Shown: positions 1-64,000 of the stretch, one piece after another | How positions within the stretch are numbered: position 1 is the first letter of the stretch | Layout of the letters: each line of letters starts with the position of its first letter | DNA from: Acutalibacteraceae bacterium | Lineage (GTDB): Bacteria > Bacillota > Clostridia > Oscillospirales > Acutalibacteraceae | Assembly (NCBI GenBank): GCA_045576295.1 | Contig: JAZNGF010000035.1 | Span: 58-64,057 of the forward strand | Direction: 5' to 3' | Length of the DNA: 64,000 bases | Notes under the pieces: model-generated | Told to the model about the DNA's origin: nothing | Seen by the model: only the letters and a program-made list of their open reading frames with translations | Database searches by the model: none | Translations under genes and position numbers: made by a program

Positions 1-14
1 AAGTATCACTTAAA

Positions 15-389
15 TTACTTAAGCTCAACCTTAGCGCCAACTTCTTCAAGTTTAGCTTTGATGCTTTCAGCATCTTCTTTAGAAGCTGCTTCTTTAAGAG
101 TTTTAGGAGCACCATCAACAAGAGCTTTAGCCTCTGCAAGGCCAAGACCTGTGATTTCGCGAACAGCCTTAATAACCTTAATCTTTTCTGCGCCTGCTTC
201 TGTAAGAACAACGTCGAATTCAGTTTTCTCTTCAGCTGCTGCTGCGCCTGCTGCAGGTGCTGCAACTGCAACTGCTGCTGCTGCAGATACGCCGAATTCA
301 TCCTCTACTGCCTTTACGAGCTCTGAAAGCTCTAATACTGTAAGAACCTTAATCTCTTCAATGAGAGCTGCAATCTTTTCTGATGCCAT
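15..389 (-). CDS. rplL: 50S ribosomal protein L7/L12
   Basis: The 124-aa ORF has the Ala-rich hinge ([19 protein letters not shown]) and the C-terminal [15 protein letters not shown] motif. It lies directly downstream of rplJ. Confidence 0.97.
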
Positions 390-434
390 TTTAATTTACC
401 TCCAAATATAAATTTAAGTTTTTGTTTTTTTAAA

Positions 435-950
435 TTATTCTGCTTCTGCGGCTGTTTCGCCGTCTTTATCAACAATTGCTTGAATTGCACGAGCAAATGA
501 TGCGATAGGTGCGTTGAACGCATTGCAAACTGTAGCAAGTAAAACATCCCTTGTGGGGAGCTTTGAAAGGCTTTCTACTGTAGCGAGGTCGATAACCTCG
601 CCATCGAGGAAACCTGATTTAATGGTGAAGTTTTCGTGAGATTCAGCGAACTTACCTAAAATTCTTGCAGCTGCAACGTGATCGTCTGCGCTTACTGCAA
701 CAGCAGTTGTTCCTTCTAATACTTCGCCAAGACCTTCAAGTTCAGTGTCGGCAATGGCAAGGCGGAGAAGGGTGTTCTTAGCAACAAAGTAATCAACGCC
801 TGCTTCACGGAGTTCTTTACGGAGAACTGTATCGTCAGCAACCGAGATACCTTTGTAGTCAACAACTACACCGGCAACAGCACCTGCGAATTTCTCTTTA
901 AGAGTAGCAACCTGCTGCTTCTTAGATTCTAAAACCTTTGCACTGGGCAT
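435..950 (-). CDS. rplJ: 50S ribosomal protein L10
   Basis: A 171-aa ORF in the canonical rplJ-rplL position with an L10-like N-terminus (KKQQVATLKEKF...GVVVDYKGISV). A GGAGGTGA RBS lies upstream. Confidence 0.95.
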   Translation of the reverse strand: MPSAKVLESKKQQVATLKEKFAGAVAGVVVDYKGISVADDTVLRKELREAGVDYFVAKNTLLRLAIADTELEGLGEVLEGTTAVAVSADDHVAAARILGKFAESHENFTIKSGFLDGEVIDLATVESLSKLPTRDVLLATVCNAFNAPIASFARAIQAIVDKDGETAAEAE

Positions 951-1129
951 TTAATTTCACCTCCGAAAATAAAACCTGCTCCCAAAAACATGGGAACAGG
1001 TTAAACACATAACGGGTTACGTTAAAAAATTTAACATATTCCTCGGTAGGCCTTAGTTTTAAGCCTTGCGGCACCTACTGTCTTTGGTAGTAATATAATT
1101 AGTTTATCACCTGAAAACAGGTTTGTCAA
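951..1129 (-). promoter_or_regulatory. rplJ promoter plus L10-leader-like attenuator
   Basis: On the minus strand: TTGACA (1129-1124), a 17-nt spacer, TAAACT (1106-1101). This is followed by a structured leader and a hairpin AACCTGTTCCCA...GGGAGCAGGTT (about 1002-973) with a U-rich tail just before the rplJ RBS. The position and architecture match the ribosomal L10 leader. Family assignment is from memory and was not searched. Confidence 0.55.
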
Positions 1130-1150
1130 CTAAAAATTTAAATAAGCTGA

Positions 1151-1846
1151 TTATGCGCCGAATTTAGCAACATTAATCTTAATGCCAGGGCCCATTGTTG
1201 TTGCAACAACGCAAGACTTAATGTACTGACCCTTTGCTGCCGCAGGCTTAGCCTTAACGATGGCTGTCATAAGAGTATCGAGGTTTTCCTGAAGCTTTTC
1301 AGGGCCGAATGATACCTTGCCGATTGGGCAGTGAATAATGTTGGTTTTGTCAAGACGGTACTCAATCTTACCTGCTTTTGCTTCGGTAACAGCCTTAGCA
1401 ACATCGGGTGTAACTGTACCTGCCTTGGGGTTAGGCATAAGTCCGCGAGGACCAAGAACCTTACCAAGACGGCCTACAAGACCCATCATATCAGGTGTTG
1501 CGATAACAACGTCGAAATCCATCCAGTTTTCGTTCTGGATTTTTGCAACGAGGTCTTCAGCGCCAACATAGTCAGCACCTGCAGCCTTTGCAGCTTCAAC
1601 CTTGTCTTCTTTACAGATAACAAGTGTTCTAACATTTTTACCGGTTCCGTTCGGGAGAACAACGGCGCCTCTAACCTGCTGGTCAGCGTGGCGTGAGTCA
1701 ACACCTAAACGAACGTGAATTTCAACGGTTTCGTCGAATTTTGCGGTTTTTGTTTTAACAGCAAGATCCATTGCTTCAGCAATGTCATACTGTTTGTTTC
1801 TTTCAACGAGCTTAGCGCTGTCGTTGTATTTCTTTCCATGTTTCAT
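1151..1846 (-). CDS. rplA: 50S ribosomal protein L1
   Basis: A 231-aa ORF with typical L1 sequence (MKHGKKY...[14 protein letters not shown]...[14 protein letters not shown]), downstream of rplK. Confidence 0.97.
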
Positions 1847-1904
1847 ACTACAATTCCTCCAATAGAGTGGTTAAATCGGATTTTTCCTCCCACCCTGAGC
1901 ATTA

Positions 1905-2330
1905 TTAATCGACTACTTCGATACCCATGCTTCTTGCTGTGCCGGCAATCATCGACATTGCTGATTCAACACTTGAAGCGTTAAGGTCGGGCATTTTAGT
2001 TTCTGCGATTTTTCTAACTTGCTCACTGGTGATCTTTGCGACCTTTGTTTTGTTAGGTACGCCTGAACCGCTTTCGATTCCGCAAGCCTTCTTAATAAGA
2101 ACAGCTGCAGGCGGAGTTTTGGTAACGAAGCTGAATGAACGGTCGGCATAAACTGTAATAACTACAGGGATGATTAAGCCTGCATCGTTCTTTGTGCGCT
2201 CGTTGAACTCTTTTGTGAAAGCCATGATGTTAACACCGTGCTGACCGAGAGCCGGACCAACAGGTGGTGCCGGAGTTGCCTTTCCGGCGGGAATTTGCAG
2301 TTTGATATAGCCAGTAACTTTCTGAGCCAT
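1905..2330 (-). CDS. rplK: 50S ribosomal protein L11
   Basis: A 141-aa ORF with the L11 signature ([28 protein letters not shown]). Confidence 0.97.
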
Positions 2331-2464
2331 TTATTTGCACCTCCAAAAATATGTGGTAGCAGCATACGTGCTATGCCTGACGGAATGAACGAATGTGTTA
2401 TTTTCATTCCTCCCACTGATACTGTAAAGGCAGTATCACGGCCTAACGGCCGGTTTTAATCGAA

Positions 2465-2995
2465 TTAATCGTCGGCAGTTTCGATTTGGTTTAACTCTAA
2501 TTCAACCTTTGTTTCTCTGCCGAACATTGAAATTGTTACAGAAACATTGTTGTCCTGTACGCTCATTTCATCAACAACACCCGTGAAGCCTTCAAGCGGA
2601 CCGTCGATAATTCTGACAGTGTCGCCAACCTGATAGCTTACCTCGACAACGCGCTTTTCTACGCCGAGTGCCGCAACCTCCTTTTCGGTAAGGGGGACCG
2701 GCTTGGAAGCAGGGCCAACAAAGCCCGTGCAGCCATGGATGTTCCTGACAACATACCATGAATCGTCGGTTACGATCATCTTAACAAGCACATATCCGGG
2801 AAAGATCTTCCTTTCAACTTCGCGCTTTTTATCACCGTTTATTTCGGTAACGGTTTCGGTTGGAACGCGGATGTCTTGAATTAAATCTTGCATACCGCGG
2901 TTTTCAACAACCTTTTCAAGATCGGTCATAACCTTGTTTTCATAGCCCGAATAGGTATGAATTACATACCACTTTGCATCACTGTACTCTGACAT
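2465..2995 (-). CDS. nusG: Transcription termination/antitermination factor NusG
   Basis: A 176-aa ORF with the NGN start (KWYVIHTYSGYENKV) and a C-terminal KOW motif (GDTVRIIDGPLEGFTGVV). Conserved secE-nusG-rplK order. Confidence 0.95.
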   Translation of the reverse strand: MSEYSDAKWYVIHTYSGYENKVMTDLEKVVENRGMQDLIQDIRVPTETVTEINGDKKREVERKIFPGYVLVKMIVTDDSWYVVRNIHGCTGFVGPASKPVPLTEKEVAALGVEKRVVEVSYQVGDTVRIIDGPLEGFTGVVDEMSVQDNNVSVTISMFGRETKVELELNQIETADD

Positions 2996-3017
2996 CTTGA
3001 GACCTCCTTAGCTTATC

Positions 3018-3710
3018 TTACAGTTTCCAAATAAGGTCAAGAAGTGAGGATAAGCCAAAGTCAAGAAGCCAAATAAATGCACCAATAATTGCGCATATAA
3101 TTAATACGACAATTGTGTTTTTAACCACAGACCTGGGGCCGGGCCAAACGATCTTTTTAATTTCTCCCTTATTATCTTTAAGGAACTTTACAACCTTTTG
3201 CACAATTGTAAGCTTTTTCTCACTTGATGCTGAAACCTCTAAATAGTTATCAGCAAGAATGAAAACAGCGTTTGCAATTACTGCAAGGAACAAGGCAATA
3301 GGAATTAAAATAACGAAGCTCGAATAGGTAACCTCGGTTACACCTGTGAGCGGGCGTGTATCAACAAATTTTGTTGCCTTGCTTAAAGCCATAACCAGCA
3401 TATAAACTGCTGAAATAAGGGTTGCTACAATGTGATACCAACGAGCAGCCTTAGCCTTTGTAAATGCTAAAGCAGAGGTTATAACAGAAATCGCTGTTAA
3501 GATGAAGCACAAAAGAACATCAGACGACTTAGCCATTTCATAGGTTACATCGTTTACTGTTATTTTGCCGCCAAAAGCGAGTTGTGTACCAACAAGCTCT
3601 GCTGTTCCGTTGGAGCTAACAATGGTTGCGAAGCTTAAAAAGAACAATACCAGTGCTGCAAGCGAGAAAACTATAGTCAGAATACGTGTGGAATTTTTTA
3701 ATAATTTCAT
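3018..3710 (-). CDS. secE: Preprotein translocase SecE domain fused to a long N-terminal polytopic membrane extension
   Basis: The C-terminal ~60 aa (KFLKDNKGEIKKIVWPGPRSVVKNTIVVLIICAIIGAFIWLLD) is a typical SecE. The preceding ~165 aa are hydrophobic helices in the same frame. A strong GGAGG RBS lies 8 nt upstream of the ATG at 3710. The gene sits between rpmG and nusG as secE normally does. Confidence 0.75.
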   Translation of the reverse strand: MKLLKNSTRILTIVFSLAALVLFFLSFATIVSSNGTAELVGTQLAFGGKITVNDVTYEMAKSSDVLLCFILTAISVITSALAFTKAKAARWYHIVATLISAVYMLVMALSKATKFVDTRPLTGVTEVTYSSFVILIPIALFLAVIANAVFILADNYLEVSASSEKKLTIVQKVVKFLKDNKGEIKKIVWPGPRSVVKNTIVVLIICAIIGAFIWLLDFGLSSLLDLIWKL

Positions 3711-3723
3711 TCTATATTCCTCC

Positions 3724-3873
3724 TTATTTAGTTTCTTTGTGAACAGTATGCTTTTTGCAGAACCTGCAGTACTTGTTCATCTCGAGCCTGTCAGGGTCAT
3801 TCTTCTTGTTCTTCATTGTGTTGTAGTTGCGCTGTTTGCATTCAGTGCAAGCAAGTGTGATTTTTACTCTCAT
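3724..3873 (-). CDS. rpmG: 50S ribosomal protein L33
   Basis: Internal start of the 77-aa track ORF, giving [49 protein letters not shown] (49 aa, CxxC...CxxC). A GGGAGG RBS precedes the ATG at 3873. Confidence 0.9.
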
Positions 3874-4050
3874 AACGGCACCTCCCGTTTTACGGAAATA
3901 TTTTTGCCCACCACTAAAAAGCGGGCTGGCCTCCCTCGTTTTAAGCAACCACTGCAAATCGGTAAAAGTTTCACCGAAGCGCGTTTTGCAGGTGGTAATG
4001 AACTGCTTAAAAAGCCCTTTTTTGCAAAAGAGCCTCGCAGAGGTAATAGC

Positions 4051-4079
4051 ATTATATCACAGCGCACCAAAAAGGTCAA
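4051..4079 (-). promoter_or_regulatory. Putative sigma-A promoter of the rpmG-secE-nusG unit
   Basis: On the minus strand: TTGACC (4079-4074), a 17-nt spacer, TGa-TATAAT (4056-4051). This leaves a ~170-nt untranslated leader before rpmG. Confidence 0.5.
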
Positions 4080-4128
4080 GCATTTTTATTTTTAAATTTT
4101 CGGCATTAGGCTTAAGGCATTCGATTGT

Positions 4129-4428
4129 TTAAATGCCGTATTTCTTTAAATCAACGCTACCGTCTTTTTCAAATACTATTCCCTCTTTTTCAAGCAATGC
4201 CTTTTGCGAGGCGCCTCCGCCAAAGGCAAAGGCTTCGGCCACACGGCCTTCGCGGTTCACAACCCTGTGGCAAGGGATAACCCCTGGCGCCGGATTATTA
4301 TGAAGCGCATAACCCACCACGCGCGCCCATCGAGGGTTGCCCGCAAGCAGCGCAACCTGCCCATAGGTTGCCACCTTTCCCTTTGGGATTTTCAAAACAA
4401 CATCGTATATTTTTTCAAAAACCGTCAT
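4129..4428 (-). CDS. MGMT-family protein (methylated-DNA-protein-cysteine methyltransferase DNA-binding/active-site domain only)
   Basis: A 99-aa ORF with the PCHRVV active-site motif and the helix-turn-wing region (ATYGQVALLAGNPRWARVVG). Confidence 0.8.
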   Translation of the reverse strand: MTVFEKIYDVVLKIPKGKVATYGQVALLAGNPRWARVVGYALHNNPAPGVIPCHRVVNREGRVAEAFAFGGGASQKALLEKEGIVFEKDGSVDLKKYGI

Positions 4429-4491
4429 AACGCACCTCGAAATTCAGCCGCTGTATTGCGGCATTTTTGCCGCCAAGGGCAGCTGCAACAA

Positions 4492-6651
4492 TTAATTATC
4501 GCCGCGCATTGTAAGGCTTATGCGTTTTTTTGCTTCATCAATCTCTAAAACTTTAACATTAACCACATCGCCAACCGTTAAAACCTCCGACGGGTGCTTA
4601 ATAAACCTATTGCATATCTGCGATATATGAACAAGCCCGTCTTGATGCACGCCTATATCAACAAAAGCGCCGAAATCAATAACATTTCTAACCGTGCCTT
4701 TAAGCGTCATTCCGGGTTTTAAGTCGCTTATATCTAAAACATCACTTTTAAGCTCGGTGGGCGGCAGTTCATCGCGCACATCCCTGCCCGGTTTCATAAG
4801 CTCTGCCACAACATCGCGAAGTGTGAAAACGCCTATTCCGGCTTCACTTGCAAGTTTTTCTTCGCCAAACGCTAAAACCTCATCTAAAAGGTTTTGAAGT
4901 TTGCCGTGCTTTACGTCGTCAATACTGTGCCCGGTGAGCGCCAAAATCTTTTCGGCCGCAGGGTAGGCCTCGGGGTGAACCGCTGTGTTATCAAGCACAT
5001 TTTTGCTTTCGCGTATTCTTAAAAAGCCTGCGCACTGCTCAAATGCTTTAGGCCCTAACTTTTTAACCTTTTTAAGCTGTGCGCGCGAAGTAAAAGCTCC
5101 GTTTTCTTCGCGGTAGGTAACAATATTTTTCGAAACCGCCGCATCAACGCCCGAAACTCGGCGAAGTAGTGAGGGCGATGCTGTGTTCAGGTCAACACCC
5201 ACGCTGTTAACGCAGTCTTCCACAACCGCATTTAGCGCTTCATCTAACCTTTTCGGCGGCATATCGTGCTGATATTGGCCAACGCCTATTGATTTCGGGT
5301 CGATTTTCACAAGCTCGGCAAGCGGGTCCTGAAGCCGCCTTGCTATCGACACCGCCGAACGCAGGTTAACATCGAACTGCGGAAATTCCTCGGCCGCAAG
5401 CTCACTTGCCGAATAAACCGAAGCACCCGCCTCCGACACAACGGCATAAGCGGCTTTAAAGCCCTCTTCGCTCACACGGCGGATAAGCTCGGCTGTCATA
5501 ATTTCAGTTTCTTTTCCTGCGGTTCCGTTGCCCACCGCAATGCTGCAAACGCCGTGCTTTTTAATTAATGCCGAAAGCAAATTAATGGCCTGCTCTTTTT
5601 TGGCTTCACCGTGGGTTGGGTAAACAACGGCCGTGTCGAGTACCTTGCCTGTTTCATCAACAACCGCAACCTTGCAACCCATGCGGTAACCCGGGTCGAG
5701 CCCCATTGTAACCTTGCCCTTAACAGGAGGCTGCATTAAAAGCGGCTTTAAGTTAAGCGCGAACTGATCTATCGCACCGTCGGCCGCGACATCGGTTAAG
5801 GTTGACCTTATCTCACGTTCGAGCGATGGGAATATAAGGCGGGTGTAAGCATCGATACACACGTTTTCCATTATTTCTTTCGCGGGGGTTATACCTTTAA
5901 TATATATGCGTTTGATTACATCTAAGCTTAAATCTTTATCAAGCTCTACGGCAACCTTTAAAAATTCTTCCTTTTCGCCGCGGTTAAGCGCCAGCACCTG
6001 GTAGCCCTTTATTCTTGAAACCGCCGCCGAAAATTCGTAATAATTGCTGTAGGGTGAGTCGGCATCGGTTGCCGCTGCCGAACTAATAACACCCTTTTGG
6101 TTAAGAAGCGCCCTTAATTTCTTTCTAAGCTCGGCGTCATCACTTATTATTTCGGCTATTATATCCTGCGCTCCCTGAAGCGCCTGCTCAACCGATTCAA
6201 CGCCTAATTCTTCCGAGAGATATTTTTCTGCCTCGGCGGAGGGGTTGCAGTCTGCCGCCTGGCTCAAAATATATTCAGCCAGCCCCTCAAGCCCCATTTC
6301 ACGCGCGGCCGACGCTCTTGTTCTGCGCTTCTTTTTATAGGGTGCGTATAAATCTTCAAGTTCGGTCATGGTGGCTGCAGCGCCAATGGCCGCCTGAAGT
6401 TCATCTGTGAGTTTGCCTTGCTCTTCTATACTTTTAAGTATTGCTTCTCTTCTATCTTCAAGCGCGCGAAGCTGCGCAAGGCGTTTTTCGAGTGTGCGAA
6501 GGCTTGTGTCGTCCATTGCGCCGTGCATTTCTTTTCTGTAGCGCGCTATAAACGGTATTGTGTTGCCTTCATCGATAAGTTTTATAACATTTTCTATGTG
6601 TGTTTGCTGTTTGCCGAGTTCCTCGGCCAAAATCTGCGAAATACCCTGCAT
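4492..6651 (-). CDS. tex: Tex-like transcription accessory protein with C-terminal S1 RNA-binding domain
   Basis: A ~719-aa protein counted from the internal ATG at 6651 (MQGISQILAEELGK). It has the Tex N-terminal motif (IPFIARYRKE), a YqgF-like core, HhH repeats, and a C-terminal S1 domain (GTVRNVIDFGAFVDIGVHQDGLVHIS). Confidence 0.9.
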   Translation of the reverse strand: MQGISQILAEELGKQQTHIENVIKLIDEGNTIPFIARYRKEMHGAMDDTSLRTLEKRLAQLRALEDRREAILKSIEEQGKLTDELQAAIGAAATMTELEDLYAPYKKKRRTRASAAREMGLEGLAEYILSQAADCNPSAEAEKYLSEELGVESVEQALQGAQDIIAEIISDDAELRKKLRALLNQKGVISSAAATDADSPYSNYYEFSAAVSRIKGYQVLALNRGEKEEFLKVAVELDKDLSLDVIKRIYIKGITPAKEIMENVCIDAYTRLIFPSLEREIRSTLTDVAADGAIDQFALNLKPLLMQPPVKGKVTMGLDPGYRMGCKVAVVDETGKVLDTAVVYPTHGEAKKEQAINLLSALIKKHGVCSIAVGNGTAGKETEIMTAELIRRVSEEGFKAAYAVVSEAGASVYSASELAAEEFPQFDVNLRSAVSIARRLQDPLAELVKIDPKSIGVGQYQHDMPPKRLDEALNAVVEDCVNSVGVDLNTASPSLLRRVSGVDAAVSKNIVTYREENGAFTSRAQLKKVKKLGPKAFEQCAGFLRIRESKNVLDNTAVHPEAYPAAEKILALTGHSIDDVKHGKLQNLLDEVLAFGEEKLASEAGIGVFTLRDVVAELMKPGRDVRDELPPTELKSDVLDISDLKPGMTLKGTVRNVIDFGAFVDIGVHQDGLVHISQICNRFIKHPSEVLTVGDVVNVKVLEIDEAKKRISLTMRGDN

Positions 6652-6797
6652 ATATGTTCCTCTTTCTTTTGTTTTGCTTACATTATATATAGGCGCGCAC
6701 CTTACGCTATTGCGCCGCAAAATTTAAGGTAATTATAACAAATTCAGGCTCAAAACACAACCGCCGCTAATAAATTTGTGGTTTATTAAAAAAAGTC

Positions 6798-6826
6798 TTG
6801 CAAAATAGTTTTTGCTGTGATATAAT
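6798..6826 (+). promoter_or_regulatory. Putative sigma-A promoter of rpsB-tsf
   Basis: TTGCAA (6798-6803), a 17-nt spacer, TGtgaTATAAT with the -10 at 6821-6826. Confidence 0.55.
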
Positions 6827-6962
6827 CAAACAGCTTAATGGTACGCCATACCACCAAGCGAAAAATACACACGCTTCTGCTTGATGTTAACGGGCAGGTG
6901 CCGCAAACTGCTTGCGGTCCCCGAACAGGCAGAACGGAGGAAAAACCGAGGAGGAAAATTTT

Positions 6963-7694
6963 ATGGCAGTAGTATCAATGAAACAGTTGCTCGAAGCAGG
7001 CGTTCACTTCGGCCACCAGACAAGACGTTGGAACCCCAAAATGGCTCCCTACATCTTCACAGAACGCAACGGTATTTACATTATTGACCTTCAGAAAACA
7101 TCAAAGAAGCTCAACGAAGCTTATGACTTCGTTCGCTCAATCGCTGCTGAAGGTAAAGAAATCCTTTTTGTAGGAACCAAGAAGCAGGCTCAGGATGCTA
7201 TCCGCGAAGAAGCTAAAAAATGCTCAATGCCTTACGTTAACGCACGTTGGCTCGGCGGTATGCTCACAAACTTCAAAACAATTCAGAGAAGAATTAAGAG
7301 ATTAGAGCAACTCCACAAAATGGATGAAGACGGCACATTCGATATGCTCCCCAAAAAGGAAGTTATCAAGCTCAACCTCGAAATCGAAAAGCTTGAAAAG
7401 TTCTTAGGCGGCATTAAAGATATGAAAGAAATGCCCGGCGCAATGTTCATCGTTGACCCGCGCAAGGAAAGAATCGCAGTTATGGAAGCTAAGAAGCTCA
7501 ACATCCCGATCATCGCTATCTGCGACACCAACTGCGACCCCGACGAAATCGACGCTGTTATCCCCGGTAACGACGATGCTATCCGTGCTGTAAACCTTAT
7601 CACTGCAACAATGGCTGCAGCTGTTATCGAAGGCAAGCAGGGCGAACAGGTTGAAGCTGAAGAAGCAGAAGCTCAAGAAGCAACCGAAGAATAA
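6963..7694 (+). CDS. rpsB: 30S ribosomal protein S2
   Basis: Start at the ATG at 6963 behind GAGGAGG. The sequence [27 protein letters not shown] is the canonical S2 N-terminus. Confidence 0.96.
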
Positions 7695-7768
7695 TTAACA
7701 TTAAACTAATCCCCAATGCTCGCATCTGCGGGCATTTTTGGGGTTAACATTTAAAGGAGGAAATAACA

Positions 7769-8680
7769 ATGGCATTTACAGCTAAAGACGTGCAGGCACT
7801 CCGCGAAAAAACCGGTTGCGGTATGATGGATTGCAAAAAGGCACTTACAGAATGCGACGGCAACATGGAAGCCGCTGTTGACTTTTTAAGAGAAAAGGGC
7901 TTAGCTTCACAGGCTAAGAAGGCAACAAGAGTTGCAGCTGAAGGCACCGTTACAACATTCGTTGGAAACGGCGTTGCAGCAGTTGTTGAGGTTAACACCG
8001 AAACCGACTTCGTTGCAAGTAACGATGAATTTAAGGCTTGCGCAGCAAAGATTGCTGAAATTGCAGCTACACAGAACCCCGCAGATGTTGACGCACTTTT
8101 AACCTGCAAAAACGAAAGCGGTGCAACAGTTGAAGAAATGATTCAGGAAATATTCCTTAAATTCCGCGAAAACATGAAGGTTCGCCGTTTTGAAAGATTT
8201 GAAGGCGACGTTGTAACCTATGTACACGCAGGCGGTAAGATTGGCGTTATGGTTCAGTTTGACACCGACGTTGCAGGCAAAGATGAATTCGTTGCTATGG
8301 GTAAAAACGTTGCAATGCAGATTGCTGCTATGAACCCTGCATTCCTCGATGAAGCTTCTGTTCCTGCAGAGGTTCTCGACAAAGAAAAGGAAATCCTCGT
8401 TGCTCAGATGAAGGAAGACCCAAAAATGGCTAACAAGCCCGATGCAGTTCTTGCAAAGATCGTTGAAGGTAAAGTTGGCAAATATTATAAAGAAAACTGC
8501 CTTGTTGAGCAGCAGTTCGTTGTTGACGGCGACTACACCGTTGGCAAGTATGTAGAAAAGGTTGCTAAAGATCTTGGCGGCAGCATTAAGATCAACAAGT
8601 TCGTTCGTTTTGAAAAGGGCGAAGGCATCCAAAAACGTGAAGATAACTTCGCTGATGAAGTTGCAAGCATGATCAACTAA
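7769..8680 (+). CDS. tsf: Elongation factor Ts
   Basis: A 303-aa ORF with the UBA-like N-terminus (AKDVQALREKTGCGMMDCKKAL) and an EF-Ts core. Canonical rpsB-tsf pairing. Confidence 0.96.
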   Translation: MAFTAKDVQALREKTGCGMMDCKKALTECDGNMEAAVDFLREKGLASQAKKATRVAAEGTVTTFVGNGVAAVVEVNTETDFVASNDEFKACAAKIAEIAATQNPADVDALLTCKNESGATVEEMIQEIFLKFRENMKVRRFERFEGDVVTYVHAGGKIGVMVQFDTDVAGKDEFVAMGKNVAMQIAAMNPAFLDEASVPAEVLDKEKEILVAQMKEDPKMANKPDAVLAKIVEGKVGKYYKENCLVEQQFVVDGDYTVGKYVEKVAKDLGGSIKINKFVRFEKGEGIQKREDNFADEVASMIN

Positions 8681-8687
8681 TTATTTT

Positions 8688-8716
8688 GGCTCGGCTGATT
8701 TCAGCCGAGCCTTTTT
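8688..8716 (+). terminator. Intrinsic terminator after tsf
   Basis: GGCTCGGCTG-attt-CAGCCGAGCC followed by TTTTT. Confidence 0.85.
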
Positions 8717-8723
8717 GTTGCGT

Positions 8724-9053
8724 TTACCAATCATCATGGGTTATAGCTTCGTGCGATTCGCGCCCAGCCCCCGGCACTTTCGGAAACCCCTGCGAAATTG
8801 CAGGGAATTCGTTACCCGAATCGTTAGTTGGCTGAATGTTATAGGTTCCGTATTTGTTAACAAGCTGCTCTGCACTTTGCGGTTGGCCCATAACAGGCTT
8901 TACTGATAGTTCTAAAACACCTGCATCAGCATGGTTTTTTAAAAAAGCAATTTTTTTATAATCGCAGCCGTCGGCATAATTATAAAGATAATTGTTGCCC
9001 GGTGCCGCCGATTTCTGTTTTGGTTGTTTTGTTTTTTTATACTTTTTGCTCAT
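8724..9053 (-). CDS. Hypothetical protein (109 aa, Lys-rich N-terminus)
   Basis: An ORF with an AGGTGGGGGA-type RBS upstream. I do not recognise a family. Confidence 0.45.
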   Translation of the reverse strand: MSKKYKKTKQPKQKSAAPGNNYLYNYADGCDYKKIAFLKNHADAGVLELSVKPVMGQPQSAEQLVNKYGTYNIQPTNDSGNEFPAISQGFPKVPGAGRESHEAITHDDW

Positions 9054-9221
9054 TTACACTTCCCCCACCTTATAATAAGGTTAATTTTTTCGCCGCAACA
9101 TTAATATTTTCTGCAAAAGCACCACTATAAGCCAAGAGAATTTGAAACAAATTTTAAAAATTTTTCTTATTAATATGTAAGCCCTGCCACAATACCGCGG
9201 CAGAGCGTAATGTTAAAAAGT

Positions 9222-9401
9222 TTATTTCATCATACAACCAAGGTCATCAAAAACATTGCCAATAGCCTTAACGGCTCTACCGGCCTTTTTCATAACAGTT
9301 TTTTTGTTTTTCATTGCGGCAGCCGAAACGGCAGCAACGGCAGCACCTGCAACCACGCCTGCTCCCATACCTTTAACAAAGCTTGAAACCATTCTTGACA
9401 T
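9222..9401 (-). CDS. Small Gly/Ala-rich membrane protein (59 aa; below the ORF-track cutoff)
   Basis: Hand translation gives MSRMVSSFVKGMGAGVVAGAAVAAVSAAAMKNKKTVMKKAGRAVKAIGNVFDDLGCMMK. A GGGGTGA RBS lies 6 nt upstream and a hairpin follows the stop. Confidence 0.45.
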   Translation of the reverse strand: MSRMVSSFVKGMGAGVVAGAAVAAVSAAAMKNKKTVMKKAGRAVKAIGNVFDDLGCMMK

Positions 9402-9507
9402 ATTTTCACCCCACTAATAAATTTGTTTATATTTTGCCCTTTGATTCTAACGTTATTCAGCAGTTAAAAAAATTATAAAAATATGTTAAATAAAAATAAA
9501 AAATGTG

Positions 9508-9536
9508 TTGACAATATGATATTTTTGTGATAAAAT
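9508..9536 (+). promoter_or_regulatory. Putative promoter of the tRNA-Thr/tRNA-Tyr pair
   Basis: TTGACA (9508-9513), a 17-nt spacer, TGtgaTAAAAT with the -10 at 9531-9536. Confidence 0.6.
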
Positions 9537-9561
9537 CTTACTTGTCGCTTGATAGTGATGC

Positions 9562-9637
9562 GCTGGTGTAGCTCAGTTGGTAGAGCAGCTGATTTGTAAT
9601 CAGCAGGTCGGGGGTTCGAGTCCGTCCACCAGCTCCA
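9562..9637 (+). tRNA. tRNA-Thr (anticodon TGT)
   Basis: Cloverleaf folded by hand: acceptor GCTGGTG/CACCAGC, D arm GCTCAGTTGGTAGAGC, anticodon arm GCTGA-TTTGTAA-TCAGC, T loop TTCGAGT, encoded CCA. Confidence 0.9.
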
Positions 9638-9656
9638 TTTTTTTGCAATTTAATAT

Positions 9657-9741
9657 GGGAGAGTTCCCGAGTGGCCAAAGGGGGCAGACTGTAAATCTGT
9701 TGCGTTTCGCTTCGATGGTTCGAATCCGTCCTCTCCCACCA
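9657..9741 (+). tRNA. tRNA-Tyr (anticodon GTA), class II with long variable arm
   Basis: Acceptor GGGAGAG/CTCTCCC, anticodon loop CTGTAAA, long variable arm, T loop TTCGAAT, encoded CCA. Confidence 0.9.
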
Positions 9742-9895
9742 AAACAAAAATCCTGTCGATTATTGTCGGCAGGATTTTCGTTTTATTATTCATTTTTCAT
9801 TATTCAATATTCATCATTCATTAAAACGGATTTTCGTAATGAATAATTGATGTAAGCTATCGTTTCTGATATAATGTAATAAAGGTGGTGGTTTA

Positions 9896-10264
9896 ATGAA
9901 TCAAGATCCGGCAGTTTATGTTATTACTATACTTTTTGCGGCGTGGGTGGCAGTTGTTGTTTTGATTTATCTGCGGCACCGCGCGAAACAGCGCCGTGAT
10001 TACGAACAAATGGCACGAGAAGAACAATACGTGCCCCAAACAGATGTGTGCAGGGCTGTTGTTGTTTCAAAGAACAGCGAAATAGTTTACACTAACCGCA
10101 ATCCGAAATACCCGCAACACAATATAATATTCACCGTTACCTTTTCAGTAGATGGCAAACAAGTAACCCACGAAGTAAGCAAACAGGTTTTTGAGCGCGT
10201 AAACATCGGGCAACAAGGTTCCATTATGACCGTGAACGGAAGTTTTTTCGATTTTGACGCATAA
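9896..10264 (+). CDS. DUF2500-like small membrane-anchored protein
   Basis: A 122-aa ORF with an N-terminal TM helix and a beta-rich C-terminal part ending GSIMTVNGSFFDFDA. Family assignment is from memory. Confidence 0.55.
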   Translation: MNQDPAVYVITILFAAWVAVVVLIYLRHRAKQRRDYEQMAREEQYVPQTDVCRAVVVSKNSEIVYTNRNPKYPQHNIIFTVTFSVDGKQVTHEVSKQVFERVNIGQQGSIMTVNGSFFDFDA

Positions 10265-10304
10265 ATTCGCCATTTAATCTTTACACCAATTTGGAGCTGT
10301 TTTT

Positions 10305-11012
10305 ATGAAACTTATGAGTTTTAACACACAGCACTGCCTGAATTTTCTTGAAGACAAAATTGATTTTCAAATTATGGCCGATGCAATAATCAAATGCGGC
10401 GCCGATATTGTTGGGCTCAACGAAATGTACGATAAGGGAGATGCCAAAGATTTTGTTGCGCAGGCCGAAATTTTAGCTGGTCTTACAGGGCTTAAACACT
10501 TCTATTTTGCCAAGGCTATTGATTATGAAGGCAACAACCCCTATGGCAATGCAATTTTATCGCGCTACACGATAGTGGCCGCCGAAACCATAGTGATTCC
10601 CGACCCTGAGCCCAAAGGTTATAACGGATATTACCAAACACGCTGCATTTTAAAAGCAACACTTAAAAACGGGCTCACGGTGCTTGTAACCCATTTTGGG
10701 CTTAACCCCGATGAACAGCAAAACGCGGCTGCCACCGTGCTTCAAAATTTAAGGGCTGAAAAATGCGTGCTTATGGGCGACTTTAACATAACACCCGATA
10801 ATGAGCTTTTAGCACCTATAAGAGAAAAAATGAAAGACACGGCAGATTATTTTAAAAAGCCACTTTTTAGTTTCCCGTCTGATAGGCCCCAAGAGAAAAT
10901 TGACTATATCTTTGTATCCCCCGATATTAAGGTAATAAACGCCGATATACCCGAAATTATCGTGTCTGACCACAGGCCGCACACGGCGGAAGTTAATATT
11001 ACTGAAATTTAA
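10305..11012 (+). CDS. Endonuclease/exonuclease/phosphatase (EEP) family protein
   Basis: A 235-aa ORF with EEP motifs (MSFNTQH..., GLNE, GDFN, SDHRP near the C-terminus). Confidence 0.8.
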   Translation: MKLMSFNTQHCLNFLEDKIDFQIMADAIIKCGADIVGLNEMYDKGDAKDFVAQAEILAGLTGLKHFYFAKAIDYEGNNPYGNAILSRYTIVAAETIVIPDPEPKGYNGYYQTRCILKATLKNGLTVLVTHFGLNPDEQQNAAATVLQNLRAEKCVLMGDFNITPDNELLAPIREKMKDTADYFKKPLFSFPSDRPQEKIDYIFVSPDIKVINADIPEIIVSDHRPHTAEVNITEI

Positions 11013-11018
11013 AAAGCA

Positions 11019-11052
11019 GCACCCGATTCCAAAACGGAGTTGGGTGCATTTT
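11019..11052 (+). terminator. Intrinsic terminator (copy 1 of a repeated terminator module)
   Basis: GCACCCGATTCC-aaaa-CGGAGTTGGGTGC followed by ATTTT. Nearly identical to 13439-13473. Confidence 0.75.
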
Positions 11053-11194
11053 CAAACTCTTTATATGTTCACATAAAAGCCATTGAACATTTTGCAGAAT
11101 GATGTTATAATGTGGCTTGTGCTAAAAATAGCATGCAGTTTATATTTAAATAATATATTTTAAATGATTTTACATTTTATCAAAAAGGGGTGTA

Positions 11195-12058
11195 TTGGTG
11201 CTGAAAATAGGTGTTGTATTATCAGGTTGCGCGGGCAAGGGCGCTTATGAAATTGGATGCATGAATGCGCTTTATGAATTCTTTGGCGAAAAAAGCATTT
11301 GTTGCATCAGTTCGGCATCGATGGGCTCGGTTGTTGGGCACCCTTTTGCACTTGGCAGAACAAAGGAATTAGACCACGGCTTCAGGCAGCTTGACAGCGG
11401 CAAATTCGGGCGGCAGATGCTTGCCATTTCAACCAACGAGGCCGCGATGAAAGAAATTGCAAATATGTTAGGCGAGGGTAATAACCCTATAGCCGAGCAC
11501 TATGTTAGCATTTGGAACTTCACCAAAAGAAAGGTGGAGTATATCCCCTTTCACACCCTTTCGGGCGAGCGTTTGTTACAATATGCTCAGGCGTCCATTT
11601 CTATCCCATTTTTCAGCAGGGGCGTTGTAATTGACGGCGAGCGAAAGTTAGATGGCGCCTTTTTAGATAATATCCCCATTTACCCTCTTGTTGATAAAGA
11701 TTTAGACATAATCTTCTGCATATATTTTGATAACGAAAGCTATATGTTCGAATCAAAAGAATTCGACCGCAAGATTGTTAAACTTAACGACTTCCCAAAT
11801 TCGGGGCGCCTTGAAACATTAACACAAGAGTTAGGTTCATACGAAAGGCAATGCCAATATGGTTTTAACTACACATATAGGGTTCTAAAAGAACTTTTCG
11901 ACGGCAAAAACGAATCTGAATGGCCAGCGGCCGTGGCCGAATATAAGCAACAAAAACATTATAAAAAGCGCCTAACGGTTGATGTGGTTTTAAACGGCAT
12001 TAACAGTGCGGTTAAAAACTATTCGGGCGTTTTAACCAAGCGCAAAAAAGTGAAATAA
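11195..12058 (+). CDS. Patatin-like phospholipase
   Basis: A glycine-rich oxyanion motif (LSGCAGKGAYEIG), a GxSxG-like nucleophile motif (SASMGS) and the catalytic Asp motif (DGAFLDN). The start is TTG at 11195 or GTG at 11198, behind AAGGGG. Confidence 0.8.
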   Translation: MVLKIGVVLSGCAGKGAYEIGCMNALYEFFGEKSICCISSASMGSVVGHPFALGRTKELDHGFRQLDSGKFGRQMLAISTNEAAMKEIANMLGEGNNPIAEHYVSIWNFTKRKVEYIPFHTLSGERLLQYAQASISIPFFSRGVVIDGERKLDGAFLDNIPIYPLVDKDLDIIFCIYFDNESYMFESKEFDRKIVKLNDFPNSGRLETLTQELGSYERQCQYGFNYTYRVLKELFDGKNESEWPAAVAEYKQQKHYKKRLTVDVVLNGINSAVKNYSGVLTKRKKVK

Positions 12059-12162
12059 AATCACATCTTAAACACCACAAAAATGCACCCATTCCTTTTT
12101 TGGATGGGTGCTTGTTTATTTTAAGATATACGTGTTATAATTAAATAAAGGTGGTGTTAATA

Positions 12163-12894
12163 ATGCATAAAGAATATAAGCGGATAGTAAAAAACTCTAA
12201 AAAAGCGGTGCTGTTTGTTCACGGCTTTGCAGGCACGCCCAACCATTTTGGCGCCTTTGTGGAATTAGTTCCACAAGATATATCGGTTTATAACATTCTG
12301 CTTGATGGCCACGGGAAAAGCGTTAAAGATTTTGCAAATGCATCTATATCCCAGTGGAAAGAGAACGTTACACATGCTGTAAACGAGCTGGCCGAAACCC
12401 ACGATGAAATATGCGTTGTTGCCCATTCGCTTGGTTGTTTGCTTAGCATTGAACAGGCGTTAAACAACGCTAAAATTTCTAAAATGTTTTTATTAGCGGT
12501 GCCGATAAAGTTGTTTTTAAAACCCAAGATGTATTCAATATCTAAAAAGGTGCAACACAACAAAATTGACCCAACAAACGAAGAACTTGTGGCCGCAAAA
12601 AACTGCTACAGCATAGAACCTGATAAAAATATATTTCATTATATTGGGTGGATACCCCGGTTTTTGGAACTGTTTTCAGAAATAAGCAAGGTTCGCAAAA
12701 TGCTTCCGCTAATAAACATTCCCTGCGAAATATATCAATCTTTAAACGATGAACTGGTTTCGAAAAATTCCATAAACATACTAAAACAAAACTATGGATT
12801 ATCTGTTACCCAGCTTCAAAACTCGGGGCACTTTTATTATAAAAAAGGCGACCTTGAACTACTAAAAAACAACTTTGTAGAATTTATTTCTTAA
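12163..12894 (+). CDS. Alpha/beta hydrolase (carboxylesterase-like)
   Basis: HGFAGTP oxyanion region and the nucleophile elbow AHSLG. The ATG at 12163 is preferred because of an AAAGGTGG RBS 6 nt upstream. Confidence 0.75.
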   Translation: MHKEYKRIVKNSKKAVLFVHGFAGTPNHFGAFVELVPQDISVYNILLDGHGKSVKDFANASISQWKENVTHAVNELAETHDEICVVAHSLGCLLSIEQALNNAKISKMFLLAVPIKLFLKPKMYSISKKVQHNKIDPTNEELVAAKNCYSIEPDKNIFHYIGWIPRFLELFSEISKVRKMLPLINIPCEIYQSLNDELVSKNSINILKQNYGLSVTQLQNSGHFYYKKGDLELLKNNFVEFIS

Positions 12895-13052
12895 ATTATT
12901 AAAATCGCGCGGCTAAAACTAAATGCCCTATTTCGTTTTGGTAAAAAGCCAAAATATCCCCTTGAATTACAACTATTGGCCTATTGGCCAAACAACCCCC
13001 TAATGTTATAATAATTTCAGAACCCGGGTTTAAAATTCAAGGAGGATAAACA

Positions 13053-13426
13053 ATGCAAAACAAACCAAATGTTGCCCTAACCGAGCCCCACAACCACCAA
13101 GATGAACTAAAAAACCAACCCTCGTTTTTGATGGTAAACTAATCGCTTTAATTGGCATTAACCTATTAACATCGTTTGTAAACTTTATTACCTTAGGGTT
13201 TGCATACCCTGCTATGTATTGCTTTAAAAAGCGCTGGATATATTCACACACCGTTATTAACGGCTACCGCCTGAAATTCACAGGAAAAGGCGGGCAGTTG
13301 TTTGGCAAATATATACTTTGGACATTTTTAGCCATTATAACCATTGGCGTTTACGCTTTTTGGCTCCCCATTAAATATCAAAAATGGGAAACAAAGCACG
13401 TTACAATTGATTCGAAAATAGTTTAA
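13053..13426 (+). pseudogene. Frameshifted small two-TM membrane protein gene (or a homopolymer sequencing error)
   Basis: GGAGG lies 7 nt upstream of the ATG at 13053, and this frame stops at 13140-13142. The rest of the protein (FDGKLIALIGINLLTSF...WLPIKYQKWETKHVTID) continues in the -1 frame through to 13426. The junction lies at A6 (13109-13114) or T5 (13125-13129). Confidence 0.5.
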
Positions 13427-13438
13427 AACTCAAAAACA

Positions 13439-13473
13439 GCACCTGATTCCAAAACGGAGTCGGGTGCTACTTT
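13439..13473 (+). terminator. Intrinsic terminator (copy 2 of the repeated terminator module)
   Basis: GCACCTGATTCC-aaaa-CGGAGTCGGGTGC followed by TACTTTT. It has the same loop and flanks as 11019-11052, with compensating stem changes. Confidence 0.7.
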
Positions 13474-13512
13474 TATGGTTTATATGAATTTTAATGCGAT
13501 CAACTTAAAACC

Positions 13513-13977
13513 TTAATCTTCTTTTTGAGATCGTTTGTAGATGATGTTGCATATTTCATATGCTATGAATATCAATACAATTATAACAATGGGTGAAACT
13601 ATTGCATAAACTTTACCTGTAACAATCATATCTAAAAACACATTGTTAATAGCAAGCGGTAACGTCAAAACACCCCAAAGAAATGTTACCCAAGCAAATT
13701 GATGATTAACAACCCCTTTTTTGCAAAACGCAACAAGCATACCAAAGCTTACCGAACCGATAATTAAAAGTATATGTTGTGAAGTTAATTTGAAATCTAA
13801 TATGATATCTAACGTGTCTGCTATTATGCCGCAAAAAACCATTATACCTGTTAAAATAGTAAAACCGCAATGTGTAATTTTATTTCTTTCATATATAATC
13901 ATTTCGTCTTTTTCGGCTTTTCCATTTAAAGTAGACTTCGAAAACAGTGTTTTTAATAAACTTGTTTTGTTTTTCAT
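13513..13977 (-). CDS. Polytopic membrane protein co-transcribed with a small XRE regulator
   Basis: A 154-aa ORF with about 4 hydrophobic helices. Its start is 2 nt after the stop of the upstream HTH gene. Confidence 0.6.
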   Translation of the reverse strand: MKNKTSLLKTLFSKSTLNGKAEKDEMIIYERNKITHCGFTILTGIMVFCGIIADTLDIILDFKLTSQHILLIIGSVSFGMLVAFCKKGVVNHQFAWVTFLWGVLTLPLAINNVFLDMIVTGKVYAIVSPIVIIVLIFIAYEICNIIYKRSQKED

Positions 13978-13979
13978 TT

Positions 13980-14183
13980 TTATTCCTCCCAGAAAATATC
14001 ATTCAAGGTTTTGTTAAGAACCTTACATATGGATACACATAAATTCAAACTTGGGTTATATTTGCCCTGTTCTATCATATTAATTGTTTGCCGTGTTACG
14101 CCCACTGCATCGGCCAATTCTTCTTGTGATAAATCCATTGCAACCCTTGCTAATTTAAATTTTAGATTTTTCAAAAGATTCAC
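13980..14183 (-). CDS. XRE-family helix-turn-helix transcriptional regulator (67 aa)
   Basis: Canonical HTH_3 sequence ([38 protein letters not shown]). Confidence 0.85.
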
Positions 14184-14322
14184 TCCCCATTGTTTTACAT
14201 ATTATAATATATATATTTCTAAATGTCAATTATATTTTACAAAAAACGCATTAATAACTGTATAGGCTTACCAATATTACAACAGGCTGCTTCACTTTAC
14301 CAGTAAAGCAGCCTGTTTAAGT

Positions 14323-14955
14323 TTATTTATTATCAAGTGATATTACAGCTTTAACCTTGGCTGCTATTTCGGTGGCAAGCATTTCTAAACCCTCGGAGGT
14401 GAAATGCACGCCGTCTTCTGCTAAAAATTCGGGGTGCTCGGCCGACACTTTATAAAGATTAATTATAGGCAGATTGTATTTTTCGGCAATTTCTTTGGCC
14501 GCATTATTTCGGGCGATAACCCTTTGTTCCCTTTCACAATCGGCAATATGGGTTGTTAAAACAACAAACAGCGGGGTGTTTTCAAACTCCTTTAAAAGAA
14601 ACATTATCAGCTCTTCATAAAGCTGTTTATACTCGGTTTCGTCACTCAAATGCCAGCCGTGAAGCCCGTTGTTAAACAGCACCGCTTCCCTTTTCCCTTC
14701 TTGGCGGGCGAACAACCTAACCGCATCTTTAAAAAATGGGTTATCAAGCGATTTTGAGGTTCCAAACCCGTCGAACAATATCTTCCAGCCCGATTTATCG
14801 GTTGCAACTGTCCTAACCCCGCAGGAAATGGAATCGCCTATATAAAGGGCGCGGGGAAGTTCGCGGTTATCGGCATGGTCGATCCAGGTGTTATCCCATT
14901 CGTAGGTTTCTAAGGTTTCGTTTCTGTCGGTTGCTTCATAGGTAAAGCGGCTCAT
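14323..14955 (-). CDS. SGNH/GDSL-type hydrolase
   Basis: Block I GDSIS (YIGDSISCG), followed by GTS, NNGLHG and DGVHFT blocks. The start at ATG 14955 was chosen because of its RBS (GGGTGA). Confidence 0.7.
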   Translation of the reverse strand: MSRFTYEATDRNETLETYEWDNTWIDHADNRELPRALYIGDSISCGVRTVATDKSGWKILFDGFGTSKSLDNPFFKDAVRLFARQEGKREAVLFNNGLHGWHLSDETEYKQLYEELIMFLLKEFENTPLFVVLTTHIADCEREQRVIARNNAAKEIAEKYNLPIINLYKVSAEHPEFLAEDGVHFTSEGLEMLATEIAAKVKAVISLDNK

Positions 14956-15109
14956 AAAATCACCCAAACTAAAAAATCTTTCATTAATTATAACATAAAT
15001 CCGCCAAGGCACAACACCTTGGCGGAGATTTATTTTTGCTTTAACAACTTAAATTTTGCTTTGCAGGCAGCATTTGCTTAAATAAAACGCCTAAAATTTA
15101 AAGCTCTAT

Positions 15110-15640
15110 TTATCTGCAAAACGACTCCACATAATGGTCGAGCGAGTTTTTAATTACCTCGGCTGCTGCTTTCGCGCCGTTAACCTCGCCTGCCACTGTT
15201 TCTTTTTCTTCAAGCGCCTTATACACTGTGAAGAAGTGTATCATTTCATTGAAAATATGGGGCGGCAAATCGGAAATATCCTTATATTTATTATAGGTTG
15301 GGTCGGCAAATGGAATCGCGATTATCTTTTCATCGTTGCGGCCGCCGTCAAGCATTGAAATATAACCAATTGGGTAGCAACGAACGAGTGTTAATGGCTC
15401 AAGAGACTCTGAACAGAGCACAAGCACATCAAGAGGGTCGTTATCGTCGCCGTAAGAACGCGGAATAAAACCATAGTTTGCGGGGTAATGGGTTGATGTG
15501 TAAAGCACACGGTCAAGCATTATAAGGCCCGTTTCTTTATCGAGCTCATACTTCTTTTTGCTGCCCTTTGAGATTTCTACTACTGCAACAAAATCATTTG
15601 GGTTAATTCTTTTTGGGTCAATATCGTGCCAGATGTTCAT
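15110..15640 (-). CDS. ppa: Inorganic pyrophosphatase (family I)
   Basis: A 176-aa ORF with family-I PPase motifs (VVEISKGSKKKYELD, YPANYGFIP, DDNDPLDVLVL). Confidence 0.93.
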   Translation of the reverse strand: MNIWHDIDPKRINPNDFVAVVEISKGSKKKYELDKETGLIMLDRVLYTSTHYPANYGFIPRSYGDDNDPLDVLVLCSESLEPLTLVRCYPIGYISMLDGGRNDEKIIAIPFADPTYNKYKDISDLPPHIFNEMIHFFTVYKALEEKETVAGEVNGAKAAAEVIKNSLDHYVESFCR

Positions 15641-15718
15641 AAAGGCCCCTCCTTTTTAACTAATTGTATCACAAGAAAATGTTTGTTACAAGAAAAATAT
15701 GCCTGCAAACTTAATTAA

Positions 15719-16081
15719 TTATTGTTTCCCGCCTGTTAATTTAAAGCTAATATCTAACAGCCACTTGATTTTATCATCGTGAACTGTGCCGTCAAGCAGA
15801 ACCGTTATCCAGTGGGTTTTGTTCATATGATAACCCCTAATTATGCCCTTTTCTTGAAGCAGCGAGCCAATAAGCAACGGGTCGCACTTAAGGTTCACCA
15901 CATTCACTGTGCCTTCGCCCGATAAGCCTAATTTCACTCTTGGCAGTTCCATTATAACGGCAAACCATTTCCTGCCTTTTTTGTGGCGGTAAACGGCAAA
16001 ACTCGGGTATTTTTGCCACAAATGCTCAGCATTCGCGTTATATACACAAGAAATGTGCTTGTCTAAATCTTGGTGGTTCAT
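15719..16081 (-). CDS. MmcQ/YjbR-family DNA-binding protein
   Basis: A 120-aa ORF with the typical family pattern (KWFAVIM...NLKCDP...GYHMNKTHWITVLLDG). Confidence 0.75.
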   Translation of the reverse strand: MNHQDLDKHISCVYNANAEHLWQKYPSFAVYRHKKGRKWFAVIMELPRVKLGLSGEGTVNVVNLKCDPLLIGSLLQEKGIIRGYHMNKTHWITVLLDGTVHDDKIKWLLDISFKLTGGKQ

Positions 16082-16108
16082 TAAATCACCTTTTATTAGT
16101 TTTATATA

Positions 16109-16474
16109 TCAACCAAGCGGCTCATACAGCTTTTTAGTTTCGCGGTTCCTAAATTCGTGCTTTTCATAATAGCCTATAAGTTCGCCACCCGAATCGCGCA
16201 ATGCAACCATATAAACATCCTTGTTTTCTTTATCATTGCGCGAAGTATACACTATGTTGTTATCTTTGCTTTCTTTGAACCAAGCAACAACTCTTTCAAT
16301 CTTTTGGTTCGATTCTGCGTTATGGCACTGTAAAAGGCTCTTCCCTGTAAGGTCGGTATGATAGCGTTTTATTGATGCTATATTCATATAAACCACCGTG
16401 TGCGAAAGGTCGCATATTACAACGGGCGCTGTGTCGGCATCTATTACACTTTTAAAAAACTGATTCAGGTTCAT
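16109..16474 (-). CDS. Small PAS-like domain protein
   Basis: A 121-aa ORF with a PAS-like core (PVVICDLSHTVVYMNIASIKRY...GKSLLQCHN). Weak assignment. Confidence 0.45.
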   Translation of the reverse strand: MNLNQFFKSVIDADTAPVVICDLSHTVVYMNIASIKRYHTDLTGKSLLQCHNAESNQKIERVVAWFKESKDNNIVYTSRNDKENKDVYMVALRDSGGELIGYYEKHEFRNRETKKLYEPLG

Positions 16475-16521
16475 AAAAAGGTTCTCCTTAAATAATCTTT
16501 GTTTATTTATATGCCCGAACC

Positions 16522-17706
16522 CTATTGGTTTGGTTTGCTATTTTTGATTATTCTGTTAAGCCTTTCTGACGATACAAGCATCAAAACCGCGAAAACGGCA
16601 AGAAACACGGGAAAAAGCGCCATTGAAATATGCTCTGCGGCCAGCCCGAAAAGCGGCGGCATAAAGGTAGTTCCACAATAGGCGCTTGCCATTTGTATGC
16701 CAACGAGTGACTGCGAGTTTTCCTTGCCGAAGTTTTCGGGGGTTGAATGAATAATGCAAGGGTAAACAGGAGCCGCGCCAAGCCCTATTACAACAAGCCC
16801 TGCAAGCGCTAAAGCGTTCGCGCTAACGGGCAATAAAATCATCAAAACGCCTATAAGCATCACAATTCCGCCTGCGCGAATCATAGTGCGGTCGCCAAAT
16901 TTATCGGCAATAAACCCGTTTGCAAAACGGCCTGCGGTTTGCCCTAAAAAGAAAAGCGCGGCAAAACGTGCGGCAGTTTCGGCATCTACACCTCGGTGCT
17001 CAACCATATAACTGCTGGCCCAGAGCCACGCGATTCCCTCAAATGCGCAAAACGCAAAAAACGCAATTAAAACGCTGGGAACACCCTTAATTTTAAGCGA
17101 CTGCTTAATGGTTAGCGGGTTAGGTGTAACCTCTCCCGCATCTTCGGTTTTTGGGGCGCGCCAAACTTTAAGCGACATAAACATTATAAATGTTAAAACA
17201 ATCTGAATAATCGCCACGCTTCTGTATCCCATATACCAGCCGTGATTGCCTGCAAGGCAATAGCCCATAATGTATGGGCTTATTGAAACACCAACGCCCC
17301 AAGAGGCATGAAGCCAGCTCATATGCCGCGAAGAATAATGAAGCGCAACAAAGTTATTAAGCGCCGCGTCAACCGCACCTGCCCCAAGGCCGTAAGGAAC
17401 AGCCCACAAACACATAACCCAAAACGAATGCGACACCGAAAACCCAAACAGCGCCACCGCAGTGCAGCCAATGCTGAGCGCCGTTACAAGCCCTGTTCCT
17501 AATTTTCTTGTTAGGCGGTCGGTAAACAGGCTTGATATTATGGTGCAGCCTGCAATAATCATGGATACAATCCCCGCCGAAGATAGTGGAACTTGGAGCT
17601 CTGCGTGCATAACGGGCCAACCTGCCCCAAGCAATGAATCGGGCAGGCCAAGGCTTATAAAAGCGATATAAATTATTGCAAGTAAAACCGAATACATTTG
17701 CATCAC
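16522..17706 (-). CDS. MFS transporter
   Basis: A 394-aa ORF with about 12 predicted hydrophobic helices and an MFS-like loop motif (TDRLTRKLG). Confidence 0.85.
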   Translation of the reverse strand: MMQMYSVLLAIIYIAFISLGLPDSLLGAGWPVMHAELQVPLSSAGIVSMIIAGCTIISSLFTDRLTRKLGTGLVTALSIGCTAVALFGFSVSHSFWVMCLWAVPYGLGAGAVDAALNNFVALHYSSRHMSWLHASWGVGVSISPYIMGYCLAGNHGWYMGYRSVAIIQIVLTFIMFMSLKVWRAPKTEDAGEVTPNPLTIKQSLKIKGVPSVLIAFFAFCAFEGIAWLWASSYMVEHRGVDAETAARFAALFFLGQTAGRFANGFIADKFGDRTMIRAGGIVMLIGVLMILLPVSANALALAGLVVIGLGAAPVYPCIIHSTPENFGKENSQSLVGIQMASAYCGTTFMPPLFGLAAEHISMALFPVFLAVFAVLMLVSSERLNRIIKNSKPNQ

Positions 17707-17857
17707 CCAATTACAAAGGTTTGAAAGTTATATGCATTTTACCGCCTCTCTCCCCCACTGTCAACCGAAATTTTAAGTTTTTATGGCGTTTTTTTAATGT
17801 TTTTAAACGGGTAAAATCACAAAAACAAAAACATTAATAAAATCAGTAAAATTATGC

Positions 17858-17886
17858 TTGACATTACCCAAATAGGGTGCTATAAT
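17858..17886 (+). promoter_or_regulatory. Promoter of the stand-alone tRNA-Leu gene
   Basis: TTGACA (17858-17863), a 17-nt spacer, TATAAT (17881-17886). Confidence 0.65.
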
Positions 17887-17913
17887 GTTTAGGCGTTCAA
17901 AAAGAATATATCT

Positions 17914-17997
17914 GCGAGTGTGCTGGAATAGGCAGACAGGCACGTTTGAGGGGCGTGTGTCTTCGACGTACGGGTTCAAGTCCCGTCACTCGCACCA
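17914..17997 (+). tRNA. tRNA-Leu (anticodon GAG), class II
   Basis: Acceptor GCGAGTG/CACTCGC, 3-bp D stem CTG/CAG with loop GAATAGG, anticodon arm CACGT-TTGAGGG-GCGTG (GAG at 17948-17950), variable arm GTC-TTC-GAC, T arm ACGGG-TTCAAGT-CCCGT, encoded CCA. By eye it aligns well with E. coli tRNA-Leu. Confidence 0.85.
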
Positions 17998-18001
17998 GTC
18001 G

Positions 18002-18046
18002 AGAACCTCGACACGCAAACGCGTAGTTGAGGTTCTTCTTTTTTTA
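18002..18046 (+). terminator. Intrinsic terminator after tRNA-Leu
   Basis: AGAACCTCGAC...GTTGAGGTTCT hairpin followed by a T-rich run (CTTCTTTTTTT). Confidence 0.8.
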
Positions 18047-18378
18047 GATTTTTCCTCGCGTCTTAAATCCGTTATGAACACTTGTCCCATTTAAAAAACC
18101 TTACAAACCGTTTGTTTATGCGGCTTGTGAGGTTTTCTTTTTGTTCAAAAGTGTTTATGTTCTTTACTTTGTTCTTTATTGTTCAGTGTTTTCAAGCAAT
18201 CCTGCCATTAAATTCAATGCTTTTACATTAGATTTTTGTACTGCATGTGCATAAGCTAATACTCAATTTCATTTTACTATTCATTCTATTCCTTTTTGAT
18301 TATCAGCTTGACTTCCGGCGTATTTGATTTTAAATAACAATCGAAATCGTTAACCTTTTGCACATTTTTAAAATTATA

Positions 18379-18632
18379 TTGAACTTTTGCCTTTAAAGTG
18401 GTATACTAACACTGCCAAACAAACTTAATAAACAGAAGCTGGGTATTTCCCCTTTGCGGGGGGTATTATGCTCTTTTTTGGTTATCTTATCGATATGAAT
18501 TTGGTAAAAACGCAAATTCCATCGGTGGGATGATCGGGTTATGATACCCCCATTCTGTTTGAGTTTGTTTGGCGACAATCGGGGTTTGCGTTTTTCGGTG
18601 CGTTCGACTTCGGTTGGCGCACTTTTTTGTTT
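18379..18632 (+). promoter_or_regulatory. Candidate structured 5' leader, copy a (promoter, nested helices, cUUCGg-loop terminator)
   Basis: Promoter: TTGAAC (18379-18384), 17-nt spacer, TGg-TATACT (18402-18407). Helices: GGGGGTATTATG 18459-18470 / TATGATACCCCC 18540-18551; ATCTTATCGAT 18484-18494 / ATCGGTGGGAT 18521-18531; GAATTTG 18497-18503 / CAAATTC 18513-18519. The terminator hairpin at 18597-18622 is followed by T6 at 18623-18628. The 3' module at 18576-18632 is nearly identical to 30564-30620 and 35104-35160. Confidence 0.6.
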
Positions 18633-18646
18633 TATGGGGTGTTTTT

Positions 18647-19102
18647 ATGACCGCAAAAAGACTAATGTTCTTGTTTTTATCCTTAACCATAATTTTATCT
18701 GCCTGCAAATATTCTAATAAAACGATTAGCGAAACCCCTGCCGAAGAGCCTGCATACGAAGTTTTTAAAATAAATATATATGCTGAATGTGTTTCAAACG
18801 ATTCGGTAGGCAATGAATGGGTTCAAGAATACTTTATGGATGGGCAAAGAATTTATAGTGGGCACCAAATAACACTGCCGTTAAATGAGCCACCCGTTTT
18901 TAAAACCATAACCGCAACTATCGAAGAGGTTGACAAGTACCCCGATATATCATCAAAAGATATATCCTTTGAAATAAAAGACGGCAAAGAAAGCCACAAA
19001 ACGGTGGTTGTTACCGAAGGCGATGGATGCCATAAAGGCCGCGAAGCAGTTTGGAATGTAAAGGTATCGGTTGAAAAATTGTTGAATGAAGAATTGCCAT
19101 AA
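18647..19102 (+). CDS. Lipoprotein of unknown function
   Basis: ATG at 18647 behind a GGGGTG RBS. Signal peptide with lipobox: MTAKRLMFLFLSLTIILSAC. The longer track ORF (18569) would read through the terminator hairpin and is unlikely. Confidence 0.7.
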   Translation: MTAKRLMFLFLSLTIILSACKYSNKTISETPAEEPAYEVFKINIYAECVSNDSVGNEWVQEYFMDGQRIYSGHQITLPLNEPPVFKTITATIEEVDKYPDISSKDISFEIKDGKESHKTVVVTEGDGCHKGREAVWNVKVSVEKLLNEELP

Positions 19103-19106
19103 ACTG

Positions 19107-19268
19107 TTGACTTGATATTTTTTATGTGGTATAATGATCGGCGTGAAATGAACAAATAATAATCTTTAAGAACGGTACAGAGATGCCGGCAAGGTTAGCA
19201 ATTTTGCGCAATATGTTTTTGCGCTCGTTTTGGTATGCACAGCCTTGCTTAAAGCAAGGCTTTTTTTG
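19107..19268 (+). promoter_or_regulatory. pyr operon promoter plus PyrR-type binding loop and attenuator terminator
   Basis: Promoter: TTGACT (19107-19112), 17-nt spacer, TGg-TATAAT (19130-19135). The motif CTTTAAGAAC-GGTA-CAGAGA-TGCC-GGCAAGG (19163-19197) matches the PyrR motif (UUUAA...stem-CAGAGA-stem...AAGG), with a compensated stem. The terminator is CAGCCTTGCTT-aa-AGCAAGGCT followed by T7 (19240-19268). Confidence 0.65.
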
Positions 19269-19302
19269 TGCCGTAAACATAGAAAGATAGAAAGGTGCAA
19301 CA

Positions 19303-20562
19303 ATGAAAGCGATTTTTGAAGGCGGAAAGGTTTATATGGGCGGCAAGTTTTCATGTGCCCCCCTTTTTGTTGATGATAAAAAAGTATCTGAGCCGATTTC
19401 AGGCGGCAGTGTTGCTATTTATAATGTTAATAATTCTATTATTGTTCCCGGCTTTACAGATGTTCATGTTCATCTGCGTGAGCCGGGCTTTTCATATAAA
19501 GAAACAATCGAAAGCGGAACGCGCGCAGCCGCTGCCGGCGGCTACACCACGGTTTGCTCTATGCCAAACCTGAACCCCGCACCTGACAGCGCTGAAGCTA
19601 TAAAACAGCAGCTTAATGCAATAAAAAAAGGCGCCGCGATTAGGGTTTACCCCTACGCTTCGATAACCAAAGGGCTGAAAGGTGAGGCTCTTTCAGATAT
19701 GGAAGAACTAGCCCCGCTTTGCATTGCCTTTACGGATGATGGCAAGGGCGTTCAAAAAAATGAAATGATGCTTGAAGCAATGAAAACCGCAAAAGCTTTA
19801 GGCAAAATGATAGTTGCCCACTGTGAAGACGAAAGCCTTTTAATCGGTGGCTGTATACACGACGGCGAGTTTGCCCGCAAAAACGGTTTCCGCGGAATAT
19901 CGAGCGAGAGCGAATGGCGCCAGGTTGAGCGCGACTTAGAGCTTGCTGCCGCCACAGGATGCAAATATCATGTTTGCCACATTTCGACGAAGGAAACGGT
20001 TGGACTTATACGCCAGGCTAAAAAATCAGGCGTTGACGTTACCTGCGAAACAGCGCCACATTACCTGATTCTTTGCGACCAAGACCTTAAAGACGAAGGC
20101 AGATTTAAAATGAACCCGCCCATTAGAAGTGAGGCTGACCGCGAAGCACTTGTTGAAGGACTGATTGACGGAACGATTGATATGATAGCAACCGATCACG
20201 CGCCACATTCGGCCGAAGAAAAGAGTAAAGGGCTTAAAGGCAGTTTAATGGGGGTTTCGGGGCTTGAATGCGCATTTGCGGCGGTTTACACAAACCTTGT
20301 TAAACCGGGTGTTTTACCGCTTGAAAGGCTGATTGATGCTATGAGCATTACCCCGCGCCGCCGATTTGGAATCCCAGGCGGCACCGAAATTGGCGACGAC
20401 GCCGATTTCACGGTTATTAATTTAGATGAATCGTTCACCGTTCGCGGAGAAGATTTTATTTCAAAAGGAAAGTTCACCCCGTTTGAAGGGCGCAAATTTT
20501 ATGGAAAAGTTAAGCTAACAGCAGTGAAAGGAGAAATAGTGTGGCAAGCCACACTACACTAA
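19303..20562 (+). CDS. pyrC: Dihydroorotase
   Basis: A 419-aa ORF with the metal-binding DVHVHLREPG, the AAAGGYTTV motif and an amidohydrolase fold signature. Confidence 0.93.
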   Translation: MKAIFEGGKVYMGGKFSCAPLFVDDKKVSEPISGGSVAIYNVNNSIIVPGFTDVHVHLREPGFSYKETIESGTRAAAAGGYTTVCSMPNLNPAPDSAEAIKQQLNAIKKGAAIRVYPYASITKGLKGEALSDMEELAPLCIAFTDDGKGVQKNEMMLEAMKTAKALGKMIVAHCEDESLLIGGCIHDGEFARKNGFRGISSESEWRQVERDLELAAATGCKYHVCHISTKETVGLIRQAKKSGVDVTCETAPHYLILCDQDLKDEGRFKMNPPIRSEADREALVEGLIDGTIDMIATDHAPHSAEEKSKGLKGSLMGVSGLECAFAAVYTNLVKPGVLPLERLIDAMSITPRRRFGIPGGTEIGDDADFTVINLDESFTVRGEDFISKGKFTPFEGRKFYGKVKLTAVKGEIVWQATLH

Positions 20563-20612
20563 ATTTAAAAGCCGTGCCGTTCCTACCATTGTCGAACCAC
20601 GGCACACGGCGA

Positions 20613-20644
20613 AAATCTCCAACGCGCCGCTAATGGAGATTTTT
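20613..20644 (+). terminator. Possible internal attenuator/terminator between pyrC and carA
   Basis: AAATCTCCA-acgcgccgcta-ATGGAGATTTTT. The stem is short and only four or five U follow, so this is weak. Confidence 0.35.
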
Positions 20645-20689
20645 ATGTGCCACATACATTGATATTTTAGCGGCAGATAGGAGATTAAT

Positions 20690-21787
20690 ATGGCAGACAA
20701 AATAAACAGGAAATTAGTTTTAGAAGACGGCAGCGAATTCTATGGCACAGGCTTTGGTGATATGGGAGAACGCGTTTTTGAAATCGTTTTCAACACCTCT
20801 ATGGCAGGGTATCAAGAAATAGTATCCGACCCATCATACACAGGCCAGGGCCTTGTTATGACCTACCCGCTTATTGGCACATACGGCATAACCGACGACG
20901 ACTTTGAAAGCAAAGATATAACAATAAGCGCGCTTATCGTTAGCGAATATAACGACACTCCTTCAAACTTCCGCTACACCAAAACACTATCGGAAACACT
21001 TGAAGAAAGCCACATCCCCGGCATTCAAGGGTTCGACACAAGGATGTTAGCCAAAAAGATACGCGACAACGGAAGCTGCCGCGCAATTATAACCGATTCG
21101 TTCGTTAAAACAGAAGACGCCCTTGCAAAGATAGCCAAGGCACCCCAAAACAACAACCTTGCCGAAAAGGTTAGCTGCAAAAAGCGCTGGTATTCAAGAA
21201 CACCTAACCACAAGCTTAATGTGGTTGCGGTTGACTGCGGAATTAAACTTAGCTTCATAAAAGCGCTCAACGCTGAGCACTGCAACGTTACAATAGTTCC
21301 CTTTGGCACCACTGCCGAAGAAATTGAACTTATGAAACCCGATGGCGTGTTTATTTCAAACGGCCCCGGAAACCCGAAAGATGCCGCTGCGGTTTGCGAA
21401 CTTATTAAAGGCATTCGCGGTAAATACCCAATCTTCGGCACAGGCCTTGGCCACCAGCTTATAGGGCTTGCCTTCGGCGGCGACACATTTAAACTAAAGC
21501 CCGGCCACCGCGGCAGCACCCACGCTGTTAAAAATGTTATAACCGGCAAGTTTGATAACCCCGCGCAAAACCATGGCTACGCCGTAGATGAAGAATCACT
21601 TAAAGGCACCGGCCTTACAGTTACACACATAAACCTGTTTGATAAAACGGTTGAAGGAATGATGAACGAAGAAGAACGCATTTACAGTGTTCAGTTCCAC
21701 CCCGAAACCGCATCAGGCACAGGAGAAAGCTCACTTTTATTTAACAAATTTATTAAAGCAATGATGGAGGCGAAGAAGAATGCCTAA
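20690..21787 (+). CDS. carA: Carbamoyl-phosphate synthase small (glutaminase) subunit
   Basis: A 365-aa ORF with GATase class I motifs (GHQL variant of the GICLGHQ motif, and HPE near the C-terminus). Confidence 0.95.
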
Positions 21788-24700
21788 GCGCACAGATATT
21801 AAAAAAGTAATGGTAATAGGCTCTGGCCCTATCGTAATCGGCCAGGCAGCAGAATTCGACTATGCGGGAACACAGGCCTGCTTAGCACTTAAAGAGGAAG
21901 GCTATGAGGTTGTTCTTGTTAACTCAAACCCTGCAACAATAATGACCGACAAAGCAATTGCCGACAAGATTTATATGGAGCCGTTAACCCTTGAATATGT
22001 TGCAAAGATTATCCGCCGCGAGCGCCCCGATGCAATTGTTCCCGGCATTGGCGGCCAAACAGGCCTTAACCTTGCAATGCAACTTGAAAAGAAGGGTATT
22101 CTTGAAGAATGCCAGGTTGAACTGCTTGGAACCAGCAGCGACAGCATCGACTGCGCTGAAGACAGAGAACGCTTTAAAAACCTTTGCGAAGATTTAGGTG
22201 AGCCTGTTTTACCTTCAATCACATCGCACTCAATTGAAGAATGCTTTGAAGCCGCAAGAAAGATTGGCTTCCCCGTTGTTTTGCGCCCTGCCTTCACCCT
22301 TGGCGGAACAGGCGGCGGCTTTGCCGAAAACGAAGAAGAACTCTATGAGCTTGCTAAAAACGCACTTCGCCTTTCACCCGTAAGCGAAGTTTTGGTTGAA
22401 AAGAGCATTAAAGGCTATAAAGAAATTGAGTACGAAGTAATGCGCGACGCTAACGACACCGCCATTGCAATATGCAATATGGAAAATATCGACCCTGTTG
22501 GAATTCACACAGGCGACTCGGTTGTTGTTTGCCCTTGCCAAACACTTACCCACAAGGAATGCGCATTCCTTCGCGAGAGCGCACTTAAAATCATCCGCGC
22601 ACTTAAAATCGAGGGTGGCTGCAACGTTCAGTTCGCGCTTGACCCGCAATCGTTCGATTATTTCCTTATTGAGGTTAACCCCCGAGTTTCGCGTTCATCG
22701 GCGCTCGCATCAAAGGCAAGTGGCTACCCCATTGCAAGGGTTACCGCAAAGGTTGCCGTTGGAATGACACTTGATGAAATTATGCTTTCCAACACACCTG
22801 CCGCATTTGAACCAACACTTGACTATGTTGTTACCAAAATGCCCCGCTTCCCCTTTGATAAGTTTGTTGATGCAAACAACAGCCTTTCAACCCAGATGAA
22901 GGCAACAGGCGAAGTTATGGCAATTGGCCGCAGCATTGAAGAAAGCCTTCTTAAAGCCGTTCGCTCGCTTGAAATCGGCGTTTGCCACCTTTATATGAAG
23001 AAGTTCGATTCATACACCGAAGATGAACTTTTACAGTATATCCGCACCGGAACCGACGACCGTTTTTATGCGATTGCAGAGCTTTTCCGCCGCGGAACCG
23101 ACATTGGCCGAGTTTGCGATGCAACACAGATTGATATGTTCTTCCTTGAAAAACTTCGCCACATCACCGAGCTTGAAAACGAAGGTAAACAGAACCCGAT
23201 GGATGCCGAAACACTTAAAAAGCTTAAAAAATACGGTTTTTCTGACAAGTATATAGCCCAGCTTTGGAATGTTAGCGAGCTTGACGTTTGGAACTTCAGA
23301 AGAGAAAGCGGCATAACACCTGTTTACAAAATGATTGACACCTGCGCCGGCGAATTCAAAAGCTACACCCCATACTTCTATTCAACCTATGAAACCGAAA
23401 ACGAGCTTCAAATATCAGATAAGAAAAAAATTATCGTTTTAGGTTCGGGCCCCATCAGAATAGGCCAGGGCGTTGAGTTCGACTATTCAACAGTTCACGC
23501 AGTTATGACCATCAAGCAGATGGGCTGCGAAGCTATAATCATCAATAACAACCCCGAAACCGTATCAACCGACTACACCTGTTCTGATAAATTATATTTC
23601 GAGCCGCTCACTGTAGAAGATGTTATGAACATCATTGAGCTTGAAAAGCCCTATGGCGTTATTGCATCACTTGGCGGACAAACCGCAATTAACCTTGCAG
23701 AACCGCTTATGAACCGCGGCGTTAACATTATTGGCACAGGTGTTGAAGCTATCGACCGCGCCGAAAACCGCGACAGCTTTGAAAAACTTCTAAGCGAACT
23801 CGGAATCCCACAGCCACCCGGCCGCGCCGTTACAACAATTGAAGACGGCGTTAAAGCCGCTGCTGATATTGGCTACCCTGTTCTTGTTCGCCCAAGCTTT
23901 GTTCTTGGCGGACGCGCTATGCAGATTGTTGCAAACGAAGAAATGCTTCGCCACTACCTTAAAACTGCGGTTGAAATCGATGCTGATCGCCCCGTTCTTG
24001 TTGACAGATATATTTCGGGTAAAGAGGTTGAAATCGACGCCGTTTGCGACGGAACCGACGTTTTCGCACCCGGTATTATGGAACTTGTTGAGCGCACTGG
24101 CGTTCACTCGGGCGACTCGATAAGCGTTTATCCAACCTTCAGCATTTCACAAAAGGTTAAAGATACTATTCTTGACTACACCAAGAAATTAGGCCTTGGA
24201 ATTGGCATTGTTGGCCTATTCAACATTCAGTTTATTGTTGATGCAAACGAAGATGTTTACGTAATCGAAGTAAACCCGCGTTCTTCAAGAACCGTTCCAT
24301 TCCTTTCAAAATCAACAGGCTACAACCTTGCCGACATTGGAACACTTGTAATTTTAGGCCATTCACTTAAAGACCAGGGCTTCACAACATCTTACCCCGA
24401 AGAAAAGCCAAGATGGTATGTTAAAACTCCTGCCTTCTCGTTCTCGAAACTTCGCGGGCTTGATGCCTACCTTTCACCCGAAATGAAATCAACAGGTGAA
24501 GCTATAGGTTACGACGACAGCATGACCCGCGCGCTTTACAAATCACTTCGTGCATCGGGTATGAGCGTTGTGAACTACGGCACAGTGCTTGTAACCATCA
24601 ACGATAGCGACAAAGAGGAAGCACTTCCCCTTATTAAGCGTTTTTATGATATGGGCTTTAACATTGAAGCCACAAGCGGCACAGCCCAGTTCTTAAAAGA

Positions 24701-24953
24701 GCACGGCATTCGCACAAGAATTCGCAAGAAGATAAGCGAAGGCAGTGAAGAAATTTTAGATTCTATCCGCCAAGGCTATGTAAGCTATGTTATCAACACG
24801 CGTGATGTTAACTCTTCGGGCGTACTGTCAGACGGGTATGAAATTCGCCGCTGCGCCTGCGAAAACAACATCACCACCTTTACTTCACTCGACACTGTAA
24901 AGGCGCTCTTAGATGTTCTTGAAGAAACAACAATGAAGGTTTCGGAAATTTAG
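21780..24953 (+). CDS. carB: Carbamoyl-phosphate synthase large subunit
   Basis: A 1057-aa ORF with duplicated ATP-grasp halves ([20 protein letters not shown] and [20 protein letters not shown]) and a C-terminal MGS-like domain. It overlaps carA by 8 nt. Confidence 0.97.
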
Positions 24954-24977
24954 TTTTTCGGCTGAATGGAGATTATA

Positions 24978-25718
24978 ATGAAACAAGAATTTTTTACGGT
25001 TGAATCAACAAGATTCCTTGCTAAAAACACCTTTGAAACGGTGCTTGCAGGCAATACCGACGGCATAAGGCCCGGGCAGTTTGTTAACATTATGCTATCT
25101 GGCAAATACCTGCGCCGCCCCATTTCGGTTTGTAATTCTGAGGCAGGAAAGCTCACTATTGTTTACAAAACCGTGGGAGATGGCACCAAGGCTTTAAGCG
25201 AAGTAAAAATCGGCGAAAAGCTCGATTTATTAACACAACTTGGAAATGGATACGATTTAAGTACTAGCGGAGATACCCCCCTGCTTATCGGCGGAGGGGT
25301 TGGCATACCGCCGCTTTATATGCTTTGCAAGGAACTTTTAAAAAAGGGCGTTACACCCAGCGTTATTTTAGGTTTTAATTCTGCCGATGAGGTTTTTTAT
25401 GAAGAAGAATTCTCGGCTCTTGGAGTTCACGTTTACATCGCAACGGCCGACGGCAGCCGTGGAACAAAAGGTTTTGTTACCGATGTTATGAAAAACCTTA
25501 ATTATTCATACTTTTACACCTGTGGGCCAATGCCTATGTTTAGGGCAATAAATGCAGTTGCCACAACCGAAGGGCAGTTAAGCTTTGAAGAGCGAATGGG
25601 CTGCGGCTTTGGCGCATGCATGGGCTGCAGCTGCAAAACACTAACAGGCAATAAGCGCATTTGCCGCGAAGGCCCCGTTATGAAAAGGAGCGAGATAATA
25701 TGGCAGACACAAGAGTAA
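24978..25718 (+). CDS. pyrK: Dihydroorotate dehydrogenase B electron-transfer subunit
   Basis: FAD/NAD-binding fold (RRPISV) and a C-terminal 2Fe-2S cysteine cluster (CGFGACMGCSC...C). ATG 24978 is preferred over 24966 because of the GGAGA RBS. Confidence 0.88.
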   Translation: MKQEFFTVESTRFLAKNTFETVLAGNTDGIRPGQFVNIMLSGKYLRRPISVCNSEAGKLTIVYKTVGDGTKALSEVKIGEKLDLLTQLGNGYDLSTSGDTPLLIGGGVGIPPLYMLCKELLKKGVTPSVILGFNSADEVFYEEEFSALGVHVYIATADGSRGTKGFVTDVMKNLNYSYFYTCGPMPMFRAINAVATTEGQLSFEERMGCGFGACMGCSCKTLTGNKRICREGPVMKRSEIIWQTQE

Positions 25719-26611
25719 CCCTTGGCGGCATCGAACTGCAAAACCCTGTTATCCCCGCGAGCGGAACCTTTGGCTACGGGCGCGAGTTTGTCGAGCTTTA
25801 CGATATTAGCATTTTAGGCTCAATCTCACTTAAGGGAACAACACTTGAGCCGCGCTTTGGCAACCCAACACCCAGAATTGCCGAATGCCCAAACGGAATG
25901 CTTAACAGCGTTGGGCTTCAAAACCCCGGAATTGAAGCGGTTTTACGCGATGAAATTCCAAACCTTAAAAAGATTTACGGAAAACCCGTTGTGCTTAATG
26001 TTGGCGGCTTTAGCGAAGAAGAATTTGCAAAGGTTTGCGCCGCAGCCGACAAGGAAGACAGCATTGGCATAATTGAACTTAACATAAGCTGCCCCAACCT
26101 TCACGCAGGCGGCAAAAACTTCGGCGTTTCGGCCGAGGGCGCAACCCGCGCAACCCGCGCAGCAAAATCGGCAACAAGCAAACCCGTTTTTGTAAAGCTC
26201 ACCCCCAATGTTACCGACATAACCGAAATCGCCGTTGCCTGTGAAGAGGCAGGGGCCGATGGCATCAGCCTTATAAACACACTGCTTGGAATGAGAATTG
26301 ACCTTAAAACCAACAAGCCTGTGCTTTATAACAAAATGGGCGGTTTTTCAGGCCCTGCAATACTTCCTGTTGCACTTCGCATGGTTTACCAGGTTTATGA
26401 AGCGGTTAAAATCCCGATTATCGGCATGGGCGGCGTTTCTACTGCGGCCGATGTTATCGAAATGATGTTAGCAGGCGCCACCGCAGTTCAGGTAGGGGCT
26501 GCAAACCTTGTGAACCCCTTTGCCTGCCGCGATATTATAAACGACCTGCCCCACACTATGGAGCAGTATGGAATAAACAGTTTAACTGAAATTATAGGAG
26601 GAGCACACTAA
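25700..26611 (+). CDS. pyrD: Dihydroorotate dehydrogenase B catalytic subunit
   Basis: ATG at 25700 behind AAGGAG. Class 1 DHODH motifs are present (NPVIPASGTFGYG, NISCPN). Confidence 0.93.
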   Translation: MADTRVTLGGIELQNPVIPASGTFGYGREFVELYDISILGSISLKGTTLEPRFGNPTPRIAECPNGMLNSVGLQNPGIEAVLRDEIPNLKKIYGKPVVLNVGGFSEEEFAKVCAAADKEDSIGIIELNISCPNLHAGGKNFGVSAEGATRATRAAKSATSKPVFVKLTPNVTDITEIAVACEEAGADGISLINTLLGMRIDLKTNKPVLYNKMGGFSGPAILPVALRMVYQVYEAVKIPIIGMGGVSTAADVIEMMLAGATAVQVGAANLVNPFACRDIINDLPHTMEQYGINSLTEIIGGAH

Positions 26612-26612
26612 T

Positions 26613-27311
26613 ATGGGAAAAGACGTTATGATAGCTTGCGACTTTTCGAGCGCAAAAGAAACTATCGAATTTTTAGACAAGTTTACAGGCAGAAAGCCTT
26701 TTGTTAAAATCGGAATGGAGCTTTTTTATGCCGAAGGCCCCGAAATCATTAAACAGATTAAAAGCCGCGGCCACAAAATATTTTTAGATTTAAAACTTCA
26801 CGATATACCGAACACCGTTAAAAAAGCAATGAACGTTTTATCGAAGCTCGATGTTGATATGTGCAACCTTCACGCCGCAGGAACATCGGCTATGATGAAG
26901 GCAGCAATTGAGGGCTTAACAAGAGAAGACGGCACCCGCCCCCTGCTTGTTGCTGTTACACAGCTTACTTCAACCGATGAAGCACGTATGCAAAACGAAC
27001 TTCTTATTAACGAAACAATGGAAAACACCGTTGTGAAATATGCGCAGAACGCAAAAGCATCGGGCCTTGACGGCGTTGTTTGCTCACCGCTTGAAGCAGG
27101 CCTTGTTCACGAAAACTGTGGCAAAGGATTTGTAACCGTAACCCCCGGAATTCGCTTCGCGGGGGACAGCGTTGGCGATCAGTCGCGCATTACAACCCCA
27201 TTAAAGGCAAAAGAAATCGGCTCTGACTATATTGTTGTTGGCCGTTCTATTACCGCAGCAGAAGACCCGGTTGCTGCATACAACCGCTGTGTTGAAGAAT
27301 TTATTGACTAA
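26613..27311 (+). CDS. pyrF: Orotidine-5'-phosphate decarboxylase
   Basis: A 232-aa ORF with the DLKLHDIPNT motif. Confidence 0.94.
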   Translation: MGKDVMIACDFSSAKETIEFLDKFTGRKPFVKIGMELFYAEGPEIIKQIKSRGHKIFLDLKLHDIPNTVKKAMNVLSKLDVDMCNLHAAGTSAMMKAAIEGLTREDGTRPLLVAVTQLTSTDEARMQNELLINETMENTVVKYAQNAKASGLDGVVCSPLEAGLVHENCGKGFVTVTPGIRFAGDSVGDQSRITTPLKAKEIGSDYIVVGRSITAAEDPVAAYNRCVEEFID

Positions 27312-27332
27312 TTAAAACATAAGGAGAAAGTT

Positions 27333-27980
27333 ATGAACGGAAATGTTAAAACACTCATAGCAAAAGACTTACTTTCAATCAAGGCTGTATTTTTAAGCCC
27401 TAACGAACCCTTCACATGGGCAAGCGGCATTAAAAGCCCCATTTACTGCGATAACCGCTTAACACTTACAGCGCCCGAGGTTAGAAACGACATTGAAAAC
27501 GCACTTGCAGAATCGGTGAAGGCTAACTTCCCCGAATGCGAAGTTCTTATGGGAACATCAACTGCAGGTATTGCTCACGCCGCTATCACAGGCCACATTT
27601 TAGGGCTTCCTATGGGCTATGTTCGCGGTTCAAGCAAAGATCACGGCCGCCAGAACAGAATTGAAGGCAGGCTTGAAAAGGGCCAAAAGGTTGTTGTTGT
27701 TGAAGACCTTATTTCAACAGGCGGCAGCGTTATCGACGTTGTTGAAGCGCTTCGCGAAGCAGGCGCCGAGGTTCTTGGCATTGTTAGCATCTTCACCTAT
27801 GGCATGAAAAAAGGACTTGAAAGGCTTGCAGCCGCTAATGTTACAAACTACAGCTTAACCGATTTCGACGAAATCGTTGCAGTTGCCGCCGCTGAAGGCT
27901 ACATTGAAGAAGGCGACACCGCAAGGCTTAAGGCATTCCGCGACAACCCGTCTGACGAGTCGTGGATAGGTGGCAAATAA
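27333..27980 (+). CDS. pyrE: Orotate phosphoribosyltransferase
   Basis: A 215-aa ORF with the PRPP-binding motif [13 protein letters not shown]. Confidence 0.93.
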
Positions 27981-28894
27981 TGAGAAGCCTTATAGACATT
28001 AGGGAGCTTTCGGCTGAAGAGATTAACAGCCTTATAGACTGCGCTAAAGATATTATCGCAAACCCCGAAAAATACAGCGAAAAATGCAAGGGTAAAAAGC
28101 TGGCATCGCTGTTTTTTGAACCGTCAACCAGAACCCGCCTTAGCTTTGAGGCGGCTATGTATGAGCTTGGCGGCAATGTTCTTGGCTTTTCAGAAGCAAT
28201 GAGCAGCTCTGCCGCAAAGGGCGAAAGCGTTGCCGACACGGCTAAAACAGTTAGCTGTTACGCCGATATTATTGCAATGCGCCACCCGAAAGAGGGCGCT
28301 CCGCTTGTGGCTTCGATGAACGCATCAATCCCCGTTATAAACGCGGGCGACGGCGGCCACAACCACCCAACCCAAACCCTTGCCGACCTTTGCACAATAA
28401 GCCTTGAAAAAGGCAGGCTACACGACCTAAAGGTGGGCTTCTGCGGTGACTTAAAGTTTGGCCGCACAGTTCATTCGCTAATTTCGGCCCTTTCAAGGTA
28501 CACAGGAATTAAGGTTTACCTTATTTCGCCCGAAGAACTTAAACTGCCAAGCTATATTAAAAACGGCGTGCTTCAAAAATGCGGCATTGAATACGTTCAA
28601 ACAACCGATTTAGACAGTGTTATCGGCGAGCTTGACATTTTATATATGACAAGGGTTCAGCGCGAACGCTTCTTCAGCGAAGAGGAATATTTGCGCCTTA
28701 AAGACAGTTACATTTTAACCGAAGAAAAACTTTTAGGCGCGAAGGAAGACCTTTGCATTATGCATCCGCTGCCGCGCGTTAACGAAATTTCGGTTGGAAT
28801 TGACAACGATAAAAGGGCTTGCTACTTTAAGCAGGTGCTTTACGGCAAGTATATGAGAATGGCGCTTATTATGATGCTTTTGGGGGTGGAATAA
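27980..28894 (+). CDS. pyrB: Aspartate carbamoyltransferase catalytic subunit
   Basis: The ATG overlaps the pyrE stop (TAATG). Motifs: [24 protein letters not shown]. Confidence 0.94.
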
Positions 28895-29326
28895 TTGAAC
28901 ATTGACTCAATTAAAAACGGCATAGTTATCGACCATATTACTGCAGGCCGCGGAATGGAGATTTACAGGCTTTTGAATTTAGAAGAGCTTGACTGCCCCG
29001 TTGCCATAATCAAAAATGTGTTGAGCGCCAAGGCAGGAAAAAAAGATATTATCAAGATCGACAGTGAGATGCCGATTGATTTTAACCTGTTAGGCTATGT
29101 TGACCCAGGCATCACAGTTAACATTATTAAAGATTCAAAGGTTGCCGAAAAGGTGCACCCAACCCTTCCAACAAGGCTCACAGGGGTTTTAAAATGCAAA
29201 AACCCCCGTTGCATTACCTCAACCGAGCAGGAGCTGCAACAGATTTTCTATCTTGACGACAGCAACAACGCAATTTACCGTTGCCTATACTGCGAATCTA
29301 AAAGCGATAAAATGTTTAATAAATAA
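28895..29326 (+). CDS. pyrI: Aspartate carbamoyltransferase regulatory subunit
   Basis: A 143-aa ORF with a TTG start directly after the pyrB stop. It has the C-terminal zinc motif CKNPRC...CLYC. Confidence 0.88.
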   Translation: MNIDSIKNGIVIDHITAGRGMEIYRLLNLEELDCPVAIIKNVLSAKAGKKDIIKIDSEMPIDFNLLGYVDPGITVNIIKDSKVAEKVHPTLPTRLTGVLKCKNPRCITSTEQELQQIFYLDDSNNAIYRCLYCESKSDKMFNK

Positions 29327-29343
29327 TATTTTCGTGCAAACAA

Positions 29344-29382
29344 ACCCCGTGTGTTGCTAACCTGTAACACGCGGGGATTTTA
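29344..29382 (+). terminator. Intrinsic terminator ending the pyr operon
   Basis: CCCCGTGTGTT...AACACGCGGGG followed by ATTTT. Confidence 0.75.
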
Positions 29383-29563
29383 AATTTTACTGAACTAATT
29401 ATAAATATTAAAATGCAATAGAAAGTATCAGCATTTCAAGTAAGCAAACACGCAATAAAAATACGCAAATTTTGCATTCCAACCGAAAACTAAATATACA
29501 ATTTTTGCATAAAATTATTGCCTAATACATAAAATAGTGATATAATACGTATGAGGTGATGTT

Positions 29564-30034
29564 ATGACATTACGAGAACTTAGAAAAATCAAAGGGATAA
29601 CACAGCAAGAAGCCGCAGATTATGTAGGGGTGCCATTAAGGACTTACTCTAATTATGAAAACGATCCTCAAAAGCAGTCCAGCATTAAATATAAGTATAT
29701 AATGGAAAAACTATATACCCACGGATATATCGATGAAGAAAACGGGGTGCTGACATTAGAAGAGATCAAAAAGACCTGTGTAAATATTCTTTCCAAATAT
29801 CCTGTTGAATATTGCTATTTGTTTGGGTCATACGCAAAGGGCAACGCAAAACCATCAAGTGATGTGGATTTACTAATCCACACCACTCTTTCAGGATTAA
29901 AGTTCTACGGTTTGGTTGAAGAACTGCGCGAACAGTTGAAGAAAAAGGTTGATGTGCTTGACCAAAAACAAATAATGGGTAACTTTGAACTTACAAATGA
30001 AATACTGAAGGATGGCGTAAAGATTTATGGATAA
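29564..30034 (+). CDS. mntA: MntA-type nucleotidyltransferase antitoxin with fused N-terminal XRE HTH domain
   Basis: The N-terminus is an HTH (LRELRKIKGITQQEAADYVGVPLRTYSNYE). The C-terminus carries the minimal NTase motif (LFGSYAKGNAKPSSDVDLLI). It overlaps the downstream DUF86 gene by 8 nt. Confidence 0.8.
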   Translation: MTLRELRKIKGITQQEAADYVGVPLRTYSNYENDPQKQSSIKYKYIMEKLYTHGYIDEENGVLTLEEIKKTCVNILSKYPVEYCYLFGSYAKGNAKPSSDVDLLIHTTLSGLKFYGLVEELREQLKKKVDVLDQKQIMGNFELTNEILKDGVKIYG

Positions 30035-30362
30035 TATAAAAAATGACGCTTACTATATTAAGAAAATGCTAAAGGACATTAAGTTTATTATAAATAACAC
30101 AAAGGGAATAACACTTGACGAGCTTGAAGCAAACGAGGTGCTGTGCGACTCTGTTCTTTTTCGTTTGATACAAATCTCTGAAAACTCAGTGAAACTTACC
30201 CCTGATTTTAAGGCAAGGCACAACGATATTCCTTGGCAGGCCATCAAGGGTATGAGAAACAAAATTGTTCACGAATACGGCGATGTTGAGTTTGATATTG
30301 TTCATCAAACAGTTACAGAGGATATACCCGAAATTTGTAAGAAGCTTGACAGTCTTGTGTGA
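30027..30362 (+). CDS. hepT: HepT-type (DUF86) RNase toxin
   Basis: A 111-aa ORF with the Rx4HxY motif (RNKIVHEY), paired with the NTase gene. Confidence 0.85.
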   Translation: MDNIKNDAYYIKKMLKDIKFIINNTKGITLDELEANEVLCDSVLFRLIQISENSVKLTPDFKARHNDIPWQAIKGMRNKIVHEYGDVEFDIVHQTVTEDIPEICKKLDSLV

Positions 30363-30419
30363 TTGTTTTATAAGGAAATGATAACCAAGATTGCAGAAGT
30401 ATGTGTTTAAATTATTTTG

Positions 30420-30620
30420 TTGTAAAAGCGTTAAAAGTGTGATAAAATAAACTCACCACACAAATCATTATAGGCGTATTACAAGAGAATGTTTTTTGTT
30501 TCGGCAAAAACACATTCTCCGCTTGTGCATTCCTTGTGATATGCCAAAAGATTTGTGTGGTAACAATCTGGAGCTATGTGTTTTTCGGTGCGTAGCTTCG
30601 GTTGCGCACTTTTTTGTTTT
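30420..30620 (+). promoter_or_regulatory. Candidate structured 5' leader, copy b (promoter, nested helices, cUUCGg-loop terminator)
   Basis: Promoter: TTGTAA (30420-30425), 17-nt spacer, TGtgaTAAAAT (30443-30448). Helices: P1 30456-30466/30550-30560; P2 30473-30484/30534-30545; P3 30485-30498/30505-30519. The terminator hairpin at 30587-30609 is followed by T6 at 30610-30615. Confidence 0.65.
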
Positions 30621-30633
30621 TACGAGGTATTAA

Positions 30634-30867
30634 ATGAAAGACAAGTCAGAGATTTACAAAACATTCGGCAAAAGATTAAAGGCAATAAGAAAAGAACTTA
30701 AAATGACTCAGATTGATTTTTCGAAGCACTTGTCGATAGATAGAAGCCTTTACACAAAGTATGAAACCGGAGCATCTATGCCACCCGGCTATAAGCTATA
30801 TGAAATGGCTAAAAATCTTGGTGTATCAACTGATTTTTTATTAGGGCTTAACGATAATGATAATTAG
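30634..30867 (+). CDS. Small XRE-family HTH regulator (77 aa), paralog of 35176-35418
   Basis: HTH_3 sequence (LKAIRKELKMTQIDFSKHLSIDRSLYTKYETG) and the shared tail DFLLGLNDNDN. A GAGG RBS precedes it. Confidence 0.85.
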   Translation: MKDKSEIYKTFGKRLKAIRKELKMTQIDFSKHLSIDRSLYTKYETGASMPPGYKLYEMAKNLGVSTDFLLGLNDNDN

Positions 30868-30883
30868 TGTTTTACATAAAATG

Positions 30884-30907
30884 CGGTGCCACACGGCACC
30901 GTTTTTT
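30884..30907 (+). terminator. Intrinsic terminator after the XRE gene
   Basis: CGGTGCC-acac-GGCACCG followed by T6. Confidence 0.8.
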
Positions 30908-30968
30908 AGTATCGTTTTTTAATTGTTAACAAATAGTAAAAAGTGCGTGAAATATGGTGCTCTTCCCG

Positions 30969-30997
30969 TTGACATATAATTTTTAGGGTGTTAAAAT
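30969..30997 (+). promoter_or_regulatory. Putative promoter of the ABC exporter pair
   Basis: TTGACA (30969-30974), a 17-nt spacer, TAAAAT (30992-30997). Confidence 0.55.
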
Positions 30998-31055
30998 ATA
31001 CTAATATGTTAGATTTAATATGAAATTTTAACGTTCAACCACGGGGGTTCAACAA

Positions 31056-32795
31056 ATGATTTTAAAATTACTAAAATGTGTGCGAGAATACAAAAAAACC
31101 TCGATACTCACGCCGATTTTGGTTACAGGCGAGGTTATTCTTGAATGCTTAATACCGTTTATTATTGCAAAGCTGGTTTCGGCAATTCAGGCCGGTGCAA
31201 CGGTTGGCGAAATTGCTAAATACGGCGGTGTTTTAACCGTTATGGCGGCGTTATCACTCATATTCGGTGCGGTTGCAGGTTCAACTGCCGCAACAGCTTC
31301 TTGCGGTTTTGCAAAGAATATACGAAAAGATCTATTTTATAAAATTCAAGACTTTTCGTTTGCGAATATCGACAGGTTTTCAACCTCATCGCTGGTTACA
31401 AGGCTCACAACCGACATAACCAATGTTCAAATGTCGTATATGATGATTATCAGAACCGCGGTTAGAGGCCCGCTTATGATAATTTTCTCGTTTGTTATGG
31501 CGGCCGTTATGGGCGGAAAGCTCGCGTTCATTTTTGCCTGTCTTTTACCTGTTTTGGCGTTCTTCTTCCTTTTTATCATCAAAAAGGTTATGCCTATATT
31601 TAAGCGAGCCTTTAAAAAATACGATAACCTCAACCGCGAAATTCAAGAAAACGTTCGCGGAATAAGGGTTGTTAAATCATTTGTTAGAGAAGACTACGAA
31701 AAGAAAAAATTCAACACCGCATCTGACGGGGTTAGAGAAGACTTCACAGTGGCTGATAAAATTATGGTGCTTTCAAACCCGCTTTTGCAGCTCTGCCTTT
31801 ATATTAATATGATAGCCATTATGTTCTTTGGCTCTAAAATCATAATTTCGGGCGGCGCGCTTAACGTTGGCCAGCTTTCGGCACTTATCACCTACGGCTT
31901 CCAGATTTTAATGAGCCTTATGATGATTTCGATGGTTTTTGTTATGATAACAATTTCAGGCGAATCGGCCGCGCGTATTGTTGAGGTGCTGGGCGAAAAA
32001 TCAACAATCACAAACCCCGAAAACCCCGAAATGCAGGTTAAAAACGGCAGCATTGACTTTAACGGTGTTTCGTTTAAATATTCCGAAAAGGCCAAAGAAA
32101 TGGCGCTTTCAAGCATCGAGCTTCACATTAAATCGGGCGAAACCATTGGAATTATTGGCGGAACAGGGTCGGGCAAAAGCTCGCTTATACAGTTAATACC
32201 CCGCCTTTACGATGCAACCGAGGGCTCAGTTATGGTTGGCGGACGTGATGTTAGAAAGTACGACATTGAATCGCTTCGAAATGCGGTTTCGGTTGTTTTG
32301 CAGAAAAACGAGCTCTTTTCGGGAACAATTAAAGAAAACCTTCGCTGGGGCAACCCCGACGCGAGCGATGAAGAGCTGATTGAAGCCTGCAAAATGGCGG
32401 CGGCACACGAGTTTGTGTCATCCTTCCCCGATGGATACGACACATTCATTGAGCAGGGCGGCGCCAATGTTTCGGGCGGGCAGAAACAGCGCCTTTGCAT
32501 TGCAAGGGCATTGCTTAAAAAGCCTAAGATTTTAATTTTAGATGATTCCACAAGCGCGGTTGACACCAAAACCGATGCAATGATTCGCGCCGCGTTTGAA
32601 AAATATATTCCCGAAACCACAAAGCTTATCATCGCTCAACGCATTTCTTCAGTTGAAAAGGCCGACCGCATTGTGGTTATGGACGACGGCAAGATAAACG
32701 ACGTTGGCACCCACGAAGAGCTGCTAAAGCGCAATGAAATCTACAAAGATGTTTACGAATCTCAAAACAAGGCAGGTGTTAGCGATGAGAGGTAG
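31056..32795 (+). CDS. ABC exporter half-transporter (TMD-NBD), degenerate-site subunit
   Basis: Six-helix TMD, Walker A GGTGSGKSS, signature VSGGQKQR, and Walker B ILILDD followed by S instead of the catalytic E. Confidence 0.9.
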   Translation: MILKLLKCVREYKKTSILTPILVTGEVILECLIPFIIAKLVSAIQAGATVGEIAKYGGVLTVMAALSLIFGAVAGSTAATASCGFAKNIRKDLFYKIQDFSFANIDRFSTSSLVTRLTTDITNVQMSYMMIIRTAVRGPLMIIFSFVMAAVMGGKLAFIFACLLPVLAFFFLFIIKKVMPIFKRAFKKYDNLNREIQENVRGIRVVKSFVREDYEKKKFNTASDGVREDFTVADKIMVLSNPLLQLCLYINMIAIMFFGSKIIISGGALNVGQLSALITYGFQILMSLMMISMVFVMITISGESAARIVEVLGEKSTITNPENPEMQVKNGSIDFNGVSFKYSEKAKEMALSSIELHIKSGETIGIIGGTGSGKSSLIQLIPRLYDATEGSVMVGGRDVRKYDIESLRNAVSVVLQKNELFSGTIKENLRWGNPDASDEELIEACKMAAAHEFVSSFPDGYDTFIEQGGANVSGGQKQRLCIARALLKKPKILILDDSTSAVDTKTDAMIRAAFEKYIPETTKLIIAQRISSVEKADRIVVMDDGKINDVGTHEELLKRNEIYKDVYESQNKAGVSDER

Positions 32796-34719
32796 ACCGA
32801 ATATGAAGCAAATGCCCAAAGGCGGGCCGCGACCTGCACCAAAAAAAGGCGTGTTCGGCAGGCTTATTAAAGAGTTGTTCCGCGCCTACCCCGTAGCGCT
32901 GCCTATTGTTATTGTTGCAATTTTAGTAAACGCTATTGTTTCATCAATTCCTGCAGTGTTTATGCAAAACATTTACAAGCTTATCGAAGAGTCACTTAAA
33001 GATTCAACCCCTTGGGCAAAAGCCTCAGGCGAAATTATCAAATTCGTTATTATGCTGGCGACTCTTTACCTTATTTCTATCATTTTAGGCTTTTTATATA
33101 ACCGAATGATGGCAACCATCACCCAAGGCTTTTTGCACAAAATGCGCCTTAAAATGTTTGGCGTTATGCAAGGGCTTCCTGTTAAGTTTTTCGATTCTAA
33201 CAATAATGGCGATATTATGAGTTATTACACCAACGACGTTGACACTATGCGCCAGTTGGTATCACAAAGCCTGCCGCACATTTTAACATCGGTTACAACC
33301 GTTTTAACCGTTGCCTTTTTAATGCTTTACTATAGCGTTTGGCTATTCCTTGTTGTATGCGTTGGCGTTGTTGCAATGCTTATGGTTACTTCAAAGGTGG
33401 GCGGAAATTCCTCGAAATACTTTATCGGCCAGCAACGTTCGGTTGCAGGCACCGAAGGCTATGTTGAAGAAATGATGAACGGCCAAAAGGTTGTTAAGGT
33501 TTTCTGCCACGAAAAGGAAAGCCGCGAAGGATTCGACAAGCTTAACGACGAGCTGTTTGAAAACTCACGAAAAGCCCATAAATACGCAAACATTTTAATG
33601 CCCATTCTTGGAAATATAGGCAACATTCTTTATGTTATTGTTGCGCTCGTTGGCGGAACACTTTTGGTTTTAAATGTTCCGAATGTTTCAATTTCGGGGC
33701 TTGCTTTAGGCATAAACATTGTGGTTCCCTTCCTTAATATGACCAAGCAGTTTTCGGGCAATATTGGGCAGGTTTCATCGCAAATCAACTCAATCATAAT
33801 GGGCCTTGCAGGTGCATCGCGCGTGTTTGAGCTTATTGATGAAAAGCCCGAGGTAGACAACGGCTATGTAACACTTGTTAATGTTCGCGAAGAAAACGGC
33901 AAACTTACCGAATGCAAAGAAAAAACAGGAATGTGGGCTTGGAAACACCCCCACTCGGCCGACGGCTCGGTTACCTATACAAAGCTTTTGGGCGATGTTA
34001 GAATGAACGAGGTTGATTTTGGCTATGTTCCCGAAAAAATCGTGCTTAAAAATGTTTCGCTTTATGCTAAGCCCGGGCAAAAGGTTGCCTTTGTTGGCGC
34101 AACAGGCGCCGGCAAAACAACCATAACCAACCTTATTAACAGGTTTTACGACATTGCCGACGGTAAGATTAGGTATGACGGCATTAACATTAACAAAATC
34201 AAAAAGGCCGACCTTCGCCGTTCGCTTGGCATTGTTCTGCAAGATATTAACCTTTTCACCGGAACGGTTATGGATAACATCCGCTACGGCAAGCTTGACG
34301 CAACTGATGAAGAATGCATTGCCGCCGCACGCCTTGCCGGGGCCGACAGTTTTATTAGGCGCCTGCCCGATGGCTATAACACGCAGCTTTCGGCCAGCAG
34401 TGCCAACCTTTCGCAAGGCCAGCGCCAGCTTATTGCCATAGCGCGCGCCGCCGTTAACGACCCACCCGTTATGATTATGGACGAGGCAACATCTTCAATC
34501 GATACCAGAACCGAGGCTATAGTTCAGCGCGGAATGGACGCTTTAATGAAGGGCAGAACCGTTTTTGTTATTGCGCACCGCCTTTCAACCATTAAAAATT
34601 CCGATGTTATTATGATGCTTGATCACGGCGAGATAATCGAGCGCGGAAGCCACGATGAGCTTATGGCCAAAAAGGGCAAATACTACGAGCTTTACACCGG
34701 CGCATTCGAGCTTGATTGA
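32785..34719 (+). CDS. ABC exporter half-transporter (TMD-NBD), consensus-site subunit
   Basis: Walker A GATGAGKTT, non-canonical signature LSQGQRQ, and Walker B VMIMDEATS with the catalytic E. The start is ATG 32785 (overlapping) or 32803. Confidence 0.9.
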   Translation: MRGRPNMKQMPKGGPRPAPKKGVFGRLIKELFRAYPVALPIVIVAILVNAIVSSIPAVFMQNIYKLIEESLKDSTPWAKASGEIIKFVIMLATLYLISIILGFLYNRMMATITQGFLHKMRLKMFGVMQGLPVKFFDSNNNGDIMSYYTNDVDTMRQLVSQSLPHILTSVTTVLTVAFLMLYYSVWLFLVVCVGVVAMLMVTSKVGGNSSKYFIGQQRSVAGTEGYVEEMMNGQKVVKVFCHEKESREGFDKLNDELFENSRKAHKYANILMPILGNIGNILYVIVALVGGTLLVLNVPNVSISGLALGINIVVPFLNMTKQFSGNIGQVSSQINSIIMGLAGASRVFELIDEKPEVDNGYVTLVNVREENGKLTECKEKTGMWAWKHPHSADGSVTYTKLLGDVRMNEVDFGYVPEKIVLKNVSLYAKPGQKVAFVGATGAGKTTITNLINRFYDIADGKIRYDGININKIKKADLRRSLGIVLQDINLFTGTVMDNIRYGKLDATDEECIAAARLAGADSFIRRLPDGYNTQLSASSANLSQGQRQLIAIARAAVNDPPVMIMDEATSSIDTRTEAIVQRGMDALMKGRTVFVIAHRLSTIKNSDVIMMLDHGEIIERGSHDELMAKKGKYYELYTGAFELD

Positions 34720-34740
34720 TTAAACTGAATACACGTATAG

Positions 34741-34777
34741 TCAAGGCATTTCACTGTGTGGAGTGCCTTGATTTTTT
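34741..34777 (+). terminator. Intrinsic terminator after the ABC pair
   Basis: TCAAGGCATT...AGTGCCTTGA followed by T6. Confidence 0.8.
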
Positions 34778-34800
34778 ATAAATCTACCGTCTGCATCGTT

Positions 34801-34897
34801 GGGGCGGATGCCCTCATCCGCCCGTGCAGAGCTATGCTTTTGAATTCCCCTTGTATATCACATTAATTGCCCGCGGGACGATGTGGGCATCGTCCCC
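34801..34897. repeat. Pair of inverted, homologous GC-rich hairpins (REP/MITE-like)
   Basis: GGGGCGGATG-ccctc-ATCCGCCCG (34801-34824) and, in opposite orientation, CGGGACGATG-tgggc-ATCGTCCCC (34874-34897), separated by about 49 nt. Confidence 0.6.
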
Positions 34898-34958
34898 TAC
34901 AAGATAAATGATAAACCCCCTTTTATTTTTACAGTAAATGAATTATTAAATAAATTTA

Positions 34959-35160
34959 TTGTAAAGTGATGAAAAATGTGGTAAACTAATCTTGCGACGT
35001 AACTTCATTTGAATATTACCCAGTCGAGAGGTGCATTTTACTAAGGTAAAAATGCATACTCTTTTTCGTGCATTCTTGATTGGGTGCTGAAGTTGCGTCG
35101 CAGCAATTGGAGTTATGCGTTTTTCGGTGCGCTTAACTTCGGTTGGCGCACTTTTTTGTT
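34959..35160 (+). promoter_or_regulatory. Candidate structured 5' leader, copy c (promoter, nested helices, cUUCGg-loop terminator)
   Basis: Promoter: TTGTAA (34959-34964), 17-nt spacer, TAAACT (34982-34987). Helices: P1 34993-35007/35088-35102; P2 35018-35028/35075-35085; P3 about 35033-35041/35046-35055. The terminator hairpin at 35126-35151 is followed by T6 at 35152-35157. Confidence 0.65.
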
Positions 35161-35175
35161 TAAGAGGTTATTTTG

Positions 35176-35418
35176 ATGTTGGAATATGAAGAAATGCACA
35201 AAAACTTTTGCACAAATTTAAAGGATATGCGCAAGCAAATGCAAATGACACAAGAAGATTTTGCAAGGTTTATTGGCATTGGGCGCACATTATATACTAA
35301 ATATGAAACGTGTGCGGCAACACCCACATTTATAAAACTGCTCAAAATAATATCTGCTTTAAATGTATCAGCAGATTTTTTGTTCGGAATAAAAGCCAAC
35401 GATAATATAGATAAATAA
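35176..35418 (+). CDS. Small XRE-family HTH regulator (80 aa), paralog of 30634-30867
   Basis: ATG at 35176 behind an AGAGG RBS. HTH sequence LKDMRKQMQMTQEDFARFIGIGRTLYTKYET and tail DFLFGIKANDN. Confidence 0.85.
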   Translation: MLEYEEMHKNFCTNLKDMRKQMQMTQEDFARFIGIGRTLYTKYETCAATPTFIKLLKIISALNVSADFLFGIKANDNIDK

Positions 35419-35421
35419 TTT

Positions 35422-35460
35422 AAAAGGGTTCCCCACTAAACCGTGAGGAACCCTTGTTTT
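35422..35460. terminator. Bidirectional terminator shared by the XRE gene and murA
   Basis: AAGGGTTCC...GGAACCCTT, flanked by an A-run on one side and a T-run on the other. Confidence 0.75.
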
Positions 35461-35471
35461 AATGTAAACCA

Positions 35472-36770
35472 CTATATTGCTTTTTTGTTTTCATAATCAT
35501 CGGGCACGTAAACGCGCTTAATATCAGCGCCAACTGCCGTTAACTTATCAACTATTGTTTCATAGCCGCGATCGATATACTGAATATCTAAAACCTCAGT
35601 TTTTCCATTAGCCATTAAGCCTGCCATAATCATAGCGGCACCTGCGCGAAGATCGGTTGCGTGAACGCGTGAAGGCTTTAATTCTTCAACGCCTTTTATA
35701 ATAGCATTCTTGCCGTCAACCTGAATTTCAACACCCATTGACGAAAGCTGGTCGACATATCTGAAACGGTTGTCCCACACGCCTTCGCTTACAATGCTAA
35801 CGCCTTCGGCAACCGAAAGCAGCGTTGTCATCTGCGGTTGCATATCGGTTGGGAAGCCCGGGTGCGGCTGGGTTGTAACATTGCAGGCCTTGGGACGCCC
35901 GTTTGCTATAACCCTAACAGCTTCGTCAAATTCTTGAACTATTGCGCCCGATTCGATAATTTTTGCAGTTATCGATTCCAAGTGCTTCGGGATAACATTT
36001 TTAATTAAAAGGTTGCTTTTTGTTGCGGCGGCAAGCGCCATATATGTTCCAGCCTCAATCTGGTCGGGTATAATGCTGTAGGTTGTGCCGTTTAAGTGGT
36101 CAACCCCGCGGATTTTAATAATATTAGTGCCCGCGCCCATAATATCGGCACCCATTGAGTTTAAGAAGTTTGCAAGGTCAACAATGTGCGGTTCGCGTGC
36201 GGCGTTTTCAATAACAGTCATACCATTAGCGCGAACGGCTGCCAGCATAATGTTAATTGTTGCCCCAACCGAAACCTTATCGAGGTATACCGAGTTGCCG
36301 TTAAGCTCTTTAGCAGATGCAACCACCATACCATCTTCATAAGTTACCTTTGCGCCAAGCGCTTCAAAGCCCTTTATGTGCTGGTCGATCGGCCTTGTGC
36401 CGAAATCGCACCCGCCGGGGGGCGCTACTTTTGCCTTATTAAAACGGCCTAAAAATGCGCCTATAAAATAACTGCTTGCACGCATATTTGAGGTTAAACT
36501 GTGCGGCAAAACGGCTGAATTTATGTTTCTTGGGTCAATTTCAATAGTGTGTGCATCAAGCGCGATAACTGAAGCCCCAAGTTTATATATTATATTTATA
36601 ATATCATTAACATCGGAAATATCGGGGATATTTTCAATACGGCATACTCCACCCGACAAAATAACTGCCGGAAGAATTGCCACTGCAGCATTTTTAGCGC
36701 CGCTGATACATATTTCACCATGCAGGCGCTTACCGCCGTTTATTATGAACTTTTCCAATCTACACGGCAC
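35472..36770 (-). CDS. murA: UDP-N-acetylglucosamine 1-carboxyvinyltransferase
   Basis: A 432-aa ORF with the EPSP-synthase-like fold, a GAKNAA N-terminal motif and the active-site region PGGCDFGTRPID. The exact start is uncertain within the first about 5 codons. Confidence 0.93.
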   Translation of the reverse strand: MPCRLEKFIINGGKRLHGEICISGAKNAAVAILPAVILSGGVCRIENIPDISDVNDIINIIYKLGASVIALDAHTIEIDPRNINSAVLPHSLTSNMRASSYFIGAFLGRFNKAKVAPPGGCDFGTRPIDQHIKGFEALGAKVTYEDGMVVASAKELNGNSVYLDKVSVGATINIMLAAVRANGMTVIENAAREPHIVDLANFLNSMGADIMGAGTNIIKIRGVDHLNGTTYSIIPDQIEAGTYMALAAATKSNLLIKNVIPKHLESITAKIIESGAIVQEFDEAVRVIANGRPKACNVTTQPHPGFPTDMQPQMTTLLSVAEGVSIVSEGVWDNRFRYVDQLSSMGVEIQVDGKNAIIKGVEELKPSRVHATDLRAGAAMIMAGLMANGKTEVLDIQYIDRGYETIVDKLTAVGADIKRVYVPDDYENKKAI

Positions 36771-36905
36771 TCCTAACCTAAATTATTTGCAAAAACCCAT
36801 TTAATCATAATACAACATTTATATTATACCACTAAATGCCCAAAAGTCAAACTGTAATTACTTTACACCCGGCTTTTTGTTAATAATATTGAATTTTGCA
36901 CAGCG

Positions 36906-37214
36906 CTATCCTAAAATCATTCCCAATATTGCCGAAACCACAGCCACCACACATAGCGCAAAGCCGGCGATTGTTGGAATAACAAATCGGGCGTTAAAAC
37001 TGCGGTCGAAATCGTCGTATTTCCAATCGAAAGCGAATTTGGGCGGTTGCGATTCGCTTCCACCACCTAAAGCCGAAGATTCGTTTTCAATTCGCATGCG
37101 CGAAAGCCTGCTGCTGTTCACCTTTTTTGATATCAAAAGGTATATGGTAACGCTAAGCCCTAAAACTGCCGCTGCTACCGAAACTATAAAAAGTATATCA
37201 GATGCTAATTTCAT
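36906..37214 (-). CDS. Small two-TM membrane protein, translationally coupled to uvrB
   Basis: A 102-aa ORF whose ATG overlaps the uvrB stop (ATGA). It has hydrophobic N- and C-terminal helices. Confidence 0.55.
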
Positions 37215-39190
37215 TTGTTTGTACCTCGAAGTTTGTTAATTCTATCGCGAAGATATGCCGCGTGCTCAAATTCAAGCATTTTGGCTGCCTGCCGCATTTC
37301 GCTTGTTAAGCGTTTTATAAGCATCTCGCGCTCGGCCTTTGTTAGGTGCTTTTCACTCTTATCATCGCCCTTTGAACGCGGCGTGATTTCGATAATTTCC
37401 CTAACATCTTTAATAATCGTTTTTGGCGTTATGCCGTGCCGCTTGTTATACTCGGTTTGTATTTCGCGGCGGCGGTTGGTTTCGCGTATTGCGCGCTCCA
37501 TTGAGCCTGTAACACTATCGGCATACATTATAACGGTGCCGCCTGCATTTCGAGCCGCACGGCCAATGGTTTGTATAAGCGAGGTTTCAGAACGCAGAAA
37601 GCCCTCTTTATCGGCATCGAGAATGGCAACCAACGATACTTCGGGAATATCAAGCCCTTCGCGCAAAAGGTTAATGCCAACCAAGGCATCAAATTCGCCT
37701 GTTCGAAGGTCGCGGATTATTTCCATTCTCTCGATAGTGTCGATATCATAGTGCATATAGCGCACGCGAATACCCACATTTTCAAGGTATTCGGTAAGGT
37801 CTTCGGCCATTTTTTTGGTGAGCGTTGTTATAAGCACGCGCTCATTTTTTGCCGCCCTTTGATTTATTTCGCCAACAAGGTCGTCAATCTGGCCGTCGAC
37901 CGGTTTAACTATAATTTGCGGGTCTAAAAGCCCGGTTGGCCTTATAACCTGCTCGACAGTTTGGGCAGAAACGCTCTTTTCAAGCTCGCCCGGTGTTGCC
38001 GAAACAAAAACCGCCTGATTTATGTGGGAATAGAATTCATCGAAATTCAATGGGCGGTTATCAAAGGCCGAAGGCAGCCTAAAGCCATAGTTCACAAGGT
38101 TCTCTTTTCGCGATCTATCTCCGCCGAACATTCCCCTAACCTGCGGCAATGTAACGTGAGATTCGTCAACAAATAATAGGTAATCATCATAAAAATAATC
38201 AAGAAGCGTAAATGGCACGCTGCCTGCAGGGCGGCGCGAAAGTATTCTTGAATAGTTTTCAACGCCCTTGCACATACCAATCTCTTTGAGCATTTCAACA
38301 TCGTATTCGGTTCGCTGGCGAATTCGTTGCGCTTCAATGAACATTTTTTTATCAAGAAAATATTTTTCGCGTTCTTCCATTTCGGCTAAAATTTCTTTCA
38401 GCGCCTGCTCCTTTTTATCTTCGGGAACAATATAGTGCGATGCAGGGTAGATTGCCACGTGGGATAAAAGGCCTTTAACCTCGCCTGTAACGGTGTTGAT
38501 TTCGCTTATTCTGTCAACCTCGTCACCAAAAAATTCAACCCTAATGGCATTGTCAGACGAATAGGCAGGGAAAATTTCAACAACATCACCGCGAACGCGG
38601 AACTTGTTACGGGTGAAGTTAATGTCGTTACGGTCATACTGCAGTTCAATCAGCTTTCTTATAAGCTCGTCGCGGTCTTTCTCCATTCCAACGCGAAGCG
38701 AAATAACCATATTGCGGTAGTCGATTGGGTTGCCAAGGCTATATATGCACGAAACACTGGCAACTATAATAACGTCGCGCCTCTCACTTAGCGCGCAGGT
38801 GGCAGAATGGCGAAGCTTGTCGATTTCGTCGTTAATGGCTGAATCTTTTTCAATATAAGTGTCGCTCCCCGGGATGTAGGCTTCGGGCTGGTAATAATCG
38901 TAGTAAGAAACAAAATACTCAACCGCATTATTGGGGAAGAACTCGCGAAACTCTGAGCACAACTGTGCCGCAAGGGTTTTATTGTGCGCCAGCACCAGGG
39001 TTGGCTTATTAACGCCTGCAATAATGTTGGCCATTGTGAAGGTTTTGCCCGAACCCGTAACGCCTAAGAGAACCTGCTCTTTTAAGCCGCTGTTGATGCC
39101 GTTTATAAGCTTTTCGATCGCCTCGGGCTGGTCGCCCGTTGGTTTATAAGGTGATACTAATTCGAACCTTTCCAAAGCCTTTCCTCCCAT
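37211..39190 (-). CDS. uvrB: Excinuclease ABC subunit B
   Basis: A 659-aa ORF with Walker A GVTGSGKT, helicase motifs, and the C-terminal UVR domain ([17 protein letters not shown]). Confidence 0.97.
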
Positions 39191-39518
39191 TTTACACTTT
39201 TATTTTAGTATACCACAAAAATTTTATAAGTAAATAAAATAGCAGATGCTTTTTCGCACCTGCTATTAATAATTATTTGGTTTTGAAAAATGCTGTTTTT
39301 ATTTATATTATACATAATTTGAACAACTTCACAGCGCTGTGCAATGCTTCTAATTATCAGCAACAGCATTTTACCATAATTACTTTAGTTTCACAATAAT
39401 TAACAAAACTTATAAACCTGCAAAAACGGCGAAAACACCACGGTTTACCTTGTGTTTTCGTGGGCAGTGCACTAATTTTTATTAAAGCAACAAGCAAGGT
39501 TTTAGGCATAATATACTC

Positions 39519-39547
39519 TTGAAAAAGCGCGTAATATGAGGTATAAT
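39519..39547 (+). promoter_or_regulatory. Putative promoter of the zinc-ribbon/acyl-transfer operon
   Basis: TTGAAA (39519-39524), a 17-nt spacer, TATAAT (39542-39547). Confidence 0.55.
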
Positions 39548-39579
39548 GTACTAAATATGTATTATGAGGTGGTATTGCT

Positions 39580-40254
39580 ATGTATACTTGTTCAAAATGT
39601 AATTTTAAAACCGAAACTGCTATAAATTATTGCCCGCAGTGCGGCGGCGGAATGTTGTTTGTTAAACCTATGGTTCAAAAGCCGGCTGAACCCACCTTCG
39701 CGCAGCCTGTACAGCAAAATGTTCAACCACCTGTTCAGCCACAGCCTGCAAATCAAGCATACACTACACAAAGCGCACCCGCTGAGCCTATGCATAATCA
39801 ATATAATACACAGGGTTATAGCCAGCCCACCGCGCAATTTCAGGCTGAACCTACATACGCACCGCCTTCTGCGCCGCAACAAAATCAATACAACGCATAT
39901 AATTCGCATAATTATTCGGCTCAAAACAATAATTTCTACCAGCCCGTTAACGAGCCAAAGGTTTCGGTGGGCCGCAAAATCGCCGGCATGGTTCTTTCGA
40001 TTATCGGTGCTGCTTTCGCGTTCTTTACCTTCATTGGCACATTAGATTCAATGGGCTACGAAGATGCATTCGACGGCGCCTTTATTTTAACACTTTTATT
40101 CGGCGCGCTTCCTATTATTGGGCTTGTGCTTTCAAACAAATGCCGAAACGACGGCGACACATCGCCCATTTCCAAGGTTGGTAAAATCCTTGGCATAGTG
40201 GGCCTTGCGTTGTTTGGTTTAAGCCTGTTCTTTGGTTTTGTTAGTTTAGCCTAA
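39580..40254 (+). CDS. Zinc-ribbon membrane protein, paralog 1 (long Q/P-rich linker)
   Basis: N-terminal CxxC-x13-CxxC (MYTCSKCNF...NYCPQCGG), a Q/P/A/Y-rich low-complexity linker, and about 3 TM helices with the conserved LSNKCRNDGD loop. Confidence 0.8.
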   Translation: MYTCSKCNFKTETAINYCPQCGGGMLFVKPMVQKPAEPTFAQPVQQNVQPPVQPQPANQAYTTQSAPAEPMHNQYNTQGYSQPTAQFQAEPTYAPPSAPQQNQYNAYNSHNYSAQNNNFYQPVNEPKVSVGRKIAGMVLSIIGAAFAFFTFIGTLDSMGYEDAFDGAFILTLLFGALPIIGLVLSNKCRNDGDTSPISKVGKILGIVGLALFGLSLFFGFVSLA

Positions 40255-40313
40255 TACGCTTGATTGGTTTAATTTATTTAATTGAATTTAGAATTTAAAA
40301 AGGTGGAATTATT

Positions 40314-40838
40314 ATGTATACTTGTTCAAAATGTGATTTTAAAACTGAAACCGCTATAAATTATTGCCCCGAGTGCGGCGGCACAATGGTTTATGTTCAG
40401 CCAGCAGCGCAGCAATCGGCCGAACCCACCTATGCACCGCCCACTTACTCGCAACCTGCTTACACACAGCATAGTTCTAACACCTATGCACCTTATCAAG
40501 ATGTGTATACTACACCCACCGCACCCAAAAAACCGCACTTAGCATTTAAAATTGTTTCAATGGCTTTATCTATTGGCGGCTTTGTTCTTGCTCTTGTTAC
40601 TTTCTTTTACACACTTTTCGGCCTAATTGAGCCACCCGTTGCGTTTGTTTTTTCATTTATTTTTTCAATTTTCTATTCGCCGCTTTCGATTGTTGGCCTT
40701 ATTCTTTCAAACAAATGCCAAAACGCAGGCGATAACTCGGCCTTTTCGAAGGTTGGCAAAATTTTAGGGCTTATTGGCGTTATTATTTATGGCGTTAGCC
40801 TGTTTATCGGCGTTATGTCGCTTGGTGCAGGTTTTTAA
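40314..40838 (+). CDS. Zinc-ribbon membrane protein, paralog 2
   Basis: Same architecture. The 5' end is nearly identical to paralog 1, and the 3' end is nearly identical to paralog 3. Confidence 0.8.
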   Translation: MYTCSKCDFKTETAINYCPECGGTMVYVQPAAQQSAEPTYAPPTYSQPAYTQHSSNTYAPYQDVYTTPTAPKKPHLAFKIVSMALSIGGFVLALVTFFYTLFGLIEPPVAFVFSFIFSIFYSPLSIVGLILSNKCQNAGDNSAFSKVGKILGLIGVIIYGVSLFIGVMSLGAGF

Positions 40839-40856
40839 TTCAAATTTATAGTTTTG
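40721..40856 (+). repeat. Direct repeat unit A (3' end of paralog 2 plus 18 nt of downstream flank)
   Basis: Aligns without gaps to 41222-41357. I count 4 mismatches in 136 nt. Confidence 0.9.
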
Positions 40857-40895
40857 GTTAGTTAAATAAAGCACTTCTCGAAAGGGGCAACTACT

Positions 40896-41339
40896 GTGTA
40901 TACTTGTTCAAAATGCGGTTTTACAAACAATTCTGAATTGAATTTTTGCCCCATGTGCGGAGCACAGGTTGTTTCGAAACAAAACACGACCGAGCAACCT
41001 ATTGAGTCGGCAAGTGGCACTACCGTTAAAAAGCCGCATCTTGCATTTAAAATTATCTCAATGGTTTTATCTATTGAGGGTTTTTATGCAGCTTATGTAA
41101 CCTTAATATTAACACTTGTGGGCCTTATTCAACAGCCGTTTTCTTTCGAATTTTCAGTTGGTTTTTCGTTATTCTATGCGCCACTTTCGGTTGTTGGACT
41201 TATATTTTCAAATAAATGCCGAAACGCAGGCGATAACTTAGCCTTTTCGAAGGTTGGCAAAATTTTAGGGCTTATTGGCATTATTCTTTATGGCGTTAGC
41301 CTGTTTATCGGCGTTATGTCGCTTGGTGCAGGTTTTTAA
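40896..41339 (+). CDS. Zinc-ribbon membrane protein, paralog 3 (GTG start, short linker)
   Basis: MYTCSKCGF...NFCPMCG and the same C-terminal TM module ending GVMSLGAGF. Confidence 0.78.
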   Translation: MYTCSKCGFTNNSELNFCPMCGAQVVSKQNTTEQPIESASGTTVKKPHLAFKIISMVLSIEGFYAAYVTLILTLVGLIQQPFSFEFSVGFSLFYAPLSVVGLIFSNKCRNAGDNLAFSKVGKILGLIGIILYGVSLFIGVMSLGAGF

Positions 41340-41357
41340 TTCAAATTTATAGTTTTG
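41222..41357 (+). repeat. Direct repeat unit B (3' end of paralog 3 plus 18 nt of downstream flank)
   Basis: See 40721-40856. The offset is exactly 501 nt. Confidence 0.9.
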
Positions 41358-41367
41358 TGAGGCCGAT

Positions 41368-43281
41368 ATGAACAAAAACCTTAAAAAAGTTATTTCTTAT
41401 AATCGCGATGCGCTTGTTAATTCGCAAAAAAATCTTAGCGATATTTTTAAAGTTATGTTCCACTGCGAAGATAATATTTTATGCGAATATAACGATGGTT
41501 TTAGAATTAAAAAAGAAACCTACCGCGATGTTTTAAAAAAAATTGAAACTGCTGCTTCGGGGCTTTACCAAAAAATCGGCGCAACACATAGCTACATAGC
41601 CCTTGCAATAGATAATTCACCCGAATGGATAGTTGCGTTTTGGGCTATTTTAAAAAGCGGCAACAAACCCTACCTTGTTAACCTGCGTTACCCCGATTCG
41701 TTAACTAATGGGATTTTAAAAACGCTTAACATTAAATATGCCGTTTGCTCGGCAGAAACGTCTTTAAATGCCGAAGATATTCTTGTTTCTTCGCTAAGTG
41801 GCGATGTTTCGGTGCCCGAAGGCGAATTTGAAAACGAAATTGCCTTTTCATCATCGGCAACCTCAATGAACGAGGTGGTTTGCTTTTACACAGGGCAACA
41901 AATAGCCGAACAGATTTTAAACTTTGAAGATATTATTAAGTTAGAACCACGCATGATAAAGCATTATAAAGGCTATTTAAAGCAGCTTGCTTTCTTGCCG
42001 TTTTACCATGTGTTTGGGCTTTTTGCGGTTTATTTTTGGTTCACCTTTTTTGGAAGAACGCTGGTGTTCCTGCGTGATTACTCGGCAGATACTATTCTTA
42101 AAACCTGCCGCAAGCACTGCGTTACTCATATTTTTGCGGTGCCCGTTTTATGGCACACTGTTGAAGCCGGCATAATTGCCGCCGCAAAAGACGGAGGCGA
42201 AAAGAAATATAATAAACTTATGCGCGCCATTAAGTTTACAACCGCAATTCAAAACATTTTCCCAAGTTTTGGCCCCGAAATTGCAAAGAAAATCACAAGC
42301 GAGGTTACCGAAAAGGTTTTTGGTAAATCGGTTATGTTTTGCATAAACGGCGGAAGCTACCTTAAAGACAGCACGCTGAAACTTTTAAACGGCATTGGTT
42401 ACAGCACCTATAACGGCTACGGAATGAGCGAAATAGGAATAACCTCGGTTGAGCTTGGAAGAAAGGCAAAACAGCGCAACCTTAATTCTATCGGCAGGCC
42501 GTTTACATCGGTTGAATATAAAATAGATAACAACGGCATTTTGCTTGTTAAGGGCAGTTCGCTATGTGTTAGAAAATTAGTGAACGGCGAAGAACAAAAA
42601 ATCGGCGGCTGGTTCTACACCGGCGATAAAATGGAATGCCGAAACGGCGACTATTACATCCTTGGCCGACTTGGCGATATGGTTATTGGTGAAAACGGCG
42701 AAAACATTAATCCCGACAGCATTGAAAAGTTAATAACCGTGCCCGACGCGAGCGCATTTTCGGTTTTAGGGATGGATGGCGAAAACGGGCAGGAATTATC
42801 GATAGTTGTTCAGGTTAATAATTTTATTTCTGACAATAAACTTTCTAAAATTCGAAACGATATTTACGAAATTAACGATACGCTCCCCAAAGCCACCGCA
42901 ATTAAAAAGTTCTATTTTACAACCGACAATCTGTGCCCGCCAAATGCCATTAAGGTTAGCCGTGCACAGCTTGTTAAAAAAATAAATAATGGAGAAATTA
43001 AACTTACATTATTCGCAGATATGAAGGCAAATGCCGGCAGCGGCGAAGATTCACCCCTTACCGAAAAGGTTAAAGAAATCGTTGCCGAAGCACTTGCTAT
43101 GAACCCCGCCGATGTTAGCAGCACCGCCCACATTTTCTACGACCTTGGCGCAACAAGCATTCAATACTTTTCAATCATTGCAAGCCTTTCAAAAGAGTTT
43201 GAAGTTCCCGATTACCAGCAAGATGATAAGTATTGCTACACGGTTAAAGACATTTGCGAATATTTAGAAAAACGTATTTAG
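41368..43281 (+). CDS. Adenylate-forming (ANL superfamily) enzyme with fused C-terminal carrier-protein domain
   Basis: ANL core motifs are present: YGMSEIG, GWFYTGDK, GENINPDSIE. The C-terminal ~75 aa resemble a PCP/ACP, with DLGATSIQYF as the putative phosphopantetheine serine. The canonical P-loop appears degenerate (SSSATSMNEVV). Confidence 0.75.
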   Translation: MNKNLKKVISYNRDALVNSQKNLSDIFKVMFHCEDNILCEYNDGFRIKKETYRDVLKKIETAASGLYQKIGATHSYIALAIDNSPEWIVAFWAILKSGNKPYLVNLRYPDSLTNGILKTLNIKYAVCSAETSLNAEDILVSSLSGDVSVPEGEFENEIAFSSSATSMNEVVCFYTGQQIAEQILNFEDIIKLEPRMIKHYKGYLKQLAFLPFYHVFGLFAVYFWFTFFGRTLVFLRDYSADTILKTCRKHCVTHIFAVPVLWHTVEAGIIAAAKDGGEKKYNKLMRAIKFTTAIQNIFPSFGPEIAKKITSEVTEKVFGKSVMFCINGGSYLKDSTLKLLNGIGYSTYNGYGMSEIGITSVELGRKAKQRNLNSIGRPFTSVEYKIDNNGILLVKGSSLCVRKLVNGEEQKIGGWFYTGDKMECRNGDYYILGRLGDMVIGENGENINPDSIEKLITVPDASAFSVLGMDGENGQELSIVVQVNNFISDNKLSKIRNDIYEINDTLPKATAIKKFYFTTDNLCPPNAIKVSRAQLVKKINNGEIKLTLFADMKANAGSGEDSPLTEKVKEIVAEALAMNPADVSSTAHIFYDLGATSIQYFSIIASLSKEFEVPDYQQDDKYCYTVKDICEYLEKRI

Positions 43282-43282
43282 T

Positions 43283-44566
43283 ATGAAGAATAAATGGTTT
43301 GTTAGATTTTTTCTTATAATTACAAAGCTTACAGGATTTATACCTACACTTATATTTTTTAAGCCTAAAGTGTATACTGAAGATGGGGCAAAAAGGCGCT
43401 TGCCTAAAAATTGCATTTTGGTTTCTAACCATAAATCAATTTTCGATTTTGCTTTATACCTTATTATATTCCCCTTTAGAACTATACACTTTTTAATGGC
43501 CGAAGTGCTTTATAACAAAAGCAAGTTTTTTGCATTTTTGCTTAATTCCTGGGGCGGAATAAGGGTTGAGCGCGACGCTCACGATTTTTCCTTTGTTTCT
43601 GAATCTATTGAAGTTTTAGATAGAGGCGGCATAGTTGGCATTTTCCCCGAAGGCAGGCTACCCGTTAATAACAAGCCCTGGCCCTTTACAACAAGTACCG
43701 CTTTTATTGCCATACATTCAGATGCACCCATTGTTCCCATTTACACAAACGGCAATTATGGCCTTTTCAAGCGAGCAAAGGTGTGCATAGGAAAGCCTTT
43801 TTATGTTTCAGATTATTATAAAGAAGGCCTTGAAGAGAAAGACCAAATCAAGCACCTTACCGAACTCACCGAAAAAAAGGTGTATGACCTTAAGAACACA
43901 ATCGAAAATGCCGACAAACTGCACAGTTTTTTTAGTTTTAAGCATTTTCCAATGGATATGGCGCGATTGGTTTGCAGCGTTCTCCCACCTATTCTTCGCA
44001 TTAGGCGCCTAACACCGGGCGGCGAAAAATACAAAAACAAATTAAAGGGCGGTGCCATTATTACCGCCAATCACACTTCGTTTATCGACCCGTTTTTGGT
44101 TGGCGTTACCTTTTGGTACAGAAGGCTTTACTTTTTAGCCGCTGAAACGGTTATGAAGGGTAAACTGCGCTCGCTTTTATTAAAGGGAATCGGTTCAATT
44201 AAGATTGACCGCCAGGCGGCCGACATTGAAGCAATAAACAAATCGGTTGAAAAGCTTAAAAAAGGTTACCTTTTAGCCGTTTTCCCGCAGGGTGGAATTA
44301 AAAAAGACGATAACGTTGAATCGGTAAAATCGGGCGCGATTCTTATGGCTATTCGAGCAGGCGTGCCCATTGTTCCAATGCACATTGCCCCGCGCAAGCA
44401 CTGGTATAACAAACGCAACGTAATTATTGGCAAAACCATTAACCCAAAAGAATTTTGCAAGGGTAAATTCCCCAGCACAACTGATATTAAAAACATAACC
44501 GATGCACTAATTTTCGAACTTAAAAGGTGCAAATCGGCAAGTGATGCCACATTATCGGAGGAATAA
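43283..44566 (+). CDS. Tandem PlsC-type (LPLAT) acyltransferase, two catalytic domains
   Basis: Two HX4D motifs (NHKSIFD and NHTSFID), each followed by an FPEG-type block (FPEGR, FPQGG). There is an N-terminal membrane anchor. Confidence 0.8.
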   Translation: MKNKWFVRFFLIITKLTGFIPTLIFFKPKVYTEDGAKRRLPKNCILVSNHKSIFDFALYLIIFPFRTIHFLMAEVLYNKSKFFAFLLNSWGGIRVERDAHDFSFVSESIEVLDRGGIVGIFPEGRLPVNNKPWPFTTSTAFIAIHSDAPIVPIYTNGNYGLFKRAKVCIGKPFYVSDYYKEGLEEKDQIKHLTELTEKKVYDLKNTIENADKLHSFFSFKHFPMDMARLVCSVLPPILRIRRLTPGGEKYKNKLKGGAIITANHTSFIDPFLVGVTFWYRRLYFLAAETVMKGKLRSLLLKGIGSIKIDRQAADIEAINKSVEKLKKGYLLAVFPQGGIKKDDNVESVKSGAILMAIRAGVPIVPMHIAPRKHWYNKRNVIIGKTINPKEFCKGKFPSTTDIKNITDALIFELKRCKSASDATLSEE

Positions 44567-44568
44567 TA

Positions 44569-44808
44569 ATGAACACATTTGAAAGATTATTAAATGTTTG
44601 CACTGCCGTTTTTGAAGGCGATATTGACACATCTGCAATTAAACCCGAAGCAAGGCTTCGCGAAGATATTAATATTAACTCAATTGGCATTTTGTATATG
44701 GCGTTGGCCATTGAAGAAGAATTCGGCATTAAATTCACTAACGAAGACTTCACCGATATTACCACCGTTAACGATGTTATTGCCATAATTGAAAAGAAGG
44801 TTTCATAA
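44569..44808 (+). CDS. Stand-alone acyl carrier protein
   Basis: A 79-aa acidic four-helix-type protein with DININSIGILYMALAIEEEFGI (Ser in a DxxS-like context). It starts 2 nt after the upstream gene. Confidence 0.7.
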   Translation: MNTFERLLNVCTAVFEGDIDTSAIKPEARLREDININSIGILYMALAIEEEFGIKFTNEDFTDITTVNDVIAIIEKKVS

Positions 44809-45212
44809 TGGAGTGGACTGTTAACACCCCAGAGCCTGCCCAAATAATCAGAACCAAGGTTAGCTTTTATTATCATTATGGCATTTTTATTAGCGAAGAC
44901 GAGGTTATTCAGTTCGGCCTGCCCGATGACCCGGGCAAGCCTGCAGAACAAATAAAGGTGCTTTCAACCGACATTTACACTTTTTTGGGCGGTGGCGAGC
45001 TTGAAACTGCGGCACCAAGCAGCAGCGAAAGAAAGCGTATGAGAAGCCCGGAAGATATAATAAAAATCGCCCGCTCACGAATCGGAGAGGGCGGATACGA
45101 CATTCTTCACAATAACTGCGAACACTTTGTGAACGAGTGCGTTTTTGGCGAAAGCAGTTCATCGTTCCTGAACAGTGTGCGCGATAAAATTCGAAAAAAA
45201 TTAAACAAATAG
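44808..45212 (+). CDS. LRAT/PLAAT-like (NlpC/P60 superfamily) thiol acyltransferase/phospholipase
   Basis: A 134-aa ORF with a His in HYGIFIS and the NCEHFVNEC catalytic-cysteine motif. The ATG overlaps the ACP stop. Confidence 0.7.
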   Translation: MEWTVNTPEPAQIIRTKVSFYYHYGIFISEDEVIQFGLPDDPGKPAEQIKVLSTDIYTFLGGGELETAAPSSSERKRMRSPEDIIKIARSRIGEGGYDILHNNCEHFVNECVFGESSSSFLNSVRDKIRKKLNK

Positions 45213-45268
45213 CGCGTTTGCGTTTTATGGCGAGCGCGCAACATTTTTATCATGTTTTGCGGCAAAAG

Positions 45269-45817
45269 TTATATTATAGTGATAATATAATCGCCGCTTA
45301 TAAAGACCTGCTTTTTAAGCGAAAGGGTTTCTATTGGCCGAAGGCCGGCAACATCGCCGCCCTTTTTAAAACGGGCTTCCTTTGCTGTCCACACTTTGAA
45401 AAATCTGCGGTTAACATCATCAGGTTCGTTATTTTTAAGCACATATTCCCTTTCGCTTTCTGTGCAAACATATTCAACTAATTTTCGGCTAACGGGCCGT
45501 ATTTTTTCTATATCTATGCCTATGGGCTCGGCGCTTATTGCGCACGCAACCATATCGAAGCTGTGAGAAATGCTCACAAACAAATTGCAGCCTTTTAAAT
45601 AAGGCTTCCCATTCTCGTGCATTTCGATGGGCACGCTTCTGCCAAGTTCTTTTAAAACAAGCTGGTTTAAAAGGTGGGTTGCCATTAGCGAACACCTGCG
45701 TGCTTCTTCTTTTTTCATTCTGTCGATATGTGCTTTTCTTGAAGGCGAAAGCGAAGCATACACGGCGCTATACTGCTCGGCAGTTAAGTTGGTAGTTTGG
45801 CCTGTTAACCAGTTCAA
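45269..45817 (-). CDS. Sfp-type 4'-phosphopantetheinyl transferase
   Basis: A 182-aa ORF with the motifs SISHS, GIDIE and WTAKEARFK. Confidence 0.85.
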   Translation of the reverse strand: MNWLTGQTTNLTAEQYSAVYASLSPSRKAHIDRMKKEEARRCSLMATHLLNQLVLKELGRSVPIEMHENGKPYLKGCNLFVSISHSFDMVACAISAEPIGIDIEKIRPVSRKLVEYVCTESEREYVLKNNEPDDVNRRFFKVWTAKEARFKKGGDVAGLRPIETLSLKKQVFISGDYIITII

Positions 45818-45870
45818 TGCAATTTCTCCTTAAACATTTGTGAACAACTACAATACAAAAACGAGGGGCG

Positions 45871-46524
45871 GTGAAGGTTATGTGGATTTTCCTTGGTATA
45901 CTCGCATTTATAGTTATTCTTATTACTGTAATTTTGCTGTTGCCGGTTTATATTATATTTAAATCAGACGATGACGGCGAGTTAATGATTAGGTATAAAA
46001 TACTGTTCAAAACCTTTGGCGAAGACCCAGACCCTAACCAGCCCATTGTTAAAGCATTAAAAGAAATTTCGGGTGTTTCAAGGCTTAGCAAAGAAAAGCT
46101 TCAAAAAAGCGCAAAAGCAAGCAGTTGGTTTGAAACCTTAAAAGACAGTTTTTCGCTCATAGTGGGGCTGTTAAAAAGGTTGCTTGCACTGGTTAAAATT
46201 TGCAAAATAAAGGTTTTGCGCATTAACATTGTTTGCGCCGAAGGCGAACCCGACAAAACCGCAATTAACTATGGAACCTGCTATGCGGTTATTTCGCCTA
46301 TTTTGAACTTTTTGCATTCTTCAATGAAGGTTAGAAGCCGCGGTGAAAGCATTAATATTTCCTGCGACTTCGAAAGCAGCGAAAGCTCTTATGACTATGA
46401 AGTTGTTTTAACCATTCCGTTTTACAAGGTTGTTGATGCTCTTTTACGCGCCGCGTTTGATGAAGCAAAGCGAATATCAAAAAAGAACACCCAGAGAATT
46501 ATTTCGAATAAAAATCGAAAGTGA
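45871..46524 (+). CDS. DUF2953-like membrane-anchored protein
   Basis: A 217-aa ORF with an N-terminal TM helix and a repetitive beta-rich body. Family name is from memory. The start is GTG 45871 or ATG 45880. Confidence 0.5.
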   Translation: MKVMWIFLGILAFIVILITVILLLPVYIIFKSDDDGELMIRYKILFKTFGEDPDPNQPIVKALKEISGVSRLSKEKLQKSAKASSWFETLKDSFSLIVGLLKRLLALVKICKIKVLRINIVCAEGEPDKTAINYGTCYAVISPILNFLHSSMKVRSRGESINISCDFESSESSYDYEVVLTIPFYKVVDALLRAAFDEAKRISKKNTQRIISNKNRK

Positions 46525-47476
46525 GATTTACTATTTTTGTTAATGTTTCATTGTTGCTGGCTAAAAGCGCATGTGTTTCGTTTTCTATATTAACTAAACG
46601 GCAACCGCTGTATTTTTCGGCAAACTTATAATGAAGTTCATTGTTTACCACTGTATCATTTCCGGCCGAAATTAAAAGAATGGGCGTTTTTATATTATTT
46701 ATAACCTTTTTACTTAAAATTTTGCGGCCGATATTAATGGAATTATCGGTCCAGCTAAAACTCATTGGGGTTGACCTGTAGTTGAGGTTATCTATTCTCA
46801 TTTTAAGGTTATATTCAAACCTTACCCTGCTTGAACCGTGAGATTCCTTATACTGCACATTAGGGTTAAACTCGTGAGATAACGGGAATTTTTTTTTCTT
46901 ACCTAAAAACAGTTTGCCCATTTTAACGCCACCGCGTGCTATCGGCATGGGAACACAATCAACTATTGGCTCGAACATAGGTGCCGCAAGAACTGCACGT
47001 TTTATTTTGTTTGGGTGTTGCGATAAATAGAATGTGCTTATTGCGCCACCCATTGAATGTGAATATAAATATAGCGGCTTGTCTTCGGTTTTTAGAACAA
47101 TGTCATCAACAAACTGCGCCAAATCGCGAACGTAGTCGTTAAATTTATCAACGTGAAGCAAATCCATTTCCTTGGTTAATCTTCCCGAAAGGCCATGGCA
47201 ACGCTGATCGTAAATAAACACATTAAACCCGCGGTTTAAAAGGTAATAGGCAAACTCATAAAACTTTTTTGTGAATTCGCTTAGCCCGTGAACTATAACA
47301 ACCGAGGCTGTGCTGTTTTCGGCCAAAAAGTATTCGTAATACATATTAGTACCGTCAAAAGCCTTAAAGTTTCCGCTAACCTTAATTTCTTCGAGCTTTT
47401 GCTCAATATCTTTAATGGCTGTAGGAAACTCCTCTTCGGGAATAACACTGAACTTGTAACTGGGAATAAACTTCAT
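46499..47476 (-). CDS. Alpha/beta hydrolase (lysophospholipase/monoacylglycerol-lipase-like)
   Basis: HGLSEF oxyanion region and nucleophile elbow SHSMGG. The 3' end overlaps the convergent gene by 26 nt. Confidence 0.8.
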   Translation of the reverse strand: MKFIPSYKFSVIPEEEFPTAIKDIEQKLEEIKVSGNFKAFDGTNMYYEYFLAENSTASVVIVHGLSEFTKKFYEFAYYLLNRGFNVFIYDQRCHGLSGRLTKEMDLLHVDKFNDYVRDLAQFVDDIVLKTEDKPLYLYSHSMGGAISTFYLSQHPNKIKRAVLAAPMFEPIVDCVPMPIARGGVKMGKLFLGKKKKFPLSHEFNPNVQYKESHGSSRVRFEYNLKMRIDNLNYRSTPMSFSWTDNSINIGRKILSKKVINNIKTPILLISAGNDTVVNNELHYKFAEKYSGCRLVNIENETHALLASNNETLTKIVNLTFDFYSK

Positions 47477-47519
47477 TTTTCTCTCCTTTGCTTAAAAAAA
47501 CAAAAAAATGGTGATAATA

Positions 47520-48464
47520 ATGATATCAAACAAAAAAATTAAAAAGGTACTGATAACCATTATTATTGCTGTTTTATTATTTACCGCCGTTTCATTTACC
47601 GCAACAAAAATTATATACGATAACATTTTTTCGCGTTATGATTGCGGCGTAACTTCTTATTCAAGCGAGCTTGAACAAACCGTTGCCCTGCGCAAAAGTG
47701 TGAGCTACCCTTCGGGCGAAAACACCCTTTTAGCTTATTTATACGAAAGCACCGCCGAAAACCGTAAAGACACGCTTATTGTGTTAGCGCCGGGGCACAA
47801 CGCCTGCTCTGACAGTTATTTGTGGCAAATACAAGAGCTTTTGGCCTATGGATGGTCGGTTTTTGCTTTTGATGCAACCGGTTGCTGCCGCTCGGGCGGC
47901 GATTCATCGGTTGGGTTTCCGCAAGAGGTGCTTGATTTAAAATCTACACTTGAATATCTTGAAAAAAACAATAAATTGAATTATAATAATATTGCCCTGC
48001 TTGGGCATAGCTGCGGCGGATATGCGGCCTGTTGCAGCCTTGCCTACGGTTATGATGTTGCGGCCGTTGTTTCGGTTAGCGGCATTAACAGCGCAATGGA
48101 GGGCGTTATTGGCACAAGCACACAGTATGTTGGCAACTTGGCCTACGGTAATTACGGGTTTTTGTGGCTCTATCAAGCCATGCTGTTTGGAAGCAGCACC
48201 GTAAACCTTCGCGCCGATAAGGTTTTATCATCAACCGATGTTCCCGTTTTACTTATACACGGTGAAGGCGATAAACAGGTTCCAATTGATAAATATTCTA
48301 TTATTTCGCATAAAGCCGAAATAAAGAATAAAAACGCTGAGTATTTTGTGCGTAATTCGCCCGATAATTCAGGGCATACAAACCTACTTTTTTCAAAAGA
48401 CGGCACAGCCGACGATGAAGTGATTGAGAAGATTAATGATTTTTTAATAAAAAACATTAAATAG
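47520..48464 (+). CDS. Membrane-anchored alpha/beta hydrolase
   Basis: N-terminal TM helix and nucleophile elbow GHSCGG. ATG 47520 is preferred (GGTGA RBS). Confidence 0.75.
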   Translation: MISNKKIKKVLITIIIAVLLFTAVSFTATKIIYDNIFSRYDCGVTSYSSELEQTVALRKSVSYPSGENTLLAYLYESTAENRKDTLIVLAPGHNACSDSYLWQIQELLAYGWSVFAFDATGCCRSGGDSSVGFPQEVLDLKSTLEYLEKNNKLNYNNIALLGHSCGGYAACCSLAYGYDVAAVVSVSGINSAMEGVIGTSTQYVGNLAYGNYGFLWLYQAMLFGSSTVNLRADKVLSSTDVPVLLIHGEGDKQVPIDKYSIISHKAEIKNKNAEYFVRNSPDNSGHTNLLFSKDGTADDEVIEKINDFLIKNIK

Positions 48465-48481
48465 GGATGGAGGGGCCCCTA

Positions 48482-49504
48482 ATGGATGTGATTCTGATAC
48501 CGGCGTATGAGCCCGGCGAAGAACTAATTGGGCTTGTTAACGAGCTTAGAAAAAATGATTTTGAAATAGTTGTGGTTAACGACGGCAGCGGAAAAGACTA
48601 TACCCATATTTTTGAAGCTGTAAGCGTTAGCGCACATATAGTAACACTTGAAACCAACAGCGGCAAAGGCGCGGCACTGAAAGCCGGCATGCGCTATATA
48701 AAAGATAGCCTTCCTGAATGCGAAAACTTTATAACCTGCGATGCCGACGGCCAGCACCTGCCAAAAGATGTTGTTCGCGTTAGCGAGCAACTACATAAAG
48801 GAAGCAAGTTTGTTTTAACCGTTAGGCAGCGAAAAGGTAAAATCCCGCTACGCTCACGATTCGGCAACGACCTTTCGAAGTTTGTTTACACATTGCTAAC
48901 CAACCGCTATTTATCAGATAATCAATCGGGGCTTCGCGGTTTTGCCCGCAGCAACCTTGATTGGCTTATAAAGGTTGAAAAAAACAACTACGATTATGAA
49001 ATGAACGTTTTATATTATGCCGCTAAAATGGGGCTTAAAATCACAACACTTACTATCGATGCCATATACATTGAAAACAACGCTTCATCACACTTCAACC
49101 CCATTGGAGATACACTTAAAATTTATAAAAGCCTGTTTTCATTAGCGCGCGCAACATTTCTTTCGCTTTTAACGGCCGAGCTTTTAATACTTATTGCATC
49201 ACTGTTTTTAAATAACCGTTACATAAACATCGTTATTCCATCGGTTGGTGCGATTTCGTTGTTTACCTATATTATACTTAATAAATTTGTTTTCTTTAAG
49301 CATATATCGGTGGGCGAATACCTTACCACCACAGGGTATACAATAATTTATTATTTTGTATACACACTGCTTTGCCATTTATGCACGTTTATATTCCCTA
49401 ACATTTCACTGTTTATTAACTTCAATCTGGTGTTTTTAATTTGCTTGCCGTTAAGGTATTTCTTGCACCAGCTATTATTTATAGCATCTGTAACAAGAGA
49501 ATAA
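48482..49504 (+). CDS. Family-2 glycosyltransferase fused to a C-terminal polytopic membrane domain
   Basis: GT-A N-terminus (ILIPAYEP, VVVNDGS, CDADGQH). The C-terminal ~120 aa are hydrophobic and GtrA-like. ATG 48482 lies behind GGAGGGG. Confidence 0.8.
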   Translation: MDVILIPAYEPGEELIGLVNELRKNDFEIVVVNDGSGKDYTHIFEAVSVSAHIVTLETNSGKGAALKAGMRYIKDSLPECENFITCDADGQHLPKDVVRVSEQLHKGSKFVLTVRQRKGKIPLRSRFGNDLSKFVYTLLTNRYLSDNQSGLRGFARSNLDWLIKVEKNNYDYEMNVLYYAAKMGLKITTLTIDAIYIENNASSHFNPIGDTLKIYKSLFSLARATFLSLLTAELLILIASLFLNNRYINIVIPSVGAISLFTYIILNKFVFFKHISVGEYLTTTGYTIIYYFVYTLLCHLCTFIFPNISLFINFNLVFLICLPLRYFLHQLLFIASVTRE

Positions 49505-49510
49505 TAATAT

Positions 49511-49546
49511 AAAGACAAACTTAAAACGTTTGTCTTTATTTTTTTA
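49511..49546. terminator. Bidirectional terminator between the GT2 gene and plsX
   Basis: AAAGACAAAC-ttaaaac-GTTTGTCTTT followed by ATTTTTTT. Confidence 0.8.
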
Positions 49547-50521
49547 GTTCGATAATATATTTGACATTTCGGCAGAAAAACCTGCCTTTTCTAAGCGCAA
49601 AATCTGCTCAACCGATGCAAAGGTTGTATCGGCATTTGCGCAGCCGTGCATTTTAACAACAATTTTTTTAGTACCTAAAAATGTTGCCGCACCGCGAGAA
49701 TTGAAATCGAAAAAGCCGAGCAAGGCTGCCCTTGCCTTTTGGATAAGCTCGGGGTGGCCGCTTAACACGCTTTCAACAATTTCTAATGCTTTTTTGCCCG
49801 AGGCTTCGGTGTTTTTAAGAAGTATATTGCCCGAAAAACCATCGGTAACTACAACATCGGCATAGCTCGAAACCATATCGCTGCCCTCAAGGTTGCCTAT
49901 AAAGTTAATATCAAGCTCCTTAAGTTTGCCAAAGGCTTCGGTTGTTAAGGCGTTGCCTTTTGAATCTTCCCGCCCTACCGACATCAAACCAATGCGGGGG
50001 CTTTCTATCCCACAATAGCATTTTGCAAAAACATGGCCCATTTTTGCAAAGCGCACCAAATCGTTAGCGGTGCAATCAATTACTGCTCCGCAATCAACAA
50101 GGCAAAGAAGATTATCTTCTTTGCAGGGAAGCGCACTGCAAAGAGAGGGGAATTTAACCGAAGGCAAAAGCCCTAAACGGCAGATTGACCCAACAAGCAC
50201 AGCACCTGTGTTTCCTGCCGAAAGCATTGCAATGCAGTCGCTGTCTTCTTTAAGTTTTTTATATGCCAAGGCAATTGAGCTTTCGTCTCTTCCACCAAAT
50301 ATAACCGTTGCGGGTTCGTTGTTGGTTATAAAATCGGTTGTGTGGATGATTTCATACCTGCTTTGCGAAATGCCGCAAGCATCCATTCCCTGCTTTATAA
50401 GTTCGCTATCGCCAACCATTACAGGGAAAATATCAAGCTCTTTCACAGCTTTTGCAATGCCTGTAATCACCACGTCGGTGCCGGCATCTGCACCATAAAT
50501 ATCAACAACAATTTTTTTCAT
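49544..50521 (-). CDS. plsX: Phosphate acyltransferase PlsX
   Basis: Internal start MKKIVVDIYGADAG. The PlsX pattern is present throughout (SAGNTGA, VVKMHGCANA). Confidence 0.92.
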   Translation of the reverse strand: MKKIVVDIYGADAGTDVVITGIAKAVKELDIFPVMVGDSELIKQGMDACGISQSRYEIIHTTDFITNNEPATVIFGGRDESSIALAYKKLKEDSDCIAMLSAGNTGAVLVGSICRLGLLPSVKFPSLCSALPCKEDNLLCLVDCGAVIDCTANDLVRFAKMGHVFAKCYCGIESPRIGLMSVGREDSKGNALTTEAFGKLKELDINFIGNLEGSDMVSSYADVVVTDGFSGNILLKNTEASGKKALEIVESVLSGHPELIQKARAALLGFFDFNSRGAATFLGTKKIVVKMHGCANADTTFASVEQILRLEKAGFSAEMSNILSN

Positions 50522-50528
50522 ACGGCAC

Positions 50529-52160
50529 CTATTCCATAGAAATAATATAATCGTATATGTCTTGCTTGCCTTCGATAAACCCAACATCAGTAAGCGGGTA
50601 TTCGTTTTCAATGTGTTCTTTTAAACTATCTGCTTCTTGTTCACTAACATTTTTGCCATAGAAAACAATTATAACCGCCTTTTCATCTTCAGCCATAATT
50701 TGGTCAATCAAATTGGTTGCGGCTTCAAATCTATCACTGCAAGAAAGCAAAATATCTTTGTTTTTAATACCTAAATATTCGCCCTGTTTAATTTCAACAT
50801 CGCCAATATTAGCATCTCTTGTTGCGGTGGTAACGCTGGCAGAAACAACCGTTTCAAGCCCTGAAGACATATCTTCAATAAGGGTTTCAACGCTGTCGCT
50901 CCAAAGGTCCATCATTGAAATGGCACTGTAGCCCTCAACAATTGATTTTGTTGGTATAACGTGAACAGGGGTGTCTTTATAAATTTGAGCAACCTGATTA
51001 GCGGTTAAAATAATATTAGAATTATTCGGAAGCAACACAATATGCTCGGCTTCGAATGCTTCAAATGCTTTTAAGAAATCCTCAACCGAGGGGTTGTTGG
51101 TTTGGCCGCCGTTAATAACCGCGGTTGCACCAATGCTGTAAAAGTAATCAATGATTCCCTCACCCGAAGCCACGGTTACAATTGCATATTTAACCTTTTC
51201 TTTTTTAACTTCGGTTTGAATTTCGCTATGCTGAACCGACATATTTTCTATTTTTAAGGTAACAAATTCGCCATAATTTCTGGCATAGGCCAACACCTTT
51301 TCGGGTGTGAAGGTGTGAATATGTACCTTTACGATTCCGCCGCTTACTGCTGCTACAATCGAATCGCCCATGGCCTCAAGCGGTTTTACAAAATCGTCTC
51401 TTGAAAAGGCGCTAATATCGGTTTTGGCATTCATTAATTGAAGTATGAATTCTGTGCAATAGCCGTATTCCATAACACTATCGGGCCCGAAGTTTGCGCT
51501 GCCATTCGGCTTGAAGGCCGAAAAATCAATCTCGCCAACATCTTCGATTGAAACACCGCAAAAATATGCATGCATACCCTCAAAAAAGCAGATAAAACCT
51601 GCCGCACCGCTATCAACTACTCCCGCTTCTTTTAAAACGGGTAGCATATCGGGTGTTCTTGCAAGGGTGTCTTTCATACATTTAATTAGCGCTTCTATCC
51701 CCGATTTAAAATCGTCATATTTATTGGCATTATTATCTAAAAACTCGGCAGCTTCACGAATAACGGTTAATATTGTTCCTTCGGTTGGCGTAATGATCGA
51801 CTTATATGCGTCTTCCTTAGCGCATTCGAACGAAAGCTTTAAATCGTTAAAGCAAATTTTATCTTTGCCTTCCAATCCTCGCGCAAGCCCACCAACAAAC
51901 TGCGAAAATATAACACCGGAATTTCCCCTGGCGCTAAGCAAAACGGCCTGCGAAAGCTCCCTCATATATTCACCAACATTATTTTGCGGTGTAACAGAAG
52001 CAAGGCCGCCGCCAAAGGTGTGAACCATGTTTGTTCCCGTGTCTCCATCCGGAACGGGGAATACATTCAGGTCGTTAATTGCCGACATATTCTTTTTAAG
52101 GTTTCGATATCCAACGGTAAATATGTAATTAAGCGTTATACCGTCAATATAGTTTTGCAT
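50529..52160 (-). CDS. fakA: Fatty acid kinase catalytic subunit (DAK2/DhaL-domain protein, YloV/FakA type)
   Basis: A 543-aa ORF with the DhaL motif (NVFPVPDGDTGTNM) and the FakA-type length and architecture. It ends 7 nt before plsX. Confidence 0.85.
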   Translation of the reverse strand: MQNYIDGITLNYIFTVGYRNLKKNMSAINDLNVFPVPDGDTGTNMVHTFGGGLASVTPQNNVGEYMRELSQAVLLSARGNSGVIFSQFVGGLARGLEGKDKICFNDLKLSFECAKEDAYKSIITPTEGTILTVIREAAEFLDNNANKYDDFKSGIEALIKCMKDTLARTPDMLPVLKEAGVVDSGAAGFICFFEGMHAYFCGVSIEDVGEIDFSAFKPNGSANFGPDSVMEYGYCTEFILQLMNAKTDISAFSRDDFVKPLEAMGDSIVAAVSGGIVKVHIHTFTPEKVLAYARNYGEFVTLKIENMSVQHSEIQTEVKKEKVKYAIVTVASGEGIIDYFYSIGATAVINGGQTNNPSVEDFLKAFEAFEAEHIVLLPNNSNIILTANQVAQIYKDTPVHVIPTKSIVEGYSAISMMDLWSDSVETLIEDMSSGLETVVSASVTTATRDANIGDVEIKQGEYLGIKNKDILLSCSDRFEAATNLIDQIMAEDEKAVIIVFYGKNVSEQEADSLKEHIENEYPLTDVGFIEGKQDIYDYIISME

Positions 52161-52163
52161 TGA

Positions 52164-53051
52164 TTACTCAATCCCTTCAATAGTAACTTCCTTACCGAAA
52201 GTAAACGCAATAACAGTGCCCGGTCCAACAGATGCACCAACGATTGGGCCTATGTAGCCTAATATAACCTCTTTAAATTCTGCCCTTTTTAATATTTCAT
52301 CACGAAGAAGCAATGCTTCATCTAAGCAATCTGCGTGGGCAATTAAAAGTGTGTCGTAAACGCCGTTAGCCGCTTCAACAACATCTTCTGCAATTGCGGC
52401 ACGGGCCTTTGCAGTGCCCTTAACCTTTTTATATGCAAAATTTTGGCCTTTAATATCTGAAATGATGATTGGTTTAACGCCAAAAAGGTTGCCGAAAAAG
52501 GCTTTTGAAGCCTTAATTCTTCCTGCACGGCGAAGGTATTCCATAGAATCAACAGTGCCGAACTGGTTAACCTTTAAGCGAATATCTTCAATGTATTTTG
52601 CAGTTTCTGTAACGCTTAATCCCTTAGCGCGCTGCTTTGAAGCCTCAATTAACAAATAACCTTGGCCAAGCGAGCTGATAAGAGAGTCAACACAGCAAAT
52701 TTCAGCTTCGGGGAATTCTTTTTTAAGTTCTTTTGCAACTATAATTCCGGTGTTGATAGAGGCAGAAAGCGCCGATGAACAAGAAATGTAAAGTATATCT
52801 TTGCCTTCCTCTAATGCCGCTTTGAAGCTTTCGTAATACACATTTTGGGGAACCTGGTTTGTGAACACGCGCTTTCCGGCACGCATAATATCGTAATGCT
52901 CTTTAACGCTAAAGGTTTCCCAATCGAGCGATGCAACATATTCTTTATCGTCTATCGAAAAGTTCATTGCAACATAGTCTATACCGTATTTTTCACGTAG
53001 CTCTTTATCTAAATCGCAGGTTGAATCACCAAAAATAACAAATTCTCTCAT
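52164..53051 (-). CDS. DegV-family fatty-acid-binding protein (FakB type)
   Basis: A 295-aa ORF with the DegV N-terminal motif (VIFGDSTCDL) and a C-terminal GPGTVIAF. Confidence 0.88.
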   Translation of the reverse strand: MREFVIFGDSTCDLDKELREKYGIDYVAMNFSIDDKEYVASLDWETFSVKEHYDIMRAGKRVFTNQVPQNVYYESFKAALEEGKDILYISCSSALSASINTGIIVAKELKKEFPEAEICCVDSLISSLGQGYLLIEASKQRAKGLSVTETAKYIEDIRLKVNQFGTVDSMEYLRRAGRIKASKAFFGNLFGVKPIIISDIKGQNFAYKKVKGTAKARAAIAEDVVEAANGVYDTLLIAHADCLDEALLLRDEILKRAEFKEVILGYIGPIVGASVGPGTVIAFTFGKEVTIEGIE

Positions 53052-53066
53052 AATGTTCTCCTCACC

Positions 53067-54002
53067 TTATTGGTTGTTAATTATTTCTTCCATTATTGCC
53101 TTTTCATTAGCCATATCTTCACTTATTTCTTCGCCCCAATAAAATGCCGCACAGAGCCCCGGGCCAACCGAAACACCGCAAGACATTCCAACGTGGTTAA
53201 TAATAACCTCTTTCGGGTTGAATTCTTTAATAATCATATCGCGCAAAACCTCTGCCGCTGCAGGGCGGTTAGAATGGGCAACGAACATAATTTGCTCGCT
53301 TGGGTTTTTAACTGTTTTGCGCATATATTTAATAACTGCATCAAATGCAGCCTTTTTGCCCTTGAACTTGCCAAGCACTTCGGCCAAGCCTTTGCGGTTA
53401 AAGTCGGCCATTGGGTTAATGCCAACCAGTGTGCCGAAAAAGGCCTTGAAGTTTGAAATTCTGCCTGTTTTGCAAAGGAAGAATAAATCATCCATAGGGC
53501 CAATTTGGTGTAACTTATGCTTGTTAGCTTCAATGTAATCGGCAGTTTCTTGGAGTGTTAAACCTTCGCCCCTTTTAAGCGCCGCTTCTATAACAAGCAT
53601 TGATAATGCTGTTGAATAACGCATTGAATCTATGCAAATGATTTTTCTTTCAGGGTATTTTTCAAGAAGTTGGTTTTTAACCATTTCGCAGGTTTGGAAT
53701 GTGGCCGAAAGAGCCGATGATAATGTTATACACAAAATATCCTTTCCTGCCATAAGCTGTTTTTCAAAAACATTAATAATATCGCCCGTTGGCGCGCAAG
53801 AGGTTTTGTATTGCACCTTTTTATCTTTCATTGATTCGTAGAAATCTTTTGGGTTGTATTTTTCCCAGTCGAGGTCAGACTTTTCGCATCTTCCATCGGG
53901 GAAATACACAAGCCCGCTAATATAGTCATCAATTCCAAACCTTTCCCTTAAGGGTTTAGTAAGGTCGCAAGATGTATCAGGTATAATTGCAAAATTCGGC
54001 AT
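53067..54002 (-). CDS. DegV-family fatty-acid-binding protein (FakB type), second paralog
   Basis: ATG at 54002, giving MPNFAIIPDTSCDL. DegV fold motifs and a C-terminal GPGLCAAF. Confidence 0.88.
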   Translation of the reverse strand: MPNFAIIPDTSCDLTKPLRERFGIDDYISGLVYFPDGRCEKSDLDWEKYNPKDFYESMKDKKVQYKTSCAPTGDIINVFEKQLMAGKDILCITLSSALSATFQTCEMVKNQLLEKYPERKIICIDSMRYSTALSMLVIEAALKRGEGLTLQETADYIEANKHKLHQIGPMDDLFFLCKTGRISNFKAFFGTLVGINPMADFNRKGLAEVLGKFKGKKAAFDAVIKYMRKTVKNPSEQIMFVAHSNRPAAAEVLRDMIIKEFNPKEVIINHVGMSCGVSVGPGLCAAFYWGEEISEDMANEKAIMEEIINNQ

Positions 54003-54152
54003 AACTATCCTCCAATAATACATTAAAAAATAAACATATATTACAGTTTATCACTATTTCGCTAATTTTTCAACATTTTTTAAATAAAATTGATGAAATT
54101 CCAAAAATTATGTGTTATAATAATTTGGATTATTTTTGTCTTGGAGGATTTT

Positions 54153-55109
54153 ATGAACCCATTCCTAATTGTTCTTTTAATTATATTAGGTCTGCTTTTA
54201 GGCGGCCTTGGGTTTATGTTAATATACACCTACCCTATTTCAAAAAAGGTGTATCACACCCAGCTTGTTAGAACAAGCAACGAAAAGTGGGGCCGCGTGT
54301 GCTCTGCGCCCGAAAACGAAGAACAACTTGCAATGTGGAATGCAGGGCTTGAATGGGCAAACGAAAACCGCAGCTTTTCATCAGAGGTTCATATCGAGAA
54401 CGATGGTTTCAACCTTTACGGTGAATACTTTGATTTTGGCGCTAAACGCTGCATTATAATAATTCCGGGCAGGTGCGAAAGCCTTATATATTCGTATTAT
54501 TTTGCACCACCATACAAACAGGCGGGCTTTAATGTTCTGGTGATTGACACAAGGTGCCACGGAAAAAGCGACGGCACCTACAACACAATCGGCGTTAAAG
54601 AATCAAGAGATGTAATTGCTTGGTCGAGATTTGCTAAAGAGCAGCTTGGCAACGAGCAGGTTTGGTACCACGGGATATGCATTGGCACTGCTTCGGCCAT
54701 TTTTGCCCTAACCGATAAAACCTGCCCCGATTATGTAAAAGGGTTTGTAACCGAAGGTTGTTTTGTTTCATTTCGCGAAACATTTAAACGCCACATGATT
54801 GCCGACAAGCGCCCGTTGTTCCCGGTTTTAGACCTTGTAATGCTGCACATAAACCGCTATACGGGCACAAATGTTTATAAAGATACACCCATATCGGCAA
54901 TGAAGAAAATTAAAAAAGACTCACGCGCGCTGTTCCTTTACGGCGAAAAAGATATTTTCTCATTACCCGAAAAATCGCAAAAACTGTTTGATGCCTGCGA
55001 AGCATCAGATAAAAAACTTGTTTGGTTTTCAAAGGGCGGTCACTCGCACCTTAGAATAAACAACACCCAAGAGTACGACAACGCTATTATTAATTTTTTC
55101 AAGGAATAG
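54153..55109 (+). CDS. Membrane-anchored alpha/beta hydrolase
   Basis: ATG at 54153 behind GGAGG. N-terminal TM helix and the nucleophile-elbow-like GICIGTAS. Confidence 0.7.
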   Translation: MNPFLIVLLIILGLLLGGLGFMLIYTYPISKKVYHTQLVRTSNEKWGRVCSAPENEEQLAMWNAGLEWANENRSFSSEVHIENDGFNLYGEYFDFGAKRCIIIIPGRCESLIYSYYFAPPYKQAGFNVLVIDTRCHGKSDGTYNTIGVKESRDVIAWSRFAKEQLGNEQVWYHGICIGTASAIFALTDKTCPDYVKGFVTEGCFVSFRETFKRHMIADKRPLFPVLDLVMLHINRYTGTNVYKDTPISAMKKIKKDSRALFLYGEKDIFSLPEKSQKLFDACEASDKKLVWFSKGGHSHLRINNTQEYDNAIINFFKE

Positions 55110-55112
55110 ATT

Positions 55113-55985
55113 ATGCTTAAAAAGAAATACGCTGTTTTAACAATGGATGTAGAATCGTTCACCGATACCGAATGTGTTGCAAATTCGGCCCATGACGTTG
55201 ATGTTGACCTTTTAGACGGTTTCGATGAATACATTAAAATACTTGATAAACACAATATTAAAAGCACCCTTTTCACGGTTGGCTCACTTGCGCCTAAAAT
55301 GATTAGCAAGCTTAAAAGCTGCATTAAAAACGGGCACAAGCTTGCTTTGCACAATTACGAGCATATAGCACCGCTTGATGTTAGCCCCGAAACCTTTAAA
55401 ACCGAAATTTCAAAGGCGAAAGATAATTTATCAAACCTCTTTGGCACCGAAATTTCAGGGTTTCGTGCGCCTTTTTTCAGCCTTGATAACCAAAGGCTTA
55501 ACATTCTTAAGGAATTAGGCTTTAAATACGATTCAAGCCACCTTGATTTTACAAAAGCGCGGCACACCGTTAAGCTTGATATGAACGGCTTTAAAAGCAT
55601 TTCAAAAAGCATTTTTTACGACGGCGATTTTTTCGAATTCGGGCTTTCAAAGCATAAGATTTTTGGTGTTCCCTTTCCTATTTCGGGTGGGGGGTATGTT
55701 CGCCTTAACAACTGGCCGTTTATTAAAAGCGTTATTAAACAATATTTGCAGCATAATGATTTTTATGTTTTTTATTTGCACCCGTTTGAACTCACAAACC
55801 AAAAGGTTCCAACCCTGAAAGATTTAAAACTGCACGACCAATATTATTTAAAATATGGAATTAAAAGCTACGGCAAGCATATTGAACAGCTTATTTTAAT
55901 GCTTAAAAAATTAGGCTACAGTTTTATAACCTTTGAAGAACTTTTTGAAAAATTAAATAAAGATGTAAAGCTCGCCAAATGTTAA
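55113..55985 (+). CDS. Polysaccharide deacetylase (CE4) family protein
   Basis: A 290-aa ORF with NodB-like motifs (TMDVESF, HNYEH, FRAPFF). Confidence 0.75.
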   Translation: MLKKKYAVLTMDVESFTDTECVANSAHDVDVDLLDGFDEYIKILDKHNIKSTLFTVGSLAPKMISKLKSCIKNGHKLALHNYEHIAPLDVSPETFKTEISKAKDNLSNLFGTEISGFRAPFFSLDNQRLNILKELGFKYDSSHLDFTKARHTVKLDMNGFKSISKSIFYDGDFFEFGLSKHKIFGVPFPISGGGYVRLNNWPFIKSVIKQYLQHNDFYVFYLHPFELTNQKVPTLKDLKLHDQYYLKYGIKSYGKHIEQLILMLKKLGYSFITFEELFEKLNKDVKLAKC

Positions 55986-56080
55986 TTGGCGAGCTTTTTA
56001 ATCAGCACGGTATTAGGCTACAACAAAAATCTGCCGCTTCAAAACTAAGTGAAGCGGCAGATTTTACATTTTAAAAACAA

Positions 56081-57439
56081 TTATTTCGAATGATCTTCAA
56101 TCCATTTTTTATACCAATAGAATGAATCTTTAGGTATGCGCTTTTGGGTTAAATAATCAACATAAATAAGGCCAAAACGCTCGCCATAGCCGCACTCCCA
56201 TTCGAAGTTATCCATAAGCGACCATAAGAAGTAACCGCCAATATCGGCGCCGTCGTCGGCCGCCTTTTCGAGCTCGTTTAAATAACGGGTTACAAAGTCG
56301 ATTCGCGACTGATCGTGAACCTTGCCGTCGAGAGCTACCCAGTCGTTCGAGGCCATACCGTTTTCGGAAATAAATATCGGCAGCTTATAGCGCTCGTATA
56401 AAAACCTTGCGCCCCAACGAATGCACTTAGGCGAAATCGACCAGTACATTGATGTTTTTGAAGAGCCAAGCTCACGCGGAACGAGCTGAAGATTGCCGTT
56501 TTCATCAAGTCTCATTTCCTTGCCGTTATAGATGTTTTGAGCATAAAAATCAAGCGGCTGGTTAATGAGCTTCATATCTTCTTCAGTGATTTCGGGAAGG
56601 TAGTCTTTATATAACTTTAAGCCATCTTCAGGGTAGCGGCCGAGAATAACAGGGTCGCTCCACCAGGATACATTCCACATAACATTGCGGCCATCGGCCG
56701 GTTCACACGAGAACATCTGCTTGCGAACCGCTTCGATATTTTCGGGGGTTTCTTCGGCAGGGTAGTTCGGTGTGCTGGTTGGGGCAAAGCCTATGCGAAT
56801 GGGCTGTTTTGCGGCTTCGCGCATTGCCTTAACAGCCGCACCATGAGCCTTTAAAACATTGTGGCACATTTGGAAAATATCTTTATATGTTGAGCGAAGG
56901 CCGGGCGCGTGATTACCCATAAGGTAGCCCGAGCCGATAAAGCATTGCGGCTCGTTAAAGGTTATGAAATTAACAGCCCTGTCGGAATAAAGTTCAACAA
57001 CCTTGGCAGCGTAATCGGCAAACCATTTAACGCTGTCGGGATTGAGCCAACCGCCTAATTTATGAAGCTCATATGGGTAGTCCCAATGGAATAATGTTAT
57101 ATAAGGCTCGATTCCGTTTGCAAGCAGTTCATCAATAAGATCGGAATAAAACTGTGCGCCCTTTTCATTAAATTCGCCTGTGCCTGAGGGGAAAAGCCTT
57201 GTCCAGCTCATAGAAAAGCGGTATGCCTTGATGCCAAGCTCCTTCATCAGTTTAACATCTTCTTTATAACGGTTATAATGGTCGCATGCTACATCGCCCG
57301 TTTCGCCGCGGTGCACGCGCCCCGGGTTATGCGAAAACACATCCCAAACGCTCAGTCCCCTGCCGTCTGTATCATATGCGCCTTCTATTTGGTAAGATGA
57401 GGTTGCCGCACCCCAAACAAAATCTTTCTTAAAGCCCAT
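56081..57439 (-). CDS. Glycoside hydrolase family 1 beta-glucosidase (or 6-phospho-beta-glucosidase)
   Basis: A 452-aa ORF with the GH1 motifs FVWGAATSSYQIEGA, TFNEP (acid/base) and ISENG (nucleophile). Confidence 0.93.
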   Translation of the reverse strand: MGFKKDFVWGAATSSYQIEGAYDTDGRGLSVWDVFSHNPGRVHRGETGDVACDHYNRYKEDVKLMKELGIKAYRFSMSWTRLFPSGTGEFNEKGAQFYSDLIDELLANGIEPYITLFHWDYPYELHKLGGWLNPDSVKWFADYAAKVVELYSDRAVNFITFNEPQCFIGSGYLMGNHAPGLRSTYKDIFQMCHNVLKAHGAAVKAMREAAKQPIRIGFAPTSTPNYPAEETPENIEAVRKQMFSCEPADGRNVMWNVSWWSDPVILGRYPEDGLKLYKDYLPEITEEDMKLINQPLDFYAQNIYNGKEMRLDENGNLQLVPRELGSSKTSMYWSISPKCIRWGARFLYERYKLPIFISENGMASNDWVALDGKVHDQSRIDFVTRYLNELEKAADDGADIGGYFLWSLMDNFEWECGYGERFGLIYVDYLTQKRIPKDSFYWYKKWIEDHSK

Positions 57440-57592
57440 ATATGTATTCCTCCGTGTAAAATTTAAGTTTGCTATTTATTATAATACATTAATACCCAGC
57501 TTTTTTCAAGTAATATTAACAGTTATAAGAAAATTACCCCACAAAAAGCACGCCCCAAAAAGAAGGCGTGCTTTTAAAGCGCTTAATATGCG

Positions 57593-58447
57593 TTAGATTG
57601 TTCCTGTAACTACTAATGTTGCGGTGCCGGGGGTTACGGTGTATTCGCCGGTTACAGGGTTTATAACAACGGTTGCCGCAGGCACTGTGATTTGACCTGC
57701 CGCTGTTGTGAATAAGCCTGTAGCTTCATTGTAATTATACTGAACACCTTCGGCCCACGTAGCGCCACCGAAGGTTACTGCAAGGTCGGTTAAAATTGGG
57801 TTGAAGGTGTCGGTTATAACTGCGTTATCGGTTGCAACAACCGCTGCGGTTCCAAAGTTTTGAATAACAAAGGTGTAGGTTACGCGGTCGTTATCTACAA
57901 CCTGTGAAGGTGTTATTGATTTAGTGATGGTAAGCTGGGCTCTCGCCGAGCTTTCAACAGTTTCGGTTGCGGTAATGGGTGTGTTTATGCCATCACCGGT
58001 TACTGTTACAGTGTTAACGATTGTGCCGCCCTCGGCAGGGTTTGCAAAACCGTTAGCGCGGGCTTGGTATACTATAACTGTACTGCCGCTTGCGGGAACA
58101 TTAATGCCTGTTATAACAAGGGGCGGGCCTGCTGTTACTGCAGGGTCAGCCTCGGGCACACCGTCGACAAACAAAGCCACTGAACCTTCTTCATAGGTTA
58201 GCGGATAGCGTGTTACGCCACCGGCGTCATACCCGCCAAGGTCATCGGTTACCGTAAGGTCGGTAAGGGCGGCTGTGCCTGTGTTGCGAAGGGTTACAAC
58301 ATAAGTTACGAGTTCGCCTTGCTCATAGGTGCCTTCAATCGACGTTTTTGTGGCTGTTAAAACGTCGAGAATTTCGCCGAAAGCAACATTCGAATTTGTT
58401 GTTATTCCGTTATAGGTTAAGGTTGCCTGATTTGAAAATATCGCCAC
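57593..58447 (-). CDS. DUF11 / conserved-repeat-domain protein without a signal peptide
   Basis: GTG start at 58447, 8 nt after AGGAGG. Two repeat cores are present (VTYVVTLRNTGTAALTDLTVTDDLG and VTYTFVIQNFGTAAVVATDNAVITD). Confidence 0.75.
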   Translation of the reverse strand: MAIFSNQATLTYNGITTNSNVAFGEILDVLTATKTSIEGTYEQGELVTYVVTLRNTGTAALTDLTVTDDLGGYDAGGVTRYPLTYEEGSVALFVDGVPEADPAVTAGPPLVITGINVPASGSTVIVYQARANGFANPAEGGTIVNTVTVTGDGINTPITATETVESSARAQLTITKSITPSQVVDNDRVTYTFVIQNFGTAAVVATDNAVITDTFNPILTDLAVTFGGATWAEGVQYNYNEATGLFTTAAGQITVPAATVVINPVTGEYTVTPGTATLVVTGTI

Positions 58448-58602
58448 TTGAATTACCTCCTTTTCTTTTTGGGTCTTGGCCTCCCCTAAATATTTTATGT
58501 GCGCGAGTGCCCAGTTGTTACGGGAGAAAGGGCATAAAAAAGCGGAAAGCACCCACCCTTTCGGGCGAGCGCTCTCCTTATATGGGGATGAATATGGGTG
58601 GG

Positions 58603-59445
58603 CTAAATTAAATCGGGCATTTTAAGCTGGCGCGAATCACTGCGCTTGGCCTGAGGCTTATCGATAATTATTCTATACTCAATTTTCATTGCCGTTTCGT
58701 TGCGAAGTGTGTGGGCCTTTACGCCCGATTTTTTTATTGAATCAACCATTTTATCAATGCTGTTCGATATTATCCTTATATCGCCCATTGCATAGCCTTT
58801 AATATGCGGCTTTTTTTCGGCCTCGCGCGGGGTGAGTGTGCGCTCAACAAGCGCATCGGTTTCGGCAACCGTTAGGCCCTCGGCGATAATAATATCTAAT
58901 ATTTCATCTCGATTTTTTTCATTCAAGCGAACAAGCGCCCTTGCGTGCCGCTCCGAAAGGCGGGCGGCAACCATTCTTTTGCGCTGTTCTTCGGTTAAAC
59001 TTAAAATTTTAAGCTTATTCGAAAGCGTTGAGGGTGCAATGCCAATCTGCGCTGCGGCTTCAGTACCGCTTAAAGAGAAGGTTTGCATAATTTTTAAAAT
59101 TCCCTCGGCCTCTTCAAACATGCTAAGGTTCTGCCGCTGCAGGTTTTCAATCAACGAAAGGATAGCGGCACTCTGTGCTTGCGGTGTGATTATAATTGCA
59201 TCAATCTGGCGGTGTCCAAGCTGGCGAACCGCGCGAAGCCGACGCTCACCCGCAACTAATTCATACCTGCCACCGGGCATTTGCCGAACGGTTACCGGCT
59301 GCAATAAACCATTTTGCTTAATGCTAAGCGATAGGCGATTAAGCTCATATTCATCGAAGATTTTTCTCGGCTGCAAGGGGTTTGGGTCGATTAAATCAAC
59401 CGATATTGAAACAAGGCGCGAAGCCGCCATCCTCTTTTTGACCAT
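58603..59445 (-). CDS. ParB/Noc-like DNA-binding protein
   Basis: ParB N-terminal box (LLQPVTVRQMPGGRYELVAGERRLRA) and an HTH (AAAQIGIAPSTLSNKL). It lies directly downstream of rsmG, as noc does in Bacillus. The start is ambiguous (59463, 59445 or 59430). Confidence 0.8.
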   Translation of the reverse strand: MVKKRMAASRLVSISVDLIDPNPLQPRKIFDEYELNRLSLSIKQNGLLQPVTVRQMPGGRYELVAGERRLRAVRQLGHRQIDAIIITPQAQSAAILSLIENLQRQNLSMFEEAEGILKIMQTFSLSGTEAAAQIGIAPSTLSNKLKILSLTEEQRKRMVAARLSERHARALVRLNEKNRDEILDIIIAEGLTVAETDALVERTLTPREAEKKPHIKGYAMGDIRIISNSIDKMVDSIKKSGVKAHTLRNETAMKIEYRIIIDKPQAKRSDSRQLKMPDLI

Positions 59446-59572
59446 AAACAAACCTTGCACCACCTAACTTGTCCAAACATTGTTCTTACAATGTTTATTA
59501 TACCCAAATTGGTAAATATTTCAATAAAAACAGTATGACAAAACCGGACAGTTACCTGCCCGGTTTGATAAT

Positions 59573-60295
59573 TTAAAGCGGCTTTTTAGCAATTTCAGAA
59601 TTCTTTCTTGGGTATTTTGGCGGAGTTTGCGAAACTTTTTTGGTTATAACTGCGGCTCTGCTGTCGCCATTTGGCAGTTCATAGCTTTCTACCGAATGAA
59701 GCTTGCCTCCAAGAAGTTCTATGGCGCGAGCAGCGTCTTCTGCCTCCCCCACACCTGAAGGTCCTTTAAGCGAAATAAATGCGCCGCCCTTTTTAACATA
59801 GGGCAGGCAAAATTCAGTTAGCGTTGGGAGCGCCGCCACAGCCCTTGCCACAGCTATATCAAAGCTCTCACGAAGTTTGGTTTTTGAGCCTTCTTCGGCA
59901 CGGGCGTGAACAAGCTCAACCTCGCACCCCACAGCTTCGCTCACCGCATTTAAAAAGTTTAAACGTTTATTAAGCGAATCAAGCAATGTAACCTTTAAGT
60001 CGGGGCGGGCTATCTTCATAACCATTCCGGGGAAGCCTGCGCCCGTTCCAACATCGATAACCGATGCGCCATAGGGGATATCATACATTTTAAAAACCAA
60101 AAGCGAATCATAAAAATGCTTAAGCATAACCTCGTTTTCTTCGGTGATTGCGGTGAGATTCATTTTCTCGTTCCATTCGCGAAGCAGTTTTGAATAGACA
60201 CGAAGCCCGTTTGCGGCGTCATCAGTAAGCTCCAGGCCGAATTTATTGCACTCGTTTTTTAAATCGTTTATTGTGAAAACCATAATTTTCTCCAT
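59573..60295 (-). CDS. rsmG: 16S rRNA (guanine527-N7)-methyltransferase
   Basis: A 240-aa ORF with the SAM motif VIDVGTGAGFPG and a typical GidB length. Confidence 0.92.
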   Translation of the reverse strand: MEKIMVFTINDLKNECNKFGLELTDDAANGLRVYSKLLREWNEKMNLTAITEENEVMLKHFYDSLLVFKMYDIPYGASVIDVGTGAGFPGMVMKIARPDLKVTLLDSLNKRLNFLNAVSEAVGCEVELVHARAEEGSKTKLRESFDIAVARAVAALPTLTEFCLPYVKKGGAFISLKGPSGVGEAEDAARAIELLGGKLHSVESYELPNGDSRAAVITKKVSQTPPKYPRKNSEIAKKPL

Positions 60296-60474
60296 TCAGA
60301 TAAATTCATCTTCTACACCAACTATTCTAAACTAAAAGCCGAGCTTTTTCAATACGAAAATGGGAACAAAAGAACACCCAGGGCATAAAATGTTATAAAC
60401 TAAAAAGCTATGAAAGGCGGCCGCGGCCTTAAAGCACACAAAGCGTAATTAAGCGCGGCAGAATGGGGAATTGT

Positions 60475-61752
60475 ATGTATATTTACACCGTAAACCCAGG
60501 CGACACACTTTATTCGATTGCGCAAAAATTCGGAATTCCACCTGCAAGGCTTGCCGAAGATAACGGCATAACAAACCTTGAAAACTTGGTTGTGGGGCAA
60601 GATATTCTAATTCCAAATGGCAGGTTTTACGAAGTAAAACGGGGTGATTCGCTTTATTCGGTGGCACTGCTTGAGGGCACGAACATCAGCGAGCTTTTAA
60701 GGATAAACCCGAATATTACCGAACCCTTTGTAATCTACCCCGGGCAGATTATAAGGCTGCCTGAGCAAAACACCCCCAAACGCGACATTGAAGTTAACGG
60801 CTACGCCTACCCGAACATATCACGTTCAGTGTTAGACGCAAGCCTGCCCTACCTTACCTATCTTTCAATTTTCAGCTACAGCGTAAATGCAGATGGCACA
60901 CTGAATAACATTAACGATGATGATTTAGTTACCCGCGCCAAAAACGGGGGCGTTGCACCTGTTATGGTTATAACAAACACGGTTGCGGGCGGCGGGTTCG
61001 ACAGCGACCTTGTTAGCAGCATTTTAAATTCATCCACCGCGATAGACACCTTACTTAACGCCTGCATAACTATTATGAACCAAAAGGGCTACTACGCGCT
61101 CGACGTAGATTTTGAATACATCCCCCCTGCCGACCGCGAGGCGTATAACTCATTTTTAGATCGGGCAGGCGATATTTTAAGAGAAAACGGTTTTAAACTG
61201 TTCACTGCAATAGCACCTAAACTAAGCGCTACGCAGGTTGGCACATTATATGAAGCACACGACTACGCGGCTCACGGCCGTTTTGCCGACCGAATTACAA
61301 TTATGACCTATGAATGGGGTTACCTTTACGGCCCGCCGCTTGCCATTGCACCTTACAGCGAAGTACGCAAGGTTATAAGCTACGCGGTAACCGAAATACC
61401 GCCGCGAAAAATACTTATGGGTATGCCAAACTATGCCTATGATTGGACTCTGCCCTATGTAGAGGGCCGCCCAGCAAGGTACCTTTCGGTGAACGAAGCG
61501 CGAGACTTGGCCTTCACGGTTGGCGCCAGAATTCAGTATAGCGAAGGAGCACAGGCACCATTTTTTGAATACACAGATTCAACGGGTGCCGAACATATAG
61601 TATGGTTCGATAACGCGCGAAGCACCAATGCGCGGCTGAACCTTGTTGAAGAATTCGGCCTTGCAGGGGTTAGTTTTTGGCCAATAATGCGGCTAAACAT
61701 AGTTAACTTTAAGCTGATAGATGCGAGGTTTAATATTGTAAAAGTGATTTAA
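60475..61752 (+). CDS. Two-LysM plus GH18 protein (YaaH/SleL-like spore peptidoglycan hydrolase type)
   Basis: Two LysM repeats (YTVNPGDTLYSIAQKFG and YEVKRGDSLYSVA) followed by a GH18 barrel (LDVDFEYIP). Confidence 0.82.
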   Translation: MYIYTVNPGDTLYSIAQKFGIPPARLAEDNGITNLENLVVGQDILIPNGRFYEVKRGDSLYSVALLEGTNISELLRINPNITEPFVIYPGQIIRLPEQNTPKRDIEVNGYAYPNISRSVLDASLPYLTYLSIFSYSVNADGTLNNINDDDLVTRAKNGGVAPVMVITNTVAGGGFDSDLVSSILNSSTAIDTLLNACITIMNQKGYYALDVDFEYIPPADREAYNSFLDRAGDILRENGFKLFTAIAPKLSATQVGTLYEAHDYAAHGRFADRITIMTYEWGYLYGPPLAIAPYSEVRKVISYAVTEIPPRKILMGMPNYAYDWTLPYVEGRPARYLSVNEARDLAFTVGARIQYSEGAQAPFFEYTDSTGAEHIVWFDNARSTNARLNLVEEFGLAGVSFWPIMRLNIVNFKLIDARFNIVKVI

Positions 61753-61759
61753 AGCAAAA

Positions 61760-61797
61760 AAACACCACAGCCTGAAAATCAGGCTGTGGTGTGATTT
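61760..61797. terminator. Bidirectional terminator between the GH18 gene and rplQ
   Basis: ACACCACAGCCTGA-aaa-TCAGGCTGTGGTGT, flanked by A- and T-runs. Confidence 0.8.
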
Positions 61798-61811
61798 TCT
61801 CTAAAGAGAAA

Positions 61812-62156
61812 TTATTTTACAAGCTCAATAATAGCCATTTCTGCAGCGTCACCACGGCGGGGACCTGTTTTAGTGATACGGCAGTAACCGCCGTTCCTAT
61901 CTGCATAAGAGGGAGCGATTTCGTTGAATAATTTCTTAACAACGTCTTCTTTAGTGATAAAAGCATACGCCCTTCTCTTGCTGTTTAAACTATTATCTTT
62001 AGCGAGTGTGATATATTTCTCGGCCATTGAACTTACCTCTTTAGCGCGAGTAACGGTTGTTTCTATCTTGCCGTTTTCAAGCAAGTAGGTAACCATTGCG
62101 CGAAGCATAGCGATTCTGTGATCGCTCGTTCTTCCGAGTTTTCTGGTTCCAGGCAT
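61812..62156 (-). CDS. rplQ: 50S ribosomal protein L17
   Basis: A 114-aa ORF ([16 protein letters not shown]...), downstream of rpoA. Confidence 0.96.
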
Positions 62157-62177
62157 TTATAACACTCCTTCAACTCA

Positions 62178-63125
62178 TTATTCTTCTTCGCTTGCAAGGG
62201 CAAAACCGAGTGAATCGAGTTTTGCAATAACCTCTTCAAGCGATTTACGGCCAAGGTTGCGAACCTTCATCATATCATCTTCTGTTTTGGTGATAAGGTC
62301 TTCAACCGTGTTTATTCCGGCTCTCTTTAAGCAGTTAAAGCTACGAACCGACAGATCAAGTTCCTCAATGGTCATCTCAAGAACTTTTTCCTTATCATCG
62401 CCCTGCTTTTCAACCATGATACTGCTTTCAAACGCAGTATCTGAAAGGCCTACGAACAGGTTGAGATGTTCAGTGAGAATCTTGGCTGATAAAGATATTG
62501 CCTCAGATGCTGTAATCGTTCCGTTTGTCCAAACCTCGATAATTAAGCGGTCGTAATCGATCTGCTGGCCAACACGGGTGTTCTCAACCGAATAGTTCAC
62601 CTTAACAACAGGTGTAAAGATTGAGTCAACCGAGATGGTGCCAATCGGGTTCTGTTCGCTCTTATTGCGGTCTGACGGAACGTAACCTCTGCCCTTATCT
62701 ATGGTCATTTCCATATAAAGCTTTCCGCCTTCATCAACCGTTGCGATGTGAAGCTCGGGGTTTAAAATCTCAACCTCGCTGTCGCATTTAATCTGCGCGC
62801 CTGTAACACGGCAGGGGCCCTCGGCTTCAATGTAAACCGTTTTGGGGCCTTCGCTATGAAGGTTGGCAATTAAGCTTTTGATGTTAAGAACAATTTCGGT
62901 TACATCTTCCTTAACATGGGGTATTGTGGAAAATTCGTGCTGAACACCTTCGATTTTAACGCTGGTTACAGCAACACCAGGCAGAGATGACATAAGCACC
63001 CTGCGAAGGCTGTTACCAAGTGTTGTACCGTAGCCGCCCTCGAGCGGTTCTAATGTGAACTTTCCATAAGTGCCATCATCAGTTAAATCCAGTGTATCTA
63101 TTCTGGGCTTTTCTATTTCGATCAT
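62178..63125 (-). CDS. rpoA: DNA-directed RNA polymerase alpha subunit
   Basis: ATG at 63125, giving MIEIEKPRI. Typical NTD, and a CTD with [16 protein letters not shown]. Confidence 0.96.
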
Positions 63126-63242
63126 AAAAGCTCCATTTCTCCGCACATGTTTAAATTCATCGAATTAGACTATGCAAAGCTTAGTGCGGCTAAGCCTTGC
63201 AGAGTAACAATGTTTGAAAACAATGCAGGCAAAAAACCTCGA

Positions 63243-63869
63243 TTATTTCGAATAGAATTCGACGATGAGCTGTTCCTCGATAGGAGCATCAATCATCTCG
63301 CGAGCAGGAAGGTTAATAACCTTTGCTTCAAGCGCATCGCGGTTTACATCAATCCACTGGGGAACAGGGCGAGCACTGTTTGCTTCGATAACAGCCTTGA
63401 TTTTTTCGCTCTTACGTGCCTTTTCGCAGATTGCGATTACATCGCCTGCTTTAACAAGGTAAGAAGCTATATCAACGCGCTTACCGTTTACTTCAAAATG
63501 ACCGTGACCAACAAGCTGCCTTGCTTCTGCACGGGATGAAGCGAAACCAACCCTGTAAACAATGTTATCTAAACGGCTTTCGAGGATTCTTAAAAGGTTT
63601 TCACCAGTTACGCCAACCTTGCGTTCAGCAATTTCGAAGTAGTGGTGGAACTGAACCTCGTTAACTCCGTAGTAACGCCTTGCTTTCTGCTTAGCACGGA
63701 GCTGAAGACCGTATTCTGAAGACTTTTTACGTCCTTGACCGTGTTGACCGGGTGCATATGACCTACGTCCCACGGAACATTTATCGGAATAGCAGCGTTC
63801 ACCCTTTAAGAATAATTTCTCACCCTCGCGGCGGCAAAGTCTGCATACCGGACCAGTATATCTAGCCAT
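63243..63869 (-). CDS. rpsD: 30S ribosomal protein S4
   Basis: A 208-aa ORF with [16 protein letters not shown] and an S4 domain. Confidence 0.96.
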
Positions 63870-63892
63870 TCATTACACCTCCAAAAATTAGG

Positions 63893-64000
63893 TTATACAC
63901 GCCTTCTCTTAGGCGGACGGCAACCGTTATGCGGAATTGGGGTAACATCCTTAATCATGCTAACCTCAAGGCCGGCCGATTGTAATGCACGGATTGCAGC
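63893..64000 (-). CDS. rpsK: 30S ribosomal protein S11 (3' fragment; runs off the window)
   Basis: Hand translation of the last 35 codons gives ...[35 protein letters not shown]. Confidence 0.9.

Follow-up and report, generated by a model that had tools for sequence, protein, structure and literature searches.

A probable switchable-terminator leader with a long-range anti-antiterminator, from a widespread RNA family of uncultured gut Clostridia

Introduction

The pyr attenuators of Bacillus consist of three successive and mutually exclusive helices, in which a stabilised anti-antiterminator frees the terminator. In the trp-type attenuators of Escherichia coli (1:2, 2:3 and 3:4 pairings), a shared strand picks its partner and one choice permits the terminator, and in cobalamin riboswitches a kissing loop from the 5' domain base-pairs with an expression-platform strand. 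A further comparison is the infC-rpmI-rplT (L20) leader of Bacillus subtilis, of about 200 nt, which combines a terminator with a conserved second element and whose switch is set by a trans-acting protein (PMC1865079).

We analysed a leader located at positions 18379-18646 (copy a) of a 64,000-nt stretch of DNA, hereafter called the window, together with two further copies (b and c) and related loci elsewhere. Its strands S1 to S5 are predicted to form an anti-antiterminator (S2:S3), an antiterminator (S3:S4) and a terminator (S4:S5). This is the arrangement of the PyrR-dependent pyr attenuators, but the anti-antiterminator of the leader family would be no local hairpin but a long-range helix of 15 bp spanning a 55-60-nt rod strand, and the family has no PyrR binding-loop consensus, Rfam PyrR match or pyr cargo. 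With T-box leaders the family shares a long 5' stem domain, competing antiterminator and terminator, many copies per genome and transcription control in Firmicutes; unlike them, it has no T-box sequence, specifier loop or RF00230 match, its cargo is not made of aminoacyl-tRNA synthetase or amino-acid genes, and on inspection of the sequence its antiterminator loop lacks the UGGN that would receive a tRNA 3' end. S3 resembles the shared strand of the trp-type attenuators in choosing between two partners; ribosome position is not the sensor here, because there is no conserved leader peptide and the ORF frames differ between copies. As in loop-to-strand riboswitches such as cobalamin, a loop of the 5' domain (S2) would contact a platform strand (S3), but over 15 bp rather than a few, with no evident ligand pocket and no Rfam match. 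The L20 leader shows no sequence or model similarity and serves a single autoregulated ribosomal-protein operon, as opposed to a multi-copy family with unrelated cargo.

We propose, with a probability of about 0.7, that copy a is a cis-acting conditional transcription attenuator, that is, a leader with a switchable terminator.

Organization of copy a

Copy a is a real, non-random element and a complete leader running from promoter to ribosome-binding site (RBS), rather than a terminator grafted onto an unrelated fold. Its features are the following.

18379-18407, + strand: promoter, with -35 box TTGAAC (18379-18384), 17-nt spacer and TG-extended -10 box TATACT (18402-18407)
18414-18428, + strand: P1 5' strand, GCCAAACAAACUUAA, partner 18559-18573, forming a 15-bp closing helix
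18429-18431, + strand: conserved A/U bulge between P1 and P2, on the 5' strand only; UAA in copy a, AAUA in the family consensus
18432-18446, + strand: P2 5' strand (ACAGAA, internal loop, GGGUAU), partner 18544-18558
18447-18479, + strand: P2a insertion, long class only; family consensus GGGAUAAUUAUACCC then U6, copy a reading ...GGGGGGUAUUAUGCUCUUUUUU
18480-18494, + strand: P3 5' strand, partner 18521-18535
18497-18503, + strand: S1, GAAUUUG, in the apical hairpin; local partner of the 3' part of S2
18506-18520, + strand: S2, AAAAACGCAAAUUCC, loop and 3' strand of the apical hairpin; complementary to S3 over 15 bp
18521-18573, + strand: 3' strands of P3 (18521-18535), P2 (18544-18558) and P1 (18559-18573)
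18574-18580, + strand: linker GACAAUC, whose CAAUC doubles as the outer 5' part of the antiterminator
18581-18595, + strand: S3, GGGGUUUGCGUUUUU, the shared strand, partner of S2 (anti-antiterminator) or S4 (antiterminator)
18598-18616, + strand: S4, GUGCGUUCGACUUCGGUUG, terminator 5' half, loop and inner stem
18618-18633, + strand: S5 and U tract, UUUUUUGUUUU; S5 (CGCAC) closes the terminator with 18598-18602
18636-18649, + strand: RBS GGGGUG and start codon, ATG 18647, of a 151-aa lipoprotein-like gene (18647-19102)

The RNA is predicted to start at about 18414, directly at the foot of P1, and the start proposed there in the original prediction is plausible from the TTGAAC-17-TATACT promoter with its TG extension. 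The minimum-free-energy fold of copy a (z-score -8.9) contains the three nested helices described earlier, the first of them pairing 18459-18470, inside the P2a region, with 18540-18551. GGGTAT at 18441-18446, suggested as a second 5' partner, is indeed the family-conserved partner of GATACC, the GGGUAU/AUACCC pairing at the top of P2 being family-typical, but in copy a the helix 18459-18470/18540-18551 is better by 5 kcal/mol. The stretch 18552-18584, read earlier as a longer linker, is largely taken up by P2 and P1 3' strands, and only 18574-18580 is true linker. The 15-bp P1 and the pairing of S2 with S3 (18506-18520/18581-18595) had both been missed.

In the predicted antiterminator of copy a, positions 18600-18603 and 18606-18616 pair with 18576-18591 around the loop UUUUUCGG. 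By intrinsic-terminator criteria, the hairpin 18598-18622 followed by U6GU4 is a terminator. The 151-aa product that starts at ATG 18647 has a lipoprotein-type N-terminus, MTAKRLMFLFLSLTIILSAC; as had been noted, it is unrelated to the XRE cargo of copies b and c, which have the same terminator/RBS platform. A pyr operon with its own promoter at 19107 adjoins copy a.

Copies b and c and the two size classes

The 57-nt module 18576-18632, said in the original prediction to be common to the three copies, occurred at only three places in the 64-kb window, for a chance expectation of 0. Copy c matched the copy a module at 86% over 63 nt, and copy b was found with a degenerate pattern. A covariance model run with filters off on the whole window retrieved only copies a, c and b (128, 97 and 94 bits, respectively), the next match scoring 18.8 bits, which bears the claim out. 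The two short copies are laid out as follows.

30420-30633, + strand: copy b, short form, preceding an XRE gene (ATG 30634)
30420-30448, 30455-30561 and 30506-30520, + strand: promoter, rod and S2 of copy b
30525-30532, 30570-30585 and 30589-30609, + strand: S2' (GUGCAUUC), S3 and terminator of copy b
34959-35175, + strand: copy c, short form, preceding an XRE gene (ATG 35176)
34959-34987, 34994-35101 and 35048-35062, + strand: promoter, rod and S2 of copy c
35068-35075, 35109-35124 and 35128-35151, + strand: S2', S3 and terminator of copy c

All three copies have a sigma-70-type promoter with a -10 box ending 6 nt before the first helix, a long P1 (GCNANACAA / UUGUNUNGC) followed by the AAUA bulge, the apical element GGYAAAAAYRC (S2), S2:S3 complementarity and the 3' module. 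The long architecture of copy a is in the majority (93 of the 106 classified loci among the matches listed), and the short architecture of copies b and c is without the P2a/P3 insertion. The GTGCATTC junction, correctly described as missing from copy a and present in copies b and c, repeats S2 directly in degenerate form (S2') and offers S1 a second potential partner; its place is taken by the P3 3' strand in the long form. The upstream domain of copy a, previously thought to be a different one, is thus homologous to those of copies b and c in promoter spacing, P1, bulge, S2 and S2:S3 complementarity. Judged by sequence, copies a, b and c are one RNA family with two size classes, and not the two families that had been considered.

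Occurrence of the family

Two independent scans, each yielding at least 120 loci, together gave about 240 listed loci. The module-anchored scan of genome contigs found at least 120 loci and at least 127 instances, the matches listed being all in metagenome-assembled genomes of gut or rumen Clostridia. P1 lay at a fixed distance in nearly all of these listed loci. Among the matches listed, a -10 box with at least 5 of 6 consensus matches was present in 106 of 110 loci, and it ended exactly 6 nt before the first P1 nucleotide in 92 of 110.

The reciprocal scan, anchored on P1 and linker in metagenome contigs, showed the same terminator platform in nearly all of the 117 matches listed, with the strict module sequence in only 14 of the 117. 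The first, strict module pattern had overstated the invariance of the module, and the P1-anchored scan is the correction. Leaders were 75-85% identical between species, for a nucleotide identity of about 65-68% in the flanking genes. Tandem copies occur, as do a few copies without an obvious ORF behind them.

A search of the whole window with Rfam 15 (4227 models) at the gathering threshold returned only an L10 leader and two tRNAs; an E-value scan of 18300-18700 gave sub-threshold noise only, and a scan of 30380-35200, which holds copies b and c, gave nothing at E<=1. No description of the leader element was found in the literature searched by concept and by sequence string. The running text of a human-microbiome motif catalogue (PMC8040213) gave no match to words beginning with Ruminococc or Oscillo, nor to lipoprotein, attenuator or helix-turn-helix, and the sole mention of 'Clostridiales' in that text concerns ToxN-associated motifs (PMC8040213). 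The leader family is large and widespread in uncultured gut Clostridia, and had no counterpart in Rfam 15 or the literature searched.

Pairing and covariation

S2:S3, S3:S4 and S4:S5 share strands and are therefore mutually exclusive, and all three are conserved in the roughly 240 loci listed by the two scans. S2 and S3 could form 15-17 contiguous pairs in most loci listed, at a spacing of 74-88 nt, against a mean of 8.9 for shuffled S3, and the mean duplex energy was -17.8 kcal/mol in the module-anchored loci listed. On alignment A2, 94.8% of S2:S3 cells were paired and 7 of 15 pairs changed on both sides; none of 500 shuffles reached the observed value for three of the five measures, while 4 and 1 did so for the other two, and slid controls gave 28-61% pairing. 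The P1-anchored sample gave 95.1% pairing and 9 of 15 pairs changed on both sides, with 0 of 500 shuffles reaching the observed value.

The terminator was paired at 97-99% in the P1-anchored sample, with 7 of 9 pairs changed on both sides (0 of 500 shuffles reached the observed value), and its outer stem at 98.7%, with 4 of 5 pairs changed on both sides. For the antiterminator, pairing was 98.9% on A2 and 94% over the outer 11 bp on A5, an alignment fitted to the model structure and hence biased in the model's favour; only 1-3 pairs changed on both sides, a modest covariation explained by the high conservation of both strands and by search patterns that had fixed part of them. The alignments thus show the three predicted helices to be conserved alternatives, with many compensatory changes in S2:S3 and the terminator and fewer in the antiterminator. 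Among divergent copies, the three strands covaried in L072:2372 and L031:6150 (UUCCUU in S2, AAGGAA in S3 and UUCCUU in S4), and in L029:7031 S2, S3 and S4 had all changed in concert.

Within the rod, the 12 bp of P1 were paired at 99.2% in the family, a partly circular count, since complementarity had served to locate the 5' strands of P1 in A3. S1:S2 was the weakest helix (75.7% paired in the family). MAFFT with RNAalifold recovered P1, P2a and the apical stem and missed P2 and P3, whose sequences are too variable to align; these two helices were read from per-sequence folds.

Proposed mechanism

The leader most likely controls transcription of the gene behind it. Driven by a strong sigma-70-type promoter, transcription would begin at about 18414, where the hairpin rod of about 160 nt (P1-P2-P2a-P3) has its foot. 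The tip of the rod would display S2, and S3 would lie seven nucleotides past the rod, followed by the S4/S5 terminator with its U tract, the RBS and the ATG. Pairing of S3 with S4 would form the antiterminator, block the terminator and let RNA polymerase read into the lipoprotein gene. Capture of S3 by S2, in a long-range helix pseudoknotted against the rod, would leave S4 free to form the terminator, and transcription would stop. In the long form S1 would compete for S2, and in the short form it would switch between S2 and the repeat S2'.

Nearest-neighbour sums were -21.4 kcal/mol for the ON state and -32.0 kcal/mol for the OFF state. This modelled advantage of about 10 kcal/mol for S2:S3 plus terminator, taken before any pseudoknot penalty, suggests a default OFF state. 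The pseudoknot of S2:S3 with P1-P3 would need the rod to fold back at the AAUA bulge or the P2a junction, which may be feasible to judge by the helix lengths.

The effector is probably not a classical metabolite or small-molecule aptamer ligand, because the rod interior is variable and overlapping pairing constraints fully explain why the 3' module is conserved. Our best guess is that S2 or S1:S2 is masked by a trans-acting macromolecule, or that RNA polymerase shifts the balance through its speed and pausing. Tentatively, and with more doubt than belief, one may picture a regulon-scale switch that reads the global state of the cell, through RNA polymerase speed or pausing or a dedicated S2-masking RNA-binding factor, and that gates lipoproteins, adhesin-like surface proteins, tiny Cys-rich peptides and small DNA-binding proteins gene by gene in uncultured gut Oscillospirales; the rigid rod would then be a spacer setting the odds that the pseudoknot forms before the antiterminator.

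Alternative explanations

The alternative that survives best, though we consider it unlikely, is a classical riboswitch whose rod, AAUA bulge and P2a junction included, would serve as the aptamer, with a small molecule or nucleotide second messenger as the ligand gating the access of S2 to S3. A widespread, covarying leader with a terminator/antiterminator platform would suit it, as would the conserved unpaired AAUA bulge and GGGAUAAUUAUACCC-U6, and the surface proteins and small regulators among the cargo are reminiscent of second-messenger regulons. However, the rod interior varies in sequence and, outside the helices, the only conserved unpaired elements are the AAUA bulge and P2a-U6, few invariant nucleotides for a binding pocket; P2a is absent from the short class, which retains the full switch, the cargo holds no biosynthetic or transporter genes pointing to a metabolite, and no Rfam aptamer matched.

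An independent small-RNA gene of about 215 nt, ending at the terminator and with the downstream gene as a mere neighbour or reached by incidental read-through, is less probable still. The promoter is strong, the structure stable and the terminator good, the OFF state has the nominal advantage in stability, and the few copies with no obvious ORF behind them would be natural under this explanation. Against this, the start codon, with its RBS, usually lay 18-50 nt past the U tract on the same strand among the module-anchored matches listed, which leaves no room for a second promoter, and a conserved antiterminator would be purposeless in a small-RNA gene.

A portable terminator/RBS cassette with incidental upstream folds, or a generic terminator repeated after ordinary genes, both envisaged in the original prediction, would fit the 3' part being the most conserved stretch, and in L047:7381 the platform is present without rod or S2, so it can exist alone. 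This reading is nevertheless contradicted, and very improbable: among the matches listed the 3' module was almost never without the upstream domain (P1, S2 and promoter) and a start codon behind it, and P1-anchored matches nearly always carried the platform. Moreover, S2 covaries with S3, and the module sits after a promoter, with the -10 box in register as counted above, and before a start codon, not behind ordinary genes.

Equally improbable is a mobile repeat of the MITE or REP type, a palindrome at the DNA level with no RNA function, in spite of the multiple and sometimes tandem copies, the long inverted repeat and P1 arms that look like terminal inverted repeats. Copies in the same genome have diverged (69% mean column identity among a, b and c) and kept their pairing by compensation (10 of 12 P1 pairs changed on both sides in the family), orientation relative to the downstream gene is fixed, and the strict module had no match in viral contigs, phage contigs included. 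Folding favoured the sense over the antisense strand in 98 of 106 loci, and 570 G-U pairs were counted versus 17 A.C mismatches, an asymmetry that contradicts a mere DNA repeat and marks selection on these sequences as strand-specific and at the RNA level.

The terminator may also be constitutively leaky. A leader-peptide attenuator was rejected for want of a frame conserved across copies a, b and c, and inspection of the sequence dismissed the T-box platform (no UGGN bulge), ANTAR (no dual hexaloops) and SD-mimic (GGAG alone too short) readings.

Cargo genes and significance

The cargo of the family consists mostly of lipoproteins, other envelope proteins and tiny regulators. Besides lipoproteins, the kinds found were Zn-ribbon proteins, XRE, AbrB/MazE-like proteins, DUF6809 and Cys-rich peptides. 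A role of the Cys-rich cargo as RiPP precursors was considered and rejected, as the L067 peptide gene stands alone between housekeeping genes and has no Pfam or NCBIfam match. The surface cargo includes BspA-type LRR lipoproteins and dockerin proteins.

If confirmed, the switchable-terminator leader would be a new and abundant class of regulatory RNA (three copies in one 64-kb window, at least 120 loci per scan) in hardly cultured bacteria that dominate rumen and gut metagenomes, and would give a handle on the control of the surface proteome and on many orphan small genes in these organisms. It would also offer a natural model of a terminator controlled by a long-range pseudoknot competing with an antiterminator, useful for studies of co-transcriptional folding, and its promoter-to-RBS unit a compact expression part.

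Start codons called within the leader are artefacts that can be corrected family-wide. The ORF called from TTG 18569, already suspected in the original prediction, contributes just 26 further in-frame codons, read through the hairpins. In copies b and c, but not in copy a, ATG-initiated frames cross the platform, and they differ in frame and length.

Results

The 57-nt stretch at 18576-18632 lies in copy a (18379-18646), the leader RNA that precedes a lipoprotein gene, and has 0 occurrences expected by chance in the window. The claim that it is shared with copies b (30420-30633) and c (34959-35175), which precede XRE genes, was borne out by repeat, pattern and covariance-model searches. A repeat search of the window gave copy c at 35116-35178 with 86% identity over 63 nt to the copy a module; copy c was also recovered by a degenerate core pattern, and copy b was located near 30580 by a search for GTGCATTC and by reading of the sequence. 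The covariance model, run with filters off on all 64 kb, returned exactly three matches, copy a at 128 bits, copy c at 97 bits and copy b at 94 bits, the next-best match (18.8 bits) being an ordinary terminator. Fold z-scores against shuffles were -8.9, -6.8 and -7.6 for copies a, b and c, respectively. The three nested helices described earlier for copy a were all present in its minimum-free-energy fold, together with a closing helix at the start of the RNA.

Promoter and closing helix of copy a
18379-18407: sigma-70-type promoter predicted from sequence (TTGAAC, 17 nt, TG-extended TATACT)
18414-18428 with 18559-18573: P1, 15-bp closing helix at the RNA start, from the fold of copy a

Because P1 closes these two strands, the supposed long linker of copy a (18552-18584) belongs for the most part to P2 and P1, as their 3' strands. 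The ATG at 18647 begins a 151-aa protein with the lipoprotein-type signal MTAKRLMFLFLSLTIILSAC, which supports the lipoprotein assignment, and the ORF call at 18569 was rightly suspected to be an artefact, as this TTG only contributes 26 in-frame codons across the hairpins.

The 3' module of copy a has two alternative folds. The hairpin preferred by RNAfold pairs CAAUCGGGGUU.GCGU (18576-18591) with GCGU..GACUUCGGUUG (18600-18616); in the modelled fold it is the predicted antiterminator (S3:S4) and would consume the 5' half of the terminator (S4:S5) at 18598-18622. Strand S2, AAAAACGCAAAUUCC (18506-18520), at the tip of the rod (the P1-P2-P2a-P3 hairpin), is perfectly complementary, when G-U pairs are allowed, to S3, GGGGUUUGCGUUUUU (18581-18595), the same strand as that used in the antiterminator. 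The original prediction was thus real as an observation and incomplete, having overlooked P1, the two-way fold of the 3' module and the S2:S3 complementarity.

We then used the core of the 3' module as a query against one genome for each GTDB species, which gave at least 120 loci and at least 127 instances, nearly all titles shown being gut or rumen MAGs (Oscillospiraceae, Acutalibacteraceae, Eubacteriales, Clostridia or Ruminococcus). A complement of the P1 3' strand was located upstream of nearly every listed instance, at about 165-180 nt or about 118-145 nt. Among the 110 listed loci, a -10 box was present in 106, and in 92 it stopped exactly 6 nt short of where P1 starts. An RBS and a start codon usually came 18-50 nt after the U tract and in the same orientation. 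This catalogue of surroundings, a test put forward with the original prediction, showed P1 and a promoter upstream and a start codon downstream and spoke against a generic terminator; the portable-terminator alternative is refuted.

Two rod size classes were present among the listed loci, a long one (93 loci, at least 150 nt) and a short one (13 loci). The rod of copy a (160 nt) is long and those of copies b and c (107 and 108 nt) are short. Both classes share the promoter, the P1 pattern GCNANACAA / UUGUNUNGC, an A/U bulge after P1, the apical GGYAAAAAYRC element, the GACAAU linker and the platform (S3-S5 to the RBS), and the long class alone has an extra conserved hairpin, P2a (GGGAUAAUUAUACCC-UUUUUU, a hairpin followed by U6), and a separate P3. 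Copy a aligned over its whole length with the long class; it is the canonical long form, with a domain homologous to that of copies b and c and not the foreign sensing domain that had been suggested. In the short class, the S2 core is directly repeated, in degenerate form, as the GTGCATTC junction, which varies together with S2 locus by locus (core / repeat CGUACGCUCU / CGUACGCUUU and UGUAUGCUCU / CGUAUGCUAU). S1, the partner of S2 in the apical hairpin, is able to pair with either. The absence of GTGCATTC from copy a, correctly noted before, is explained by the P3 3' strand, which takes that position in the long form.

Tandem duplicates of leader-plus-gene units were seen at L063:463-1485, L042:1766-2480, L005:2243-2704 and L012:3782-4229 (locus and position), often consisting of a leader and the gene for a small Cys-rich peptide; an intact cargo gene appears to be missing from some of the second copies. 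A minimal variant (L047:7381-7525) has its promoter directly before a small hairpin and the antiterminator/terminator platform, without rod or S2, and would lend itself as a natural control when the role of S2 is studied.

In 98 of 106 loci the rod folded more stably as the sense than as the antisense strand, with a mean advantage of 8.7 kcal/mol, and the rod helices contained 570 G-U pairs versus 17 A.C single mismatches. The copy a leader was 75-85% identical to leaders of other species, whereas neighbouring protein genes showed only about 65-68% nucleotide identity to the window. P1 (12 bp) was 99.2% paired, with both-side changes at 10 of 12 pairs (slid controls, 28-44%), its 5' strands having been located by complementarity with their position fixed by the promoter register.

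In the alignment of 116 module-anchored loci, S2:S3 was paired in 94.8% of cells, with both-side changes at 7 of 15 pairs and slid controls at 28-61%; none of 500 shuffles reached the observed paired fraction, doubly changed cells or covariation score. The antiterminator was 98.9% paired, with a both-side change at one pair. Since this search pattern fixed much of the terminator, a reciprocal metagenome scan took its anchor from the P1 3' strand, the linker and GGRG alone. It gave at least 120 loci, those listed being mostly from human-gut and rumen-type assemblies. The strict module was present in only 14 of 117 matches, and nearly all had GYR-U5, 1-4 nt, a hairpin, a U tract, an RBS and a start codon. 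When 98 of these matches were aligned to the model, S2:S3 was 95.1% paired (both-side changes at 9 of 15 pairs), the terminator outer stem 98.7% (4 of 5) and its inner stem 97.2% (3 of 4), and all five measures for S2:S3 and the terminator exceeded all 500 shuffles. The outer 11 bp of the antiterminator were 94% paired, with three pairs changed on both sides (slid, 26-51%).

Divergent copies, found by the model beside canonical ones, are on their sequences the most telling cases. At L072:2372 and L031:6150, S2, S3 and S4 had jointly changed to UUCCUU, AAGGAA and UUCCUU, respectively; at L029:7031, S2:S3 was AAAAAUACAUA / UAUGUAUUUUU and S3:S4 was GGC(U)AUG / CAUGCC; at L090:650, the terminator stem was GUGUA / UACAC. 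S3 is thus under constraint from two partners at once, S2 and S4, as a switch predicts.

Among 204 non-identical downstream proteins from the listed loci of both scans, heuristic counts gave small Cys-rich peptides as the most frequent cargo (27), a lipobox-like N-terminus in 44, another signal or anchor in 45, another membrane-like stretch in 22 and a length of at most 100 aa in 76. Units were typically single genes between housekeeping genes. Pfam searches of 118 of these proteins found BspA-type LRR, zinc ribbons, XRE HTH, SHOCT, DUF6809, Listeria-Bacteroides repeats, MazE/AbrB-like, trypsin-like peptidase, LiaF and dockerin domains, with no biosynthetic or transport pathway prominent. The Cys-rich peptide (about 55-75 aa, e.g. 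L067:5576-5770 and L063:463-687; consensus MSKNIQKKVIDITGIELTPGEPxVCLGNGEQGFECCCDECDYYLLCFPEFD) matched nothing in Pfam or NCBIfam, and no maturase gene lay close by.

Discussion

Judged by these alignments, S2:S3, S3:S4 and S4:S5 are conserved and mutually exclusive. The terminator sits between the promoter and the start codon and leaves no space for a second promoter. Pairing of S3 with S4 would allow read-through, and pairing of S2 with S3 would release S4 so that the terminator forms. Local nearest-neighbour energies over 116 loci were -5.3 (apical hairpin) and -16.1 (antiterminator), together -21.4 kcal/mol, versus -18.2 (S2:S3) and -13.8 (terminator), together -32.0 kcal/mol; the OFF state is therefore predicted to be the favoured one as long as the pseudoknot penalty does not exceed about 10 kcal/mol. 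For copy a, freeing S2 from S1 was computed to cost 9.1 kcal/mol and S2:S3 to give back 19.3. S2:S3 is pseudoknotted relative to P1-P3. For it to form alongside the rod, we conjecture, the rod would have to fold back, with the P2a junction and the conserved bulge that follows P1 as the obvious hinges.

As effector we favour a macromolecular factor that would mask S2, or a kinetic race governed by polymerase speed, in which strand exchange would be nucleated by the A5 loop and the U5 stretch immediately ahead of S4 emergence. The strong conservation of the platform requires no trans-acting reader, because the UUCG loop and inner stem of the terminator pair with the antiterminator CGGAG-UU, itself paired with the S2 UUCC. 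A metabolite aptamer in the rod is unlikely, since the rod interior varies freely. T-box, PyrR, leader-peptide and MITE identities were rejected, the leader failing the defining features of each.

No Rfam family matched the leader copies, the module was not found in phage contigs, and neither its core sequences nor a description of such an element was found in the searched literature. In mechanism the leader resembles the three-helix pyr attenuators and also protein-set leaders such as that of B. subtilis L20 (PMC1865079), and we class it as a new family of a known kind, the conditional transcription terminator leaders. It is unusual in that a long-range pseudoknot would serve as the anti-antiterminator and in the reuse of a complete promoter-to-RBS unit before many unrelated genes.

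Several other features of the window were recorded. The only Rfam matches above gathering threshold, at 960-1105 (- strand) and 9562-9738 (+ strand), were two tRNA genes and the leader of ribosomal protein L10 (86.8 bits). Just past the lipoprotein stop, region 19094-19302 contains a second strong promoter (TTGACT-17-TATAAT, 19107-19135), and terminator-like hairpins (19206-19224 and 19241-19261) lie between it and dihydroorotase and carbamoyl-phosphate synthase genes (19303 onward); the region looks like a pyr-operon attenuator, with no Rfam PyrR match above threshold there. Immediately upstream of copy b, a nucleotidyltransferase bearing an N-terminal HTH, paired with a HepT-like protein (29564-30362), looks like an MntA/HepT toxin-antitoxin module. 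Two 43-nt stretches (11005-11047 and 13425-13467), 86% identical and unrelated to the leader family, end in a G+C-rich terminator-like hairpin. A tandemly repeated gene family at 39565-41327 has 300-nt repeats at 501-nt spacing, with an 80-nt start region in three copies that encodes MYTCSKCxF...CPxCG, a zinc-ribbon N-terminus.

Follow-up and report, generated by a model that had tools for sequence, protein, structure and literature searches.

A widespread family of predicted three-state attenuator leaders in gut Clostridia and their phages

Three leaders in the window (the whole 64,000-nt stretch of DNA analysed here), which we call copies a, b and c, are probably cis-acting three-state attenuators of a widespread uncatalogued family. 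This "probably" covers the core claim only; the polarity of the switch and its effector are graded separately below. Judged from sequence, the promoter-plus-leader cassette is a previously uncatalogued family carried by well over a hundred species of gut Clostridia and by their phages. Comparison of ~100 homologues indicates that all six helices exist and co-evolve, namely P1, P2, P3, an antiterminator (AT), a terminator (T) and a long-range anti-antiterminator (AAT). The promoter activity, termination and read-through of the copies are all predicted, and the leader would most likely serve as an on/off switch through which a signal controls the downstream gene.

Architecture of the three copies in the window

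Copy b is the leader flagged in the earlier note, and all features given here lie on the forward strand. A consensus scan places its promoter at 30420-30448, with a -35 box TTGTAA (30420-30425), a 17-nt spacer and a TG-extended -10 box TAAAAT (30443-30448), exactly as the earlier note had read it. At or adjoining the predicted transcript 5' end is the P1 5' arm CCACACAAATC (CCACACAAAUC; 30456-30466), which pairs with the 3' arm GATTTGTGTGG (GAUUUGUGUGG; 30550-30560) in the MFE fold and by covariation. The P2 5' arm (30473-30484) pairs in the MFE fold with 30534-30545, and this 3' arm is also supported by cognate-arm energies. Hairpin P3 joins segment 1 (GAGAAUGUUUUUUG, 30485-30498), a sequence mimic of segment 3, to segment 2 (CAAAAACACAUUCUC, 30505-30519), which doubles as the 5' strand of the AAT. 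RNAfold recovered all three helices, which had been proposed by eye with matching sequences, in an MFE fold of −64.6 kcal/mol (z = −7.3; 0/200 shuffles as good).

Segment 3 (CAAUCUGGAGCUAUGUGUUUUU, 30564-30585) corresponds to what had been called a "conserved linker". Its two pairing roles had been missed: positions 30564-30580 form the 5' arm of the AT, and positions 30571-30585 form the 3' strand of the AAT. The latter pairs with segment 2 in a long-range helix of ~15 bp with a duplex energy of −17.6 kcal/mol. The antiterminator loop UUUUUCGG (30581-30588), identical in all three window copies, is followed by segment 4 (UGCGUAGCUUCGGUUG, 30589-30604), the AT 3' arm according to both the MFE fold and alignment pair counts. 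The terminator scan contains the cUUCGg hairpin and T-run that the earlier note had described, with hairpin GGTGCGTAGC-TTCG-GTTGCGCAC at 30587-30609 and U6 at 30610-30615 (30587-30615 overall); the scan entry itself, 30587-30610, has 10 pairs, with stem GGUGCGUAGC / GUUGCGCAC(U) and loop UUCG. Segment 4 shares sequence with the terminator, namely with its 5' arm, its loop and the first 4 nt of its 3' arm. The MFE fold of copy b lacks the terminator and instead pairs 30564-30580 with 30589-30604, a 16-bp antiterminator.

Downstream of the terminator, a GAGG RBS (30624-30627) precedes the ATG at 30634 of a 77-aa XRE-family HTH gene (30634-30867; Pfam HTH_19 1.2e-13 and HTH_3 3.8e-12; PHROG transcriptional regulator 1.8e-18). 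The leader was said to hold no credible ORF, and it contains only ORFs of 21-45 aa from start to stop, mostly with TTG or GTG starts, with no RBS found ahead of them when the sequence was read by eye.

The sister copies share this layout. Copy a (18379-18628), of the long class with an extra hairpin, has its promoter at 18379-18407, P1 at 18413-18428 with 18559-18574, a P3 hairpin with loop GUAAAAACG at 18497-18519, segment 2 at 18506-18520, segment 3 at 18576-18595, and a terminator at 18598-18622 with U6 at 18623-18628, ahead of a 151-aa lipoprotein-like ORF (18647-19102). Copy c (34959-35157), of the short class, has promoter TTGTAA-17-TAAACT at 34959-34987, P1 at 34992-35007 with 35088-35103, segment 2 at 35048-35062, segment 3 at 35104-35124, and a terminator at 35127-35151 with U6 at 35152-35157, ahead of an 80-aa XRE gene (35176-35418). 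RNAfold z-scores were −8.8 for copy a and −7.6 for copy c, and the nested MFE was the ON fold, with the antiterminator, in all three copies. The last 57 nt of copy b match 18576-18632 at 50/60 positions and 35104-35160 at 51/60, and the hairpin domains upstream share just 47-60% identity among the window copies. In the window, a covariance model of the 3' domain picked out these three copies alone (E ≤ 1.6e-12; next match E = 0.24), in line with the two sister copies already reported; for the 39-nt pattern, 0 chance matches are expected. Control of the window's pyr operon by copy a was considered and rejected, because a separate promoter and leader hairpin serve that operon.

Covariation of alternative helices across the family

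RNAalifold on a MAFFT alignment of the short class recovered only P1 and the terminator, because the interior is variable and the three sequence classes do not fall in one register. We therefore compared duplex energies of cognate arms, taken from the same element, with those of non-cognate arms, and used hand-written structures. Cognate arms paired more stably in every helix compared this way: P1 (−19.7 vs. −8.5 kcal/mol), P2 (−17.2 vs. −7.0, with the true partner at a median rank of 0 of 97), P3 formed by segments 1 and 2 (−10.4 vs. −6.6), the AAT formed by segments 2 and 3 (−17.1 vs. −11.8) and the AT (−16.3 vs. −11.7). For P2, P3, the AAT and the AT, 0/2000 permutations were as good. By contrast, control pairings had little or no effect, with 1262/2000 permutations as good for segment 1 with segment 3, and 46/2000 for segment 2 with segment 4, where the difference was 0.3 kcal/mol. 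The cognate effect persisted within each of the three classes.

Alignments gave the same picture. P1 covaries across 44 sequences; column 8/148, for example, is GC in 22, CG in 16, UA in 5 and AU in 1. In the AAT alignment, 85.2% of cells were paired, compared to at most 66% when the strands were slid, and 43 cells had changed on both sides, compared to 12.7 in shuffles; in the AT alignment, 79.8% were paired, compared to at most 47% slid, with 49 double-change cells; both percentages are lowered because the alignments mix classes in slightly different registers. The terminator alignment (88 sequences) had 99.5% of cells paired and 75 double-change cells in the upper stem. In each of these three alignments, 0/500 shuffles were as good. 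Across the family, the mean folding z was −8.15, the sense strand folded more stably than the antisense in 98/98 elements, and G-U made up 13.8% of pairs. This folding is strand-specific, and the element therefore likely acts at the RNA level.

Distribution and proposed switching mechanism

The pattern TTTTTCGGTGCG-N8-30-CGCACTTTT occurred at no fewer than 120 loci in one-genome-per-species contigs. Among the matches listed, all were Clostridia, including Oscillospiraceae, Acutalibacteraceae, Christensenellaceae and Ruminococcus. The same exact-pattern scan found at least 120 loci in viral contigs as well, only 2 weak matches in GenBank phages and no matches in the plasmid sequences searched. 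The earlier note had suggested looking for homologues outside the host genome and for covariation; homologues proved abundant, and the covariation goes well beyond the controls. Since homologues were gathered by exact match to a 21-nt pattern of the 3' domain, the conservation seen there is inflated. The covariance model recovered only ~5 diverged copies. In diverged homologues the AT loop is UUUUUCAG, UUUUUGG or UUUUUCGU, and diverged copies preserve the design through compensatory changes such as GGUGCA...UGCAC. The family comprises two size classes and three sequence classes, with free variation of both length and sequence in P2 and the inserts. Short unpaired motifs are kept across classes (AAUA after P1, UUUGGUAAAA and UUUUUCGG), and no binding pocket conserved in sequence is visible.

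The promoter travels with the leader. A -10-like TANNNT box ends 3-10 nt, typically 5-7, ahead of the P1 5' arm in 100/117 homologues, and promoter-like matches on the sense strand, near the sigma-70 consensus, peak at one fixed distance per size class. Within 150 nt downstream on the same strand, 111/127 copies have a start codon preceded by an RBS-like purine motif; for 91 of these 111 the start is at most 60 nt away and the ORF it begins is 45 aa or longer. Most copies terminate 10-40 nt upstream of a gene's RBS; ~13% have no ORF within 150 nt, and one locus (L081) holds 5-6 tandem copies ~215 nt apart with no ORFs between them. The 91 downstream proteins fall into 51 Pfam families, led by LRR_5 (7), Zn-ribbon (5), XRE HTH (4) and AbrB/MazE (3), with many assigned to no family. 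They include lipoproteins, surface LRR proteins, Zn-ribbon proteins, XRE and AbrB regulators and phage accessory genes. Pfam revealed no metabolic or transport theme common to these 91 proteins, and searches of the recurrent downstream proteins against Pfam, PHROGs and NCBIfam gave no candidate effector.

The leader also matched no described family, as the earlier note had expected. At gathering score, Rfam 15 (4227 models) detected only an L10 leader and two tRNAs in the whole window, and at 18 homologous loci no family overlapped the leader element. Relaxing the search to E ≤ 10 for copies a and b gave chance matches only (11-23 bits vs. gathering scores of 40-112). A limited literature search on riboswitch candidates, attenuators, Clostridia and structured RNAs of the microbiome found no description, which is not proof of absence. 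Two known classes were rejected specifically. The T-box model RF00230 matches no element, yet detects a true T-box at L042:1670-1881; a PyrR-type attenuator is contradicted by the lack of any Rfam PyrR match and by downstream genes other than pyr.

The leader has the generic architecture of an attenuator, with a terminator between promoter and RBS and a mutually exclusive antiterminator that shares one strand with it. We propose that a near-consensus sigma-70 promoter would start the RNA directly at P1, and that P1 and the sequence-variable P2 would enclose hairpin P3, made of segments 1 and 2. Segment 3, directly after P1, would then have two mutually exclusive partners. Pairing with segment 4 would form a stable AT that buries the terminator 5' arm, its loop and part of its 3' arm, allowing read-through (ON). 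Pairing back to segment 2 would instead form the ~15-bp AAT and displace segment 1; segment 4, released in this way, would pair with segment 5, and the resulting UUCG-loop terminator would stand directly ahead of the RBS (OFF). Because the AAT crosses P1 and P2, it would be a pseudoknot.

Mean energies were −16.1 kcal/mol for the AT, −14.6 for T, −12.5 for P3 and −17.1 for the AAT. The ON and OFF states sum to −28.6 and −31.7 kcal/mol, ~3 kcal/mol apart on average (sd 5.8), but the AAT value is a free-duplex energy, which leaves both the real cost of this helix and the default state uncertain. In 86/98 elements, 4 nt or more of segment 2 are left single-stranded as a toehold. We infer that segment 2 would already be made when segment 3 emerges, and that this toehold would let the AAT form first. 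Termination is therefore taken as the default state, although we regard this as a nearly even call.

The gene would then be turned ON by an effector that acts in trans, either keeping the P3/segment 2 region, where the conserved UUUGGUAAAA lies, in place or covering it. Given how heterogeneous the controlled genes are, and that no pocket conserved in sequence can be seen, our tentative first choice, at somewhat less than even confidence, is a global factor such as a dedicated RNA-binding protein. That the effector is a small molecule or second messenger seems somewhat unlikely; it is unlikely that there is no effector and that the switch senses temperature or elongation rate, and a trans RNA is improbable.

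If the core reading is right, its reach could be considerable. The Oscillospirales and Christensenellales are dominant but poorly studied gut bacteria whose gene regulation is little known. With one recognisable cassette ahead of many of their genes (surface, lipoprotein, small-regulator and prophage accessory), a large set under common control could be read from genome sequence, and the cassette would be a starting point in the search for the factor or signal behind it. A bolder idea, possible but somewhat unlikely, is that the family is the RNA arm of an undescribed global regulatory system of gut Clostridia, either a new riboswitch class for a second messenger or a host or phage signal, or the target of a dedicated antitermination factor that binds RNA. 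Such a system would control, in a coordinated way, dozens of accessory genes in each genome (surface, lipoprotein and regulator), and temperate phages would have taken it over to set the timing of accessory genes of their own. The leader would also be a natural example of a three-state switch, with a decoy strand, a toehold, a long-range anti-antiterminator and rich covariation of alternative helices. Recognising it could improve the annotation of metagenomes, which presumably hold many more unannotated copies, and it could serve as a portable regulatory part in engineering such organisms.

Alternative readings and comparison with known systems

The earlier note had seen the architecture of a riboswitch or protein-dependent attenuator. 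The attenuator part stood, as the terminator/antiterminator pair is present and covaries, but a strict small-molecule riboswitch is not the most likely form because the controlled gene set is heterogeneous. Under that alternative, which we consider unlikely, P1-P2-P3 and the long-range pairing would be the aptamer for a small molecule or second messenger, and the ligand would fix P3 or the pseudoknot. The classic anti-antiterminator/antiterminator/terminator expression logic fits, as do the unpaired motifs kept across classes (AAUA, UUUGGUAAAA and UUUUUCGG) and the many copies per genome before surface or adhesin-type genes; c-di-GMP riboswitches in Clostridioides show a similar many-copy pattern before genes of this type. 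However, unlike a classical aptamer, the structured domain is mostly variable in sequence and length, with two size classes and no conservation in P2, and a 15-bp helix of −17 kcal/mol needs no ligand. The lack of a metabolic theme among downstream genes and of any Rfam riboswitch match even at E ≤ 10 also argues against it.

More doubtful still is a kinetic or physical sensor without an effector, responding to temperature, polymerase speed or pausing (e.g., at the U5 before CGG), NTP pools or NusA/NusG. The ~3 kcal/mol average gap between ON and OFF sums (sd 5.8), the U-runs at the ends of segments 1 and 3 and the toehold and strand-displacement design are all consistent with such a device, and heterogeneous accessory genes would fit a global physiological cue. 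Yet UUUGGUAAAA and UUUUUCGG are conserved beyond energetic need, though this is partly ascertainment.

The copies could also be independent small RNA genes, each a promoter, a 160-230-nt RNA and a terminator, that act in trans and show only incidental read-through. Every copy does have its own promoter and strong terminator, and the tandem array at L081 and the ~13% of copies lacking an ORF within 150 nt point the same way. The terminator hairpin has a U-rich stretch immediately upstream and a U-tail after it, an arrangement that resembles an Hfq-binding module. Still, an RBS-like start follows on the same strand within 150 nt in 111/127 copies, and in 91 it lies within 60 nt and begins an ORF of 45 aa or more. 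An antiterminator that covaries and overlaps the terminator exactly would be purposeless in a plain small RNA, and possible seed sequences differ between copies. We give this reading only a slim chance.

A DNA-level element is very improbable. As an invertible switch of the cwpV kind it would use the P1 arms as recombinase repeats; alternatively, it would be a MITE-like repeat. The P1 arms are indeed inverted repeats of 10-20 bp with core ACAA/TTGT, flanking 100-165 bp between promoter and gene, the surface and lipoprotein genes downstream are of a type often phase-variable, and the cassette is dispersed, also on phages. However, among the scorable elements of 100 assembled ones, the interior was forward in 90 and inverted in 0. 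The G-U content and the better sense folds in 98/98 elements are strand-specific, and AT, T and AAT, which lie outside the repeats, covary too.

Least probable of all is antisense-RNA attenuation of the pT181/pIP501 kind, in which a countertranscript would bind the nascent leader and force the terminator; the choice between preemptor and terminator follows the same logic, and long hairpins of this kind would lend themselves to loop-loop kissing, but promoter-like sites on the opposite strand have no positional peak while the sense peak is sharp, the AT has a covarying competitor, segment 2, within the leader itself, and the plasmid sequences searched gave no matches. A leader-peptide or ribosome-sensing mechanism is likewise unlikely, with no conserved ORF or RBS inside the leader; the AUG/UUG after the GGAG of segment 3 is too near GGAG to serve as a leader-peptide start and is missing in one class.

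Read as a three-state attenuator, the leader can be set beside several known systems. Like the PyrR-controlled pyr leaders of Bacillus, it has three mutually exclusive helices before the RBS, an antiterminator that overlaps the terminator, a third helix that sequesters the AT 5' arm and so leads to termination, and several copies per genome. Unlike them, it has no PyrR binding-loop consensus and controls genes unrelated to pyrimidines, and its anti-antiterminator is not a local hairpin as in pyr but a long-range helix of ~15 bp that crosses P1/P2 and displaces the decoy segment 1. The likeness to the TRAP-controlled trp leader is looser.

Transcriptional OFF riboswitch platforms, in which the aptamer P1 is the anti-antiterminator, similarly have a structured 5' domain that shares its 3' strand with the antiterminator and a terminator directly before the RBS. 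In the pseudoknot-using riboswitches (ZTP, fluoride, preQ1 and c-di-GMP-II), a long-range or pseudoknot pairing likewise decides the outcome. By contrast with riboswitches, the new leader appears to lack a sequence-conserved aptamer core and controls heterogeneous genes, its deciding helix greatly exceeds ligand-dependent pseudoknots in length and stability, and a promoter at fixed distance belongs to the conserved module.

The rep attenuation systems of pT181, pIP501 and pAMbeta1 also set a preemptor (antiterminator) against a terminator through complementary RNA acting on an upstream segment; here, that complementary RNA is in cis with no antisense promoter, and the loci are chromosomal and phage-borne rather than plasmid replication genes. 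The cwpV invertible switch of Clostridioides difficile, too, separates a promoter from the gene of a surface protein; inverted repeats border it, and its OFF device is an intrinsic terminator within the leader. In the family described here, by contrast, no inversion was seen in 100 elements, and selection appears to act on structure at the level of the RNA.

Copy b, its sister copies and their surroundings

A covariance model of the 3′ domain found exactly three copies of the promoter-plus-leader cassette in the 64-kb window (E ≤ 1.6e-12, with the next match at E = 0.24; these E-values are rough). Copy b is built as the earlier note had read it. On the + strand, a predicted promoter (TTGTAA-17-TAAAAT with an upstream TG, 30420-30448) precedes three nested helices, P1 (30456-30466 with 30550-30560), P2 (30473-30484 with 30534-30545), and P3 (30485-30498 with 30505-30519), all of which RNAfold gave again (z = -7.3). 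The hairpin GGTGCGTAGC-TTCG-GTTGCGCAC (30587-30609) and a T6 run (30610-30615) follow, and 8 nt after the run comes the GAGG of a 77-aa XRE gene with its ATG at 30634. A simple scan lists both the promoter and the terminator. No ORF in the leader is longer than 45 aa; those present span 21-45 aa, and most begin with TTG or GTG. The near-identity noted for the last ~57 nt was measured at 83-85% between copy b and its two sister copies, compared to only 47-60% in the upstream domains. The RNAfold z-scores of copies a and c were -8.8 and -7.6. Outside the window, a leader that differs little from copy b and shares its P1 and P2 sequences occurs at the homologous locus L076:1639-1804, which, like the locus L069:200-262, belongs to uncultured Ruminococcus sp. 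SRP315200_co1_209. The window's source is probably closely related to this Ruminococcus MAG.

All three copies have chromosomal surroundings. Copy a sits 5′ of a lipoprotein-like gene that is itself ahead of the pyr operon (19303-29326). This operon has its own strong promoter (TTGACT-17-TATAAT, within 19107-19270, +) and a terminator-like hairpin (19241-19261) followed by T7, presumably a pyr attenuator; there was no Rfam PyrR match at gathering score in this leader. Immediately upstream of copy b is a toxin-antitoxin pair (29564-30362, +), consisting of an MNT-like HTH-nucleotidyltransferase (156 aa) and a HepT-like RNase (111 aa) that overlap by 8 nt, and downstream are the XRE gene and two ABC exporter genes (31056-34719). 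Because a terminator (30883-30902) and a near-consensus promoter (TTGACA-17-TAAAAT, 11/12 matches, 30969-30997, +) intervene, transcription of the exporters is probably separate from that of the XRE gene, although the XRE regulator may target them. Copy c is ahead of a second XRE gene, adjoining aroA and uvrB. The only Rfam matches in the window were a ribosomal protein L10 leader (RF00557, 86.8 bits, 960-1105, -) and two tRNA genes (9562-9634 and 9657-9738, both +).

Competing pairings and a proposed switch

The minimum-free-energy fold lacks the terminator in all three copies. Instead, in copy b, the stretch described in the earlier note as a conserved linker, segment 3 (30564-30580, +), pairs as a 5′ strand with segment 4 (30589-30604, +). 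Since segment 4 takes in the 5′ arm and loop of the terminator along with the first four 3′-arm bases, this pairing is modeled as an antiterminator. Segment 3 is also complementary to segment 2, the P3 3′ arm, in copy a (UUGCGUUUUU with AAAAACGCAA), copy b (AUGUGUUUUU with AAAAACACAU), and copy c (AUGCGUUUUU with AAAAAUGCAU), and the differences among copies are compensatory changes. Such a long-range helix would serve as an anti-antiterminator. Segment 1, the P3 5′ arm, is a sequence mimic of segment 3.

Across 98 elements, the mean folding z-score was -8.15, and the sense strand was more stable than the antisense strand in every one (-70.6 vs. -54.2 kcal/mol), with G-U making up 13.8% of all pairs. 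This strand-specific stability and the G-U pairs indicate that structure was selected in the + strand RNA. The interior could not be aligned in a single register, so we asked by duplex energy whether each segment binds the partner in its own element better than partners from other elements. Cognate partners were favored in P1 (-19.7 vs. -8.5 kcal/mol), P2 (-17.2 vs. -7.0), P3 (-10.4 vs. -6.6), the antiterminator (-16.3 vs. -11.7), and the anti-antiterminator (-17.1 vs. -11.8), with 0/2000 permutations as good in each case, and this advantage persisted within each of three sequence classes. The control pairing of segments 1 and 3 was matched by 1262/2000 permutations, and that of segments 2 and 4 by 46/2000 at a difference of 0.3 kcal/mol, indicating little or no effect. 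Alignment pair counts, for which 0/500 shuffles were as good, gave 99.5% of cells paired for the terminator (at most 70% when slid; 75 double-change cells), 79.8% for the antiterminator (at most 47%; 49 cells), and 85.2% for the anti-antiterminator (at most 66%; 43 cells, 12.7 expected). P1 also covaries, one of its pairs occurring as GC 22, CG 16, UA 5, and AU 1 times. The homologs and covariation outside this genome that the earlier note had called for were thus plentiful.

Three mutually exclusive pairings use segments 2, 3, and 4 in common. Mean energies were -16.1 (antiterminator), -14.6 (terminator), -12.5 (P3 region), and -17.1 kcal/mol (anti-antiterminator, a pseudoknot calculated as a free duplex), so that the ON sum (P3 plus antiterminator, -28.6) and the OFF sum (anti-antiterminator plus terminator, -31.7) are near-equal. 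In the predicted 5′ domain fold, the stretch of segment 2 complementary to segment 3 leaves at least four bases unpaired in 86/98 elements, a likely toehold for strand invasion. Because segment 2 is made before segment 3 appears and segment 4 trails, the anti-antiterminator could form first, which would make termination the default state. An effector that stabilizes or masks P3/segment 2 would then let the antiterminator form and the gene be read. The opposite polarity, ON by default with an effector promoting the anti-antiterminator, is a tenable alternative.

Family distribution and downstream genes

We gathered homologs by an exact pattern in the 3′ domain (TTTTTCGGTGCG-N8-30-CGCACTTTT), which matched at least 120 loci in species-representative genomes (one per species) and at least 120 in viral contigs. 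Among the genome matches listed, all were Clostridia (Oscillospiraceae, Acutalibacteraceae, Ruminococcus, Ruminiclostridium, Faecousia, Dysosmobacter, Christensenellaceae, Ornithomonoglobus, Hominilimicola, and others), mostly gut MAGs from humans, ruminants, and rabbits, with two isolate-like records lacking a MAG label. The viral matches listed came mostly from one group of related human-gut phages (IMG/VR contigs, e.g., L123:5100-5925), in which the element lies inside the early region, between anti-repressor and exonuclease. The phage genes behind it, encoding a PASTA-domain membrane protein, a DUF4839 lipoprotein (phrog_29396), or a 352-aa unknown protein, look like accessory (“moron”-like) genes. 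GenBank phages gave two weak matches, and the plasmids scanned gave none.

Measured from P1 to the U5 run, elements are either about 125 or about 178 nt long; by sequence, they form three classes. Copies outside the pattern preserve the design by compensatory changes (e.g., GGUGCA...UGCAC). Among the 117 elements with enough upstream sequence, 100 have a -10-like box (TANNNT) whose end is 3-10 nt (usually 5-7) upstream of the P1 5′ arm, most of them also with a recognizable -35 hexamer. Given this narrow distance, the predicted promoter is part of the family module.

In 111/127 elements, a same-strand start codon preceded by an RBS-like purine motif follows within 150 nt; in 91 of those, the start is at most 60 nt away and the ORF at least 45 aa. 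The downstream genes are heterogeneous, including lipoproteins, BspA-type LRR and other surface proteins, Zn-ribbon membrane proteins, small XRE and AbrB/MazE-type regulators, AMP-binding enzymes, and phage accessory genes. This heterogeneity argues against a metabolite-specific riboswitch and favors a global cue (protein factor, second messenger, or physical signal). The most recurrent gene encodes a small Cys-rich protein of 55-70 aa (...ITGIELTPGEPxVCLGNGExGFECCCDECDYFLLCFPEFD) with zero Pfam or NCBIfam matches. It was found at about 10/111 genome loci across different leader classes, e.g., L009:2826-3008 (-), L083:1366-1569 (+), and L086:730-903 (+), and may belong to the core of the putatively controlled set.

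A minority reading is that the elements are independent sRNA genes, as about 13% of copies have no adjacent ORF and one locus carries tandem copies with no genes between them. The covarying antiterminator and tight RBS spacing instead point to control in cis. The tandem locus (L081:6600-7550, -, Ruminococcus sp. MAG JAMPDR010000014) holds 5-6 elements in head-to-tail order at a spacing of about 215 nt, all with their own promoter and terminator. Two sequence types alternate. The array, which may be an attenuator stack or an sRNA array, is followed by one 109-aa ORF. Leader-peptide attenuation is unlikely (no conserved ORF in the leader), and two other readings were rejected: antisense-driven attenuation (no conserved antisense promoter) and an inverton (0 inverted interiors in the assembled elements and strand-specific structure).

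Comparison with known systems

Rfam searches ruled out a known RNA family, in line with the earlier note: Rfam 15 gave no match to the element, and we found no description there or in the searched literature, though large unnamed candidate lists could contain the family. The family is notable for its abundance and the quality of its covariation. The features that define PyrR, T-box, or any Rfam family are absent from it. Its proposed mode of working resembles a PyrR or trp three-helix attenuator or the expression platform of an OFF riboswitch, and the modeled pairings place it among transcription attenuators or riboswitch-like leaders. By contrast with those systems, it uses a decoy strand and a long-range, pseudoknotted anti-antiterminator, its promoter is coupled at a fixed distance, the genes it would control are heterogeneous, and it is also carried by phages.

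Follow-up and report, generated by a model that had tools for sequence, protein, structure and literature searches.

The stretch of DNA analysed here (the window, 64,000 nucleotides in all) contains three copies of a leader in which an A-rich strand of the 5' domain, seg2, is complementary to seg3, the segment lying directly 5' of an intrinsic terminator. The question raised by this locus is what such a long-range helix contributes to the terminator that it abuts. An earlier note, made from the letters of the window without database searches, had suggested either mutually exclusive folds or a pseudoknot that senses something and communicates with the terminator. More than 200 homologous leaders, drawn from MAGs of Clostridia and from gut metagenomes, retain the seg2:seg3 pairing, and the pairing covaries among them. 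The reading that we favor, at a probability of roughly 0.75, is that each copy is a cis-acting transcription attenuator whose 5' domain determines whether seg2 is accessible; this reading has neither experiments nor transcript data behind it, and both termination and read-through are inferred.

Layout of the three leader copies

The three copies share a common organization. The 5' part consists of a sigma-70-type promoter with a TG-extended -10, a 5'-terminal helix (P1) and a structured middle, and the 3' part consists of the A-rich seg2, the 3' strand of P1, a short linker (GCRRCAAUC), seg3 in the form GGAG..UGCR-UUUUU and an intrinsic terminator with a cUUCGg loop in all three copies. A Shine-Dalgarno sequence and start codon lie 17-20 nt past the U-tract in copies a, b and c. 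No further copies were found in the 64,000-nt window by a fixed-spacing pattern search. The features, with copy b as the reference, are as follows.

Copy b
30420-30448, + strand: promoter, -35 TTGTAA, 17-nt spacer, TG-extended -10 TAAAAT; the same layout is aligned in homologs
30455-30466, + strand: P1 5' strand ACCACACAAAUC, partner 30551-30562 (minimum free energy (MFE) fold; P1 covariation)
30485-30498, + strand: seg1 GAGAAUGUUUUUUG, partners seg2 (local hairpin) or seg2' (P2 extension)
30506-30520, + strand: seg2 AAAAACACAUUCUCC, strand shared with the seg2:seg3 helix
30525-30536, + strand: seg2' GUGCAUUCCUUG, alternative partner of seg1 (covariation, permutation z=-24)
30551-30562, + strand: P1 3' strand GAUUUGUGUGGU (MFE, covariation)
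30564-30580, + strand: antiterminator 5' strand CAAUCUGGAGCUAUGUG, overlapping seg3 (MFE, covariation, RNAalifold)
30570-30585, + strand: seg3 GGAGCUAUGUGUUUUU, 3' strand of the seg2:seg3 helix and putative anti-antiterminator strand (duplex -16.1 kcal/mol)
30587-30615, + strand: intrinsic terminator, stem GGUGCGUAGC / GUUGCGCAC(U), loop UUCG 30597-30600, U-tract 30610-30615
30589-30604, + strand: terminator bases that also form the antiterminator 3' strand
30634-30867, + strand: gene for a 77-aa XRE-type HTH protein, control inferred; its own terminator follows at 30883-30902

Copy a
18379-18407, + strand: promoter
18414-18425, + strand: P1 5' strand GCCAAACAAACU, partner 18562-18573
18506-18520, + strand: seg2 AAAAACGCAAAUUCC
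18581-18595, + strand: seg3 GGGGUUUGCGUUUUU (duplex -19.3 kcal/mol)
18576-18590 with 18599-18616, + strand: antiterminator 5' and 3' strands (-17.0 kcal/mol)
18597-18628, + strand: terminator, loop UUCG 18609-18612, U-tract 18623-18628
18647-19102, + strand: ORF for a 151-aa lipoprotein-like protein, control inferred

Copy c
34994-35005, + strand: P1 5' strand GCGACGUAACUU, partner 35090-35101
35048-35062, + strand: seg2 AAAAAUGCAUACUCU
35109-35124, + strand: seg3 GGAGUUAUGCGUUUUU (duplex -14.9 kcal/mol)
35104-35119 with 35128-35145, + strand: antiterminator 5' and 3' strands (-19.8 kcal/mol)
35126-35157, + strand: terminator, loop UUCG 35138-35141, U-tract 35152-35157
35173-35418, + strand: gene for an XRE-type HTH protein, control inferred

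The core of the seg2:seg3 pairing joins AAAAACGCAAA (18506-18516) to TTTGCGTTTTT (18585-18595) in copy a, with 11 of 11 pairs Watson-Crick, AAAAACACAT (30506-30515) to ATGTGTTTTT (30576-30585) in copy b, with 10 of 10, and AAAAATGCAT (35048-35057) to ATGCGTTTTT (35115-35124) in copy c, with nine Watson-Crick pairs and one U-G. These coordinates and counts, as given by the earlier note for the three helices, held exactly; the length of 10-11 nt that it gave was understated. The helix is truly about 15 bp in each copy (in copy a, AAAAACGCAAAUUCC with GGGGUUUGCGUUUUU) and follows the consensus of seg2 AAAAAYGCA..CUCC with seg3 GGAG..UGCRUUUUU.

Homologous leaders and subtypes

Two sets of homologs were collected. 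The first was obtained with a terminator-derived pattern from one-genome-per-species GTDB contigs and comprised at least 120 loci, all of them in Clostridia MAGs (Oscillospiraceae, Acutalibacteraceae, Christensenellaceae, Faecousia, Ruminiclostridium and others). The second was ascertained independently with a pattern built from seg2 and the P1 3' strand only, and comprised at least 120 metagenome loci, human gut metagenomes included. Alignment A3, on which most counts below rest, is a structure-blind MAFFT alignment of 111 leaders.

The terminator of the first pattern is present in only 12 of the 93 unique leaders of the metagenome set, so the strictly conserved terminator sequence of the first set reflects how that set was ascertained. 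That UUUCGGUGCG, UUCGG and CGCACUUUU are invariant in A3 is likewise an artefact of the search pattern, and those parts vary in the metagenome set. The remaining metagenome leaders have other stems and loops, yet always carry GCR-U5-C followed by a hairpin and U-tract; the mean MFE of the terminator hairpins in this set is -16.4 kcal/mol. The leader architecture itself, unlike the terminator sequence, is general across the sets.

The leaders fall into two subtypes, a long one of ~210 nt that includes copy a and a short one of ~136-175 nt that includes copies b and c. Conserved elements of the 5' domain in A3 are GGUAAAAA, AAUA and GCRRCAA. P1 and P2 covary strongly; P1 is 99.2% paired with double changes at six of its seven pairs, and P1 and the terminator together are 98.1% paired with 189 double changes where shuffles give 43.6. 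When whole leaders were aligned with MAFFT, the poor alignment of their middle limited what RNAalifold could recover to P1 and the terminator, and the 5' domain yielded no full consensus fold, least of all in the long subtype.

Several variations on this architecture were observed. Minimal variants of 136-139 nt (L017:6403-6538, L045:804-941, L080:626-761 and L096:233-371) have neither the first U-run nor seg2' and consist of P1, AAUA, P2, one hairpin (seg1:seg2, loop UUUGGUAAAAA), seg3 and the terminator; these variants may represent the family core. A U.A-U triple helix of the two U-runs and the A-run was also considered and was dropped because these four variants have no first U-run. The long subtype (alignment A5; for example window positions 18440-18550) contains an extra domain, GGGUAU..AUACCC, followed by a conserved U-run, and displays additional long-range complementarity, such as GGGGUAUUAU (18459-18468) with AUGAUACCCC (18540-18549), the consensus fold of the subtype being unresolved. 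Copies can be clustered, with two within 1.5 kb of one metagenome contig (L193:788-849 and 2309-2372) and three within 17 kb of the window (18414-35157), and this clustering suggests that there may be many copies per genome. A phage origin of the leader was rejected, as only 3 matches were found in the 2.9 million viral contigs of IMG/VR.

Covariation of the seg2:seg3 helix

Across the 111 leaders of A3, 92.6% of the cells at the 15 pairs of the seg2:seg3 helix are paired, and double-sided changes number 119 compared with 46.7±9.3 in column shuffles (0 of 500 shuffles reached this value). Sliding the 3' strand by 1-3 columns reduces the double changes to 17-36 and pairing to 37-63%. The central pair (columns 159-269), at which the earlier note had seen a compensatory change from C-G to U-A among the three copies, is CG in 53 leaders, UA in 30 and UG in 23, and that claim held; its condition for refutation, loss of complementarity in additional homologs, was not fulfilled, the pairing being kept in more than 200 leaders. 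In an alignment restricted to the long subtype the helix is 94.3% paired, with 19 double changes against 9.2 in shuffles (0 of 500).

A second line of evidence comes from duplex energies. Cognate seg2/seg3 duplexes are stronger than those with permuted partners by ~4 kcal/mol (z=-15), and this advantage survives removal of the A and U runs (z=-14) and is found within each subtype (z=-10.7 and -6.6) and in the metagenome set (z=-7.6). In the latter set an A at the seg3 position occurs only opposite U in seg2 (14 of 51 versus 0 of 41). RNAduplex energies of the helix in the window are -19.3 (a), -16.1 (b) and -14.9 (c) kcal/mol.

Two qualifications apply to these results. The shuffle controls leave phylogenetic signal in, which the slid controls and the independent second set mitigate without being equal to R-scape, and the A4-5/U4-5 run and several other positions are invariant, leaving that part of the helix without covariation information.

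An antiterminator that competes with the terminator

A second region of complementarity joins seg3 and the CAAUC before it to the terminator 5' strand, the UUCG loop and part of the terminator 3' strand. In the pseudoknot-free MFE of copy b the terminator is absent, and CAAUCUGGAGCUAUGUG (30564-30580) pairs with UGCGUAGCUUCGGUUG (30589-30604); copies a and c adopt the same antiterminator fold. As the antiterminator wins nested folding in all three copies, termination would depend on the long-range seg2:seg3 helix.

The antiterminator is itself conserved. In A3 it is 91.4% paired with 41 double-sided changes compared with 3.5±2.4 in shuffles, its pair 261-287 occurring as UA (39), UG (30) and CG (25), and permutation gives z=-6.7 for the short subtype and z=-7.8 for the metagenome set. 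Support in the long subtype alone is weaker (z=-2.7), with 14 of 3000 permutations as good. Column 261 covaries both with column 164 in seg2 and with column 287 in the terminator 5' strand, and 287 covaries in turn with 294 in the terminator 3' strand (pair 287-294 being AU in 41 leaders, GC in 40, GU in 22 and CG in 7); a column with two covarying partners is the signature of mutually exclusive helices. Run on the structure-blind alignment, RNAalifold predicts seg2:seg3 and the terminator for the full 3' part; it changes to the antiterminator once the terminator 3' strand is taken away to mimic a nascent transcript. The helices, their covariation and their mutual exclusivity are shown by these data.

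These results bear on several of the initial claims. The proposal of mutually exclusive folds that communicate with the terminator held, but through an antiterminator link that had been missed, and the compensated changes described in the terminator stem around cUUCGg were confirmed by the covariation of pair 287-294. The choice offered between mutually exclusive folds and a pseudoknot proved to be no choice, as the two are the same thing; the helix is topologically a pseudoknot across P1/P2. That the element senses something remains an inference.

Separately, enlarged terminator loops such as CUCCGGUUGG or CCCCAUUUGGGG were observed in some metagenome variants (L127, L130, L164, L170, L182 and others). 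The match between loop and upstream segment, which is AAUCGGAG or AAAUGGGG (AAUCGGAG for CUCCGGUUGG loops), is retained there, and the antiterminator therefore tracks loop changes too.

Upstream tiers of pairing

In the short subtype seg1 has two partners. Pairing between seg1 and seg2 stands at 81%, with 42 double changes where shuffles give 17, and seg1:seg2', which extends P2, is 78% paired with 55 double changes against 29.8 (permutation z=-24); pairing reaches 93% in a U-run:A-run mini-hairpin. The local hairpin seen in copy a, GAAUUUG/CAAAUUC, is 76.6% paired across the long subtype with no covariation excess over shuffles, and no conserved competitor for seg2 was found there. The claim that three segments compete for one strand thus held for the short subtype (copies b and c) and failed for the long subtype (copy a). 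For the short subtype a relay of seg2':seg1, seg1:seg2, seg2:seg3, seg3:seg4 and seg4:seg5 is likely, in which the pairings are shown and the control is inferred.

Proposed mechanism

The leaders have the general features of an intrinsic-terminator attenuator, namely a G+C-rich hairpin and U-tract between promoter and start codon on the coding strand, and a conserved antiterminator pairing that overlaps the terminator 5' strand. In the model that we propose, a promoter-proximal attenuator of ~160-215 nt would extend from P1 at the transcription start to the intrinsic terminator before a single downstream gene. In the OFF state, seg2 (the A-run and YGCA..CUCC of the 5' domain) would pair with seg3 (GGAG..UGCR and U5, directly 5' of the terminator), crossing P1/P2 as a pseudoknot and abutting the terminator stem with one or two bases between, where stacking is possible; with seg3 held in this manner, the terminator hairpin would form and transcription would stop. 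In the ON state, seg2 would be unavailable (in the short subtype, paired with seg1), and seg3 and CAAUC would pair with the terminator 5' strand, loop and part of the 3' strand as these emerge. This antiterminator would start two bases past P1, on which it may stack, and RNA polymerase would read through. The predicted role of the seg2:seg3 helix is that of an anti-antiterminator.

For copies b and c, as for the short subtype in general, seg1 would toggle between seg2 and seg2', and a change in the 5' domain could be passed down four tiers to the terminator. The 5' domain, with its invariant GGUAAAAA, AAUA and GCRRCAA elements, would control the accessibility of seg2. Both the direction of control and the effector or condition that acts on the 5' domain to set this access are inferred; candidates, which we do not rank, include a metabolite or second messenger, an unlinked RNA-binding protein, and transcription speed relative to strand exchange.

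Energies of the window copies are -15 to -19 kcal/mol for seg2:seg3, -15.5 to -20 for the antiterminator and about -14 for the terminator. A crude balance over the 111 leaders gives an OFF minus ON difference of -8.8 kcal/mol before any pseudoknot penalty. The folding tools used cannot score a pseudoknot, and the relative stability of the two states rests on an assumed penalty; our expectation, for which we have no tool result, is that this penalty is of similar size, in which case the states would be roughly balanced and switch-like.

A bolder reading, to which we give well under even odds, is that the family represents a new class of orphan riboswitch, or else senses transcription speed without any ligand. 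It would act through an unusually long strand-exchange relay of four to five tiers, with the 15-bp pseudoknot as the last link on the sensor side, and would convey a global signal, for instance a second messenger or growth state, to numerous unlinked genes for cell-surface and accessory functions in Oscillospirales and Christensenellales of the gut.

Alternative explanations

The strongest of the alternatives, though still rather unlikely, is that a dedicated RNA-binding protein (in the style of PyrR, TRAP, BglG or ANTAR, or Hfq/CsrA-like) binds the GGUAAAAA loop or the antiterminator and sets the switch without any small-molecule aptamer. The invariant single-stranded motifs GGUAAAAA, AAUA and GCRRCAA could be protein sites, and the broad, functionally mixed regulon is as expected for a global regulator. 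Against this, the leaders have no PyrR, T-box, TRAP or RAT motif, no recurrent neighbouring regulator gene was found in 120 loci (the largest clusters being LRR surface proteins and ABC transporters), and the large covariation-rich 5' domain (P1, P2 and the extra helices of the long subtype) is more typical of an aptamer. An unlinked protein is not excluded.

It is unlikely that the leader is a trans-acting stable sRNA in which seg2:seg3 forms a permanent tertiary pseudoknot without switching, the terminator does no more than end the transcript and the downstream genes are expressed by leakage or independently. In favor of an sRNA, a strong promoter and a strong terminator delimit a discrete product of 160-215 nt, several copies occur per genome (three within 17 kb) before unrelated genes, and no long-range helix of the long subtype has better support than seg2:seg3, with which no conserved local hairpin competes there. 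However, the antiterminator pairing is under selection and would be purposeless in a static RNA, and column 261 has two covarying partners. The strong promoter lies directly upstream of the leader, and in most loci a Shine-Dalgarno sequence and start codon follow, usually 17-30 nt past the U-tract, a gap that leaves no room for another promoter and therefore indicates a leader rather than a free-standing sRNA. The seg2 and seg3 sequences also differ between copies of one genome, which argues for cis action.

A ribosome-mediated (trp- or erm-type) attenuator, in which translation or stalling on a leader peptide overlapping seg1 decides between helices, is very unlikely. The 1:2 / 2:3 / 3:4 / 4:5 logic of the leader is like that of classical leader-peptide attenuators, and short ORFs are present in copies a and c. 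However, an ORF of at least four codons with Shine-Dalgarno and ATG precedes the terminator in only 14 of 111 leaders, at scattered positions with no shared sequence, and copy b has none; the changes are compensatory for base pairing and do not conserve codons, and P1 at the 5' end leaves no ribosome loading site.

Finally, the view that the complementarity is unselected and merely reflects shared ancestry or an internal duplication (with seg3 copied from seg1), to which the resemblance of seg1 to seg3 in the short subtype, the paralogy of the window copies and the invariant A-run and U-run lend some support, is also very improbable, given that compensatory and wobble changes keep the pairing in more than 200 leaders of several families, cognate partners beat non-cognate ones without the A/U runs (z=-14), sliding by 1-3 columns lowers pairing to 37-63%, and the long subtype covaries at seg2:seg3 but not at seg1:seg2.

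Comparison with known leader families

The cis-acting attenuator that we favor could not be assigned to a described family. With Rfam 15 at gathering thresholds, the leaders had no match when the whole window was searched; the only matches were an L10 ribosomal-protein leader (86.8 bits) and two tRNA genes, listed at 960-1105 (- strand) and 9562-9738 (+ strand). Searches of copies a and b in E-value mode gave only sub-threshold chance matches. Even a loose form of the T-box sequence (..GGUGGNACCGCG..) is matched by 0 of 111 leaders, and the window has no Rfam T-box match; the core of the PyrR binding loop (ARUCCAGAGAGGYU) occurs in none of the 111 leaders and a loose form of it in one; and neither TRAP GAG/UAG triplet repeats nor the RAT (BglG/SacY) consensus is found in any of the 111. 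No description of the leader family was found in the literature searched. The leader fails the membership tests for every named family examined, and is likely an undescribed family of a known attenuator or riboswitch kind.

Likenesses to known systems are nevertheless instructive. In S-box riboswitches the anti-antiterminator is the closing helix P1 of the aptamer. The S-box/SAM-I platforms resemble the leader in having three tiers, in which a sensor-domain helix sequesters the antiterminator strand and its formation allows termination; they differ in that P1 of the leader is separate and compatible with both states, and its putative anti-antiterminator is a 15-bp loop-to-tail pseudoknot. The pseudoknots of preQ1-I (B. 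subtilis queC), fluoride and ZTP riboswitches span 3-8 bp and build the ligand pocket in aptamers of small size. They too run from a 5'-domain loop to the 3' tail, compete with the expression platform and favor the terminator, whereas the leader has a helix of ~15 bp, an A-rich loop, a U-rich tail and a 5' domain of 100-170 nt. Attenuators of trp operons share the serial mutually exclusive hairpins with two partners per segment, to which the short subtype adds one tier, but the leader has no conserved leader peptide, and sensing is therefore not by ribosome stalling. The PyrR-dependent pyr attenuators share the anti-antiterminator concept, and copy a lies upstream of a pyr operon, but the core of the PyrR binding motif is absent from all 111 leaders.

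The family is abundant in uncultured gut Clostridia, including those of human gut metagenomes, and absent from Rfam. It precedes lipoproteins, BspA-type LRR and SLH surface proteins, XRE regulators and other accessory genes, and could represent a major unrecognised control point for the cell surface in dominant gut anaerobes. The seg2-seg3-seg4-seg5 covariation chain shows cleanly how helices of an expression platform co-evolve in nature. It opens the switch to a direct test by compensatory mutagenesis and recommends the family for searches for a ligand or protein.

Downstream genes and genomic neighbourhood

The genes downstream of the leaders are diverse and include BspA-type LRR proteins (8), AMP-binding enzymes (5), XRE HTH proteins (4) and zinc-ribbon proteins (4), as well as DUF6809, SHOCT, SLH and MazE/AbrB proteins and many Pfam-less proteins with lipoprotein signal peptides. 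As they share no function, they offer no clue to a ligand. In the window, each copy precedes one small gene that it is inferred to control, the 151-aa lipoprotein-like ORF or one of the two XRE proteins.

A pyr operon follows copy a (pyrC at 19303, then carAB, pyrKDFE and pyrBI). It has a strong promoter of its own (TTGACT-17-TATAAT with TG, 19107-19135) and a leader with a PyrR-like motif, GGUACAGAGAUGCC (~19175-19188), and a terminator (19241-19261) with U-tract; with these elements at 19107-19261 the operon is regulated separately from copy a. A link of copy a to pyrimidine metabolism was therefore rejected, the homologs of copy a also preceding unrelated genes. Copy a is inferred, from sequence alone, to control only the 151-aa ORF.

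A terminator-like hairpin, predicted on both strands (+ strand 30883-30902, - strand 30901-30884), follows the copy b HTH gene, and a strong promoter (TTGACA-17-TAAAAT, 30969-30997) precedes two ABC exporter genes (31056-34719). The copy b leader seems to control only the small HTH regulator, which may in turn control the exporter. Directly adjoining copy b on its upstream side are genes for an MNT-like HTH-nucleotidyltransferase (29564-30034) and a HepT-like RNase (30027-30362), a pair that resembles a toxin-antitoxin system.

Follow-up and report, generated by a model that had tools for sequence, protein, structure and literature searches.

The stretch of DNA analysed here, 64,000 nucleotides long and called the window below, carries three copies of a structured leader (a, b and c), all on the plus strand and all among housekeeping genes. 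Copy c, the subject of this report, lies between a promoter and a small regulatory gene. Together with its Shine-Dalgarno (SD) sequence (AAGAGG, 35162-35167), this gene occupies 35162-35418 on the plus strand; it starts with ATG at 35176, or possibly with TTG at 35173, and its stop codon is at 35416-35418. The product is an XRE-type regulator (Pfam HTH_3, E 1e-11), and the XRE proteins encoded behind copies b and c are 47% identical.

The promoter, as read from the sequence, spans 34959-34987 on the plus strand. Its -35 hexamer TTGTAA (34959-34964), 17-nt spacer and -10 hexamer TAAACT (34982-34987) are just as an earlier note on this DNA had given them. The hexamers score 8 matches out of 12, and an extended -10 TG is present at 34979-34980. 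Across the family of related leaders described below, the promoter is near consensus (TTTACAAA-N-TGTGaTATAAT) and lies 6-7 nt before the first base of the first helix, P1. In copy c, transcription would start at about 34993-34994. A simple consensus scanner called neither the promoter nor the terminator of this copy; the terminator was probably missed because of a one-base bulge in its stem.

The leader begins with P1, which is seen in the predicted fold and in covariation. Its 5' strand (UGCGACGUAACUUCA, 34993-35007) starts at the putative 5' end of the transcript and pairs with a 3' strand at 35088-35102 (UGAAGUUGCGUCGCA) over 15 bp with one G-U pair, in agreement with the earlier reading. 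P1 encloses an asymmetric internal loop of 10 nt against 2 nt. The 5' side (UUUGAAUAUU, 35008-35017) holds a family-conserved unpaired AAUA, and the 3' side is only GC (35086-35087). The next helix in the fold, P2, joins 35018-35028 (ACCCAGUCGAG) to 35075-35085 with two G-U pairs, again as first described. The sequence of P2 varies across the family, and each homologue still forms a long hairpin there with an unrelated sequence.

The apex of the hairpin is made of two further helices, P2' and P3. A segment called X' (35029-35047), a mimic of the strand X described below, includes the 5' strand of P2'/P3 (AGGUGCAUUUUAC), the loop UAAG and a conserved GG. It is followed by the apical A-rich segment Y (AAAAAUGCAUACUCU, 35048-35062), which has X' as its local partner (through the A-run, in P3) and X as its long-range partner. 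Positions 35063-35085 comprise the U-run UUUUCG, the 3' strand of P2' (GUGCAUUC, 35068-35075) and the 3' strand of P2 (35075-35085). The P3 helix proposed earlier at 35033-35055 is possible, with GCAUUUUAC pairing with GUAAAAAUGC as 9 bp and one bulged A.

Downstream of P1, the linker GCAAUU (35103-35108) contains a family-conserved unpaired C-A-A. The switching strand X (GGAGUUAUGCGUUUUU, 35109-35124) comes next and has two alternative partners: Y, or the 5' half and loop of the terminator. Pairing with the latter gives the antiterminator hairpin H2 (35104-35145), in which CAAUUGGAGUUA pairs with UAACUUCGGUUG and GCGU with GCGC, around the loop UUUUCGGU. The intrinsic terminator (35126-35161) consists of a stem of GGUGCGCUUAAC with GUUGGCGCACU, a UUCG tetraloop (35138-35141) and then UUUUUUGUUU. 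The space between the U-tract and the SD sequence is too short for a separate promoter.

The order of parts is shared by the family. From 5' to 3' it runs promoter, P1, AAUA loop, variable P2, Y (GGUAAAAAYGCA..CUC(C)) and the 3' strand of P1, followed by the CAA linker, X (GGAGyUaUGCRUUUUU), the loop CGG, the UUCG-capped terminator, the U-tract, the SD sequence and the start codon.

Several parts of this anatomy differ from the earlier note, which had described three nested helices with conserved junctions and had overlooked the complementarity of Y to the linker and of the linker to the terminator. What it called the linker, CAAU-UGGAG-UAUG, is the switching strand, able to pair with either the apical segment or the terminator. 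The junction that it regarded as single-stranded and conserved is indeed present in both copies, with GTGCATTC at 35068-35075 and at 30525-30532. Its conserved single-stranded status does not hold, however: GUGCAUUC is the 3' strand of P2', a variable helix in which all 7 pairs covary. Nor are the paired sequences of copies b and c wholly unlike each other, as had been stated: for P1 there is a consensus across the family (UGCNACACAA with UUGUGUNGCA), and the motif UUUUAC..GGUAAAAAYGCA, found family-wide, lies in the P3 region. Two paralogues alone could not separate the conserved parts from the variable ones.

The 176-nt leader of copy c folds at -69.8 kcal/mol, against -41.9 +/- 4.1 kcal/mol for dinucleotide-shuffled sequences (z -6.85), and none of 200 shuffles folded as well. 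The corresponding z-scores for copies b and a are -7.5 and -9.7. Thus, shuffled controls folding equally well, which would have spoken against a functional RNA, were not found for copy c.

Copies b and a are built on the same plan, as was claimed for copy b and as folds and covariance model hits indicate for both. Copy b (30420-30621, plus strand) has its promoter at 30420-30448 and its leader from 30454. P1 pairs 30455-30466 with 30550-30561, Y is at 30506-30520, X at 30570-30585 and the terminator at 30588-30609. Its Y:X helix pairs AAAAACACAU..CUCC with GGAG..AUGUGUUUUU. Copy a (18379-18634, plus strand) has its leader from 18413, Y at 18506-18520 and X at 18581-18595; here AAAAACGCAAAUUCC pairs with GGGGUUUGCGUUUUU in a 15-bp duplex of -19.3 kcal/mol. 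It contains an extra sub-hairpin, which produces a three-way junction, precedes a lipoprotein gene (18647-19102) and sits upstream of pyrC and carAB.

Related leaders were collected by a pattern scan (TTTTTCGGTGCG-N(2-10)-CTTCGG-N(2-6)-CGCAC) over one genome per species, for which about 1 chance match was estimated. The exact 23-base pattern was matched at at least 120 loci. Those listed are all in metagenome-assembled genomes (MAGs) of uncultured Clostridia from animal and human guts, with taxon labels that include Oscillospiraceae, Acutalibacteraceae, Ruminococcaceae, Faecousia and Christensenellaceae. The pattern occurred in just 1 of 2.9 million viral contigs (IMG/VR), and a phage origin was rejected.

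A covariance model, R1, was built from 39 leaders of the short class. At E<1e-6 it gave 108 hits in 100 sources. In the 64-kb window it found copies b, c and a at 140.6, 131.3 and 77.5 bits and no other credible hit; direct-repeat and pattern searches likewise located the conserved 3' module at exactly three places (about 18590, 30580 and 35120). Five of the 108 hits are additional copies that lack the exact pattern; they depart from it in the tetraloop or at a single U-run base and retain the stem base GGUGCG/CGCAC. Since the homologues were initially gathered by a pattern fixing UUUUUCGGUGCG..CUUCGG..CGCAC, and only these 5 came without it, conservation of the terminator module is partly a matter of construction, and few columns of H2 were free to covary.

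At least three subclasses of leader can be delimited. Class 1 leaders, among them copy a, are about 215-230 nt long and have the extra sub-hairpin with its three-way junction, with Y in a hairpin loop. Class 2 leaders, among them copies b and c, are about 160-190 nt long. A third group has a GGGAA/UUCC-type terminator. Leaders also occur in tandem. To place the leader ends, a search for the complement of the 3' strand of P1 was used instead of minimum-free-energy (MFE) folds of the 420-nt flanks, which were noisy.

Known families were searched for a match. At gathering thresholds, the 4227 covariance models of Rfam 15 found only an L10 leader and two tRNAs anywhere in the window; when copies a, b and c were each scanned permissively (E<=10), nothing but chance-level hits far below threshold came up. 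Literature searches with the exact strings of the conserved module and the apical motif returned chance matches only. Keyword searches of the literature on RNA motifs in Ruminococcaceae and Oscillospiraceae gave nothing relevant, and large metagenomic screens may hold unnamed candidates; a paper that treats noncoding RNAs of 50 bacterial genomes is silent on both the taxa and the genes concerned. Copy c therefore appears to belong to a large, so far undescribed family of leader RNAs of 160-230 nt in gut Clostridia. The element is genuine and, as far as could be found, the family is new; the mechanism would be of a known kind, with an unusual long-range anti-antiterminator.

Evidence for the helices is provided by covariation in three alignments: A2, of 39 class 2 sequences including copies b and c; A5, of 41 class 1 sequences including copy a; and A4, the covariance model alignment of 108 sequences. 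P1 is 96% paired in class 2, where 6 of 11 pairs have changed on both sides, and 94.6% paired in class 1, where 8 of 14 have. P2' is 82% paired, with both sides changed in 7 of 7 pairs, and P3 is 88% paired. The local pairing of Y with the mimic of X (in P3/P2' in class 2 and in a helix P4 in class 1) is 80-88% paired and covaries. Among unpaired positions, the A-U-A columns of the internal loop are almost invariant in A2 and A5, and the C, A and A columns of the linker are invariant or almost so.

The central result concerns the long-range helix Y:X, which has 15 bp and joins segments about 60 nt apart. It is 92.6% paired in class 2, where both partners have changed in 8 of the 15 pairs, and 96.1% paired in class 1, where they have in 7 of 15. 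The helix is kept in three subclasses despite different sequences, for instance as CGCAAAUUCC with GGAGUUUGCG or as GGUGUUUUCC with GGGAAACAC(C). Across 96 leaders, cognate Y and X pair at a mean of -16.4 kcal/mol and non-cognate ones at -12.8 kcal/mol, with 0 of 5000 permutations as good. The homologous sequences are mutually related, so that shuffle controls overstate significance; a safer control, in which the 3' partners were slid by 1-3 columns, left pairing at only 32-56%.

A single pair of leaders can illustrate this. Leader b shares 90.6% identity with the one at another locus (L051), which stands before a different gene. Y reads ACACAU in the former and AUGCAU in the latter, and X reads AUGUGU and AUGCGU; the changes are compensatory.

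Compensatory changes are thus found in P1, P2', the terminator and the long-range helix across 39-108 homologues. They bear out the view that the element is a functional structured RNA and not a recent duplication of DNA, and conservation is not restricted to the terminator module.

They also weigh against an element that acts as DNA, such as an inverted-repeat cassette (MITE-like or attC-like), recently duplicated or mobile, with no function as RNA. The inverted repeats are long, conserved at the ends and variable in the middle, which would suit such a cassette, as would several copies per genome and the occurrence of the same leader in different gene contexts. However, the G-U pairs, the U-tract, the promoter and the fixed orientation toward a gene indicate RNA, and the covariation includes a long-range helix that is not palindromic. 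P1 lacks the integron core sites RYYYAAC/GTTRRRY, the window copies are surrounded by housekeeping genes, and IMG/VR gave only a single hit. A DNA-level element is accordingly a very improbable explanation. An integron attC site in particular was considered and rejected: the ends of P1 read UGCGACG../..CGUCGCA in copy c and GCCAAAC/GUUUGGC in copy a, where each fails its core site at the fourth base, and no integrase is present near the window copies.

Y:X and H2 use the same switching strand, the one with Y and the other with the terminator, so the two partners of X are mutually exclusive. The full H2 helix is 87.7% paired in A2 and 96.7% in A5, and its core is 91% paired in the 108 sequences of A4. 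Covariation in H2 is limited and is present at the positions that the pattern left free; at column 302:329, UA occurs 33 times, UG 32, CG 24 and GC 8. Pairing in the terminator stem reaches 99%, and the upper part of the stem shows some covariation. Variation in X consists almost entirely of transitions (78:16 and 24:4). This fits a strand whose transitions keep wobble pairing with an almost invariant terminator strand while Y compensates.

In copies c, b and a respectively, H2 has energies of -18.5, -16.2 and -16.2 kcal/mol, against -13.9, -15.2 and -13.7 kcal/mol for the terminator. H2 is the form found by RNAfold as the MFE structure in all three, its z-score in copy c is -6.3, and its 5' strand is transcribed before the strands of the terminator. 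The energies of the two whole states are near one another: with any pseudoknot or steric penalty excluded, the difference between the state with Y:X and terminator (OFF) and the state with H2 (ON) is -9.5 +/- 5.6 kcal/mol, OFF being lower in 95% of leaders. If a typical pseudoknot penalty were added, the two would be roughly balanced, as expected of a switch.

Since P1 and P2 are both crossed by Y:X, a pseudoknot is what the OFF state amounts to, and the apex of a hairpin of 25-30 bp would have to come near its base. The bend that this requires could be supplied by the AAUA loop in class 2 and by the three-way junction in class 1.

Because Y is complementary to X, and X to the 5' half and loop of the terminator, the leader has the form of a three-way switch. 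The alternative pairings make up a chain (X':Y, Y:X, X:T5 and T5:T3, where T5 and T3 are the two strands of the terminator), which is the logic of a classical attenuator. The features general to attenuators are present in copy c: a GC-rich hairpin and U-tract directly before the regulated reading frame (start 35176), a conserved hairpin (H2) that forms as an alternative by recruiting the terminator's 5' half, and a further helix (Y:X) in which the antiterminator strand is sequestered. The preferred reading, which we consider probable, is that copy c is a cis-acting transcription attenuator with anti-antiterminator, antiterminator and terminator, in a large family of such leaders. The structural logic of the switch can be held with high confidence; that expression is actually regulated in response to a signal is suggested by sequence with moderate confidence.

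The mechanism would operate as follows. A strong promoter of the sigma-A type would start the RNA at about 34993, and the first 110 nt or so would fold into the long hairpin (P1, the asymmetric AAUA loop, P2 and P2'/P3) with Y displayed at the apex. X would then have its two mutually exclusive partners to choose from. In the OFF state X would pair with Y in the 15-bp long-range anti-antiterminator, the UUCG-capped terminator would form, and transcription would stop at about 35157, before the XRE gene. In the ON state Y would be held locally by X' or be blocked, X would join the 5' half and loop of the terminator as H2, and the polymerase would enter the gene. Termination itself and the direction of control in copy c are presumed here from this arrangement of strands.

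What might shift the balance can be proposed by analogy. An effector would stabilize the compact fold, with the hairpin bent at the AAUA loop or three-way junction, so that Y reaches X and the genes are turned off. This is a committed guess, modelled on the anti-antiterminators that are stabilized by a ligand or a protein in S-box and PyrR leaders.

A structured 5' untranslated region could also act in a constitutive way, with the 5'-terminal hairpin guarding the mRNA from RNase J/Y and a leaky terminator setting a fixed level of expression. P1 does include the putative 5' end, few unpaired nucleotides are conserved, and no effector has been identified. Yet a stabilizer has no need to preserve a 15-bp long-range helix through compensatory changes, to have a strand constrained by two partners, or to adopt two states that are nearly isoenergetic. 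This makes a fixed, unregulated leader distinctly unlikely.

The position of the genes bears on the attenuator reading as well. Among the 125 pattern matches listed (window and other loci), most have an SD sequence and start codon about 15-30 nt past the U-tract. This leaves no space for another promoter, and expression of the downstream genes therefore depends on read-through.

Dependence on read-through is difficult to reconcile with a unit that is mainly an independent small RNA (sRNA) gene, whose product would act in trans or sequester a protein in the manner of 6S or CsrB, with incidental read-through and with alternative helices that serve folding or maturation. Competition of H2 with exactly the terminator would also be needless for an sRNA. 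Nevertheless, every unit has its own near-consensus promoter and strong terminator, several copies are found per genome, and the same leader precedes unrelated genes (as in the pair with 90.6% identity described above). Some units have no reading frame directly behind them, such as the first tandem members at two loci (L010 and L038). An sRNA gene is on balance unlikely, though it is the alternative to which we give most weight; the sRNA and attenuator roles could also coexist.

Attenuation, if it occurs, could be driven by another RNA rather than by a ligand or protein. A countertranscript (as in pT181 and pIP501), a chromosomal sRNA or a tRNA would then bind the apical loop or X. The leader of pT181 repC uses the same logic of preemptor against terminator, and the conserved A-run, U-run, GGAG and CUCC offer possible common landing sites. 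Within each leader, however, Y and X covary with each other in their variable parts, which limits a shared trans-acting RNA to short conserved runs. No antisense promoter-like site directed into leader c was detected by a simple consensus scan, a weak negative; its sole minus-strand hit, at 34985-34958, points away. The Rfam T-box model gave no match either. A trans-acting RNA as the driver is thus improbable.

Two known types of leader were considered and set aside. A T-box leader was rejected, as no T-box hit appeared even at E<=10 and H2 has an 8-nt loop (UUUUCGGU) with no UGGN bulge. A PyrR-binding leader was rejected because no PyrR hit was found in the window or in copy a and most members of the family do not lie beside pyr genes. 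Sensing of pyrimidines or UTP, an idea prompted by the nearby pyr genes and the U-runs, was dropped because the downstream genes of the family are not pyrimidine genes.

The chain of helices also resembles the 1:2, 2:3 and 3:4 pairings of the trp leader, and copy c has a 12-codon reading frame at 35052. These resemblances could suggest a ribosome-mediated attenuator with a leader peptide, of the trp or pyrBI type. But SD-preceded reading frames of at least 6 codons occur in only 20 of 97 leaders, at scattered positions, and copy b has none. With no conserved leader reading frame, this type was rejected and has almost no claim to belief.

Comparison with systems already described can help to place the leader. 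S-box (SAM-I) leaders and the pyr leaders bound by PyrR, like copy c, have three mutually exclusive helices and a terminator just before the SD sequence; a helix further upstream withholds the antiterminator's 5' strand, and the states are near-isoenergetic. The anti-antiterminator of the present leader is a 15-bp helix from apex to 3' flank with pseudoknot topology, whereas in S-box and PyrR leaders that role falls to the helix that closes a compact aptamer or to a hairpin bound by protein. The family also lacks the SAM-I core, the PyrR motif and any Rfam hit, and its regulon is not metabolic.

In the pT181 repC and pIP501 repR leaders, a preemptor helix likewise competes with a terminator, and the outcome is set by a free upstream segment. 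These leaders control plasmid copy number with a countertranscript, while those described here are chromosomal, numerous in each genome and placed before diverse genes. The M-box (Mg2+) and ZTP riboswitches resemble the present leader in turning off through compaction or a long-range pseudoknot that hides the antiterminator strand, and in having spacers of variable length. They differ in that Rfam reveals no similarity in sequence or covariance model, their conserved cores are absent, and the associated genes are others. Unlike most small-molecule aptamers, the leader has few conserved unpaired nucleotides (AAUA, GG and CAA).

A further likeness concerns the genes controlled. The c-di-GMP-I and c-di-GMP-II riboswitches of Clostridia have a heterogeneous regulon of surface, adhesin, secreted and small regulatory proteins, many copies and tandem arrangements, as the present leaders do. 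The likeness is confined to the kind of genes, since Rfam shows no similarity in structure or sequence.

Pfam assignments for 104 downstream proteins give BspA-type LRR (9), AMP-binding (5), HTH_3 (4), zinc-ribbon (4), DUF6809 (3), SHOCT (3), SLOG/DprA-like (3), SLH (2) and AbrB/MazE-like (2). Most of the 104 have no Pfam family; these include many lipoproteins, among them the one in the window, and a recurrent Cys-rich peptide of about 55-70 amino acids. NCBIfam has no family for the Cys-rich peptides, for the window lipoprotein or for a small protein encoded at one locus (L039), which we take to be one of the three DUF6809 proteins.

So heterogeneous a set of genes, rich in surface proteins, singles out no candidate ligand and suggests a global or second-messenger-like signal rather than a riboswitch specific to one metabolite. 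A wider proposal can be built on this, and we offer it tentatively, at somewhat under even odds. The leaders may form an abundant orphan class, similar to riboswitches, in gut Clostridia of the Oscillospirales type. In this class a global signal (a second messenger, an ion or an RNA-binding protein) would control docking of the apex and so the pseudoknot anti-antiterminator, and it would co-regulate dozens of surface, secreted and small regulatory genes per genome. Promoter and leader together would be a portable cassette placed before unrelated genes.

Gene regulation in uncultured organisms. If the attenuator model holds, one undescribed RNA family gates many genes in uncultured Clostridia that abound in ruminant, rabbit and human guts. 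The products include LRR and SLH proteins of the surface, lipoproteins, small proteins rich in Cys and regulators of the XRE and AbrB types. A regulon and its signal would thereby be defined in organisms for which experimental genetics hardly exists.

Architecture of attenuators. The model, if true, would add an unusual design in which the anti-antiterminator is a long-range pseudoknot from the apex of a hairpin to its 3' flank.

Annotation and covariation tests. R1 finds the family cleanly and could be used as an annotation marker. The family is also suited to covariation tests of whole expression platforms, as X evolves visibly under two pairing constraints.

The promoter and leader seem to be reused together as a portable cassette. 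This is suggested by leader b, one of the three members of the leader family in the window. Together with its -10 region (window 30440-30619), it is 90.6% identical to positions 1628-1808 of L051, a homologous leader locus from the metagenome-assembled genome of an uncultured Ruminococcus sp. The flanks of the two leaders do not align with each other, and the gene downstream of the leader in L051 is an unrelated ORF of 45 aa.

The leader can also occur twice in succession. At five homologous loci, two complete leaders lie on the same strand with about 90-170 nt between them: L010 (2159-2383 and 2481-2707), L038 (3702-3922 and 4016-4232), L003 (1838-2054 and 2225-2438), L084 (6730-6893 and 7028-7196) and L061 (4155-4319 and 4409-4601). 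In L010 and L038, about 300 nt separate the pattern matches, and ORF calling yielded none behind the first leader copy at either locus. In their arrangement, these five pairs are similar to tandem riboswitches.

The gene most commonly found downstream of the leaders encodes a Cys-rich protein of 52-120 aa with the motif VCLGNGEQGFECCCDECDYYLLCFPE. It is the first ORF after the leader in L003, L010, L034, L035, L036, L038, L053, L079, L089, L103 and L117. NCBIfam gave no family for the two Cys-rich members tested, and the Pfam summary of downstream proteins shows none for this protein. Zinc-ribbon proteins are also encoded behind leaders in other genomes. Within the window, three to four diverged paralogs lie in tandem at 39565-41330 (repeat families D1-D4); the repeats are 64-88% identical, and each paralog begins with the zinc-ribbon motif MYTCSKCNFKTE...CPQCG.

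Leaders of class 1, the longer type that includes copy a, generally have a GGG...(A/U)UAUACCC hairpin in their interior, with U5-7 after it; in copy a it lies at 18441-18480. This element looks like a weak terminator or pause site within the leader.

The stretch from the ABC-transporter operon's terminator (34739-34773) to the leader c promoter carries two perfect, GC-rich hairpins, related to each other and spaced 73 nt apart. They read GGGCGGAUG-CCCU-CAUCCGCCC (34802-34823) and GGGACGAUG-UGGG-CAUCGUCCC (34875-34896). Both lack a U-tract, and no further copies of the pair were found elsewhere within the window.

Directly upstream of leader b are two overlapping ORFs (29564-30362), which by eye we take to resemble an HTH-nucleotidyltransferase and a HEPN/DUF86 protein. 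Judged in this way, the putative pair looks toxin-antitoxin-like. Between leaders a and b lie pyrimidine biosynthesis genes (19303-29326), presumably pyrC, carA, carB, pyrB and pyrI, the names having been assigned by eye from the translations. Rfam found no PyrR leader within the window. Its matches to a ribosomal protein L10 leader (960-1105, minus strand, 86.8 bits) and two tRNAs (9562-9634 and 9657-9738, both plus strand) are ordinary ones.
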